24,000 nt of DNA from Orbus sturtevantii (lineage in GTDB: Bacteria > Pseudomonadota > Gammaproteobacteria > Enterobacterales > Orbaceae). The position numbers were made by a program, and so were the translations under genes. The notes under the pieces were generated by a model, which had not been told where the DNA came from, did no database searches, and worked only from the letters and a program-made list of their open reading frames with translations. The stretch's first letter is position 1. Every line of letters starts with the position of its first letter. This document shows positions 1-24,000 of the stretch, piece by piece. The stretch lies in assembly GCF_036251875.1 (NCBI RefSeq), contig NZ_CP133960.1; one strand, 5' to 3'.

Positions 1-159
1 ATTATTTTTTATTATTTTCTTTAAAAAGAGCACGACCAAAAATATCGGTACCGTTATATCATTAAGAGGTGAAATTGTCGAGTTAAAGAATAAAAATGAG
101 GTAGGTAAATAGTTAGTACTATTGGGTTATACGATTTTGCAATAATTTAATAACAATGA

Positions 160-182
160 GAGCTAGTAAAATAAACTAGCTC
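160..182 (-). terminator. Putative terminator hairpin downstream of pgm
   Basis: Perfect 8-bp stem GAGCTAGT/ACTAGCTC with a 7-nt loop, 16 nt past the pgm stop. On the minus strand it is followed by T-rich TCATTGTTATT rather than a clean U-run. Confidence 0.45.
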
Positions 183-197
183 AATTTACGACATGAA

Positions 198-1829
198 TTA
201 ATTGATTGCCTTAGTAACTAATTGCTGTGCTTCTTGTTGAATCTGTAGCAAGTGCTCTTCACTAATAAAGCTCTCTGCATAGATTTTATAAGCGTCTTCT
301 GTTCCCGACGGGCGAGCAGCAAACCAACCATTTTTAGTAACGACTTTTAAGCCGCCAATTGGAGCATCATTAGCTGGTGCTTTAGTCAAGCATTGTTCAA
401 TAATTTCACCTGCTAGAGAGTCTGTAGTCAATTGACTCGCATCAAGTTTAGCTAATTTTTGCCGTTCCAAAAAACTGGCCGAAGCTTGAATTCGTCCATA
501 ATAAGATTGCCCAAATTGTCGCTCGAGCTCTTCATACTGTTGTTGTGGATTTTTACCCATCCTGGCGGTCATTTCAGCAGCAAGTAAGCATAGAATGATC
601 CCATCTTTATCGGTGGACCAAACTTGACTATTTTTTCTTAAAAAAGAGGCTCCTGCGCTTTCCTCACAAGCAAAACCAATTGTGCCATTAAATAGACCTT
701 CACCATACCATTTAAATCCCACGGGAAACTCTAATAATGTTCGCTGTAAATTAGTCGCAATTCTATCAACTATAGAACTAGTAACTAATGTTTTACCAAT
801 TAAGCAGTGATTATTCCAATTAGGCCGATGCTTAAATAAGTAGTTAACACAAGTCGCTAAATAAGCATTAGGTTTCATTAGCCCTGCCGGAGTTACAATG
901 CCGTGTCGATCAAAATCAGTATCATTACCAAAAGCTAAATCAAACTTATCTTTTAATTGCAATAAACCAGTCATTGCATCAGCGCTTGAACAATCCATTC
1001 TAATGACACTATCATGATCTAAATACATAAAGCTAAACGTCGGATCTATTTTATCATTAACAATATTAAGATTTAATTTATATCGCTCTGCTATTCTCGA
1101 CCAATAAGAGATACCAGCACCACCGAGTGGATCAACACCAATGTTCAGGTTTTCACCGGTAATAACATCAAAATCGATGATATTAGTTAAGTCATCAATA
1201 TAATCAGCCTCATATTCTTTAGTATGGATAAACCCTGAACTCATTGCCTTGGATAGTGTAAGCCGTTTAACCCCAGCTAAATTATTTTTTAATAACTCAT
1301 TTGCTCTAGCCTCAATGGCAGATGTCACAGCAGTATCCGCCGGCCCACCATTTATGGCATTATACTTTATCCCGCCATCTTCTGGGGGATTATGCGAAGG
1401 AGTAATGACAATACCATCAGCCAAATTACTATTTTTTTGATTATAACGAATAATCGCGTGAGAAATAGTTGGTGTGGGAGTATACCCCCAATCAACGGCA
1501 ATAATACTATTGATTTGGTTAGCGGCAAAAACTTCAAGCACCGTTTTTAAGGCAGGATCTGACAATGCATGGCTATCTTTACCTATAAAGCAAGGACCAG
1601 TAATGCTTTGTGATTTTCGATAATCTGCTACAGCTTGTGCAATAGCAAGGATATGCCATTGATTAAATGTTCCCTTGTTAGCACTCCCCCGATGTCCGGA
1701 GGTACCAAAAATAACTAACTGGCTAGGATCACCATTATCCGGCTCAATTGTATAGTAGTTATTTAATAAAGCATCAATATCAATTAGATCTTTTGGCTCA
1801 GCTAATTGCCCTGCTCTTGAATTTATCAT
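198..1829 (-). CDS. pgm: Phosphoglucomutase (alpha-D-glucose-phosphate specific)
   Basis: Contains TSGHRG, the phosphoserine loop TPSHNPPEDGGIKYN and the C-terminal GWFAARPSGTEDAYKIY, and is collinear with E. coli Pgm. The E. coli N-terminus MAIHNRAGQ aligns to the internal MINSRAGQ. I therefore place the start at ATG 1829 (AAGGAA about 10 nt upstream) rather than the longest-ORF start at 1868, which would overlap seqA. Confidence 0.95.
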   Translation of the reverse strand: MINSRAGQLAEPKDLIDIDALLNNYYTIEPDNGDPSQLVIFGTSGHRGSANKGTFNQWHILAIAQAVADYRKSQSITGPCFIGKDSHALSDPALKTVLEVFAANQINSIIAVDWGYTPTPTISHAIIRYNQKNSNLADGIVITPSHNPPEDGGIKYNAINGGPADTAVTSAIEARANELLKNNLAGVKRLTLSKAMSSGFIHTKEYEADYIDDLTNIIDFDVITGENLNIGVDPLGGAGISYWSRIAERYKLNLNIVNDKIDPTFSFMYLDHDSVIRMDCSSADAMTGLLQLKDKFDLAFGNDTDFDRHGIVTPAGLMKPNAYLATCVNYLFKHRPNWNNHCLIGKTLVTSSIVDRIATNLQRTLLEFPVGFKWYGEGLFNGTIGFACEESAGASFLRKNSQVWSTDKDGIILCLLAAEMTARMGKNPQQQYEELERQFGQSYYGRIQASASFLERQKLAKLDASQLTTDSLAGEIIEQCLTKAPANDAPIGGLKVVTKNGWFAARPSGTEDAYKIYAESFISEEHLLQIQQEAQQLVTKAIN

Positions 1830-1857
1830 CTGCTCAATTTCCTTTGCCTCAATAAAG

Positions 1858-2358
1858 TTATTTAGCAATAAATTGCGTTGTTACTTGCGCAATTATCTGC
1901 TTTGGTATTGTCATATTTAACATCAATGTTTCAATAATATAAATTTTTCGCGCAGTATTACTATTGGTGATAACCATATAAGGTGTATGGGGGATTAGCT
2001 TCGGTTTAGTATTATTACCCGAACGTAGTAATGTCTCTTCATCGTTAGCTAAATAACGTCTTTTGCTACCATGCAAAGATGCCGCAGCAATAGAAAACAA
2101 GCTTTTATTGCATAAGTATAACGTCGATAAAATTGATAGAAAGCGATTAACCAGTTTTTTTTCAGCGAGAAAACTATCACTATTAACTAAGTTGACTAAC
2201 GTTGAAATATCTGCTGATTTATTCGACGGCTCAATAACCGATGCTTTAGGTTCAATAACAAGCAAGCGGCGCAATATACTCGATGCACTTTCACCAATAT
2301 GCTGAGTTCTACCCGCTATATACTGATATAATTCGTCATCAATTTCGATTGTTTTCAT
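1858..2358 (-). CDS. seqA: Replication-origin sequestration protein SeqA
   Basis: N-terminus MKTIEIDDELYQYIAGRTQHIGESASSILRRLL and C-terminal TPYMVITNSNTARK closely follow E. coli SeqA. The seqA-pgm order matches E. coli. Confidence 0.92.
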   Translation of the reverse strand: MKTIEIDDELYQYIAGRTQHIGESASSILRRLLVIEPKASVIEPSNKSADISTLVNLVNSDSFLAEKKLVNRFLSILSTLYLCNKSLFSIAAASLHGSKRRYLANDEETLLRSGNNTKPKLIPHTPYMVITNSNTARKIYIIETLMLNMTIPKQIIAQVTTQFIAK

Positions 2359-2763
2359 GCAATATCCCTGTCATAACTATAATAAATAAAACTGATTATA
2401 TAATTTAATTTACTGAGTATCCTCATATCGTCTATCAATTAAAATAGGAATTAGTCAGAAATTAATTACATATAACTAAAATAAACACGTTGAAAAATAT
2501 TGACTCCCAAAATCAGGACGTCATAAACATTACTACTATCTGATACGCTTTCATCGTGATGCGAGGATTGTACCACTAATAATTGAAATAATAAAAATCT
2601 GACAAAACTTAGCATCAACGTTAATATATTTATATTCTTGATATAACTTATTAATAATTAATTATTTTTATCTATAAATGCCTAATAACAAATTTTTATC
2701 ATAAAAAAAACAATATTATTAGCTAAGATTTGCTAAAATGCACAACAATACGCTTAATTAATA

Positions 2764-2783
2764 TGTTATTTAATTAAATAACA
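2764..2783. repeat. Perfect 20-bp palindrome TGTTATTTAATTAAATAACA just upstream of slyB (candidate operator)
   Basis: The sequence equals its own reverse complement over 20 bp. It ends 28 bp before the slyB ATG and 14 bp before the GGGAGA Shine-Dalgarno. Confidence 0.6.
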
Positions 2784-2811
2784 GTATTGGCCATAATGGG
2801 AGATAAAATTT

Positions 2812-3288
2812 ATGAAAAAGATGACGGTATTAGCATGTTTAACAATATTACTTGTTGGTTGCCAAAATAGTGATATTTATTCTGGTAACGTGTATACCGC
2901 AAATCAAGCTAAACAAGTTCAAAATGTTAGCTATGGCACGGTGCTATCTGTCCGCCCAGTAAAAATTCAAACTAATGCATCAAATGACTCATCAAATAGC
3001 GTGATTGGTACCATCGGCGGTGCAGTCCTAGGTGGCTTTTTGGGCAACACAATTGGCGGGGGTGCTGGTAACAAACTAGCGATAGCCGGTGGCGCAATTG
3101 GTGGGGCAATAGTGGGAAGTGAAGTTGAAAACGCGGTCAGTCAAACTAACGCAGTAGAGCTTGAAATCCGTCAACAAAATGGTTCGTCAATTGTTATAGT
3201 ACAAAAAGCAGAGCCAGGCCAATTTCAAGTAGGACAAGAAGTCCGCCTAGTCACTAATGGCAAACAAGTTAACGCATCACCACGTTAA
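2812..3288 (+). CDS. slyB: Outer-membrane lipoprotein SlyB (glycine-zipper)
   Basis: Lipobox LLVGC. SGNVYTANQAKQVQNVSYGTVLSVRPVKIQ and the glycine-zipper IGGAVLGGFLGNTIGGG are near-collinear with E. coli SlyB (155 aa). Confidence 0.9.
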   Translation: MKKMTVLACLTILLVGCQNSDIYSGNVYTANQAKQVQNVSYGTVLSVRPVKIQTNASNDSSNSVIGTIGGAVLGGFLGNTIGGGAGNKLAIAGGAIGGAIVGSEVENAVSQTNAVELEIRQQNGSSIVIVQKAEPGQFQVGQEVRLVTNGKQVNASPR

Positions 3289-3306
3289 ACACGATAAGGA
3301 TTAGAA

Positions 3307-3714
3307 ATGCGAATATTACACACCATGATTCGTGTCGGAAATTTACAACAATCTATCGATTTTTATACTAAAACGATGGGAATGAAGTTGCTCCGAACAA
3401 GCGAAAACTCAGAATACAAATATTCATTAGCGTTTGTTGGTTATGACGATGAAAGTACTGCCTCGGTTATTGAACTAACTTATAACTGGGGAACCGACAG
3501 CTATGATCACGGCAATGCGTTTGGACATATTGCAATTGGCGTTAATAATGTAGCAAATACGTGCCAAATCATAAAACAAGCTGGTGGGAAAATCACTCGA
3601 GAAGCAGGCCCTGTAAAAGGGGGCTCAACAATTATTGCTTTTGTTGAAGATCCTGATGGCTATAAAATAGAGCTAATTGAAAATAGCCAAGCGGATAAAG
3701 CATTAGGTAATTAA
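3307..3714 (+). CDS. gloA: Glyoxalase I (lactoylglutathione lyase)
   Basis: 135 aa, the same length as E. coli Glo[35 protein letters not shown]...[10 protein letters not shown]...[17 protein letters not shown] match it. Confidence 0.95.
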
Positions 3715-3737
3715 ATTTAACCATTACTTAAAAAACT

Positions 3738-3762
3738 AAAAAAGGCCTTTGGGGCCCTTTTT
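3738..3762. terminator. Bidirectional rho-independent terminator between convergent gloA and ybhL
   Basis: AAAAAAGGCC-TTTGG-GGCCCTTTTT: a GGCC/GGCC stem extended by A:T pairs, with an A-run on one side and a T-run on the other. It sits between the two stop codons (3714 and 3781). Confidence 0.6.
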
Positions 3763-3780
3763 AGTTGTCATCTAACATAA

Positions 3781-4512
3781 TTATCGGCGATCACCTAAAA
3801 TTCTTAATAACATTAAGAATAAGTTAATAAAATCAAGATAAAGAGTTAAGGCACCAAAAATAGCATAACGTCTAAATGCATTTGGATCATCTTTTGGTAG
3901 TTGTTCACCAAAAGCTTTTAATTTTTGCGTGTCATAAGCAGTTAAACCAGCAAAAACAAATACACCAATATAAGTAATAGCCCACATTAATGGCGCGCTT
4001 TTCATGAAGATGTTAACCAGTGAAGCAATAACAATCCCGATTAATCCCATAAATAAAAATCTACCAAGCCCTGATAAATCTCGTTTTGTGGTATAACCAT
4101 AAAATGCTAAAGCAGCAAACATTCCTGCTGTAATAAAAAATACGCTGACAATCGATGATGCAGTATAGGCAAGAAAGATTGAACTCAGTGTTAAACCACT
4201 CAGTGCAGAATAGAGCATAAATATAGTTGTAGCTGCACTTCCTGATAAACGATTAATCATACCTGACAACACAAAAACCAACCCGAGTTGTGCAGCAATT
4301 AAAATCCATGAAAAAACACTTAAAGACCAATAACCACTAGCATCTTGGCTAAATAGCAATCTAAAAACAGACTCATTATTTGATGCAAACCAAGCAACTA
4401 AACCCGTCAAAGCAAGCCCAACAGTCATCCAGCCATAAACATGACTCATATAAGTTTGAACTCGGCTTCCAGCTTGCTCAACAATAGAACCATTAGGGGA
4501 ATAATTATTCAT
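3781..4512 (-). CDS. ybhL: BAX-inhibitor-1/YccA-family inner-membrane protein (YbhL-like)
   Basis: A seven-TM-like hydrophobic profile. QTYMSHVYGWMTVGL, GYTTKRDLSG and the C-terminus GALTLYLDFINLFLMLLRILGDRR match E. coli YbhL. It lies downstream of moaE, as in E. coli. Confidence 0.88.
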   Translation of the reverse strand: MNNYSPNGSIVEQAGSRVQTYMSHVYGWMTVGLALTGLVAWFASNNESVFRLLFSQDASGYWSLSVFSWILIAAQLGLVFVLSGMINRLSGSAATTIFMLYSALSGLTLSSIFLAYTASSIVSVFFITAGMFAALAFYGYTTKRDLSGLGRFLFMGLIGIVIASLVNIFMKSAPLMWAITYIGVFVFAGLTAYDTQKLKAFGEQLPKDDPNAFRRYAIFGALTLYLDFINLFLMLLRILGDRR

Positions 4513-4586
4513 TCATAACCTCTTTTTTATAAAATGATGTGTAGAAATTTGTATTCATCTTCACGATATTATATATAAATTGTATC

Positions 4587-5042
4587 TCAATACCATTTTT
4601 TCAAGGCACTTTTATCAGATTTTTTTGCTTCAACCCAATTGTCCCCACTTAATGTCTGTTCTTTTTTCCAAAATGGTGCTTCATTTTTTAAAACATCCAT
4701 AATAAATTCAGCTGCCGCGAATGAATCCTTGCGATGTGCGCTACTAACACCAACATAGACAATATTTTCATTAGCAACTATTTTGCCAATTCTGTGAATA
4801 ACAACAATACGATTAAGCTGCCAGCGAGCTCTCGCTTTGTCAATAATTTTATATAAGACATTTTCAGTCATGCCTTGGTAATGTTCTAAATATAGCGAAG
4901 ATACCTCATTTGACAATGATCTGACTTTCCCCGTAAAAGTTACAATAGCGCCATCTTCAGGAGATTGAGATAGCCACTGATAATGCCGCTCAAACTTAAT
5001 TTCTGCGTCACTAACAATAACAATGCTTTTATTTATATCCAT
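4587..5042 (-). CDS. moaE: Molybdopterin synthase catalytic subunit MoaE
   Basis: 151 aa. GAIVTFTGKVR, YLEHYQGMTE and EAPFWKKE are typical of MoaE. It follows moaD with a 2-nt gap. Confidence 0.9.
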   Translation of the reverse strand: MDINKSIVIVSDAEIKFERHYQWLSQSPEDGAIVTFTGKVRSLSNEVSSLYLEHYQGMTENVLYKIIDKARARWQLNRIVVIHRIGKIVANENIVYVGVSSAHRKDSFAAAEFIMDVLKNEAPFWKKEQTLSGDNWVEAKKSDKSALKKWY

Positions 5043-5044
5043 TT

Positions 5045-5290
5045 CTAGCCACCTGTAACGGGAGGAAAAAAAGCAACTTCATCCTGATTCTCAACAATAT
5101 AATACTTATCAACCAATTGTTTATTAACAGCACAAAGCGGTGTTTTCTCTTTTAAAGCATAATGCCAATTTTCACCGTTTAAACTCAAGTGATTAATTAA
5201 GTCAGCAATAGACATCTTGTCTATATCTAATTCCAAAGATGAAACGCCTACTAGTTCCCTTGTCTGTGCAAAAAATAATATTCTAGTCAT
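5045..5290 (-). CDS. moaD: Molybdopterin synthase sulfur-carrier subunit MoaD
   Basis: 81 aa ending in [12 protein letters not shown], the ubiquitin-like C-terminal Gly-Gly. Its start overlaps the moaC stop by 8 nt. Confidence 0.9.
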
Positions 5291-5792
5291 GGCAAACTTT
5301 AAAATCTCCTGACTTACCGCCTCTTTTAGCTAATAATCGAACTTGTGAAATAACCATATCTTTTTGCACAGCTTTACACATATCATAAATAGTCAAAGCA
5401 GCTGTTGATGCGGCAAATAATGCTTCCATTTCGACACCTGTCTGCCCTTTTAGTTTACAAAGTGACTGAATCCTCACCTGAGAATGTTCTATATCTGGTT
5501 CGATCATGACCTCTACTTTTGTCAACAGTAATGGATGGCAAAGAGGAATAAGTTCCCATGTTCGCTTGGCTGCTTGGATACCGGCAATCCTCGCCGTTGC
5601 AAACACGTCACCTTTGTGGTGTTTACCCGCAATAATCATTGCTAACGTTTCGGCGTTCATTTGCACAAATGCTTCCGCTATAGCCTCTCGAGGTGTTTCA
5701 GCTTTTTCAGTTACGTCTACCATATGGGCTTGACCTTGCTCATTAACATGGCTAAAACTAAGGTCGTTTTTCTGTTGTTCTGACTGTGACAT
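5283..5792 (-). CDS. moaC: Cyclic pyranopterin monophosphate synthase MoaC
   Basis: [29 protein letters not shown] and [28 protein letters not shown] are nearly identical to E. coli MoaC motifs. Confidence 0.93.
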
Positions 5793-5902
5793 AGATAAAA
5801 ATCTTTAATAAAAAATTTAACTTAAGATAACAAATTTATTAGATATTGAGAATAGATTCTTATTCCATTTTACAACAAACTGCATCATCAAAAAATTTTT
5901 TA

Positions 5903-5911
5903 TGTTATAAT
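5903..5911 (+). promoter_or_regulatory. Extended -10 promoter element (TGtTATAAT) for ygiM-cca
   Basis: TG-n-TATAAT at 5903-5911, about 40 bp upstream of the ygiM ATG. There is no good -35, which is acceptable for extended -10 promoters. Confidence 0.4.
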
Positions 5912-5950
5912 CAAAACGATGTTAAACACTAAACTGAAAGAAATAACCTT

Positions 5951-6577
5951 ATGAATAAAAAGAATTTATTAATAGCAGTCATGTTTTCATGTGCTTTACA
6001 AAGCTTAATGACATTTACTGTTTTGGCCGCTGATAAATATATTGCAGAAGATCTTTCTGTCTATTTAAAACGCGGCCCAGGCCCCCAATATGGAATAATT
6101 GGCTCGCTAAAATCAGGAGAGCAAGTTTCAGTATTAGAAACAAGCAGTGATGGTAAATATACTCGAATTAGAGATAGCAAAAATCGAGCATCGTGGATTG
6201 AATCAGAATTTTTATCCGATGTGCCTAATTTAAAAGAAAGATTACCTGCGCTTGAACAAGAATTAGCGATTTTAAAAGATAAAGCAAACAGTGCAACGCA
6301 AGATAGGCAAGCATTGATTGATAATTATACCAATCAGCTAACTGTTGCTAATCAAAAAATTACTGAGTTAGAAAAAAGAAATAGTGAACTACAAGCGCAA
6401 GCTGATGAACAATTATCAAATGTCGAATCGCTTAATAATCAGCTAGATGAAAAAAGACAAAATTTAATACTTAGTTGGTTTTTACGTGGCGGGCTGGTCG
6501 CTGGTATTGGCTTAGTTGCAGGTTTGGTACTACCATTTATTATCCCTCGCCGTAAAAAAAATAACTGGATGAACTAA
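5951..6577 (+). CDS. ygiM: SH3-domain membrane-anchored protein YgiM-like
   Basis: Signal peptide, an SH3b-like N-terminal domain ([26 protein letters not shown]), a coiled-coil region and a C-terminal TM segment followed by RRKKNNW. Same size as E. coli YgiM (206 aa) and same position upstream of cca. Confidence 0.8.
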
Positions 6578-6581
6578 ATTA

Positions 6582-7808
6582 ATGAAAAAATATCTTGTTG
6601 GGGGCGCGGTTAGAGATAGCTTACTTAATAATCCAATCGCCGATTCAGATTGGGTTATTGTTGGCGCCAAACCACAAGAATTATTAGATCTGGGCTATGA
6701 ACAGGTAGGAAAGGATTTCCCCGTATTCTTGCATCCCGAAACAAAAGAAGAGTATGCCTTAGCTCGAACTGAGCGCAAATCAGGTAAAGGATATACTGGG
6801 TTTATTTGTGATTTTAGCCAAGAGATCACACTGGAGCAGGATTTACTCCGTAGAGACTTAACGATTAATGCTATCGCGATGGATGAAGATAAAAACTTAA
6901 TTGATCCATACGGTGGCATTAATGATCTAAACAATCGAATATTAAGGCACGTTTCGTTAGCTTTCAAAGAAGATCCTCTTAGAGTATTACGCGTTGCTCG
7001 CTTTGCCGCTCGTTACCACCACCAAGGTTTCACTATTGCACCAGAAACTCTTACGCTTATGAGGGAGATAGTTAAGGCTGGTGAAATGGCTCATTTAACT
7101 GCCGAAAGAGTCTGGAAAGAGACCGAAAAAGCACTAGCAACGCAAAACCCACAAGTATTTTTTGAAGTTTTAAAAGCTTGTGATGCTTTAGTTATACTGT
7201 TTCCGGAATTAAATAACTTATTTGGCGTACCACAGCCAGAAAAATGGCATCCAGAAATTGATACAGGCATTCATACTCTGCTCGCCTTACAACAGTCAGC
7301 CTTGCTCACTGATGATTTATTGGTACGCTTCTCGGTATTATGCCACGATTTTGGTAAAGGATTAACACCAAAAGAACAATGGCCGCATCATAAAAACCAT
7401 GGTGAAAAAGGCATTGCTTTAGTACAGCAATTATGCACAAGATTAAAAATACCTAACCAGTATCAAAAAATTGCCAGCTTAATGTGTCGTTATCACGATG
7501 AAGTTCATTGTGTTACGAAATTACCAACCGAGGCATTAGTTTTGTTACTTAACGGTATTGATGTGTGGCGCAATCCCGATAACCTTGAAAAATTGATATT
7601 AACGAGTTTGGCTGATTTGAGAGGCCGAAAAGGTTTCGAAAATGAGCCTTATCCGCAAGCACAATACTTAAAAAAAATTTATTCAATTGCTAAATCGGTG
7701 GCGATAAAAGATATCATTCAAGCTGGCTTTCAAGGCAAAGAAATTCATGATGAATTGCTCCGTAGACGGATTAATTCCATCGACGAATGGAAAATGACTA
7801 ATATTTGA
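6582..7808 (+). CDS. cca: Multifunctional CCA-adding tRNA nucleotidyltransferase with HD domain
   Basis: [35 protein letters not shown] and [17 protein letters not shown] (HD phosphohydrolase) are collinear with E. coli Cca (412 aa). Confidence 0.95.
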
Positions 7809-7858
7809 TTACATCTCAAACAATCGATAAAAAAATTTAAAATATCATAAAAAAGTAG

Positions 7859-7894
7859 TTGACGATTTGGCTTAAGACAAGCATAATGCGCCTC
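7859..7894 (+). promoter_or_regulatory. Sigma-70 promoter of the tRNA operon with GC-rich discriminator
   Basis: -35 TTGACG (7859-7864), 17-bp spacer, -10 CATAAT (7882-7887), then GCGCCTC, a stringent-type discriminator. An A/T-rich UP-like tract lies upstream. The first tRNA starts about 30 nt downstream. Confidence 0.7.
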
Positions 7895-7924
7895 GCAGTG
7901 TTAGTTACGACGTTGCGAATGAAT

Positions 7925-8001
7925 GGCTACGTAGCTCAGTTGGTTAGAGCACATCACTCATAATGATGGGGTCACAGGTTCGAATCCCGTCGTAGCCACC
8001 A
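7925..8001 (+). tRNA. metT: tRNA-Met (CAU), elongator
   Basis: The 77-nt sequence GGCTACGTAGCTCAGTTGGTTAGAGCACATCACTCATAATGATGGGGTCACAGGTTCGAATCCCGTCGTAGCCACCA matches E. coli elongator tRNA-Met as I remember it. The CCA end is encoded. Confidence 0.95.
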
Positions 8002-8023
8002 TTAAGATTAAAGAAGTATTAGT

Positions 8024-8108
8024 GCGGGTGTGGCGAAATTGGTAGACGCACCAGATTTAGGTTCTGGCGCCGCGAGGCGTGTGAGTTCAAGTCTCTCCAC
8101 CCGCACCA
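8024..8108 (+). tRNA. leuW: tRNA-Leu (UAG)
   Basis: 85-nt type II tRNA with acceptor GCGGGTG/CACCCGC, anticodon stem CCAGA/TCTGG and loop TTTAGGT (anticodon TAG). It has a long variable arm, a GTTCAAGTC T-loop and an encoded CCA. Confidence 0.92.
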
Positions 8109-8133
8109 TTTAATCTAAGCAATCTTATACCAT

Positions 8134-8207
8134 TGGGGTATAGCCAAGCGGTAAGGCAGCGGGTTTTGATCCCGCCATCCTAGGTTCGAATCCTGGTACC
8201 CCAGCCA
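8134..8207 (+). tRNA. glnU: tRNA-Gln (UUG)
   Basis: 74 nt with acceptor TGGGGTA/TACCCCA, anticodon stem GCGGG/CCCGC and loop TTTTGAT (anticodon TTG). GGTTCGAATCC T-arm and encoded CCA. Confidence 0.92.
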
Positions 8208-8318
8208 TCTTACTAATCACTATTTAGTCAGAGCGCCAATGAAAATTACAATCATTGTATCAACAAGTCTGATTAAAAAATTATGACCCAGCTCGAGCAA
8301 AATCACTTACCTTTATTT

Positions 8319-8393
8319 TGGGGTATAGCCAAGCGGTAAGGCAGCGGATTCTGATTCCGCCATTCCAAGGTTCGAATCCTTGTACCCCAGCCA
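8319..8393 (+). tRNA. glnV: tRNA-Gln (CUG)
   Basis: 75 nt with the same acceptor and D-arm as the previous tRNA. Anticodon stem GCGGA/TCCGC and loop TTCTGAT (anticodon CTG). Encoded CCA. Confidence 0.92.
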
Positions 8394-8502
8394 TTAAAAA
8401 TTTTAATAATCAATAGATTAATAGAAGACGATTCTGTCAATTTAATCAACATTGACTAACGGCAGGTAAGGTTTAGTTGCTAAATTTCAGTACAGAGTAT
8501 TG

Positions 8503-9738
8503 CTAAAATAACTGAGATAAAAAGGAAACACCATTTTGAGGTGGCTCGACATTAAAGTACTCAGCAACCGTTGCTCCCACATCAGACAGTGTCGCCCTCG
8601 TTCCCAAATGTTTACCCTCCACTCCTTTTTTGTATGCTAATAATGGTACTTTTTCACGAGTATGGTTACTGTGACCAATTGTTGGGTCATTGCCATGGTC
8701 TGCCATAATGATTAAAATGTCATCTGACCTTAATTGGGCGATCAACGTACCAATGCGTTTATCGGCTAATTGCAGTAGTTCACTATACCACTGCACATCT
8801 TGTGAATGTCCTGCGAGATCGGTTTCTTGTATGTTTAAAATGATAAGCCCGGTATCCATTTTAGTTGACTCAAGATTTAATTGGTCAAATAAATAATCAC
8901 TATCGACACCGTATATTATTTTTTTGCTGTCAGTTTGAATAATATCTGCCGCTTTACCGATTAAACAAACATCGATACTACTTTTATCTAAAATAGTGGG
9001 AATTTGTACGTTTTTATCAATACCATATCCCAAATGAATGACTTTATAGCCTTTCTTATAAACACCCGATAGTGGCGCATCGATACCTGCAATTGCGTTA
9101 TTTTTTACTTTTCTCGCATTAAGCAAATCTTGCAATGTAATATTTTCACCACCAAAAGTAATAACGCGAGAAACTTGAACTGAGCCACGAACAATGCTAG
9201 CTAATTTTTTTAAATCCTCAAATGAAATAAGATCTAAACAAGCGGTCACATTATACACTTGACCATAGTCTGTTTCTAAATTATCACCAACTGTCACGCA
9301 CTCATTAATCACTAATATTTTAGGGTCTAATTGTTTCCCAACTCTTCTAACGCCGTACCCTGCATTTTTTAGATTTTTTTCAATAATGTCGATCTTATTT
9401 CGAAATGGCTCAATCAACGGAGGCTTAGGCAATGTACCAATAATTTCTTGGTGACCTAAAAATGAATCTGCACCTACATGCGCAAGATTAGCGGTACCCC
9501 AATTTGCTGTCAGCGAAAATTTATGGTGCTTATACTCACAACCGATAGCATTCATTAATCCTAAATTTTCTAAATTGGGGAGCTCTATTGAGGGATTTCG
9601 TTTAATGATATTTAAGGCGGTATTTGAATGAATATCACGAGGTCTTACTTCTGATACATCATCCATGCACCCAATACCGAAACCATCTAATATTATAACA
9701 ATGCATTTGCCTTTTTTTTCTGGAGTCATCTGAATCAT
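8503..9738 (-). CDS. yhfW: Phosphopentomutase-like metalloenzyme (alkaline-phosphatase superfamily), YhfW-like
   Basis: 411 aa (E. coli YhfW is about 408). DeoB-type motifs are present: N-terminal IILDGFGIG, GADSFLGHQE (nucleophile region), DLAGHSQD and ADHGNDPTIGHSNHTREKVPLL. It is the last gene of the yhf-type operon. Confidence 0.85.
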   Translation of the reverse strand: MIQMTPEKKGKCIVIILDGFGIGCMDDVSEVRPRDIHSNTALNIIKRNPSIELPNLENLGLMNAIGCEYKHHKFSLTANWGTANLAHVGADSFLGHQEIIGTLPKPPLIEPFRNKIDIIEKNLKNAGYGVRRVGKQLDPKILVINECVTVGDNLETDYGQVYNVTACLDLISFEDLKKLASIVRGSVQVSRVITFGGENITLQDLLNARKVKNNAIAGIDAPLSGVYKKGYKVIHLGYGIDKNVQIPTILDKSSIDVCLIGKAADIIQTDSKKIIYGVDSDYLFDQLNLESTKMDTGLIILNIQETDLAGHSQDVQWYSELLQLADKRIGTLIAQLRSDDILIIMADHGNDPTIGHSNHTREKVPLLAYKKGVEGKHLGTRATLSDVGATVAEYFNVEPPQNGVSFLSQLF

Positions 9739-9740
9739 AT

Positions 9741-10892
9741 TTACCCCTTTTGCTGACCTAAGCTATCAAAAATACCCTCTAATTTAACTTCGCCATTTTG
9801 TATTCCTGAAACCACCGCAACATCGCTGCGCGTGACAAATATTTGAGTTCTAAAACTCGCTACAACGCTGTTACCGATCGGGTGAGATTTAGATAGCGCC
9901 AAGTAATAATCAATATTCTCATTATCAAATGGCTCAATTTGATCGTCATCTATCCATCTATCGCCTTGATAAATTGATACATTTTTAAAATGACCTCTTG
10001 AATAATAACCACCACCAAAAATAAAACTCTTATGGTCAAAGTTATGAGAGATCTCAGTTAAGTAAACTAAAGCGGGTTTTTCGACTAAACTCTTTTTCGC
10101 ATGTAGCGGTGTTGTGCCAGTGAGAGCATGGCCTGGTTCGCCTTGAGTGCCGCCAAGGAACTTAATCATTGGAATGGTATTACAACTGGTAGCAGAAGGC
10201 ATATTGACCTCTAGGTTATAAAATCCAATATCATTAAGAATTAATTTTGCTAATGATAAGGTATTTATATTTTCAGTAGGCTCTAGTTTGCTCTCGCCAT
10301 TATATAAAAAACATGGGAATGCCGTTATACCCGCAATAATAACGTGCAGTGATTGATGATAAGCTTTTAGCTTAGCCAGCTCATCTAAGGTAAATCCCCC
10401 TTTTTGACCAACATAAATGATATCTTTGTACTCAATCACTTTTATTAATACTTTTTGTTGCTTATTATATTTCTGGCAAACTGCATCAATTTTTTGTAAT
10501 TGTTCAATTGAATAAACAGTAATAAATTTCACGCCATACACAATAAACTCTTCCAATAATGAAAGTGGTACTTGAACTAAATGGCCAATATTGCCGATCG
10601 ATAAGTTATGTGATTTCAATAACAGCGCTTCTTTGTAATCAACCGCTACCGCATCAGCAATACCTGATTGTGATATTTTCTTAGCGATTAAGGGGTTTCG
10701 ACCAAATTGCTTGGTCATATAAAACAGTTCTATTCGATTATTTTGCGCCTCTTGCACCAAATTTTGGGTGTTTTCAATAATGGTATCTAAATCCAATAAA
10801 TAAGTATCGGGCAGAATTAAATTCTTTTTCCTTAAATAAAGTGATGCGTCAATTAATGCGGGGTTTCTACTCTTCACTGTCTCAAGAAACAT
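9741..10892 (-). CDS. yhfX: Fold-type III (alanine-racemase N-terminal-like) PLP enzyme, YhfX-like
   Basis: 383 aa (E. coli YhfX is about 387). It has a TIM-barrel-like N-terminal half with a candidate PLP lysine in YMTKQFGRNP and a beta-rich C-terminal half. There is a 2-nt gap to yhfW. Confidence 0.75.
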   Translation of the reverse strand: MFLETVKSRNPALIDASLYLRKKNLILPDTYLLDLDTIIENTQNLVQEAQNNRIELFYMTKQFGRNPLIAKKISQSGIADAVAVDYKEALLLKSHNLSIGNIGHLVQVPLSLLEEFIVYGVKFITVYSIEQLQKIDAVCQKYNKQQKVLIKVIEYKDIIYVGQKGGFTLDELAKLKAYHQSLHVIIAGITAFPCFLYNGESKLEPTENINTLSLAKLILNDIGFYNLEVNMPSATSCNTIPMIKFLGGTQGEPGHALTGTTPLHAKKSLVEKPALVYLTEISHNFDHKSFIFGGGYYSRGHFKNVSIYQGDRWIDDDQIEPFDNENIDYYLALSKSHPIGNSVVASFRTQIFVTRSDVAVVSGIQNGEVKLEGIFDSLGQQKG

Positions 10893-10898
10893 AAATAA

Positions 10899-11252
10899 TC
10901 ACCTTGCATTTAAAAAATTAACGAGATGAAGATAAATATAATCAGTCTCTGCTTCATATAATTTGAACGATAAAAGTTTTTTTAATTTTCGCCACAGCAT
11001 TTGTGAAGCGAGGAAATGTTCACTAGCAATGATTTCCTCCCTCATATCGTCCTCTAAAAAATTTATATATTCTTTTTTATTATTACGCATGCAAGCCATT
11101 GCTAAATGGGTTATAAAAAAGTCAGCTTTATCTTCGCTATCAATGATATTTTTTGTGATCAAATAATCTAAAATAGCTAAAAGCGAATCGACTGTTGACT
11201 GCTCTAACATATTACTTTGCTTTAGTATGACTAATTTTTCTCTAATCATCAT
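10899..11252 (-). CDS. yhfY: Stand-alone PRD-domain protein, YhfY-like
   Basis: An all-helical protein of about 118 aa with two PRD-type histidine motifs, ITHLAMACMR and YIYLHLVNFL, 60 residues apart. The track ORF starts at TTG 11261. I prefer ATG 11252 or 11249, which follow GGGGGT. Confidence 0.75.
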   Translation of the reverse strand: MMIREKLVILKQSNMLEQSTVDSLLAILDYLITKNIIDSEDKADFFITHLAMACMRNNKKEYINFLEDDMREEIIASEHFLASQMLWRKLKKLLSFKLYEAETDYIYLHLVNFLNAR

Positions 11253-11261
11253 TACCCCCAA

Positions 11262-12185
11262 TTAATACCTTGGTATCATGTCACCATTAACTACTGAGTT
11301 TTGTATTTTTAAAATAGTTTCTTGTTCTAAAATATTACTGATAATAGTTTTTACCACCTGATCATCTCGGTGACAAACGATAACTGAAGCAGTCATATCT
11401 AAAATATCTTCAAAAAAATCAACGGGTAAATAATTTAAATTCTTGAAATCTTTATTGCTAATCTCATCATAATTCCACACCCCAGCATCTATCAAACCAC
11501 TATTAAGCGCATGAATAATTTGGTGTCCAGAGGTTTCAATTAAGGTAATGTCTTTGCTTTTAACAAGCTTTTTTGTAAGAAGCTCCTGATCTAACGAACT
11601 ATAGTCAATCCCTATCTTCATGCCATCTTCTATTGACGATTTATTTTTATCAGAAAATAAAATAACATGACGACTTAAATAACTCTGATCCCCAAAATCA
11701 GCAATAATTTCTATCGGTTCACCCACGCTTAGGGCATGATTTGCTGAATAACGAGAAATAACAGCAAATCGATATGTTTTTTTAACAATGGAATTAACCC
11801 TTTCTTTAGCGCCTCTCAAATAGGCTAAATTTAGCTTAATATTATGTTGTTCAAAAGCGAGGTAAAGACCTGTTGCAAAGCCCTCATACAGTTTGGAATA
11901 CGGCAATGTCATGGTGCCTAAAATAACATCGATAAGTGCATATTTTTGTAAAATAGAATAATCAATAAATTTAATAAATGTGCCTAAATGACCGCGATTA
12001 GAGCAAATGATGGCCTTTTGCTCTTTTAGGTAATTTAATGCATTTTGAACGGTTCCCCTAGCAGCATTATATTTATCCTGGCAGGCACTAATACTCAACA
12101 TTTTGTCATCGGTTTTTAATTGCAATAGATCTAAAGCGAGATAATGAACCATTATTGCTTTCTTTTTATAAAAATGATTATCCAT
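11262..12185 (-). CDS. yhfZ: GntR-type winged-HTH regulator fused to a substrate-binding-protein-like domain, YhfZ-like
   Basis: 307 aa (E. coli YhfZ is about 301). The N-terminus LSISACQDKYNAARGTVQNALNYLKEQKAIICSNRGHLGTFI is a GntR-like wHTH. The remaining ~230 aa are an alpha/beta PBP-like domain. Its stop abuts the yhfY start. Confidence 0.75.
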   Translation of the reverse strand: MDNHFYKKKAIMVHYLALDLLQLKTDDKMLSISACQDKYNAARGTVQNALNYLKEQKAIICSNRGHLGTFIKFIDYSILQKYALIDVILGTMTLPYSKLYEGFATGLYLAFEQHNIKLNLAYLRGAKERVNSIVKKTYRFAVISRYSANHALSVGEPIEIIADFGDQSYLSRHVILFSDKNKSSIEDGMKIGIDYSSLDQELLTKKLVKSKDITLIETSGHQIIHALNSGLIDAGVWNYDEISNKDFKNLNYLPVDFFEDILDMTASVIVCHRDDQVVKTIISNILEQETILKIQNSVVNGDMIPRY

Positions 12186-12196
12186 ATATCACTACT

Positions 12197-13297
12197 CTAT
12201 TCTCTCTTAGCTTCAACTATTGCCTGTTTCAATATTCGAATAATCGTATCAGCGCCTGCTCGATTGGGATTTATTCTTATCATATAATTTTCTGCATTAG
12301 GATCGGATTCTCTAAATGTTCCAGAGACACGATAAAATAAAGGACAGAATTCATATTTTGACTCTGCTCCAACTGGGTTAGTAATTGCCCCATGAATTTC
12401 TGCGACAGCGATAACTGATTTTGCAATTTTTTCAGCTAACCTTACGATAATTACTTTAGATTGAGCATTCACAACCATGGCATCAAGAATATCGGGACAC
12501 TCATGTGAGTTTAACCGTGAACAGACTTCATCACTGACTTGGGATGAAATCGCTAGCGATACTGGTGCATAAATCATCCCTTTAATAACATCTATCGCCT
12601 CGTGCCCCTGAACTTGGCCACCGCCAGAATAATTGTCATGCTTCAATTTTGTAATCTCTTTTTTACGCCCTACAATGCATCCAATTCCTTCTGGCCCTAG
12701 TAGCTTGAAAGATGAAAAACAAGATAGTGTAGCCCCGGCTTGTACCCCTATTTTTTTTGTTTTAAGCGCTGAATAATTATCATCAGTAATGATAAAAATA
12801 TTTTTATCTATTTCCCGAATAGCCGAGATAAGCTCCTCTAAATCATAAGCATCATTAATTTTTTGCCGGGTGACTTGAATCAAAATCCCGTCAAATTTGT
12901 TTTGCTTAACTTTCATCGCCACAGCATTTAAATCATTAAAATCGACTTTTTCGGTACGGATACCGAGCATATTAATTGAGACTTGAGTTGTTGGATAAAT
13001 AGGTGCATCATGTACCAACATCGTTCCACCGTGCCCTACTGTTGCATATAGTGCTAACCTTATAGCATTTGTTCCAGAGCCTCTAATTAATAACGCATCT
13101 TCACTAGCAAAAAACTTAGCTAACACTTTTTCTACTTTCATTGTTGTTTTTGGCTGATTCAAGCCAGGGACTAGCCCTAAATCTCCTCGCGTTAAAATTT
13201 CATGCCCATGAAACGCCTGAGTTATCGCATCAACTAAATCGAACTGTAAGGCAATTGCTTCATCAATCGTCAAACTCTTTAACGGATAAACATTCAT
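12197..13297 (-). CDS. yhfS: Fold-type I PLP-dependent enzyme (aminotransferase/SelA-like), YhfS-like
   Basis: 366 aa (E. coli YhfS is about 361). MNVYPLKSLTIDEA, GDLGLVPGLNQP, HDAPIYPTT, TDDNYS, a candidate Schiff-base lysine in CFSSFKLLGPEGIG, and RINPNRAG at the C-terminus. Confidence 0.8.
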   Translation of the reverse strand: MNVYPLKSLTIDEAIALQFDLVDAITQAFHGHEILTRGDLGLVPGLNQPKTTMKVEKVLAKFFASEDALLIRGSGTNAIRLALYATVGHGGTMLVHDAPIYPTTQVSINMLGIRTEKVDFNDLNAVAMKVKQNKFDGILIQVTRQKINDAYDLEELISAIREIDKNIFIITDDNYSALKTKKIGVQAGATLSCFSSFKLLGPEGIGCIVGRKKEITKLKHDNYSGGGQVQGHEAIDVIKGMIYAPVSLAISSQVSDEVCSRLNSHECPDILDAMVVNAQSKVIIVRLAEKIAKSVIAVAEIHGAITNPVGAESKYEFCPLFYRVSGTFRESDPNAENYMIRINPNRAGADTIIRILKQAIVEAKRE

Positions 13298-13300
13298 TAT

Positions 13301-14182
13301 TTAATTCCTATTCATGAACTTTTGGGGATTTATTGCTAACATTTTATTAATAAAGGAGTCAGAAATACCATGTTCTAACATCATCGGTACAAATACATCG
13401 AGTAAATAAGCGTAACCGATTCCACCAAAATGAGTTAAACTTGACCGTCTCGTGACATCCATTGATAAAAACACCTGATCAACATAACCTCTTTTTTCAA
13501 TCTCTTTTAGCATATTAATTCTTGTTAAATCAGGTAGATAGTTTTGTTTGCCAACAGTATCAAACTCAATGTAGACGCCTTGCTCTAGTACATTTAATAT
13601 CTGATCTATGTCAGGGTTTAAGTCGAGATGGCCAATAACGACTTTCGATAAATCGACACTATTCTTTTTAAAAAAATGAACTTGTTCGATAGCAAACGTA
13701 CCTAATGTAGTGTGGGTCGTAATAGGTTTATTGGTCGCTTTATGAGCTAATACTGCCGCAGCAAAAATTTTCTTTTCATTTAATGTCCAACCATTTTTAC
13801 TTGATCCTATCTCGCCAATTATGTGTGCCTTAATATCTGTGCTCTCAATGCCGACTTCAATTTCATTGATCATAAAATTAGCGATTTGTTTTATAGATTG
13901 GTTAGCAATAAACCCAGAAATAAATTTTTCAGTATAAAATCCAGTAGACTGAATAATGTTAATATTCGTTAAATCGGCTATTTGCTTCACATAAATTGGA
14001 TTTCGACGCATGCCAGCATTCGTTACATCAACGATATTTCTCACGCCTTTTTCGTACAAAATTTTATATTCATTTACCGTCTGCCAAAAACAGTTCAGGT
14101 TTGTATCCTCACTATTTTTTACTGAAGATAAATCTATCGTAGTATGTTCATGCATGTAGGTAATGCCATCGTTCAGTATCAT
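13301..14182 (-). CDS. php: Phosphotriesterase-homology protein (amidohydrolase superfamily)
   Basis: 293 aa (E. coli Php is 292). Equivalents of all binuclear-metal ligands are present: YMHEHTTIDL (HxH), IIGEIGSS (Glu in place of a carbamyl-Lys), ITTHTT, VIGHLDL and LSMDVTRRS. Confidence 0.9.
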   Translation of the reverse strand: MILNDGITYMHEHTTIDLSSVKNSEDTNLNCFWQTVNEYKILYEKGVRNIVDVTNAGMRRNPIYVKQIADLTNINIIQSTGFYTEKFISGFIANQSIKQIANFMINEIEVGIESTDIKAHIIGEIGSSKNGWTLNEKKIFAAAVLAHKATNKPITTHTTLGTFAIEQVHFFKKNSVDLSKVVIGHLDLNPDIDQILNVLEQGVYIEFDTVGKQNYLPDLTRINMLKEIEKRGYVDQVFLSMDVTRRSSLTHFGGIGYAYLLDVFVPMMLEHGISDSFINKMLAINPQKFMNRN

Positions 14183-14196
14183 AATATATCCTTGGC

Positions 14197-15495
14197 CTAT
14201 ACTGACATTAGATTTAACATCACGAGTATGTTTGCAATTACCCCAACAAGTAATGCACCAACTGGACCAATGGCTAAATCGACTAATTTTTTCTTAAATT
14301 TTCCATTCAGTACATACAAGCCAATTACGACTAATCCTCCCCACGCTGGCGCTATTGCGGTTGCAGCGATTACGCCACCAACGAGTAAGGCGATCTCTAA
14401 TACTTTAGTGATTGCCGTTCTTATGTTATCACCGGCATCTCTCATACCTGGGAATTTATCAATGAATAGCGCAAATTTAGTTAAAAGCAATACTTCAACT
14501 GCCATCCAAATACCACCAGCAAAAAATGCTAGCAGTGGATTATTAATTGCACCGCCAATAGAGCCAATAACAAAAACCATTTTAATTCCCGCTGGCGAGT
14601 AAGTGCCTGTTGCTATACCCGTTGTAACAACTAAAGGGATAAAACCAAGCACACGCGCTAACTCGGTTATCGCTGCGGAATCAAAATGGCCTTCTTGATA
14701 TAAGGGAGCGGAAAGCGCTGACTCGGTCACCAAACACATTGATGCCGCTAGTGCTAAAAAAGCCCCAGAGAGCACAAACAGATACCAATACTTTTTGATC
14801 TGCGCCACTCTATCAGCAAAAATATTGGCTAGCTGCTGTTGGGAGTTAGACTTTTCTCGCTTATCTGAAAACGCATAAAATAGCATAAAAAACATACCAA
14901 CCAAGAGAGCCATAGCGTTTGCATTAATCGTAATAGAATTACCGCCTTCAAATTGAAAATGACCAAATCGCACCGTAATCACTTGCGCTAAAACAGTAAA
15001 AATAAAAACGACTAAGCCTTTTTGCCAACCATATTGAAGCGTGACCACAAAAGAAGGGAAAACTGCAAACGCGACTAGCACAACAGAAGAAACCTGGCCT
15101 AGGCTTTGCAAAAAATTATAAGGTAGAAGCTGAAATATCTCTTGGATAAAACCGAGTCCACCACCGATAAGCAGACCATATAAAGCGCCAACAAATCCTG
15201 CTAGGATAATAGTTTGCTTGCCTTTATCTGACAAATAACAACCGATAATATCCGTACCAAGTAAAACGACATGTATGATAATAACGCTTGATGCGATAGA
15301 TTGAGGAATAAAGCCAATGATATAACCGATACCAAAGGCAAAGGCGGTGGTTCCGAGCACGGATTTACTAATTTTTTTTTCTTTGTACTCTAGAACCATT
15401 GGTCGTAAGGCATCATTAAATACCGCAATACCTCGATTTGACATAATCGTTGCGATAGAACAAACACATGCCATGATAATCATATTTAAAATCAT
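14197..15495 (-). CDS. yhfT: Polytopic inner-membrane protein (putative transporter), YhfT-like
   Basis: 432 aa (E. coli YhfT is about 434) with 10 or more hydrophobic segments. AVFNDALRP lies near the N-terminus and GFIPLVVTTGIATGTY and DNIRTAITKVLEIALLVG in the C-terminal half. There is a 7-nt gap to yhfU. Confidence 0.8.
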   Translation of the reverse strand: MILNMIIMACVCSIATIMSNRGIAVFNDALRPMVLEYKEKKISKSVLGTTAFAFGIGYIIGFIPQSIASSVIIIHVVLLGTDIIGCYLSDKGKQTIILAGFVGALYGLLIGGGLGFIQEIFQLLPYNFLQSLGQVSSVVLVAFAVFPSFVVTLQYGWQKGLVVFIFTVLAQVITVRFGHFQFEGGNSITINANAMALLVGMFFMLFYAFSDKREKSNSQQQLANIFADRVAQIKKYWYLFVLSGAFLALAASMCLVTESALSAPLYQEGHFDSAAITELARVLGFIPLVVTTGIATGTYSPAGIKMVFVIGSIGGAINNPLLAFFAGGIWMAVEVLLLTKFALFIDKFPGMRDAGDNIRTAITKVLEIALLVGGVIAATAIAPAWGGLVVIGLYVLNGKFKKKLVDLAIGPVGALLVGVIANILVMLNLMSV

Positions 15496-15502
15496 GTTTA
15501 CC

Positions 15503-15865
15503 TCATTTTTTATTTAATTCATTCATGACTGTTGAAATGATGAAATCCATATCTTGTGAAGTAAACCCAAAAGCAATTTTTCCTGAATTGATGTGATCTA
15601 TAATTTGAGATTCGCTAAGCGTAGTCCCAGGCATACCTAAAGCAATTGCTTTTTCGGAACCAACCAGAGCAATAACCATGGCTAAGGCACCGCCTCCACC
15701 CGTATTACATGCACCAAAATAGTAATCGACCTGCCCTGATTTTAAATCTAAAGCGGCATCAAGATCGGTTTTGATGGTAATTTGATTCTCTTGTGTTTGG
15801 TATTTTTTAATTAATCTTTCAATTTCTTGTTTTTCAATTTGACCGCCGATAACGATTTTTTTCAT
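15503..15865 (-). CDS. yhfU: DUF2620-type small soluble protein, YhfU-like, with an RpiB/LacAB-like Cys-x-Thr-Gly loop
   Basis: 120 aa (E. coli YhfU is about 117). MKKIVIGG... and VDYYFGACNTGGGGALAMVIAL. AAGGGA Shine-Dalgarno 9 nt upstream. It is the first gene of the operon. Confidence 0.75.
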   Translation of the reverse strand: MKKIVIGGQIEKQEIERLIKKYQTQENQITIKTDLDAALDLKSGQVDYYFGACNTGGGGALAMVIALVGSEKAIALGMPGTTLSESQIIDHINSGKIAFGFTSQDMDFIISTVMNELNKK

Positions 15866-15921
15866 ATTTATTTTCCCTTATCTTCAAAGTACAATAATTT
15901 GTATATTGAAGTTATCATATA

Positions 15922-15949
15922 AGAGATAAAATGATGATAAATTATCTCT
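15922..15949. promoter_or_regulatory. 8-bp inverted repeat AGAGATAA-N12-TTATCTCT upstream of yhfU (candidate operator or leader hairpin)
   Basis: The arms are at 15922-15929 and 15942-15949, 57-86 bp upstream of the yhfU start and within a 430-bp non-coding leader. Confidence 0.3.
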
Positions 15950-16218
15950 GGTTTTGCCAAGTAGATCTCAATTTATTTTATATAACCCTGTTGTGGTGCT
16001 TGAAGCGTTGCTTAATCTACAATACCAAGCCTAATTTTGCGTATGATAAAGATAATAAGAAGTTAGAGAACAATCGCATAAACTACCTTTAAAAAGGAAA
16101 AAAATGGTCTGAGTTTTGGTTAAGGACATGATTAAAATCATGGTCGTTTATTCGTGCATACTTTAACGCTTTGCACTATTTTTATATTTTTCTGTATATT
16201 TAGTTAGGTCATATAGTT

Positions 16219-16237
16219 AAGCCACCTAAAGTGGCTT
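16219..16237 (-). terminator. Hairpin downstream of kdgR (weak terminator candidate)
   Basis: AAGCCAC-CTAAA-GTGGCTT, a 7-bp stem about 60 nt past the kdgR stop. No U-run follows on either strand. Confidence 0.3.
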
Positions 16238-16296
16238 CGAGCAGAATGCAGAAATTGTAAAAAAGAGGGCGATACTTATTTAGATTTTTAATAAAA

Positions 16297-17073
16297 TTAC
16301 TTATTAAAACCAATTAACTCAGAAATTTTAGCCGCGGTTTTATTAAGCTCATCTATTAGTTTTTGTTCATCTTCAGCGGTATTACATCTAAAAATCGAAG
16401 TAGATAAGCTAAGTGCAGCGATGATATTACCTAAACGATTATAAATAGGCACAGAAAAGCATCTTAAACCAAGTTCTGATTCTTCATCATCTTTACCATA
16501 ACCACATTGTTTAACCTTATCAAGCTCGGCTAAAAAAGCCTCTTTGCTCATAATAGTTTTGGGTGTAAATTGAATAAAATTCAGATGATCAATGATTTCA
16601 TTTTTACTCTCATCATCTAACCAAGCTAATAGTATTTTGCCAAGACCACTCGCGTAAACATTTGCTTGGTTGCCAATTTTTGATGTTAAACAAAGGCTAT
16701 ATTGCTCTGACGCAACTTTGTTTATATAAATGATCTGCTCACCTTCACGAACTGCTAAATGGATTGTTTCTTTGGTTTTGTCTCTTAATTTTCTCATTTC
16801 ACTATCAGCGATAGCTAAAAAATTTTGATGATCAAGTACTCGATTACCTAAATCAAGCAATTTCAAGTTGAGTGAATATTTATCAGAATCATTTTCTTGA
16901 TTAACATAACCTAGAGATTTCATGGTTTGTAGAAAACGGTAAGCGGTGCTTTTCGGCATCATTACTTTGTTTGATAATTCCGATATAGCAATCTCTTTTG
17001 ATTCTGCTAATACTTCTAAAATTCCAAAAACTTTTAAAACTGAAGCAACGGATTCCGGTGAACTATCATTCAT
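16297..17073 (-). CDS. kdgR: IclR-family pectin-catabolism repressor KdgR
   Basis: SVASVLKVFGILEVLAESKEIAISELSNKVMMPKSTAYRFLQTMKSLGYV and EESELGLRCFSVPIYNRLGNIIAALS are collinear with E. coli and Dickeya KdgR. The neighbouring genes are pectin-catabolism genes. Confidence 0.88.
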   Translation of the reverse strand: MNDSSPESVASVLKVFGILEVLAESKEIAISELSNKVMMPKSTAYRFLQTMKSLGYVNQENDSDKYSLNLKLLDLGNRVLDHQNFLAIADSEMRKLRDKTKETIHLAVREGEQIIYINKVASEQYSLCLTSKIGNQANVYASGLGKILLAWLDDESKNEIIDHLNFIQFTPKTIMSKEAFLAELDKVKQCGYGKDDEESELGLRCFSVPIYNRLGNIIAALSLSTSIFRCNTAEDEQKLIDELNKTAAKISELIGFNK

Positions 17074-17164
17074 GACAAAGACTTTCCTCTCACTAAAATA
17101 AAAGCTAGTAACGTTCTAAATATTAATTAACCAAGCTTATATCTGAACGGCATAAAATGTGCAA

Positions 17165-17173
17165 ATTATACCA
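17165..17173 (-). promoter_or_regulatory. Extended -10 element (TGgTATAAT on the minus strand) upstream of kdgR
   Basis: The reverse complement of 17165-17173 reads TGGTATAAT, about 90 nt upstream of the kdgR ATG in the kdgF-kdgR spacer. Confidence 0.4.
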
Positions 17174-17186
17174 TAAGTAATAATTA

Positions 17187-17516
17187 CTAGCTATTTTTTA
17201 AGAAATCGAGTCGCTGTGGCGTAAATGTATCCAATAAGATCCCCGCCTCTTTACAAACGCAACCATGCATAATATTCGGCTGTTTATACAACGTATCTCC
17301 CGCACTCACGAGATGAGTTTCTCCTCCGATGGTAAACTCAAATATCCCCGATAAAACATAAGTTAATTGTTCATGAGGATGACTATGCATTGCACCGATT
17401 GCATCTTTAGCAAAATGGACTTCTACCGCCATCATCTGACCATTATGGGCAAGAATTTTGCGTTTAACGCCATTACCTAAATCGTCTAATTTCACATCTG
17501 AATTAAAAATGAACAT
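17187..17516 (-). CDS. kdgF: Small cupin KdgF (unsaturated-uronate linearising enzyme family)
   Basis: 109-aa single cupin with metal motif AMHSHPHEQLTYVLSG and a second motif GDTLYKQPNIMHG. Size and context (between kduD-like and kdgR, next to ogl) fit KdgF. Confidence 0.7.
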   Translation of the reverse strand: MFIFNSDVKLDDLGNGVKRKILAHNGQMMAVEVHFAKDAIGAMHSHPHEQLTYVLSGIFEFTIGGETHLVSAGDTLYKQPNIMHGCVCKEAGILLDTFTPQRLDFLKNS

Positions 17517-17607
17517 AATGAAATTTCCTATATGTAAAAAAAGATAAGAAAAAATAAAGCACTTAATCTCTTATCTATTAAATAAACGATACGTTTAATA
17601 TGACAAA

Positions 17608-18408
17608 TTAAGGTTGTTTACCTATATAAGCAAGAATACCTCCGTCAACATAAAGTATATGCCCGTTAACAAAATTAGAGGCTTCTGATGCTAGAAAGAC
17701 TGCCGCACCGGCTAAATCATCAGTAGTGCCCCAACGACCAGCAGGTGTTTTTGCGATAATAAACTGGTCGAATGGATGGCGAGAACCATCTGCTTGCTTT
17801 TCACGTAATGGGGCTGTTTGTGGCGTTGCAATATAACCCGGACCAATTCCATTACATTGGATATTAGCATGGCCAAATTCAGAGCAGATATTTTTAGTTA
17901 ACATTTTTAATCCCCCTTTTGCCGAAGCATAACCTACAACAGTTTCACGACCAAGTTCGCTCATCATTGAGCAGATATTAATAATTTTTCCGCTCCCTTT
18001 TTTGATCATTGAAGGTAATACGGCTTTTGCCATAATAAATTGACCTGTTAAATCGATATCAATGATTTTTCTATAATCTTCGGCTGTCGTTTCTAACATG
18101 GGTTTACGTTGAATAATTCCAGCATTATTGACAAGAATATCAATAACACCATGTTCTTTTTCTATCTGTTTAATTGTTTTTTCTACTGCTACATCATCGG
18201 TGATATCAAATAAGTAACCATGGGCATTAATTCCAGCCGCTTTATAAGCATCCAAACCTTTTTGTAAATTTTCAGCTACGACATCATTAAAAACTATTTT
18301 TGCCCCAGCAGAATGAAGTGATTTTGCGATTTCGAACCCAATTCCATAAGATGCGCCTGTTACTAGTGCAATTTTGTTATTAAGTGAAAATTTATTTAAA
18401 ATTGACAT
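17608..18408 (-). CDS. SDR-family 2-dehydro-3-deoxy-D-gluconate 5-dehydrogenase, IdnO/DhuD-like rather than classical KduD
   Basis: TGASYGIG Rossmann motif, NNAG, and catalytic S...YASAKGGLKMLTK. The residues around INICSMMSELGRETVVGYASAKGG and TPAGRWG resemble gluconate-5-dehydrogenase-type SDRs more than E. coli KduD. Confidence 0.75.
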   Translation of the reverse strand: MSILNKFSLNNKIALVTGASYGIGFEIAKSLHSAGAKIVFNDVVAENLQKGLDAYKAAGINAHGYLFDITDDVAVEKTIKQIEKEHGVIDILVNNAGIIQRKPMLETTAEDYRKIIDIDLTGQFIMAKAVLPSMIKKGSGKIINICSMMSELGRETVVGYASAKGGLKMLTKNICSEFGHANIQCNGIGPGYIATPQTAPLREKQADGSRHPFDQFIIAKTPAGRWGTTDDLAGAAVFLASEASNFVNGHILYVDGGILAYIGKQP

Positions 18409-18472
18409 ATTAGTATTCTCCGTTAAATTTTTAATAGATAAAATCTATCTATTATTTATAGAAATAATTTTC

Positions 18473-19645
18473 TTACATTTCATTTAAAATAGCTGTAGGT
18501 ACTTTTGTTAAGTAGAGAGCAGGCACATCCTTTGCATCACAAGAATATAGTACATATTCATTATTAGGCGAAAATGAAGGATGAGGATGAGTTACTTGAC
18601 GATCGCCATCTAATACTCGCCAAGAGCTATTATGTTTAACCAGTTTATGTACTCTTTTATTTTTTGGCGTCAAAATATATAACCAAGGATCATTTTCAAT
18701 TTTATACCCCCCCGTATCCTTTACATCAACAGGGCTACCAGAACCATCACCAATATAAAGAGAACCATCAAAATTACTCATTAAATGAGAACAAGCAGGC
18801 ATTTCCATAATAAGAGAATCTTGTTTAGTATCTGGATTATAAATTCGAATATACCTTTCTTGTTGTCCTTTCATATAAGAAACATAAGCAAGCCCAGAAC
18901 CGTTTGGTAACCAAAATTCATGGGTACAACTTTCACCTGGCTGATGTTCATGCGCTTTTCTTTCATTTGTTCCATCGCTATTAACTAGCCACATTCGCGC
19001 ATCGACTAAATCGTGGGGACCTTCATGACAAAAAGCAATTGTCTCGTCATGAAATGGTCTAAAAATTGGATGACCTAGCCACACATTTTGGTCAATAACT
19101 GTTTTCGCTTTTCCGCTATGAATATTTATATTAATCAATCTGCAACGCGGATTTTTATCATAAAATGATTTAAACAATTCCCAATCAGTTAAAGGCGTCC
19201 AATCTTTTTTGGCAATCTCGATTCCCACAATTTGTGTACAATCAGAGTTCGCAACCCATGTGCCATAACCAACCCAATCATCAGGAACCGAATAGATGTT
19301 TTTCTCTTCTAACGTTTCAAGTTCGACTCGCTGTAAATTTCGTTCATTTTTTACATAGTATAAAAATTTATCATCTGGCGAGAGAAAGCCACCAAAGGTA
19401 TTATCTCCAGTCCCTTCAGTAAGTTGCGTCGCTGTTTGATCTTTTAGATCGAGTAAATAATAGTTACGTTTTTTATCGAACTCGCCAGCAAAAAGGATTT
19501 TCTGCCCGTCATTAGTAAAACACTTTTGGTAAAAATAGTTACGGTGGCAAAGTACTCCTTCAGGAGTTAATCGAATAATTTCATTTTTAGAATCTTCATC
19601 AATAAACGATGAAAATGTTAATCTTACGATATTTCCCTTAGCCAT
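18473..19645 (-). CDS. ogl: Oligogalacturonate lyase (PL22)
   Basis: 390 aa. CHRNYFYQKCFTNDGQKILFAGEFD, TEGTGDNTFGGFLSP, VPDDWVGYGTWVANSDCT, CHEGPHDLVDARMW and DRQVTHPHPSFSP are nearly collinear with Dickeya Ogl (388 aa). Confidence 0.93.
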   Translation of the reverse strand: MAKGNIVRLTFSSFIDEDSKNEIIRLTPEGVLCHRNYFYQKCFTNDGQKILFAGEFDKKRNYYLLDLKDQTATQLTEGTGDNTFGGFLSPDDKFLYYVKNERNLQRVELETLEEKNIYSVPDDWVGYGTWVANSDCTQIVGIEIAKKDWTPLTDWELFKSFYDKNPRCRLININIHSGKAKTVIDQNVWLGHPIFRPFHDETIAFCHEGPHDLVDARMWLVNSDGTNERKAHEHQPGESCTHEFWLPNGSGLAYVSYMKGQQERYIRIYNPDTKQDSLIMEMPACSHLMSNFDGSLYIGDGSGSPVDVKDTGGYKIENDPWLYILTPKNKRVHKLVKHNSSWRVLDGDRQVTHPHPSFSPNNEYVLYSCDAKDVPALYLTKVPTAILNEM

Positions 19646-19729
19646 AAAGACTCCTAACAGTAAATAATAAATGAAATAAGTTACTTATATTTGATTAGTA
19701 GCATAATAATATAAAACCGATTATTGTTT

Positions 19730-19745
19730 TGTGATTAATATCACA
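19730..19745. promoter_or_regulatory. Consensus CRP-binding site TGTGA-N6-TCACA
   Basis: TGTGATTAATATCACA has both half-sites perfect. With -10 TATTAT (minus strand, 19703-19708) the site centre falls near -41.5 of an inferred ogl start around 19696, which is class II geometry. Confidence 0.65.
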
Positions 19746-19758
19746 TATCAATTAATTT

Positions 19759-19777
19759 ATCGAAACGTCGTTTTATT
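19759..19777. promoter_or_regulatory. Candidate KdgR operator
   Basis: ATCGAAACGTCGTTTTATT has a perfectly palindromic core AAACG-T-CGTTT. It matches about 17 of 19 positions of the gammaproteobacterial KdgR-box consensus as I remember it (AATRAAAYRNYGTTTYATT). It lies in the ogl/isomerase divergent region. Confidence 0.5.
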
Positions 19778-19790
19778 TTATTCAAATCAA

Positions 19791-19818
19791 TTGAAATAAT
19801 TTTTATCAAGTTTATAAT
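19791..19818 (+). promoter_or_regulatory. Sigma-70 promoter for the RpiB-like isomerase gene
   Basis: -35 TTGAAA (19791-19796), 16-bp spacer, -10 TATAAT (19813-19818), about 80 bp upstream of the ATG at 19897. Confidence 0.5.
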
Positions 19819-19896
19819 AAATATATTGAATTTATTTATAGTACTTATTATTAGCGTAGATTATTACTTATTTATAATAAATTTAGAGGATAAATT

Positions 19897-20532
19897 ATGA
19901 AAATTGCTTTAATGAACGAATTTAGCCAAGCAGCTAAAAATCCTATTATTTTGAATGAATTAAAAAATGCTACTGAAAAACATGGTCATACCGTTTTTAA
20001 TGTGGGCATGAATAGTGACAACGATAACAAATTAACTTATGTTCATTTAGGGATTATTGGCGCGATTCTTTTAAATAGTAAAGCTGTTGATTTTGTTATC
20101 GCTGGCTGCGGAACGGGACAAGGTGCACTAATGGCATTAAATGCGTTTCCTGGCGTTAACTGTGGTTACTGTTTAGATCCAACTGACGCATACCTTTTCG
20201 CTCAAGTGAATAATGGTAATGCTTTATCATTAGCATTTGCTAAAGGTTTTGGTTGGGGTGCAGAACTTAATGCGCGCTATATGTTTGAAAAAGCATTTGA
20301 AGGAGAAAAAGGCTTGGGGTACCCACCTGAGCGCCGCGAATCACAAAATGCCAATGGCATTATTTTAAATAACATGAAAAATGCAGCGGCAAAACCACTG
20401 ATTGAATCATTAAAATCCATTGATCAAACATTACTTAAAGATGCAATTAAAGGCGAACGTTTTCAAGCCTGTTTCCTTAAAAACAGTAAAGATGCTGAAC
20501 TAACTAATTATATAAAAAGCTTATTGAATTAA
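19897..20532 (+). CDS. RpiB/LacAB-family isomerase, DhuI-type candidate 4-deoxy-L-threo-5-hexosulose-uronate ketol-isomerase
   Basis: 211 aa. VDFVIAGCGTGQGALMALNAFPGVNCGYC...NNGNALSLAF aligns with the RpiB core [27 protein letters not shown]...DTNVLAFG. It is about 60 aa longer than RpiB, as in streptococcal DhuI. It is divergent from ogl behind the CRP and KdgR sites. Confidence 0.65.
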   Translation: MKIALMNEFSQAAKNPIILNELKNATEKHGHTVFNVGMNSDNDNKLTYVHLGIIGAILLNSKAVDFVIAGCGTGQGALMALNAFPGVNCGYCLDPTDAYLFAQVNNGNALSLAFAKGFGWGAELNARYMFEKAFEGEKGLGYPPERRESQNANGIILNNMKNAAAKPLIESLKSIDQTLLKDAIKGERFQACFLKNSKDAELTNYIKSLLN

Positions 20533-20554
20533 GTTATTCTTATAATCTCTTTTG

Positions 20555-20588
20555 AAGATCGCTTGTTTTAAGTGATCTTTAAATTTTT
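20555..20588 (+). terminator. Rho-independent terminator of the isomerase gene
   Basis: AAGATCGCTT-GTTTT-AAGTGATCTT, a 10-bp stem with one G:U pair, followed by TAAATTTTT. It begins 23 nt after the stop codon. Confidence 0.55.
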
Positions 20589-20728
20589 AACATGTTTACT
20601 AAAATCGAGTTTACATTGCTATTTTTATACATAAGTAAACCTATTTGTTAACTTTCACGCTGTTAACTAGCCTTTTCAATCAAAATACCAATCTACATAT
20701 ATTCAACTAACTAAACTCATCCGCCACT

Positions 20729-20784
20729 CAATTTAGATCTAGCAATTTAGTTCTAACAATTTAGATCTAAAAATTTAAAGTTAG
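20729..20784. repeat. 14-bp tandem repeat x4 (CAATTTAGATCTAG-like)
   Basis: The units are CAATTTAGATCTAG, CAATTTAGTTCTAA, CAATTTAGATCTAA and a degenerate AAATTTAAAGTTAG (10/14), arranged head to tail. Two units carry AGATCT, which includes a GATC Dam site. Confidence 0.8.
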
Positions 20785-20811
20785 CTATTTATAATTTGCA
20801 TATAAATAGCT
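20783..20811. repeat. 11-bp perfect inverted repeat (AGCTATTTATA-N7-TATAAATAGCT) abutting the tandem repeat
   Basis: The arms are at 20783-20793 and 20801-20811 and are exact reverse complements. The loop is ATTTGCA. Confidence 0.8.
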
Positions 20812-20862
20812 TGAAATTAATGATGCTAAAAATTATTAAATATCACTAAAATAACCTAGTCA

Positions 20863-20896
20863 TTGGTAAGTTTTTCATTACCAAAACCTAGGTTTT
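20863..20896 (-). terminator. Hairpin plus 14-bp palindrome downstream of the PL9 lyase gene (terminator candidate)
   Basis: TTGGTAA-GTTTTTCA-TTACCAA (7-bp stem) overlaps the perfect palindrome AAAACCTAGGTTTT (20883-20896). This begins 17 nt past the lyase stop on the minus strand. Confidence 0.4.
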
Positions 20897-20912
20897 ACGT
20901 GCTAAATATGCT

Positions 20913-23150
20913 TCAATTAATGGCTATGTCGCCAATTAATGTTTTTAATTCGCTTGGTATGATTATATTGCCATCATCATCACGAGTAAAAATAAATTTA
21001 ACATCATGTTTCCATAACTCTTTAGTGGTAAAAACTTCATATTTATTGATATTTACTTGCGGACCAAATGAATCTTTAGGTGTGTTTTGCCAACTATTTT
21101 TAATTGAATAGTTATGGTTAAATGATACGACTGGCTGTAAAAATAGATAAGGGTTTGCCCTTAAAATATAATTATATCGAGCACTATTGATCGCAATATT
21201 ATTATCAATTGTATAAGAGCCAGTATTAAAATTATCGCTAAAACCATCCATATTGTTATTTAATGCAATGGAGTTGATAATTTTATGATCAACGGGTTGA
21301 CCTTCTGCCCCTAACTTAAATCCATTTCCAATGCTACCTTTGGCGATATTGGGTTTAGAAAAAGGCAAACCATTAGAGTATGCTACGCAGCCATCAATTA
21401 ACACCGGCTCATTAGCACCATCTTCAATTTTATTATATAAATCAAAACCATCATCAGTATTGTTATAGGATATGCACCCTTTAAAAGCATTCCCCTTTCC
21501 AACACCTAATTTAGCGGCAAAACCGTCAGCATTTTTACCCGATTTGTCCATGTTATTATAGGAATCAGTATTAATCACTTGATTGTATGAAGGCCAGAAT
21601 AAGCGATTTTTATTTTTTGCTGAAATAGCAAGCCCAGTATCACTATTGTTTCTGGTTATCACTTGGTTGATTAAATTATAACTACCAGCGATCCTTAAAT
21701 AGGCAGGTTTATTATCTTTACCATCAATATTGCCATCAAATATTACGTTGCTTATTGACCAGTAATTGCTATCCAAATTAAAAGTGGTATTAATAAAAAT
21801 AGCGTGGTGTGGATTTATAGCTTCAATTTTTTTCAATTGATTTGGCAAGCCACTCAGTGAAGTTGGAATAGTTACACCATCGTAGTGTCCATCCATTAAA
21901 CGGATGATGCCATTTGGCTGAATTGTCTTTATTGCCGTAATCAAATCAACCGGAGAACTAATCGTTCCTTTGTTTGTTTTGTTACCTATCGGTGATGCAG
22001 TAATATCAAGTAAATTATCAACAGTTGGTTTTAATAAGGTGATCGTAAATACTTGCTGATTCGTTTTTACGCTGTCGGTAAAGTTTATCGTAAACTTATT
22101 TTCACCTTGATTTAATTGGATCGGTATTTGGATCAGATCCCCTGCTGAAACCGCAAGGTTTTGATCTACCTCTTTAATAGAAACACGCCCCGACACATTA
22201 GGAAAAAGCTGTAATATATACTCTTTTTTATAAGCTTCTACAGGTGAAGATAATGTTAACGTAGGTTTAATATCGACCATAACTTTAGGTTTTATCGGTA
22301 ACTTTTTATAATCGACTAATGCGTTGTTTACGGTTAGGTTTGAATTTTTAAACCGCGCTTTAGCGTTGCGCGAAGCAAAGAAACCAACATAAATATATTC
22401 ACCATCTTGCTTATCCATAAAACCAGAATAATCATTTGTAGACCATTGTTTAACTTCGCCAGATGCATTGTCTTTCATGGTTAAAATAAATTGTTGAGGC
22501 GTTCTTGTTATGGTCAAATGTATATCTTTTATTTTCTGATAATTAATATTCTCAGCATAATGGGTCTTATTTATTGAAATTCCCTCATTGCCCCAGGCTT
22601 TTTCAACCCCTTCACGAATCAAAGCCGTCATTTTAACTAAATTATCATTTTTTTGATTTTGAGTGATGAAGGCATTCATAATCACATTTGAAGCATTAGG
22701 AAATTCTTCATATCCTTGAGGCTGGGGATCACGTCTTGCAACGCCAATAACATCTCGAACAAACAAACCTGTCGCTTCTTGCGCAGCAGGCGTTTTACCA
22801 TCAACTTCGGGACCAATTTGCTCTAAAGTTACATCACTTTCTAATACAAAAGTTTGGTTAATGGGTAATTGGGTATAAAAAACAGTCATGCCATCGTGTG
22901 AATTTGCAATTTTACCGCCGCGACTCTCGATGATAAAATCGGCAGGTAATGAATAAGACTTATCTGGTGATAAATGACCATTATCGCCGGTGACCCATAC
23001 ATTATTTAAACCGACTTTTTCTGGTTTAATTAAAGAGGCAAAATTTAAATCTGTTGATTGACCAAAAGCAATGGCTTTCCATTCTTGAGCAAAGCCTGTA
23101 CTTATATTAAAAATAGCTAAGCATATAAAGGATATTAATAATTTTTTCAT
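20913..23150 (-). CDS. Secreted PL9-family pectate lyase, PelX-like (large N-terminal extension plus right-handed beta-helix)
   Basis: Signal peptide MKKLLISFICLAIFNISTGFA/QE. The C-terminal half has PL9-type repeats with GKNADGFAAKLGVGKGNAFKGCISYNNTDDGFDLYN, GNGFKLG and NNMDGFSDN. The 745-aa length and architecture resemble the Dickeya exo-pectate lyase PelX. Confidence 0.8.
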   Translation of the reverse strand: MKKLLISFICLAIFNISTGFAQEWKAIAFGQSTDLNFASLIKPEKVGLNNVWVTGDNGHLSPDKSYSLPADFIIESRGGKIANSHDGMTVFYTQLPINQTFVLESDVTLEQIGPEVDGKTPAAQEATGLFVRDVIGVARRDPQPQGYEEFPNASNVIMNAFITQNQKNDNLVKMTALIREGVEKAWGNEGISINKTHYAENINYQKIKDIHLTITRTPQQFILTMKDNASGEVKQWSTNDYSGFMDKQDGEYIYVGFFASRNAKARFKNSNLTVNNALVDYKKLPIKPKVMVDIKPTLTLSSPVEAYKKEYILQLFPNVSGRVSIKEVDQNLAVSAGDLIQIPIQLNQGENKFTINFTDSVKTNQQVFTITLLKPTVDNLLDITASPIGNKTNKGTISSPVDLITAIKTIQPNGIIRLMDGHYDGVTIPTSLSGLPNQLKKIEAINPHHAIFINTTFNLDSNYWSISNVIFDGNIDGKDNKPAYLRIAGSYNLINQVITRNNSDTGLAISAKNKNRLFWPSYNQVINTDSYNNMDKSGKNADGFAAKLGVGKGNAFKGCISYNNTDDGFDLYNKIEDGANEPVLIDGCVAYSNGLPFSKPNIAKGSIGNGFKLGAEGQPVDHKIINSIALNNNMDGFSDNFNTGSYTIDNNIAINSARYNYILRANPYLFLQPVVSFNHNYSIKNSWQNTPKDSFGPQVNINKYEVFTTKELWKHDVKFIFTRDDDGNIIIPSELKTLIGDIAIN

Positions 23151-23167
23151 TTCTGTTCCTAATATAT

Positions 23168-23659
23168 TTATAATATAACTTTTTGAGTTGGTAATAGACT
23201 TGTGCTATTAAAATCGACGTCATTAATAGCGCTCCAATTATTATAGTTAGTGCCAAAGGTATTTAATCTTATATATTTCGCTGTAATAGGATGAGAAAAG
23301 ACAAATTTTTCTGCTAATTTATTCTCAATTGCCGTTGTTTGGTATTTACCGGGTATATCTACCCATTGATTACCATCAAGTGAATAAGAGATAGAAAAGG
23401 ATAGTAATCGTTCTTTTGATTTAAAGGAATTAATAGCAATATTATCAATTTTTTCCTCTTGCTTAAATTCAAACAAAACCCAGTTATTTTTACCTGATGC
23501 CGCCCATCTTGTTGATGTGTTGCCATCGATCAAATTAGCCGGGGTATGATTACTTTTTTGGTCATAGCTAGACGCGCTAACGGTTTTAACATCCACAGCG
23601 TAAGCACTAACTGATAATCCTAAAACACTAACAATAAAAATAGCACGATATAATTTCAT
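23168..23659 (-). CDS. Secreted stand-alone F5/8 type C (discoidin, CBM32-like) carbohydrate-binding protein
   Basis: Signal peptide ending in SAYA/VD. ANLIDGNTSTRWAASGKNNWVLFEF and KYIRLNTFGTNYNNWSAINDVDF are hallmark F5/8-type-C motifs. It lies 17 nt upstream of the PL9 gene. Confidence 0.8.
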   Translation of the reverse strand: MKLYRAIFIVSVLGLSVSAYAVDVKTVSASSYDQKSNHTPANLIDGNTSTRWAASGKNNWVLFEFKQEEKIDNIAINSFKSKERLLSFSISYSLDGNQWVDIPGKYQTTAIENKLAEKFVFSHPITAKYIRLNTFGTNYNNWSAINDVDFNSTSLLPTQKVIL

Positions 23660-23703
23660 ACATAATCCTTAAATTCTAAAATTCATTAATAAATCTTATA
23701 GAG

Positions 23704-24000
23704 TTAAAACTTGCCATTGCCGGCTAGTTTTTCATAATTAAGACGCGTGTTATTGACAGGATCTAACTCATATTTATAAGGGATAGACCAATTAGTTTTA
23801 TTATCAAAATGACATTTGCTCCAATCCAACGATGCGTGATTAAAAACTGAATTAGTATCTCGAATGTTATTGCTGTTAAACGCTTTGACTATTTTGCAGC
23901 TATCCTTCAAGCCATCGATTAAAAAGAGGTTATTTTCAGAAATGACACTACTTTTAACGCCTAAACCAATCGAGTAAAAGTAAGGGTAAACTATTTTTGA
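23704..24000 (-). CDS. 3' end of a PL1-family pectate lyase (5' part lies beyond the window)
   Basis: The frame is open from 24000 down to the stop at 23704; the TTG start in the ORF track is an artefact. The C-terminus ...VISENNLFLIDG...NWSIPYKYELDPVNNTRLNYEKLAGNGKF matches the conserved PL1 tail (W-x-P-x-Y-x-Y...AGAGK). Confidence 0.65.
   Translation of the reverse strand, partial: SKIVYPYFYSIGLGVKSSVISENNLFLIDGLKDSCKIVKAFNSNNIRDTNSVFNHASLDWSKCHFDNKTNWSIPYKYELDPVNNTRLNYEKLAGNGKF

Follow-up and report, generated by a model that had tools for sequence, protein, structure and literature searches.

Locus and gene content

We analyzed a 24-kb stretch of DNA (hereafter, the window) from Orbus sturtevantii, a fly-gut bacterium. 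Eight minus-strand open reading frames (ORFs) run from position 15865 down to 8503 with intergenic gaps of 0–14 nt, in the order U-T-php-S-Z-Y-X-W:

15503..15865, minus strand: yhfU, DUF2620 protein with a predicted RpiB/LacAB-like fold (Pfam DUF2620, E 1.8e-39)
14197..15495, minus strand: yhfT, polytopic membrane protein, putative permease (Pfam YhfT, E 8e-129)
13301..14182, minus strand: php, PTE-family binuclear-metal amidohydrolase (Pfam PTE, E 3e-78)
12197..13297, minus strand: yhfS, fold-type I PLP enzyme with Lys198 (Pfam YhfS-like_C, E 2e-39)
11262..12185, minus strand: yhfZ, HTH_41 plus periplasmic-binding-protein-like ligand domain, probable repressor (NCBIfam, Pfam)
10899..11261, minus strand: yhfY, stand-alone PRD protein (Pfam PRD, E 1e-7)
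9741..10892, minus strand: yhfX, alanine-racemase-fold (fold-type III) PLP enzyme with Lys61 (Pfam Ala_racemase_N and YhfX-like_C)
8503..9738, minus strand: yhfW, phosphomutase/phosphotransferase of the alkaline-phosphatase superfamily (NCBIfam PRK12383)

The ORF products corresponded one-to-one and over their full lengths to the E. coli K-12 yhf/php proteins (b3376–b3383), with 22–49% identity (BLASTP), and Pfam, NCBIfam, and BLASTP agreed on all eight assignments. An earlier reading made from the sequence only had proposed the same correspondence and had described the catalytic motifs as intact; every residue that it named is conserved in alignments. The region thus carries the whole yhf/php set of eight genes in intact form, probably as one operon, because the short gaps suggest a single transcription unit. 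The E. coli K-12 cluster, yhfZYXW-php-yhfUTS, comprises the same eight families, likewise co-directional and tightly packed and with the same catalytic residues, whereas its neighbors are frl (frlABCDR) and trpS. In the window, the cluster lies between a tRNA array (four tRNA genes immediately downstream) and a pectin-utilization locus, and SeqA, a gammaproteobacterial host marker, is encoded in the flank.

As the sequence-only reading had stated, no substrate, product, or phenotype is assigned to these genes in the literature, PDB titles, or E. coli annotation searched. Annotation of E. coli K-12 from 2026 still labels the products ‘putative’, and the PDB titles of 4J8L (YhfS), 4KBX (YhfX), and 2OZZ (YhfZ) describe uncharacterized or hypothetical proteins. 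The gene set is known from E. coli yet uncharacterized, and the Orbus copy is a further intact example.

Putative regulation

Three candidate regulatory features lie upstream of yhfU:

15890..15904, minus strand: operator-like palindrome ATACA-AATTAT-TGTA (inside ATATACAAATTATTGTAC), 38 nt upstream of the yhfU ATG
15911..15960, minus strand: predicted promoter region, TTGGCA-18-CATCAT (15960–15931; consensus scan)
15919–15914, minus strand: TATGAT hexamer, predicted by sequence reading and common to an 86%-identical relative (L084)

YhfZ scored 369 bits against the NCBIfam model YhfZ_full (cutoff 260), consists of HTH_41 and YhfZ_C domains (Pfam), and matched 2OZZ in the PDB; its ligand domain bears a weak resemblance to binding proteins of the NMT1/THI5 type (Pfam). 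The palindrome at 15890..15904 is the sole match in the window. Across loci, the form ATATACA-N6-TGTAyAT lies upstream of the operon in 58 of the 66 with yhfZ and in none of the nine without it (p = 2e-7, with loci counted as independent and shared ancestry ignored); one locus (L083) has neither yhfZ nor the palindrome. It was absent upstream of the Pasteurellaceae and Enterobacterales copies, including that of E. coli, which lacks the TACA-N6-TGTA operator present in the window. This phylogenetic footprint suggests that the palindrome is probably the YhfZ operator. A single promoter upstream of yhfU would then drive all eight genes, and YhfZ would repress them by occupying the palindrome (ATATACA-N6-TGTAC), which would coincide with the transcription start or closely follow it, until a pathway intermediate, small and probably anionic, released the protein.

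The second candidate regulator, YhfY, is of a PRD type that stands alone (116–120 aa), with no RNA- or DNA-binding domain. All homologs have H52, R59, and E105, and 56 of 65 have H112; homolog N-termini place the likely true start at the ATG at 11249. Through the conserved histidines, YhfY may couple expression or activity to the PTS phosphorylation state. The combination of a ligand-responsive repressor with a PTS-linked PRD signal is shared with PRD-regulated PTS sugar operons and Amadori operons (frl, fra, and gfr), and the substrate class of the latter, sugar/amino-acid conjugates, may be related. Unlike those systems, however, the cluster in the window encodes no kinase, canonical PTS component (EIIA, EIIB, or EIIC), PfkB kinase, or SIS-domain deglycase (Pfam).

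Evolutionary origin

The sequence-only reading had correctly noted that the gene order differs from that of E. coli (Z-Y-X-W-php-U-T-S), but this permutation is not new: among Lactobacillales it is the standard arrangement, found in Enterococcus, Vagococcus, and Carnobacterium. The eight proteins share 44–76% identity with Lactobacillales copies, the highest values found, compared with 22–53% with those of other Gammaproteobacteria. In both neighbor-joining trees, the window nested inside the Lactobacillales clade, whereas other Gammaproteobacteria formed a clade of their own. The Lactobacillales clusters (Enterococcus crotali/phoeniculicola/avium, Vagococcus, Carnobacterium, and Granulicatella) also have the operator in the corresponding place ahead of yhfU, although most of them adjoin a divergent amidase that the window lacks, and the host of the window is a gammaproteobacterium. 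More broadly, the order and operator are of the Lactobacillales/Clostridia type. Within the cluster, the U-T module is of the E. crotali type, and the enzyme genes are nearer to the Vagococcus/E. avium type. Relatives with 81–86% identity occupy other chromosomal sites, one after a gammaproteobacterial rpoC and one beside an rve_3 fragment.

Since each of the eight proteins groups within the Lactobacillales copies, horizontal transfer is likely, and we conclude that the cluster was most probably acquired horizontally; the tree topology, on which the direction of transfer rests, points to Enterococcus-like bacteria as the probable donor. Vertical inheritance within Gammaproteobacteria, with mere rearrangement from the E. 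coli order as the sequence-only reading had implied, would fit the presence of the set in E. coli, Providencia, Chania, and Pasteurellaceae, the match between cluster and flank GC, and the absence of an att-like repeat or integrase from the window. Nonetheless, this history is scarcely credible in light of the identities, the trees, the order, the operator missing from Enterobacterales and Pasteurellaceae copies, and the different sites of close relatives. The lack of a compositional anomaly and of an att-like repeat instead suggests that the transfer was old or that the donor had a similar GC content.

Conservation and genomic neighbors

The yhf/php set stays together in 80 genomes in five arrangements assembled from the modules [U-T], [php-S], [X-W], and [Z-Y]. 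This comparison supports the view, put forward in the sequence-only reading, that selection holds the eight genes together as a unit. Recurrent neighbors elsewhere included a divergent amidase (amidase-signature protein) in about 50 of the 80 loci, a PBP4B-like hydrolase (beta-lactamase-fold) in 11 loci, and a genuine nagB, which passes the equivalog cutoff, directly downstream in eight diverse loci; nucleoside hydrolases were also linked with yhf/php clusters. None of the amidase, nagB, and PBP4B-like genes occurs in the window. These accessory genes hint at an amide-linked substrate that joins an amino sugar or sugar phosphate to an amino acid.

The cluster is near-core in E. coli (5,062 of 5,426 genomes), which would also suit a non-catabolic role, namely a salvage, repair, detoxification, or biosynthetic module acting on some phosphorylated amino metabolite that is toxic or has been damaged. 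Our literature search gave no growth substrate, to our knowledge E. coli research has yielded none over several decades, and genes for a kinase, aldolase, or dehydrogenase to pass products into central metabolism are missing from the cluster. Such a role is nevertheless very unlikely in our judgment: the architecture is that of an inducible catabolic system (a dedicated membrane protein, a putative repressor that has a ligand domain and whose candidate operator lies at the promoter, and a PRD protein as the connection to carbon status), the distribution among host-associated heterotrophs is patchy and shaped by horizontal transfer, and the linked nagB, amidases, and nucleoside hydrolases are all catabolic.

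Predicted enzymes and membrane protein

Php is 43% identical to E. coli Php, and its closest solved structures are 1BF6/4LEF. It has the TIM-barrel binuclear metal center of the PTE family, which includes the phospho-furanose lactonase Lmo2620 and mammalian PTER, with all six metal ligands conserved. Php is about equally near to the phospho-sugar lactonase 3PNZ and the amide hydrolase PTER (9EFA), but far from either by score (approximately 110 bits, compared with 256 bits to E. coli Php), and it reached 83.7 bits against the phospho-furanose lactonase equivalog model (cutoff 630). Mammalian PTER is an N-acetyltaurine hydrolase that also hydrolyzes N-acetyl-beta-alanine (PMC11374699, PMC13311154), and its eukaryote-specific helical insertion is commonly missing from bacterial PTEs (PMC12873775). 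YhfS matched 4J8L (E 7e-108), with K198 and D172 conserved, and YhfX matched 4KBX (E 1e-93), with K61 conserved. YhfW scored 564 bits against NCBIfam PRK12383 (cutoff 254), compared with 174 and 136 bits against the equivalog models of the phosphopentomutase DeoB (cutoffs 256 and 341). Its metal ligands and Ser/Thr92 nucleophile align with DeoB, whereas the PDB phosphopentomutase match spans residues 250–410 only, with divergence in the cap domain and N-terminal half. YhfW is accordingly predicted to have a DeoB-like, alkaline-phosphatase-type core with a different cap domain, and a substrate different from that of DeoB is expected from its scores under the DeoB cutoffs.

The genes yhfU and yhfT are invariable partners, always neighbors across the surveyed loci, and both products are 100% identical to O. 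sturtevantii database proteins. The assignment of YhfU as a DUF2620 protein in the sequence-only reading was right but incomplete, since its AF2 model (pLDDT 96) predicts an RpiB/LacAB-like isomerase fold: the top Foldseek PDB matches were all RpiB/LacAB (TM 0.67–0.71). Cys53 and Thr55 align with RpiB Cys66 and Thr68 in the active-site Cys-x-Thr loop after strand 3, and the loop G-A-C53-N-T55-G-G-G-G is invariant in 34 homologs. Compared with RpiB, YhfU falls approximately 30 residues short and has no C-terminal His/Arg segment for phosphate binding, and the sequence-level match is weak (hhalign probability 1–31%; Pfam E 0.065, below the PF02502 threshold). For YhfT, the polytopic nature and a weak internal repeat (E...GFIP) suggest a putative importer.

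Several features could together describe a non-canonical PTS: the glycine-rich loop that comes after an invariant cysteine in YhfU, the constant pairing with yhfT, a PRD protein with conserved histidines, and the missing kinase despite seemingly phosphate-dependent enzymes. YhfT would be EIIC-like and YhfU a phosphocysteine EIIB-like protein, the substrate would arrive phosphorylated, ring opening of a phospho-sugar lactone would fall to Php (related to the lactonase model and 3PNZ), and YhfY would monitor EIIB/HPr phosphorylation as PRD regulators do. We consider this unlikely. EIIB was absent from the top 50 structural matches of YhfU, which comprised RpiB/LacAB and generic flavodoxin-like folds, and Cys53 is not near the N-terminus. 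The YhfT model (pLDDT 82) matched no PDB fold, including any solved EIIC or other transporter (TM below 0.25). With the threshold relaxed to E = 10, YhfT still hit none of the PTS families in Pfam; the cluster also lacks an EIIA.

Equally, a pathway with no sugar would suit several observations: Php is close to PTER (112 bits); amide hydrolases of three families (Php, the amidase-signature protein, and the beta-lactamase-fold protein) are associated with the cluster; its two PLP enzymes are of types usual in alpha-amino-acid chemistry; and the ligand domain of YhfZ is weakly NMT1/THI5-like. The substrate would be a small amino acid in N-acyl or amide linkage, such as the amide of a D-amino acid, an amino or sulfonic acid carrying an N-acetyl group, or the lactam of an omega-amino acid. 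Php would hydrolyze an amide as PTER does, YhfX would be a racemase, YhfS would serve as an aminotransferase/lyase, and YhfW would be a mere phosphatase or moonlighting protein. This, too, seems improbable: it leaves unexplained the strict conservation of YhfW and YhfU, whose nearest characterized relatives use sugar phosphates, and the nagB downstream in diverse loci.

Proposed pathway

The best explanation, to which we give slightly better than even confidence, is an intact Lactobacillales-type yhf/php operon that was acquired horizontally and works as a stepwise pathway, each biochemical step of which we infer from comparison with known families. YhfT, with its partner YhfU, would import the substrate, and cytoplasmic Php would cleave an ester, lactone, or N-acyl amide bond. 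The sugar-phosphate moiety would be rearranged by phosphomutase-like YhfW and RpiB-like YhfU, and the alpha-amino-acid moiety would be processed with PLP by YhfX and YhfS. As the most likely class of substrate, we propose conjugates in which an amide or ester bond joins an amino acid to an amino sugar or sugar phosphate; candidates may include glyco-amino acids, glycation products, and fragments resembling muropeptides. This fits the phosphorylated or esterified amino compound suggested in the sequence-only reading. Cross-genome comparison thus yields several testable clues to the yhf/php substrate.

Results and discussion

We compared the eight minus-strand open reading frames lying from 15865 down to 8503 with profile libraries and with E. 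coli b3376-b3383. All eight yhf/php families were matched, with one copy each in the window according to Pfam and NCBIfam, and BLASTP against E. coli gave one-to-one, full-length correspondence. The catalytic and cofactor residues of Php, YhfS, YhfX, and YhfW and the signature residues of YhfY were all present, so the sequence-only reading was right to call the set complete and its motifs intact.

Proteins of the yhf/php cluster (15865 to 8503, minus strand), from YhfU to YhfW
YhfU; 120 aa; DUF2620 (Pfam)
YhfT; 432 aa; YhfT (Pfam)
Php; 293 aa; PTE (Pfam); metal ligands H11, H13, E124, H157, H185, and D242, equivalent to E. coli H12/H14/E125/H158/H186/D243, six of six intact
YhfS; 366 aa; YhfS-like_C and weak aminotransferase matches (Pfam); K198 within F-S-S-F-K and D172 intact
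YhfZ; 307 aa; HTH_41 and YhfZ_C (Pfam); YhfZ_full, 369 bits, cutoff 260 (NCBIfam)
YhfY; 120 aa; PRD, PF00874, E 1e-7 (Pfam)
YhfX; 383 aa; Ala_racemase_N and YhfX-like_C (Pfam); K61 intact
YhfW; 411 aa; Metalloenzyme (Pfam); PRK12383, 564 bits, cutoff 254 (NCBIfam); D18, D91, S92, D307, H311, D347, H348, and H359 intact

The genes are contiguous and co-directional, with operon-like gaps of 7, 14, 3, 11, 0, 6, and 2 nt from yhfU to yhfW in the ORF listing, and no strong terminator was found inside the cluster. Judging by homologue N-termini, the start codon of yhfY is the ATG at 11249 rather than the TTG at 11261. The spacing and the single candidate operator upstream support the prediction that the eight genes form one transcription unit. 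A 152-aa ORF antisense to the php/yhfT junction (14144-14602, plus strand) is most likely spurious, lying on the opposite strand of real genes.

We then considered the distribution of the set, using 80 loci retrieved from reference genomes with a YhfT profile, in each of which the eight families were mapped by tblastn. The set was conserved in Bacillota, Fusobacteriota, Petrotoga, Pasteurellaceae, and Enterobacterales, in five arrangements (single letters denote Php, P, and the Yhf proteins):

U-T-P-S-Z-Y-X-W: Lactobacillales, the same as in the window
Z-Y-U-T-(amidase)-P-S-X-W: Clostridia and Petrotoga
Y-U-T-amidase-P-S-X-W-Z: Erysipelothrix
Y-X-W-U-T-P-S, no Z detected: Pasteurellaceae
Z-Y-X-W-P-U-T-S: E. 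coli, Providencia, and Chania

The blocks U-T, P-S, X-W, and Z-Y recur among these arrangements across the 80 loci, which supports the earlier proposal that selection holds the eight genes together. The gene order in the window, although different from that of E. coli (U-T-php-S-Z-Y-X-W versus Z-Y-X-W-php-U-T-S), is not a new permutation but an established Lactobacillales variant. Two loci from Bacillota/Negativicutes metagenome-assembled genomes (L034 and L035) carry two YhfT paralogues in the order T-P-S-X-W-T-U, and YhfZ and the upstream palindrome are absent from both. In six related Lactobacillales loci (L038, L048, L069, L075, L077, and L081), the region 1-2 kb upstream repeatedly encodes a RihA/RihC-like ribonucleoside hydrolase and ATPases of ABC transporters; this linkage may be functional, pointing to ribose-containing substrates, or may reflect shared ancestry only.

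The cluster is near-core in E. coli, occurring in 5,062 of 5,426 complete genomes (about 93%). Its plasmid carriers were only megaplasmids or chromids and mis-filed chromosomes, none of them mobilizable. In E. coli K-12 (L001, 3,499,910-3,512,344), the cluster directly adjoins the fructoselysine operon frlABCDR and is convergent with frlR; none of the other 80 loci showed this adjacency.

Each window protein was closest to Lactobacillales copies (44-76% identity), with identities of 25-53% to other Gammaproteobacteria and 22-49% to E. coli. In neighbor-joining trees of U+T and of P+S+X+W, the window sequences were nested in Lactobacillales, and Pasteurellaceae and Enterobacterales formed a separate clade. 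The modules differ in their closest relatives: the U-T module is a deeply divergent variant common to Enterococcus crotali, E. phoeniculicola, and 'E. huntleyi', with T 75% identical to this E. crotali-type variant versus about 45% to other Lactobacillales, and the enzyme and regulator genes are slightly nearer to the Vagococcus/E. avium group. Judged by these identities, the window cluster is a mosaic of modules. Within Lactobacillales as well, two deeply divergent U-T variants occur: T is only ~46% identical between loci L002-L004 and loci L015/L018/L023/L032/L048, whereas identities among their enzyme genes are 59-72%, a pattern that points to either module exchange or a membrane module of different specificity.

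The closest relatives of the window cluster were L083 (5029-11445) and L084 (370-6178), whose T proteins are 81% and 86% identical to that of the window, respectively. L083 lies directly after rpoC and lacks both yhfZ and the palindrome; an RpoC with 83% identity to the E. coli protein marks its host as a gammaproteobacterium. In L084, yhfU is immediately preceded by a fragment of an rve_3 integrase core. These contexts place the module at different sites in related hosts.

The surroundings of the cluster in the window are as follows:

198-2358, minus strand: pgm-seqA
4587-5792, minus strand: moaE/moaC
6582-7808, plus strand: cca
7925-8393, plus strand: tRNA genes Met-CAT, Leu-TAG, Gln-TTG, and Gln-CTG, in the seemingly empty 700 nt that follow yhfW
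16297-23659, upstream of the cluster: pectin/oligogalacturonide utilization locus

The first three entries are housekeeping genes typical of Gammaproteobacteria, show no anomaly, and serve as host markers; YhfT and YhfU of the cluster match Orbus sturtevantii proteins with 100% identity. The four tRNA genes separate cca from yhfW, are convergent with the operon, and were the only Rfam matches in the window, with no riboswitch or RAT-like element. The pectin locus encodes an IclR-type (KdgR-like) regulator, a small cupin, a KduD-like SDR, an oligogalacturonate lyase, a Pel9A-like lyase, a protein with an F5/8 type C domain, and an RpiB+DUF3666 isomerase, possibly a uronate isomerase of the DhuI/KduI type.

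Arrays of tRNA genes are frequent landing sites for acquired DNA. No att-like copy of the tRNA-Gln 3' end was found when the far side of the cluster was searched, and the cluster shows neither a GC anomaly nor another compositional sign of transfer; therefore, either the transfer is not a recent one or it came from a donor of similar GC content. On the sequence comparisons, a horizontal origin from Lactobacillales-type clusters, with co-transfer of the probable operator, is likely.

Comparison of upstream regions revealed a conserved palindrome before yhfU with the consensus ATATACA-N6(A/T-rich)-TGTAyATT. Of 66 YhfZ-encoding loci, 58 have its core, TACA-N6-TGTA, no more than 200 nt before the first gene of the operon, versus none of the nine loci without YhfZ (Fisher p = 2e-7, uncorrected for phylogeny), against a background frequency of 0.045 per kb. 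The palindrome stands before U where the Lactobacillales order occurs, before Z as well as Y where the order is Clostridial, and before Y in Erysipelothrix; in Enterobacterales copies, it is absent and YhfZ is very divergent. The corresponding region of the window contains:

15890-15904: palindrome, 38 nt upstream of the yhfU ATG, the sole match in 24 kb
15919-15914: predicted TATGAT hexamer, common to L084
15960-15931: predicted promoter-like TTGGCA-18-CATCAT

The candidate YhfZ site in the window is carried by ATATACAAATTATTGTAC. The palindrome is probably the YhfZ operator, as its co-occurrence with yhfZ indicates. It lies downstream of the promoter-like hexamers, and YhfZ would act as a repressor, at or just past the transcription start. 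A further inverted repeat, AGAGATAA-N12-TTATCTCT (15922-15949, minus strand), overlaps the promoter-like −10 region; it was not seen in related loci and is window-specific.

YhfY may provide a second input. It retains the PRD signature residues (H52 and R59 in 65 of 65 homologues, E105 invariant, and H112 in 56 of 65), and this conservation suggests PTS-dependent phosphorylation. The protein consists of the PRD alone (116-120 aa), with no fused RNA-binding (CAT) or DNA-binding output domain.

YhfW shares with DeoB (EC 5.4.2.7) the catalytic core, including the metal ligands and the phospho-acceptor Thr/Ser (position 92, which aligns with the phospho-threonine of DeoB, is Thr in 42 homologues and Ser in 34), but not the cap domain. 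It scored below the DeoB equivalog cutoffs (NF003766, 173.9 vs 256; TIGR01696, 135.9 vs 341.2) and passed that of PRK12383, which has the same NCBI product name as DeoB. Php scored far below the cutoff of the phospho-furanose lactonase equivalog NF045706 (83.7 vs 630 bits). Its nearest relative was E. coli Php (256 bits), followed at about 110 bits each by a phospho-sugar lactonase (3PNZ), lactonase-type PLLs, and PTER (9EFA). PTER hydrolyses the amides N-acetyltaurine and N-acetyl-beta-alanine (PMC11374699, PMC13311154, PMC12873775). Php is equidistant from lactonases and an amide hydrolase, so that its substrate could be a lactone, an ester, or an N-acyl amide.

For YhfU, the AF2 model (pLDDT 96) best matched RpiB/LacAB sugar-phosphate isomerases (TM 0.59-0.71, match probability 0.97-1.0). 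Its loop G-A-C-N-T-G-G-G-G-A-L-A-M is invariant, and C53/T55 align with C66/T68 of E. coli RpiB and with the RpiB-like protein of the window, in profile alignments that are individually weak. E. coli YhfU gave a sub-threshold match to PF02502 (E = 0.065) over the same Cys-Thr loop, and window YhfU gave no match to this Pfam family. YhfU is shorter than RpiB (120 vs 149 aa): the alignment stops at RpiB residue 110, and the C-terminal phosphate-binding segment is missing. An RpiB-like fold is predicted for DUF2620. The idea that YhfU is a PTS EIIB was rejected, as no EIIB was among the best 50 structural matches; likewise, no EIIC was among the structural matches of YhfT, and no PTS Pfam family gave a match even at E = 10.

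Genes beside the cluster elsewhere offer further clues. A short divergent amidase-signature protein is encoded inside or adjoining the cluster in about 50 of 80 loci, and a beta-lactamase-fold hydrolase nearest to PBP4B in or beside it in 11 loci. In eight loci of diverse taxonomy, yhfW is directly followed by nagB (glucosamine-6-phosphate deaminase; 297 vs an equivalog cutoff of 236.9). The window contains none of these accessory genes, and a search for an amidase remnant found none in the window, the closest Enterococcus loci, or E. coli. Amide/ester hydrolases and sugar-phosphate-type enzymes occur together with two PLP enzymes of the alpha-amino-acid type and, occasionally, nagB. This combination is read most economically as a pathway that would catabolize a compound in which an amide or ester bond joins an amino acid to an amino sugar or sugar phosphate. 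Such a pathway would differ from the frl/fra/gfr Amadori operons, whose kinase or mannose-type PTS and SIS-domain deglycase are absent from the eight proteins. With no kinase and no canonical PTS, the cluster itself does not explain the source of the phosphate. A more specific picture, which we regard as conceivable but rather improbable in its entirety, is that YhfT-YhfU is a new uptake module (a membrane fold unseen in solved structures with an obligate small RpiB-like Cys enzyme), feeding an undescribed pathway for amide-linked amino-sugar or sugar-phosphate/amino-acid conjugates, e.g., glyco-amino acids or glycation products, with YhfZ and ATATACA-N6-TGTATAT as a new repressor-operator pair and a free-standing PRD protein as its modulator.

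The yhf/php genes are long-standing 'y-genes' of E. coli. Full-text literature searches on yhf/php, DUF2620, and PTER yielded no functional assignment for the set; nothing emerged beyond lists, a sigma-54 site prediction, and a BIME attenuator in E. coli. Structures of YhfS, YhfX, and YhfZ are deposited as uncharacterized or hypothetical, and the 2026 RefSeq K-12 annotation still calls the genes 'putative', which bears out the earlier statement that no function has been assigned. Overall, the earlier observation is confirmed and its interpretation as an orphan, putatively catabolic operon is supported, with refinements. The window copy is of a known but uncharacterized kind, distinguished by its likely horizontal origin, mosaic modules, and co-transferred probable operator.

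Alone, the window copy adds little and leaves the orphan operon unsolved; the comparison makes the question more tractable. The probable operator could serve as a reporter to find the inducer, the predicted DUF2620 fold and the modular view of the operon are further handles, and the accessory genes (amidase, nagB, and PBP4B-like) focus the search on amide-linked compounds of the amino-sugar or amino-acid type. The set is widespread in gut- and animal-associated Firmicutes, Fusobacteria, and Pasteurellaceae, and the window copy would be a case in which a complete, regulated metabolic module moved, together with its probable operator, between Lactobacillales and a gammaproteobacterium of the insect gut.

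Follow-up and report, generated by a model that had tools for sequence, protein, structure and literature searches.

The yhfY gene of Orbus sturtevantii encodes a bona fide free-standing, domain-minimal PRD, which is an obligate part of the catabolic yhf cluster of eight genes. The gene was analysed within a stretch of 24,000 nucleotides of contig NZ_CP133960.1 (hereafter the window), in which it directly follows yhfZ, the gene for a DNA-binding protein. Going by sequence comparisons, it is plausible that the two proteins work together, and the proposal that they constitute a split regulator made of two polypeptides is partly supported by the evidence laid out below. To the model as a whole, in which YhfY would be a co-regulator that, depending on its phosphorylation, acts in trans on YhfZ, with a palindrome ahead of the operon as the operator and HPr~P as the phosphoryl donor, we assign a probability of roughly 45%.

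In the window the cluster is an operon of eight genes separated by intergenic gaps of 2-14 nt. In the order of transcription these are:

yhfU (DUF2620), 15503..15865, minus strand: first operon gene; protein with an RpiB/LacAB-like fold and an invariant Cys53; Pfam DUF2620
yhfT, 14197..15495, minus strand: 432-aa membrane protein, putative transporter; Pfam YhfT, E 8e-129
php, 13301..14182, minus strand: phosphotriesterase-family (amidohydrolase) enzyme; Pfam PTE, E 3e-78
yhfS, 12197..13297, minus strand: PLP-dependent enzyme of fold type I; Pfam YhfS-like_C and Aminotran_5
yhfZ, 11262..12185, minus strand: 307-aa regulator; winged HTH at about 11973-12107, periplasmic-binding-protein-like YhfZ_C domain at about 11265-11963
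yhfY, 10899..11252, minus strand: 117-aa free-standing PRD protein; an alternative TTG start at 11261 would give 120 codons
yhfX, 9741..10892, minus strand: PLP-binding, alanine-racemase-like enzyme; Pfam Ala_racemase_N and YhfX-like_C
yhfW, 8503..9738, minus strand: phosphopentomutase-like metalloenzyme, last operon gene; NCBIfam PRK12383, 564 bits

An earlier, sequence-only reading of this DNA had placed the end of yhfZ at 11262 with the next start within 0-9 nt, and this is accurate for both candidate starts of yhfY. The TTG that opens the 120-codon reading frame (10899-11261) directly abuts the yhfZ stop codon (11262-11264), and an ATG at 11252 lies 9 nt past that stop. The ATG, which is preceded by a Shine-Dalgarno-like GGGGG run, is the likelier start; the database entry for the product (P0001) is likewise the 117-aa form. 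Given this start, the residues H52 and H112 of the 120-codon numbering are H49 and H109 of the 117-aa protein.

The identification of YhfY as a PRD rests on concordant sequence and structure comparisons. The Pfam PRD model (PF00874) matches it with an E-value of 9.7e-8 and 32.7 bits, against a cut-off of 23, over residues 28-115 of 120 and model positions 4-89 of 90, in a single stretch, and the Pfam search returned no other domain. A profile of 102 YhfY-family sequences recovers the PRDs of LicT (PDB: 1tlv) with an E-value of 7.6e-13, and 95 of these 102 members match PF00874 themselves. The AlphaFold2 model of YhfY (pLDDT 97) is all-helical, with an N-terminal helix followed by five further helices, and in a Foldseek search of the PDB the top ranks are taken by PRDs: 3rio (probability 0.97, TM 0.56), 3nuf (TM 0.60) and 1tlv (TM 0.52). 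The accompanying E-values are weak, as is expected for a small helical domain. The proposal that YhfY is essentially one PRD and nothing else, devoid of a CAT RNA-binding or a DNA-binding domain, is confirmed. Relatives of the protein are not readily detected: a PDB search with the single sequence gave a chance match only, a word-index search found 2 proteins, an exact look-up of the window's YhfY in the contig index gave no hit, and a family profile combined with an exhaustive HMMER search was needed. With these, 413 clusters (at 50% identity) were recovered at E<=1e-3, and nearly all of the 150 relatives listed from them are 108-135 aa in length.

Pfam detects an HTH_41 and a YhfZ_C domain in YhfZ, along with a weak match to the NMT1/THI5 binding-protein family, and the NCBIfam equivalog YhfZ_full (NF041241) covers residues 4-307 with 369 bits against a cut-off of 260. 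The C-terminal domain retrieves PDB 2ozz with an E-value of 7.5e-24, and homologues of the protein match the GntR model (PF00392), their NCBI name being 'GntR family transcriptional regulator YhfZ'. The description of the upstream gene as encoding a GntR-like winged HTH fused to a binding-protein-like domain is thereby borne out. YhfZ is also the sole DNA-binding protein common to yhf clusters.

To trace the association of the two genes we sampled 46 YhfY lineages, seeding the searches independently from YhfZ and from YhfY; the YhfY-seeded metagenome scan used a 28-sequence subset, so that this sample is biased to proteins with the motif F[IL]THLAMA. Both genes are present in all 40 loci with enough flanking sequence. 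All 10 YhfZ-seeded loci, as well as E. coli, carry YhfY, and conversely every locus found through YhfY, whether by the scan or through a fusion, carries YhfZ where the flank suffices. In 34 of the 40 lineages yhfZ lies at most 500 nt upstream of yhfY on the same strand, an arrangement seen in at least four operon orders (U-T-P-S-Z-Y-X-W, Z-Y-U-T-P-S-X-W, Z-Y-T-U-P-S-X-W and Z-Y-X-W-P-U-T-S); the two genes are apart or divergent in a few lineages (L005, L007, L042, L073 and L079). Even the lowest-ranked match listed in the representative search follows YhfZ directly in a complete yhf cluster, and the family thus seems confined to this cluster. The window encodes all eight families, the same set as in E. 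coli and the 46 lineages, which places its protein in the YhfY orthologous group. The mid-operon position of the regulator pair, which the sequence-only reading had noted, is a feature of the window and of Lactobacillales-type loci; most lineages, and E. coli as well, have yhfZ-yhfY at the head of the operon.

Comparison of distance matrices across lineages (mirror-tree) gave a correlation of 0.80 between YhfY and YhfZ, with a partial correlation of 0.54, which is no stronger than that between YhfY and YhfX. What the analysis mainly resolves is two modules, U/T/Php and Z/Y/X/W/S, with YhfT and YhfU correlating at r 0.95, and the co-evolution signal of YhfY is probably that of the shuffling of gene modules. 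The partial correlation of YhfY is -0.02 with Php, and -0.33 and -0.26 with YhfU and YhfT, respectively.

No fusion of YhfZ to a PRD was encountered among the 120 best YhfZ relatives or the 150 listed YhfY relatives. Among the listed relatives the only fusions of this PRD are to Php, in three proteins (P0052, P0061 and P0143) of 406-411 aa that are less than 50% identical to each other. They bear on a different reading of the family, namely that YhfY serves Php or the wider metabolic machinery as a regulatory or accessory subunit, gating catalysis according to PTS state with no action on YhfZ, such that its adjacency to yhfZ reflects gene-order inheritance alone. This reading draws on the retention of both putative phosphorylation-site histidines in the three fusion proteins, on their origin in three lineages with three different gene orders, and on loci in which the PRD keeps company with php, being away from yhfZ in L012 and L015 and, in L079, encoded by a yhfY that overlaps php with yhfZ downstream. 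However, clusters lacking php (L052, and L070 with its relatives) keep yhfY beside yhfZ, the partial correlation with Php is nil, the fusions make up just 3 of the 150 listed representatives, and all three fusion loci retain yhfZ, so that even a fused PRD could still contact YhfZ. Moreover, we are not aware of any enzyme that is controlled by a PRD, and we regard a role restricted to Php or the metabolic machinery as unlikely.

The putative phosphorylation sites of YhfY are specified by four codons:

His49 (H52 in the 120-codon numbering), 11106..11108, minus strand: reads CAT; part of FITHLAMAxxR; the first of two putative sites of phosphorylation
Arg56, 11085..11087, minus strand: invariant partner of the first site, H-x6-R
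Glu102, 10947..10949, minus strand: invariant; in the motif E-xx-Y-xx-L-H
His109 (H112 in the 120-codon numbering), 10926..10928, minus strand: reads CAT; part of YIYLHL; the second of the two putative sites

The two histidines had been singled out at these coordinates as lying in PRD-type motifs about 60 residues apart, like the paired histidines of known PRDs, and each part of this claim withstood scrutiny. On alignment of the family profile with 1tlv, H49 shares its column with H100 and H207 of LicT, and H109 with H159 and H269; the LicT H207D/H269D mutant (PDB: 1h99) has its aspartates in exactly these two columns. R56 aligns with the arginine of the LicT motifs HINFAIQR and HLKFFAQR, and E102 with the glutamate of EAGFIALH and ELLYLTIH, so that the full site signature, H49-x6-R56 and E102-xx-Y-xxx-H109, is kept. 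Among 149 YhfY relatives with a mean column identity of only about 33%, H49, R56 and E102 are each conserved in 100% and H109 in 95% (with Asn in 3%). From this we infer that YhfY would be phosphorylated by the PTS at H49 and H109. As to which of the two PRDs of an antiterminator it resembles, LicT PRD2 scores 30.1 bits and PRD1 23.3, a small and non-discriminating difference, and the best stretch of the NCBIfam GlcT model is positions 170-271 of 272, which we take to be the PRD2 of GlcT; this gives a weak hint that YhfY may be PRD2-like rather than PRD1-like.

The same residues weigh on the idea that YhfY is a degenerate PRD which the PTS has ceased to phosphorylate, and that it persists as an adaptor with a structural, dimerising or ligand-sensing role towards YhfZ or another partner. 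Such decay might be read from the lack of any PTS protein encoded in the cluster or the window, from the E. coli YhfY, which has lost the second histidine to Asn and scores 20.2 bits against the Pfam PRD cut-off of 23, and from the divergence of the family, whose mean p-distance of 0.71 is the highest in the cluster. Yet the residues conserved against this background are exactly the LicT phospho-site columns, a pattern that is hard to explain without phospho-chemistry, and we consider loss of phosphorylation distinctly unlikely for the family.

The absence of EI, HPr and EII genes from the window, as had been asserted, was confirmed: no PTS family was detected in any window ORF of at least 100 aa, and no HPr-like small ORF was found in the window. 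Two further proteins were considered as hidden PTS components, and neither case was borne out. YhfU, whose invariant Cys sits in DYYxGACxTGGGGAL, was modeled with a pLDDT of 96, and its best Foldseek matches are RpiB proteins (TM 0.63-0.71, probability 0.99-1.0), with 0 EIIB structures in the top 50; its sequence and profile matches, which are weak, are likewise only to RpiB/LacAB, ruling out an EIIB. YhfT gave no match to a Pfam PTS EIIC family even at E<=10, and a PDB search with it returned no relative.

A further reading casts YhfY as a phosphocarrier and not a regulator, handing on the phosphoryl group of HPr~P either to the pathway substrate or to Cys53 of YhfU at the YhfT transporter and so providing a phosphorylation step for which the cluster has no kinase gene, which would suit the phosphomutase-like YhfW, the RpiB-like YhfU with its invariant Cys, the sub-threshold NCBIfam match of the PTE-family enzyme Php to phospho-furanose lactonase, the lack of a kinase among the Pfam matches of the window's cluster, and the reversibility of PRD-EIIB phosphoryl exchange; it is nevertheless very improbable, given that YhfY anti-correlates with the YhfU/YhfT module, that the RpiB Cys is a catalytic base and not a known phospho-acceptor, that YhfT has no EIIC similarity, that a kinase does neighbor the cluster at some loci (an FGGY kinase in L010), and that no precedent is known to us.

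Returning to YhfY as a co-regulator of YhfZ, two features ahead of the operon supply a candidate site of action:

palindrome TACAAATTATTGTA (TACA-N6-TGTA), 15890..15903, no strand assigned: lies 24-37 nt ahead of the ATG of yhfU; candidate operator for YhfZ
sigma-70-like promoter match (TTGGCA-18-CATCAT), 15931..15960, minus strand: weak; upstream of the palindrome; 9/12 in a consensus scan, a pattern match only

As a single exact match, the palindrome is not significant in the window by itself. Of 26 representative loci, 15 have an exact copy in the 300 nt ahead of the cluster's first gene (background: 0.016 per 300 nt), and 8 more have a copy with one mismatch. It precedes the first gene of the cluster irrespective of which gene leads, and these occurrences make TACA-N6-TGTA a candidate YhfZ operator; it was not found upstream of E. 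coli yhfZ. The promoter and terminator scan of the operon gave fewer matches than shuffled sequences and is uninformative beyond the weak promoter.

Several observations count against the YhfY-YhfZ model: the PRD fusions among the listed relatives are to Php and not to YhfZ, the two genes are separated in a few lineages, and the co-evolution of YhfY is not specific to YhfZ. To these are added the Asn at the second site of the E. coli YhfY and the missing palindrome in that organism.

In the mechanism that we propose, YhfZ, by means of its winged HTH and binding-protein-like effector domain, would bind TACA-N6-TGTA between the promoter and the ribosome-binding site of the first gene, serving as a repressor or a switch that answers to a pathway metabolite. 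The likeliest phosphoryl donor of YhfY would be the general PTS protein HPr~P, since genes for EIIB, EIIA, HPr and EI are all missing from the cluster. YhfY would in this way signal whether preferred PTS sugars are available, exerting a catabolite control like that of the HPr-targeted PRD2 in LicT-type regulators. Since the eight close-set genes of the window make up a single transcript, the pair would regulate its own expression there as well. Candidate pathway substrates, one of which would define the effector of YhfZ, include phosphorylated amino-sugar-acid or lactone compounds. We tentatively advance, as a possibility that falls somewhat short of an even chance, that this would be the first instance of PRD control in trans, in which HPr-phosphorylated YhfY docks on YhfZ, and in some lineages on Php or as a fusion to it, linking PTS sugar status to a non-PTS catabolic operon.

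If this is true, a PRD that works, as a subunit of its own, on DNA-binding proteins of an unrelated class would widen the reach of PTS signalling, and would account for hundreds of small PRD-only proteins (the 413 clusters). The finding is also relevant to the 'y-ome' of E. coli K-12, in which the eight-gene yhf operon has long been a gap; this operon is conserved across phyla, with occurrences that extend from Enterobacteria and Orbaceae as far as Firmicutes and Coriobacteriia. The leads gained are the residues H49, R56, E102 and H109, the candidate operator, and the PRD::Php fusions, which name a second candidate partner.

Compared with known systems, the closest parallel is the yhfZYXW-php-yhfUTS cluster of E. 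coli K-12, which comprises the same eight families, with yhfZ and yhfY adjacent and co-directional. There the pair leads the operon, whereas in the window it lies between yhfS and yhfX, and the yhf cluster of the window is closest to the Lactobacillales versions. The two YhfY proteins are just 22% identical, and the window version has a His at the second site and lies above the Pfam PRD cut-off, unlike its E. coli counterpart with Asn. RefSeq already annotates the E. coli genes as 'PRD domain-containing protein' (YhfY, b3382) and 'putative DNA-binding transcriptional regulator' (YhfZ, b3383), so the pair is not new as annotated genes. A literature search on yhfY, yhfZ, the other yhf genes, php/DUF2620 and stand-alone PRDs, in which 'PRD' proved an overloaded acronym, found no paper characterising either protein or the pair.

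The BglG, SacY, LicT and GlcT antiterminators share with YhfY the PRD fold, the same two His columns with their Arg and Glu, and the spacing of about 60 residues. In these regulators, phosphorylation of the histidines by HPr and/or EIIB controls activity, and to our knowledge every characterised PRD is built into a nucleic-acid-binding regulator which it controls in this way. In the antiterminators a single polypeptide joins two PRDs to a CAT domain for RNA binding. YhfY, in contrast, has one PRD and neither the CAT domain nor the duplication, the members of its family being about 110-125 aa long, and the presumed output domain would reside on another protein, which belongs to a different class and pairs an HTH with a binding-protein fold. 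Among curated families, TIGR03582 (the EF_0829/AHA_3910 family) is the only one known to us that consists of small PRD-only proteins; it occurs within a conserved cluster whose genes are uncharacterised. The window YhfY is not a member, and its family is distinct from TIGR03582, because it scores 18.6 bits against a cut-off of 69.35 and only 18 of the 102 family members match that model at E<=1e-3; NCBIfam holds no model dedicated to the YhfY family.

As in GntR-family regulators, the winged HTH of YhfZ is N-terminal, and the palindromic candidate operator fits a dimeric HTH protein, as for that family; the effector domain is of the binding-protein-like YhfZ_C type (PDB: 2ozz) and not a classical FadR, HutC, MocR or YtrA C-terminal domain. 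PTS proteins are known to act in trans on separate DNA-binding regulators, as do HPr(Ser-P) and Crh with CcpA, and EIIB(Glc) with Mlc. There the partners are HPr or EIIB domains and not PRDs, and the regulators are of the LacI and ROK families and not of the YhfZ type, but the principle, a PTS-phosphorylated protein modulating a separately encoded DNA-binding protein, is the one that the YhfY model would share.

The yhf cluster comprises eight genes on the minus strand of the window, separated by intergenic gaps of just 2-14 nt:

15865-15503, minus strand: yhfU, DUF2620 protein, transcribed first
15495-14197, minus strand: yhfT, YhfT membrane protein (Pfam/NCBIfam), second
14182-13301, minus strand: php, phosphotriesterase family (Pfam/NCBIfam), third
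13297-12197, minus strand: yhfS, PLP enzyme (Pfam/NCBIfam), fourth
12185-11262, minus strand: yhfZ, HTH_41 and YhfZ_C domains, NCBIfam YhfZ_full equivalog (369 bits against a cut-off of 260), fifth
11252-10899, minus strand: yhfY, PRD (Pfam), sixth
10892-9741, minus strand: yhfX, alanine-racemase-like (Pfam/NCBIfam), seventh
9738-8503, minus strand: yhfW, phosphopentomutase-like (Pfam/NCBIfam), eighth

The 120-codon version of the yhfY ORF begins with a TTG directly 3' of the yhfZ stop codon. The ATG at 11252 is preceded by a GGGGG run and yields a 117-aa product, as in the protein database, with a 9-nt spacer after yhfZ. The histidines called H52 and H112 in the sequence-only reading are H49 and H109 of this product, both encoded by CAT (11106-11108 and 10926-10928). 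At 11253-11264 the two ORFs share one reading frame, with a single TAA and 9 nt between them, so that one readthrough event or stop mutation would be enough to join YhfZ to the PRD; the databases showed no protein of this kind, and in other loci the two ORFs do not generally share a frame.

The proposal that YhfY is a single PRD with no other domain is borne out by several lines of evidence. YhfY scores 32.7 bits on Pfam PRD (PF00874) over residues 28-115, where the cut-off is 23, the same scan recovered no further domain, and 95 of 102 family members match PF00874 individually. When 1.84 billion representative proteins were searched exhaustively with HMMER, 413 clusters of relatives reached E<=1e-3 and 123 reached E<=1e-10, and nearly all of the 150 relatives listed are 108-135 aa long. 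The AF2 model (pLDDT 97, pTM 0.89) has one N-terminal helix and five more, and its closest PDB folds are PRDs, namely GlcT CAT-PRD1 3rio (prob 0.97), 3nuf and LicT 1tlv, at TM 0.52-0.60 with weak E-values. A profile of 102 sequences matches both PRDs of B. subtilis LicT (1tlv) with E 7.6e-13, aligning H49 with LicT H100/H207 and H109 with H159/H269; in 1h99, the LicT H207D/H269D mutant, Asp occupies exactly these columns. H49, R56 and E102 do not vary across an alignment of 149 relatives, and position 109 is His in 95% and Asn in 3%. Profile, fold and histidine conservation thus agree that YhfY is a PRD with meaningful histidines, and the two sequence-level refutations envisaged earlier, loss of the PRD fold or of the histidines in orthologues, did not materialize. 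There are weak hints in sequence comparisons that YhfY resembles PRD2: the family profile scores LicT PRD2 at 30.1 bits and PRD1 at 23.3 bits, and the best stretch of YhfY on the GlcT model lies in GlcT PRD2.

The assignment of YhfZ as a GntR-like HTH joined to a binding-protein-like domain likewise held. HTH_41 and YhfZ_C occur in most of its best 120 relatives, many of which also match GntR PF00392 and which NCBI names 'GntR family transcriptional regulator YhfZ'; almost all are 306-309 aa, bar a few truncated entries, and none of the 120 contains a PRD. The C-terminal domain matches 2ozz, a solved YhfZ fragment (E 7.5e-24), and, weakly, the NMT1/THI5 binding proteins.

The linkage of the two genes was examined in two independent samples of yhf loci. 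The YhfZ-seeded sample, with one genome per species, comprised 10 loci (Alkalibacterium, Clostridium, Desnuesiella, Dubosiella, Paenibacillus, a Halanaerobiaceae MAG and Paratractidigestivibacter), each of which, like the E. coli locus, contains exactly one YhfY by the family HMM. The YhfY-seeded sample comprised 61 loci from metagenome contigs. Across the samples, clustering YhfY at 80% identity gave 46 lineages. YhfZ is present in 40/40 lineages with enough flank and lies at most 500 nt upstream of yhfY on the same strand in 34 of them; the six lineages with no visible YhfZ have <750 nt of upstream sequence, two of them (L035, L036) showing an upstream stretch without YhfZ directly before yhfY. 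With each gene denoted by its last letter and php by P, adjacency spans the orders U-T-P-S-Z-Y-X-W (the window, Alkalibacterium and many gut-metagenome contigs), Z-Y-U-T-P-S-X-W, Z-Y-T-U-(P)-S-X-W and Z-Y-X-W-P-U-T-S. Even the lowest-ranked YhfY match listed in the representative search belongs to a yhf locus (Z-Y-U-T-P-amidase-S-X-W). From this co-occurrence and adjacency, the PRD family looks specific to the yhf cluster, and Z-Y behaves as a module.

Some clusters carry accessory genes (L005 1683-6325; L007 8127-8852; L010 7680-9170 and 15550-16533; L077 10972-11955), encoding an Opp/Dpp-type ABC transporter with a beta-lactamase-fold protein, a NagB-like deaminase/isomerase, an FGGY kinase and an amidase-like protein; these insertions suggest a phosphorylated substrate of the amino-sugar or peptide-like kind.

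Of 26 representative loci, 15 (L001, L003-L007, L009, L014, L016, L024, L026, L027, L053, L058, L067) have a palindrome, TACA-N6-TGTA, whose spacer is A/T-rich, in the 300 nt preceding the first cluster gene, be it yhfU or yhfZ. Elsewhere in those loci the background is 0.016 per 300 nt; 8 of the other 11 have a one-mismatch version. In the window it reads TACAAATTATTGTA (15890-15903), 24-37 nt before the yhfU ATG and downstream of a weak promoter match (15960-15931). This lone match is not significant by itself (at least one match in 34 of 100 shuffles), and the evidence lies in conservation across loci. In Lactobacillales-type loci a good promoter is followed by ATATACAAAAAAATGTATAT, ahead of the yhfU RBS, and a second palindrome, GTAATTATTAATTAC, directly follows the -10 box. 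A near-palindrome with N5 spacing, TACAATCATTGTA, between two tRNA-Gln genes (8247-8259) is probably due to chance. As YhfZ is the sole DNA-binding protein common to these clusters, the palindrome is a candidate YhfZ operator, and its position suggests repression.

A conserved, free-standing PRD is tightly linked to YhfZ in one operon with a conserved leader palindrome. The idea of a split regulator, with YhfY relaying PTS phosphorylation to YhfZ, gains from this linkage but is complicated by PRD fusions to Php rather than to YhfZ. These form three sequence clusters of 406-411 aa that keep both histidines:

L012 10001-11236: PRD::Php fusion gene
L014 1324-2556: PRD::Php fusion gene
L015 10001-11221: PRD::Php fusion gene

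The fusion loci have the orders Z(divergent)|X-W-U-T-[Y::P]-S, Z-[Y::P]-S-X and Z-U-T-[Y::P]-S-X-W, where [Y::P] is the fusion; yhfZ persists in all three clusters, and in two of the three loci the PRD is parted from it and remains with php. Locus L079 has the order Y-P-Z plus a divergent DeoR-type gene. An action of the PRD on Php or on metabolism is an unlikely reading. Lineages lacking php keep Z-Y (L052, the L070 group), which tells against an obligate partnership with Php.

A mirror-tree comparison of distance matrices from 23 complete loci separated two modules, with Php joining U/T. YhfY correlates with YhfZ (r 0.80, partial 0.54) to about the same degree as with YhfX (r 0.83, partial 0.55), and not with Php (partial -0.02). 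A Y-Z partnership would fit this pattern, which is however not specific to it and probably reflects module shuffling. YhfU and YhfT diverge in near-perfect step (r 0.95, partial 0.91), which suggests that they form a complex.

No EI, HPr or EII family was detected among all window ORFs of at least 100 aa, nor an HPr-like product among small ORFs outside the window genes, as the sequence-only reading had maintained. YhfU was considered as a possible EIIB because of an invariant Cys (Cys53) in DYYxGACxTGGGGAL, and rejected: its sequence matches only RpiB/LacAB, weakly, its AF2 model (pLDDT 96) is closest to type-B ribose-5-phosphate isomerases (TM 0.63-0.71, prob 0.99-1.0), and no EIIB is among the top 50 fold matches. 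A relation of YhfT to EIIC was not detectable.

In the mechanism we favor, tentatively and with a probability of about 0.45 as a whole, YhfZ would bind the palindrome, its binding-protein-like domain sensing a pathway metabolite, and YhfY would modulate YhfZ in trans, depending on phosphorylation of H49 and H109. The donor would probably be HPr~P, since the cluster encodes no EIIB.

The window cluster is closest to Lactobacillales versions (YhfZ 56-62% identity, identical gene order). The flanks carry genes of gammaproteobacterial type (SeqA, Pgm, MoaC/E, CCA-adding enzyme, and KdgR-, Ogl- and KduD-like pectin-degradation genes). The KduD-like protein shares at least 90% identity with proteins of Gilliamella and Orbus, which places the host in the Orbaceae. 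Four plus-strand tRNA genes (7925-8393; Met-CAT, Leu-TAG, Gln-TTG, Gln-CTG), convergent to the operon end and ~110 nt past the yhfW stop, are a possible integration landmark. Together these features suggest horizontal acquisition of 8503-15865; in GC content the cluster is not distinguishable from its flanks. A pectin/oligogalacturonide utilisation neighbourhood adjoins the operon at 16297-23659 (KdgR-like IclR regulator, cupin, KduD/gluconate-5-dehydrogenase-like SDR, oligogalacturonate lyase, RpiB-like protein with DUF3666, Pel9A-like beta-helix protein, F5/8 type C domain protein).

In E. coli K-12 the order is yhfZ-yhfY-yhfX-yhfW-php-yhfU-yhfT-yhfS, and RefSeq lists a 'PRD domain-containing protein YhfY' and a 'putative DNA-binding transcriptional regulator YhfZ'. 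The cluster is known and annotated, so neither its components nor the Z-Y adjacency is new. E. coli YhfY (L011 11061-11423) is just 22% identical to the window protein, has Asn at the second conserved His and falls below the Pfam PRD cut-off, and the region upstream of E. coli yhfZ lacks TACA-N6-TGTA; regulation may differ in the enterobacterial version. That the PRD is degenerate and not phosphorylated, set beside the histidine conservation in the wider family, seems improbable, slightly more so than an action on Php. Its service as a phosphocarrier compensating for a missing kinase is less probable still.

The YhfY family lacks an NCBIfam model, and against the sole curated PRD-only family, TIGR03582 (EF_0829/AHA_3910), YhfY scores 18.6 bits with a cut-off of 69. 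Full-text searches found no paper characterising YhfY, YhfZ or the yhf operon, YhfZ appearing only as a 'putative transcription factor' in screens, and no characterised precedent for the proposed mechanism. Under the favored mechanism YhfY would confer catabolite control, like the HPr-targeted PRD2 of LicT-type regulators, and, if true, this would constitute a new variant of PRD regulation.

What the first reader, a model, noticed from the sequence alone, without database searches (positions are those of the whole stretch)
17187..20532. Pectin downstream pathway appears to use a streptococcal-type DhuI/DhuD pair instead of KduI/KduD
Seen in sequence: kdgR, kdgF (109-aa cupin), an SDR, and ogl lie on one strand. 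Divergent from ogl is a 211-aa RpiB/LacAB-family protein. No KduI-type (two-cupin, ~280 aa) gene is present in the window. The SDR resembles gluconate-5-dehydrogenase (IdnO)-type sequences (ICSMMSELGRETVVGYASAKGG) more than E. coli KduD.
Established knowledge: in Enterobacterales, Ogl products are converted DKI to DKII to KDG by KduI and KduD. In Streptococcus agalactiae the same two steps are done by the non-homologous pair DhuI (RpiB-like) and DhuD (SDR), as reported by Maruyama and colleagues for glycosaminoglycan catabolism. KdgF speeds linearisation of the unsaturated uronate.
Inference: this gammaproteobacterium combines an enterobacterial-type KdgR/Ogl/KdgF front end with a Firmicute-type isomerase and reductase back end. 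That would be a non-orthologous replacement, possibly acquired horizontally. The isomerase gene sits behind CRP and KdgR-like sites, which supports membership in the regulon.
Basis: partly seen in the sequence, partly recalled or inferred. Interest (0 to 1): 0.6.

Follow-up and report, generated by a model that had tools for sequence, protein, structure and literature searches.

The report
Pectin pathway using DhuI and DhuD
This insect-gut bacterium (family Orbaceae, genus Orbus) has no KduI or KduD, and its pectin locus instead carries the alternative isomerase DhuI and reductase DhuD, known from streptococci, which fills a gap in the pectin pathway of bee and fly gut symbionts but adds no new kind of enzyme.

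Summary
kdgR, kdgF, an SDR and ogl lie on the minus strand, and a 211-aa RpiB-like gene lies divergent from ogl.

**Gene identities**
- The 211-aa protein belongs to the DhuI family: NF006753 333 bits, E 2e-72 to S. agalactiae DhuI (4U8E).
- The SDR is a DhuD: NF005488 479 bits, 78% identical to S. pyogenes DhuD. It scores below the KduD and IdnO cut-offs.

**Genome content**
- The 99.9%-complete genome has no kduI, no kduD equivalog and no GH88/GH105.
- It does have kdgK, eda and rpiA.

**Comparative support**
- Among 49 Orbaceae species, all 15 with ogl carry dhuD beside it and dhuI divergent from it. Fourteen of the 15 lack KduI.
- A CRP box, a KdgR-like palindrome and a promoter are conserved upstream of dhuI.

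**Origin, only partly as proposed**
- DhuI falls in a broad gammaproteobacterial clade (Vibrio, Pasteurellaceae, Xanthomonas, Enterobacter), where it usually pairs with KduD. It is not in the streptococcal clade.
- Only DhuD allies with the Lactobacillales enzymes. The direction of transfer is unresolved.

A 2025 survey found adjacent dhuD-dhuI clusters only in Bacillota and Actinomycetota, never with ogl. Its supplement lists the Gilliamella gene counts without comment. This is a new variant of a known kind, of moderate interest. No enzyme activity was tested here.

The parts
16297..17073 (-). kdgR, an IclR-family repressor of pectin catabolism genes
   Evidence: PF09339 plus PF01614. NF011671 KdgR equivalog 291 bits, cut-off 275. 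Conserved at the end of the module in Orbaceae relatives.
17187..17516 (-). kdgF, a 109-aa cupin that speeds ring opening of the unsaturated uronate to DHU
   Evidence: PF07883. Matches the KdgF structures 5FPX/5FPZ at E 3e-24 and 5FQ0 at E 5e-19.
17608..18408 (-). dhuD, an SDR reductase predicted to convert DK-II to KDG. Public databases annotate it as gluconate 5-dehydrogenase.
   Evidence: NF005488 479 bits (cut-off 369). Below cut-off for KduD (TIGR01832, 219 vs 339) and for the IdnO type (NF005983, 281 vs 408). PDB matches: 4Z9X 2e-134, 4U8G (gbs1891, DhuD) 3e-125. 78% identical to S. pyogenes DhuD. Shares the DGSRHP insertion and YIGKQP tail, which KduD and IdnO lack.
18473..19645 (-). 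ogl, a PL22 oligogalacturonate lyase and the only DHU-producing enzyme found in the genome
   Evidence: PF14583 621 bits. 3C5M at 6e-179 and 3PE7 at 6e-175. No GH88/GH105 in the genome.
19730..19745 (.). CRP-type box TGTGA-N6-TCACA between the divergent ogl and dhuI genes
   Evidence: Perfect palindrome. The TTTTGTGA and ATCACA halves are invariant in six Orbaceae species.
19759..19777 (.). KdgR-like operator; core GAAAC-GTC-GTTTT at 19762-19774
   Evidence: Matches RAAAYRNYRTTTY. It is a conserved block (TTTAT..AAAC.TCGTTTTATTTTA) in six Orbaceae species, five of which read AAAACATCGTTTT. Binding by KdgR is inferred, not shown.
19791..19818 (+). Predicted sigma-70 promoter of dhuI (TTGAAA, 16 nt, TATAAT)
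   Evidence: Best promoter match in 16000-21000, 11 of 12 positions. Conserved in relatives.
19897..20532 (+). dhuI, an RpiB-like isomerase with a DUF3666 tail, predicted to convert DHU to DK-II. [quoted passage not shown]
   Evidence: PF02502 plus PF12408. NF006753 333 bits, cut-off 137. PDB matches: 3ONO 1e-84, 4U8E (gbs1892, DhuI) 2e-72, both full length. GCGTG loop invariant. Adjacent and divergent to ogl in all 15 ogl-positive Orbaceae genomes.
20551..20583 (+). Terminator-like hairpin after dhuI
   Evidence: 15-pair stem followed by a T run.
20913..23150 (-). Context gene: PelX-like PL9 exo-pectate lyase, upstream supplier of unsaturated digalacturonate
   Evidence: PF22842. NF041903 PelX 526 bits, below its 1490 cut-off. 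PL1, a CE12-like esterase, a CE8-like pectinesterase, a KdgM-like porin and a TogT-like transporter follow beyond the window.

Best explanation
The window holds the cytoplasmic end of a pectin-utilisation island in an Orbaceae gut bacterium. The genome shares its genus group with Orbus mooreae.

**Proposed pathway**
1. Ogl splits unsaturated digalacturonate.
2. [quoted passage not shown]
3. The RpiB-like DhuI isomerises DHU to DK-II.
4. The SDR DhuD reduces DK-II to KDG, presumably with NADH.
5. KdgK and Eda, encoded elsewhere in the genome, complete the route.

**Transcription and control.** ogl-dhuD-kdgF, and possibly kdgR, are probably one transcript. dhuI is read divergently from its own promoter. 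The shared control region carries a CRP box and a KdgR-type operator.

**What is shown and what is inferred.** Shown here: gene identities, absence of kduI and kduD, the strict ogl-dhuD-dhuI linkage across Orbaceae, and conservation of the sites. Inferred: enzyme activities, cofactor, operon structure and KdgR/CRP binding.

**Evolution.** The isomerase belongs to the gammaproteobacterial DhuI lineage, which elsewhere pairs with KduD. In Orbaceae the reductase slot is filled by a DhuD of the Lactobacillales-like subfamily. The module is therefore a mosaic, not a transplanted streptococcal pair.
For: **Family assignment.**

**Genome content.** No kduI. No kduD equivalog. No GH88/GH105, so Ogl is the only DHU source found. 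RpiA is present, so the RpiB-like gene is not needed for the pentose phosphate pathway. KdgK scores 485 bits against a cut-off of 400, and Eda is present.

**Co-occurrence in 49 Orbaceae species.**
- DhuI in 16, Ogl in 15, and all 15 Ogl genomes have DhuI next to ogl and DhuD on its other side.
- Of those 15, only G043 has a true KduI.
- The strong PF04962 hits elsewhere in the family are IolB-like genes inside inositol (iol) gene clusters.

**Regulation.** Conserved CRP box, KdgR-like box and promoter. No minus-strand terminator-like site lies between ogl and kdgR.

**Same association outside Orbaceae.**
- Testudinibacter: kdgR / kduD-kdgF-dhuI, with ogl about 5 kb further on.
- An Erwinia MAG: kdgF-ogl divergent from dhuI.
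- Pantoea: kdgF divergent from dhuI.

**Published function.** DhuI and DhuD convert DHU to DK-II to KDG in S. agalactiae, as summarised in PMC12838403 citing Maruyama et al. 2015.
Against: - No biochemical or expression data exist for this protein pair, or to my knowledge for any gammaproteobacterial DhuI.
- The characterised DhuI is only about 52% identical, taking S. pyogenes DhuI as proxy.
- Members of the DhuD subfamily have been deposited and annotated as gluconate 5-dehydrogenase (3CXR, 4Z9X title), so a broader or different substrate range is possible.
- The KdgR-like motif is degenerate in this AT-rich genome: 81 matches to the loose pattern.
- I found no convincing copy upstream of kdgK or eda.
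- G013 carries a DhuI without ogl, and some DhuD genes (P0157, P0162) lie in contexts with no uronate genes. The families are therefore not exclusively tied to pectin.
Confidence: 0.85

Rival explanations
1. The annotations are right. The SDR would be a gluconate 5-dehydrogenase / 5-ketogluconate reductase, and the 211-aa protein a sugar-phosphate isomerase of the RpiB/LacAB kind. Both would be unrelated to DHU and merely neighbours of ogl. DHU would then be processed by an unknown enzyme or not at all.
For: - NF005488 is named gluconate 5-dehydrogenase, and the closest PDB entries carry that name.
- The SDR is 44% identical to IdnO and 39% to KduD.
- The N-terminal domain of the isomerase is LacAB_rpiB.
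Against: - The SDR is below the cut-off of the IdnO-type model (281 vs 408) and far above that of the family holding S. agalactiae DhuD.
- The isomerase scores 333 bits on NF006753 against 29-42 bits on the RpiB/LacAB models.
- RpiA is present.
- Physical linkage to ogl holds in 15 of 15 genomes.
- No other candidate exists for the two steps, while KdgK and Eda are present.
Confidence: 0.07
2. The DhuI/DhuD pair serves catabolism of host or dietary glycosaminoglycans, as in streptococci. Its position beside ogl would be incidental.
For: - The characterised streptococcal pair lies in a GAG locus with UGL, a PTS and a heparinase-like lyase.
- The 2025 survey associates dhuD-dhuI with GAG use.
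Against: - The genome has no GH88 family (UGL) hit by profile search or tblastn.
- The surrounding genes are PL1, PL9, PL22, CE12-like, CE8-like, KdgM-like, TogT-like and KdgR.
Confidence: 0.03
3. One reading: both genes came together as one streptococcal or Firmicute dhuD-dhuI unit, transferred into an enterobacterial-type KdgR/Ogl/KdgF locus.
For: - DhuD is 78-79% identical to Streptococcus and Enterococcus DhuD.
- Without outgroups, a clade of Orbaceae plus streptococcal DhuI is not rejected, and its tree even scores 6.8 log-likelihood units higher (p-AU 0.59).
- DhuI evolves about 2-2.5 times faster than DhuD within both groups. So 52% against 78% identity is not by itself discordant.
Against: - Streptococcal-type DhuI is about equally distant (50-58%) from the gammaproteobacterial DhuIs compared, while Orbaceae DhuI is 61-72% identical to them.
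- With family representatives added, the clade that holds the Orbaceae DhuI (35 rows, SH-aLRT 95) excludes the streptococcal clade. The joint clade is 54 log-likelihood units worse (p-AU 0.029).
- Other Gammaproteobacteria already link DhuI to KdgR, KdgF and Ogl, with KduD as reductase.
Confidence: 0.12

Closest known systems
Streptococcus agalactiae / S. pyogenes DhuD-DhuI (gbs1891/gbs1892; PDB 4U8G, 4U8E, 4Z9X), Maruyama et al. 2015 as cited in PMC12838403
   Same: - The same two protein families perform DHU to DK-II to KDG.
- DhuD is 78% identical and shares the family-specific insertion and C-terminal tail.
- DhuI matches at full length with the same RpiB-like plus DUF3666 architecture.
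- KdgK and Eda/KdgA complete the route in both.
   Different: - In streptococci the genes are adjacent and co-directional (dhuD-dhuI-kdgK-kdgA). They sit next to UGL, a PTS and a GAG lyase, and serve glycosaminoglycans.
- Here they are separated by ogl and divergent, under CRP and KdgR-type sites, in a pectin island with no UGL.
- DhuI is only 52% identical and belongs to a different subclade.
kduD-(kdgF)-dhuI 'type H' and kduI-kduD-dhuI clusters of Pseudomonadota (Nishimura et al. 2025, PMC12838403). Seen here in Vibrio, Pasteurellaceae, Alginatibacterium, Rahnella and Xanthomonas.
   Same: - Same gammaproteobacterial DhuI subclade, 61-69% identical.
- Same neighbours in some loci: kdgR, kdgF and, in Testudinibacter, ogl.
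   Different: The reductase there is KduD (67-86% identical to E. coli KduD). In Orbaceae it is DhuD, and ogl lies between the reductase and isomerase genes.
Canonical KduI/KduD route of Enterobacterales (E. coli kduI-kduD; Dickeya)
   Same: Same two chemical steps, the same upstream enzymes (Ogl, KdgF), the same downstream enzymes (KdgK, Eda) and the same regulator family (KdgR).
   Different: - KduI, a cupin of the KduI/IolB family, is absent and replaced by a non-homologous RpiB-like fold.
- KduD is replaced by a paralogous SDR that is 39% identical.
Gilliamella apicola CGC-1 pectin cluster (PL1, PL9, PL22, CE12), Nat Commun 2024, PMC11322527
   Same: Same island in a sister genus. PL22 is ogl. 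The Gilliamella loci fetched here have the identical kdgR-kdgF-dhuD-ogl / dhuI order.
   Different: - That paper describes the lyases and esterase but does not name the steps after PL22 for Gilliamella. It mentions kduI/kduD only for Bifidobacterium.
- This genome also has a CE8-like pectinesterase in the island.

Membership tests
DhuI (NF006753 / PRK09273; RpiB-like DHU isomerase) | N-terminal LacAB_rpiB domain plus C-terminal DUF3666, about 210 aa | tested here: met
   PF02502 at residues 17-113 and PF12408 at 163-209, in a 211-aa protein.
DhuI (NF006753 / PRK09273; RpiB-like DHU isomerase) | Scores above the curated family cut-off and far above the RpiB/LacAB models | tested here: met
   332.6 bits against a cut-off of 137. 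The RpiB/LacAB models score 22-42 bits, all below their cut-offs.
DhuI (NF006753 / PRK09273; RpiB-like DHU isomerase) | Full-length similarity to the characterised S. agalactiae DhuI (gbs1892) | tested here: met
   4U8E at E 2.3e-72 over residues 1-210. 52% identity to S. pyogenes DhuI.
DhuI (NF006753 / PRK09273; RpiB-like DHU isomerase) | Conserved Cys-x-Thr (GCGTG) loop inherited from the RpiB fold | tested here: met
   C71, G72, T73 and G74 are invariant in alignment A1, which includes S. pyogenes DhuI. That this loop is catalytic is my recollection of RpiB chemistry, not tested here.
DhuI (NF006753 / PRK09273; RpiB-like DHU isomerase) | Membership of the streptococcal (type D) subclade | tested here: not met
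   It falls in the clade of 35 rows (34 gammaproteobacterial plus one Flavobacterium, SH-aLRT 95) that excludes the streptococcal-type rows. The joint clade has p-AU 0.029.
DhuI (NF006753 / PRK09273; RpiB-like DHU isomerase) | DHU to DK-II isomerase activity | not testable with these tools
   Needs an enzyme assay.
DhuD (NF005488 / PRK07097 SDR; DK-II reductase) | Scores above the family cut-off and below the KduD and IdnO-type cut-offs | tested here: met
   NF005488 478.8 (cut-off 369). TIGR01832 KduD 218.8 (cut-off 338.85). NF005983 281.2 (cut-off 408).
DhuD (NF005488 / PRK07097 SDR; DK-II reductase) | Classical SDR motifs TGxxxGxG and YxxxK | tested here: met
   TGASYGIG at residue 17 and YASAK at residue 160.
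DhuD (NF005488 / PRK07097 SDR; DK-II reductase) | Subfamily-specific six-residue insertion and C-terminal extension relative to KduD and IdnO | tested here: met
   DGSRHP and YIGKQP are shared with S. pyogenes and Enterococcus DhuD and are absent from E. coli KduD and IdnO.
DhuD (NF005488 / PRK07097 SDR; DK-II reductase) | High similarity to DhuD proteins with solved structures | tested here: met
   4Z9X at 2.1e-134 and 4U8G (gbs1891) at 2.7e-125. 78% identity to S. pyogenes DhuD.
DhuD (NF005488 / PRK07097 SDR; DK-II reductase) | NADH-dependent reduction of DK-II to KDG | not testable with these tools
   Needs an enzyme assay.
Canonical KduI/KduD pathway | A KduI (KduI/IolB cupin) gene in the genome | tested here: not met
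   PF04962 gave no candidates. tblastn with E. coli, Enterococcus and Orbus mooreae KduI and an IolB-like query gave 0 hits. The genome is 99.9% complete.
Canonical KduI/KduD pathway | A KduD equivalog in the genome | tested here: not met
   The best TIGR01832 hit is dhuD itself at 218.5 bits, below the 338.85 cut-off.
'Type D' dhuD-dhuI cluster as defined by Nishimura et al. 2025 | The two genes adjacent and in the same direction | tested here: not met
   ogl lies between them and dhuI is divergent. Their Table S1 lists G. apicola with dhuI 1, dhuD 2 and ogl 2 but no cluster of any type.
KdgR regulon | A KdgR operator in the promoter region | tested here: inconclusive
   A palindrome matching RAAAYRNYRTTTY is conserved in six species next to the dhuI promoter. 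The pattern is common in this genome, and no binding data exist.

The most novel reading that the evidence does not exclude
Orbaceae would carry an all-Dhu pectin pathway built as a mosaic. A native gammaproteobacterial KdgR-KdgF-DhuI-Ogl locus would have had its KduD reductase displaced by a DhuD exchanged across phyla with Lactobacillales, which share animal guts with these bacteria. If so, dhuD plus dhuI is not a Bacillota/Actinomycetota-restricted marker of glycosaminoglycan use, as the 2025 survey suggests. It would also be a dedicated pectin route in insect-gut Proteobacteria.
Probability: 0.45. Interest if true: 0.5.

Novelty: new variant of a known kind. Interest (0 to 1): 0.4.

Why it matters
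- **Pathway gap.** Gilliamella and its relatives are the main pectin degraders of the bee gut. Published schemes stop at PL22 (Ogl), and the two genes that finish the route are annotated as a sugar-phosphate isomerase and a gluconate 5-dehydrogenase. Naming them closes the pathway for metabolic models of bee and fly gut communities.
- **Limits of a recent generalisation.** The finding qualifies the view that DhuD plus DhuI belongs to Gram-positive glycosaminoglycan users and never accompanies ogl.
- **A natural test case.** It offers three versions of one locus for studying non-orthologous and paralogous displacement: Pasteurellaceae with KduD plus DhuI, Orbaceae with DhuD plus DhuI, and Orbus mooreae with an additional kduI-dhuD cluster.

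It does not reveal a new enzyme type or mechanism.

Tried and rejected
1. **Class-level sampling.** A sample of 150 gammaproteobacterial families gave 0 DhuD, but also 0 DhuI and 0 Ogl. It says nothing about DhuD rarity.
2. **PF04962 as a kduI counter.**
   - Its strongest Orbaceae hits (about 368 bits; G019, G044, G012) have no BLAST similarity to KduI. They sit in iol-like clusters, so I read them as IolB.
   - The weak hits (about 110 bits; G043, G013) are true KduI, 68-71% identical to E. coli KduI.
   - G048 has an equally weak hit that I did not examine further.
   - I first misread the G043/G013 KduI as Enterococcus-like and corrected that.
3. **DhuI tree without outgroups.** It could not separate a gammaproteobacterial from a streptococcal affinity (p-AU 0.59). 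Adding family representatives resolved it only marginally (p-AU 0.029).
4. **DhuD nested inside Bacillota.**
   - The first AU test was invalid, because unnamed rows of unknown taxonomy were interspersed.
   - With them removed, Bacillota form one weakly supported side. The direction of transfer is unresolved.
   - Two of the unnamed sister sequences lie in an Enterobacterales-like context.
5. **Genome-wide search for further KdgR boxes.** None was found upstream of kdgK or eda. One loose match lies between the kdgM-like and togT-like genes.
7. **Papers not held.** Maruyama et al. 2015 and Rodionov et al. 2004 are not in the library.
   - What I say of Maruyama et al. comes from PMC12838403.
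   - From memory only: Rodionov et al. predicted an RpiB-like 'spiX' as a KdgR-regulon member.
   - PMC6127512 confirms only that spiX is on their list.

Full report
**1. What is in the sequence**

The minus strand of the reported interval carries four genes.
- kdgR, 16297-17073. It passes the KdgR equivalog model: NF011671 291 bits, cut-off 275.
- A 109-aa cupin, 17187-17516. It matches the KdgF crystal structures 5FPX/5FPZ at E 3e-24.
- A 266-aa SDR, 17608-18408.
- ogl, 18473-19645. It scores 621 bits on PF14583 and E 6e-179 to the Vibrio Ogl structure 3C5M.

A 211-aa gene, 19897-20532, runs divergently on the plus strand. It has a LacAB_rpiB domain followed by DUF3666.

**2. Identity of the two key proteins**

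The 211-aa protein:
- It scores 332.6 bits on NF006753, cut-off 137, against at most 42 bits on any RpiB or LacAB model.
- It aligns over its full length with the S. agalactiae DhuI structure 4U8E (gbs1892, E 2e-72). It aligns better still with the uncharacterised homologue 3ONO (E 1e-84).

The SDR:
- It scores 478.8 bits on NF005488, cut-off 369.
- It fails the KduD model (218.8 vs 338.85) and the IdnO-type model (281 vs 408).
- Its best solved relatives are 4Z9X, 3CXR and 4U8G (gbs1891, DhuD), with E-values from 1e-134 to 1e-125.
- It is 78% identical to S. pyogenes DhuD, 79% to an Enterococcus DhuD, 44% to E. coli IdnO and 39% to E. coli KduD.
- It shares a six-residue insertion (DGSRHP) and a C-terminal tail (YIGKQP) with the Gram-positive DhuDs. 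KduD and IdnO lack both.

According to PMC12838403, citing Maruyama et al. 2015, DhuI isomerises DHU to DK-II and DhuD reduces DK-II to KDG with NADH in S. agalactiae.

**3. The rest of the genome**

The assembly has 2.89 Mb in 2 contigs and is 99.9% complete.
- No KduI/IolB-family gene: no PF04962 candidates, and no tblastn hit with three KduI queries and one IolB-like query.
- No KduD equivalog.
- No GH88 family (UGL) gene.
- No canonical RpiB; RpiA is present.
- KdgK is present at 485 bits against a cut-off of 400. Eda is present, along with the UxaC/UxuA hexuronate genes.

Just beyond the window lie a PL1 lyase, a CE12-like esterase, a CE8-like pectinesterase, a KdgM-like porin and a TogT-like transporter.

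Ogl is therefore the only DHU source found. The only candidates for the two steps between DHU and KDG are the DhuI- and DhuD-family genes that flank ogl.

**4. Comparative evidence**

In the 49 species of the same family:
- DhuI occurs in 16 and Ogl in 15.
- In all 15 Ogl genomes, dhuI is adjacent and divergent to ogl, and a DhuD above cut-off lies directly on the other side of ogl.
- The order kdgR-kdgF-dhuD-ogl / dhuI is identical in five relatives' genomes read over longer stretches (G043, G031, G014, G036, G019) and in a Gilliamella MAG.

The apparently strong KduI hits in three relatives have no BLAST similarity to KduI. They sit beside an IolC-like kinase and a 646-aa IolD-sized gene, so I read them as IolB.

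True KduI, 68-71% identical to E. coli KduI, occurs in G043 and G013, each next to a second DhuD copy. Thus 14 of the 15 ogl-bearing species have no KduI.

This places the window's genome in that genus group.

**5. Regulation**

The 251-bp ogl/dhuI spacer contains:
- a perfect CRP palindrome at 19730-19745;
- a KdgR-type palindrome, GAAAC-GTC-GTTTT, at 19762-19774;
- the best sigma-70 match of the region, TTGAAA-16-TATAAT, at 19791-19818.

In an alignment of six Orbaceae species with 74% mean column identity, these three blocks are the conserved islands. No minus-strand terminator-like site separates ogl, dhuD, kdgF and kdgR, and a hairpin follows dhuI.

Binding by CRP and KdgR is inferred. 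The loose KdgR pattern is frequent in this AT-rich genome, and I found no clear site at kdgK or eda.

**6. Origin of DhuI**

The 80 best matches among one genome per species are, with one exception (a Flavobacterium), Gammaproteobacteria. They include Celerinatantimonas, Alteromonadaceae, Microbulbifer, Cellvibrio, Xanthomonas, Stenotrophomonas, Pasteurellaceae, Vibrio, Enterobacter, Pantoea and Rahnella.

Gene neighbourhoods in those loci:
- kduI-kduD-dhuI in Xanthomonas;
- kduD-(kdgF)-dhuI in Vibrio and Pasteurellaceae, with kdgR beside it and ogl about 5 kb further on in Testudinibacter;
- kdgF-ogl divergent from dhuI in an Erwinia MAG;
- only Gilliamella pairs DhuI with a nearby DhuD.

Streptococcal-type DhuI is 50-58% identical to the gammaproteobacterial DhuIs compared. 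Orbaceae DhuI is 61-72% identical to them.

Phylogenetic tests:
- A tree without outgroups could not reject an Orbaceae-plus-streptococcal clade (p-AU 0.59).
- With 22 full-length family representatives added, the Orbaceae rows fall in a clade of 35 rows (34 gammaproteobacterial plus one Flavobacterium; SH-aLRT 95) that excludes the streptococcal clade.
- The joint clade is then 54 log-likelihood units worse (p-AU 0.029).

I conclude, with moderate confidence, that the isomerase is of the proteobacterial lineage.

**7. Origin of DhuD**

- Ten of 38 DhuI-bearing gammaproteobacterial genomes also have a DhuD. In Cellvibrionales it is 57-61% identical and sits next to KduI. In Avibacterium and Spirabiliibacterium it is 84-85% identical.
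- In the SDR tree, Orbaceae plus these Pasteurellaceae form a clade (100/99). That clade lies inside a strongly supported group (98/92) with Streptococcus, Enterococcus and other Bacillota DhuDs. The Cellvibrionales DhuDs are apart.
- A single clade of all gammaproteobacterial DhuDs is rejected (p-AU 2.7e-5). I named this group after seeing a first tree.
- Whether the proteobacterial clade is nested within Bacillota is not resolved. With unnamed rows removed, Bacillota form one weakly supported side.
- Two unnamed sister sequences lie in an Enterobacterales-like chromosomal context.

A cross-phylum exchange is therefore likely, but its direction is open.

**8. Prior knowledge**

- Nishimura et al. 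2025 (PMC12838403) classified isomerase-reductase clusters in 3,550 genomes. They report dhuD-dhuI only in Bacillota and Actinomycetota, none with ogl, and kduD-dhuI or dhuI-kduD in Pseudomonadota. They note 144 genomes with unclustered dhuI.
- Their Table S1 lists Gilliamella apicola with kduI 0, dhuI 1, dhuD 2, ogl 2, kdgF 1 and no cluster type. The text does not comment on it.
- The 2024 study of the Gilliamella pectin cluster names PL1, PL9, PL22 and CE12. It does not name the later steps for Gilliamella.
- No paper in the library combines Gilliamella with kdgF.

**9. Verdict**

The functional reading is very probably right: DhuI and DhuD replace KduI and KduD downstream of Ogl. It holds for the whole family wherever ogl occurs.

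The evolutionary reading needs correction. The isomerase is a normal member of gammaproteobacterial pectin loci, and only the reductase is of the Lactobacillales-like subfamily.

The enzymes and chemistry are known. What is new is the pairing, the gene arrangement, the taxon and the link to pectin. Interest is moderate.

Noticed in passing
L008:2704-3831 (-), which is G000:C1:1286704-1287831, just right of the window: A PF01095 pectinesterase (CE8-like, 115 bits) lies between the CE12-like esterase and the KdgM-like porin. The 2024 Gilliamella study states that the Gilliamella pectin cluster lacks CE8 and relies on Bifidobacterium for demethylation.
   Followed up: no
L008:3841-5412 (-): A 523-aa protein with two KdgM-porin stretches, about twice the length I recall for a KdgM porin. 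It may be a tandem fusion.
   Followed up: no
L148, L149, L150 (G019, G044, G012) versus L139, L140 (G043, G013): Pfam PF04962 scores IolB-like proteins of Orbaceae inositol (iol) gene clusters at about 368 bits. It scores true E. coli-like KduI (68-71% identical) at only about 110 bits. This is a trap for anyone counting kduI with this model.
   Followed up: partly
L139:1892-5394 and L140:1711-5246: Orbus mooreae (G043) and Gilliamella sp. wkB178 (G013) carry an IclR-type regulator followed by a kduI-dhuD hybrid cluster. This is an E. coli-like KduI with a DhuD of the Orbaceae clade. O. mooreae has it in addition to the ogl-linked module. G013 has it without ogl.
   Followed up: partly
L062:6001-6630: The DhuI of Flavobacterium sp. 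W21_SRS_FM6 sits inside the gammaproteobacterial DhuI clade next to Paraglaciecola (SH-aLRT 96). This suggests transfer into Bacteroidota.
   Followed up: no
L154-L163 (Lactobacillales genomes): A second, very divergent branch of the NF006753 family (33-45% identical to DhuI) occurs in Lactobacillales without DhuD, KdgK or KdgA beside it. Two copies have an in-frame TGA. Its function is unknown.
   Followed up: no
window 8503-15865: The eight-gene yhf/php-type operon directly abuts kdgR. That is the same donor or partner group that DhuD allies with.
   Followed up: no
L165 and L166: DhuD-family genes 79% identical to the window's lie alone in an Enterobacterales-like core-gene context (hflD-mnmA-nudJ-rluE-icd and holE), with no uronate genes nearby. 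The subfamily may therefore have roles beyond DHU catabolism.
   Followed up: partly
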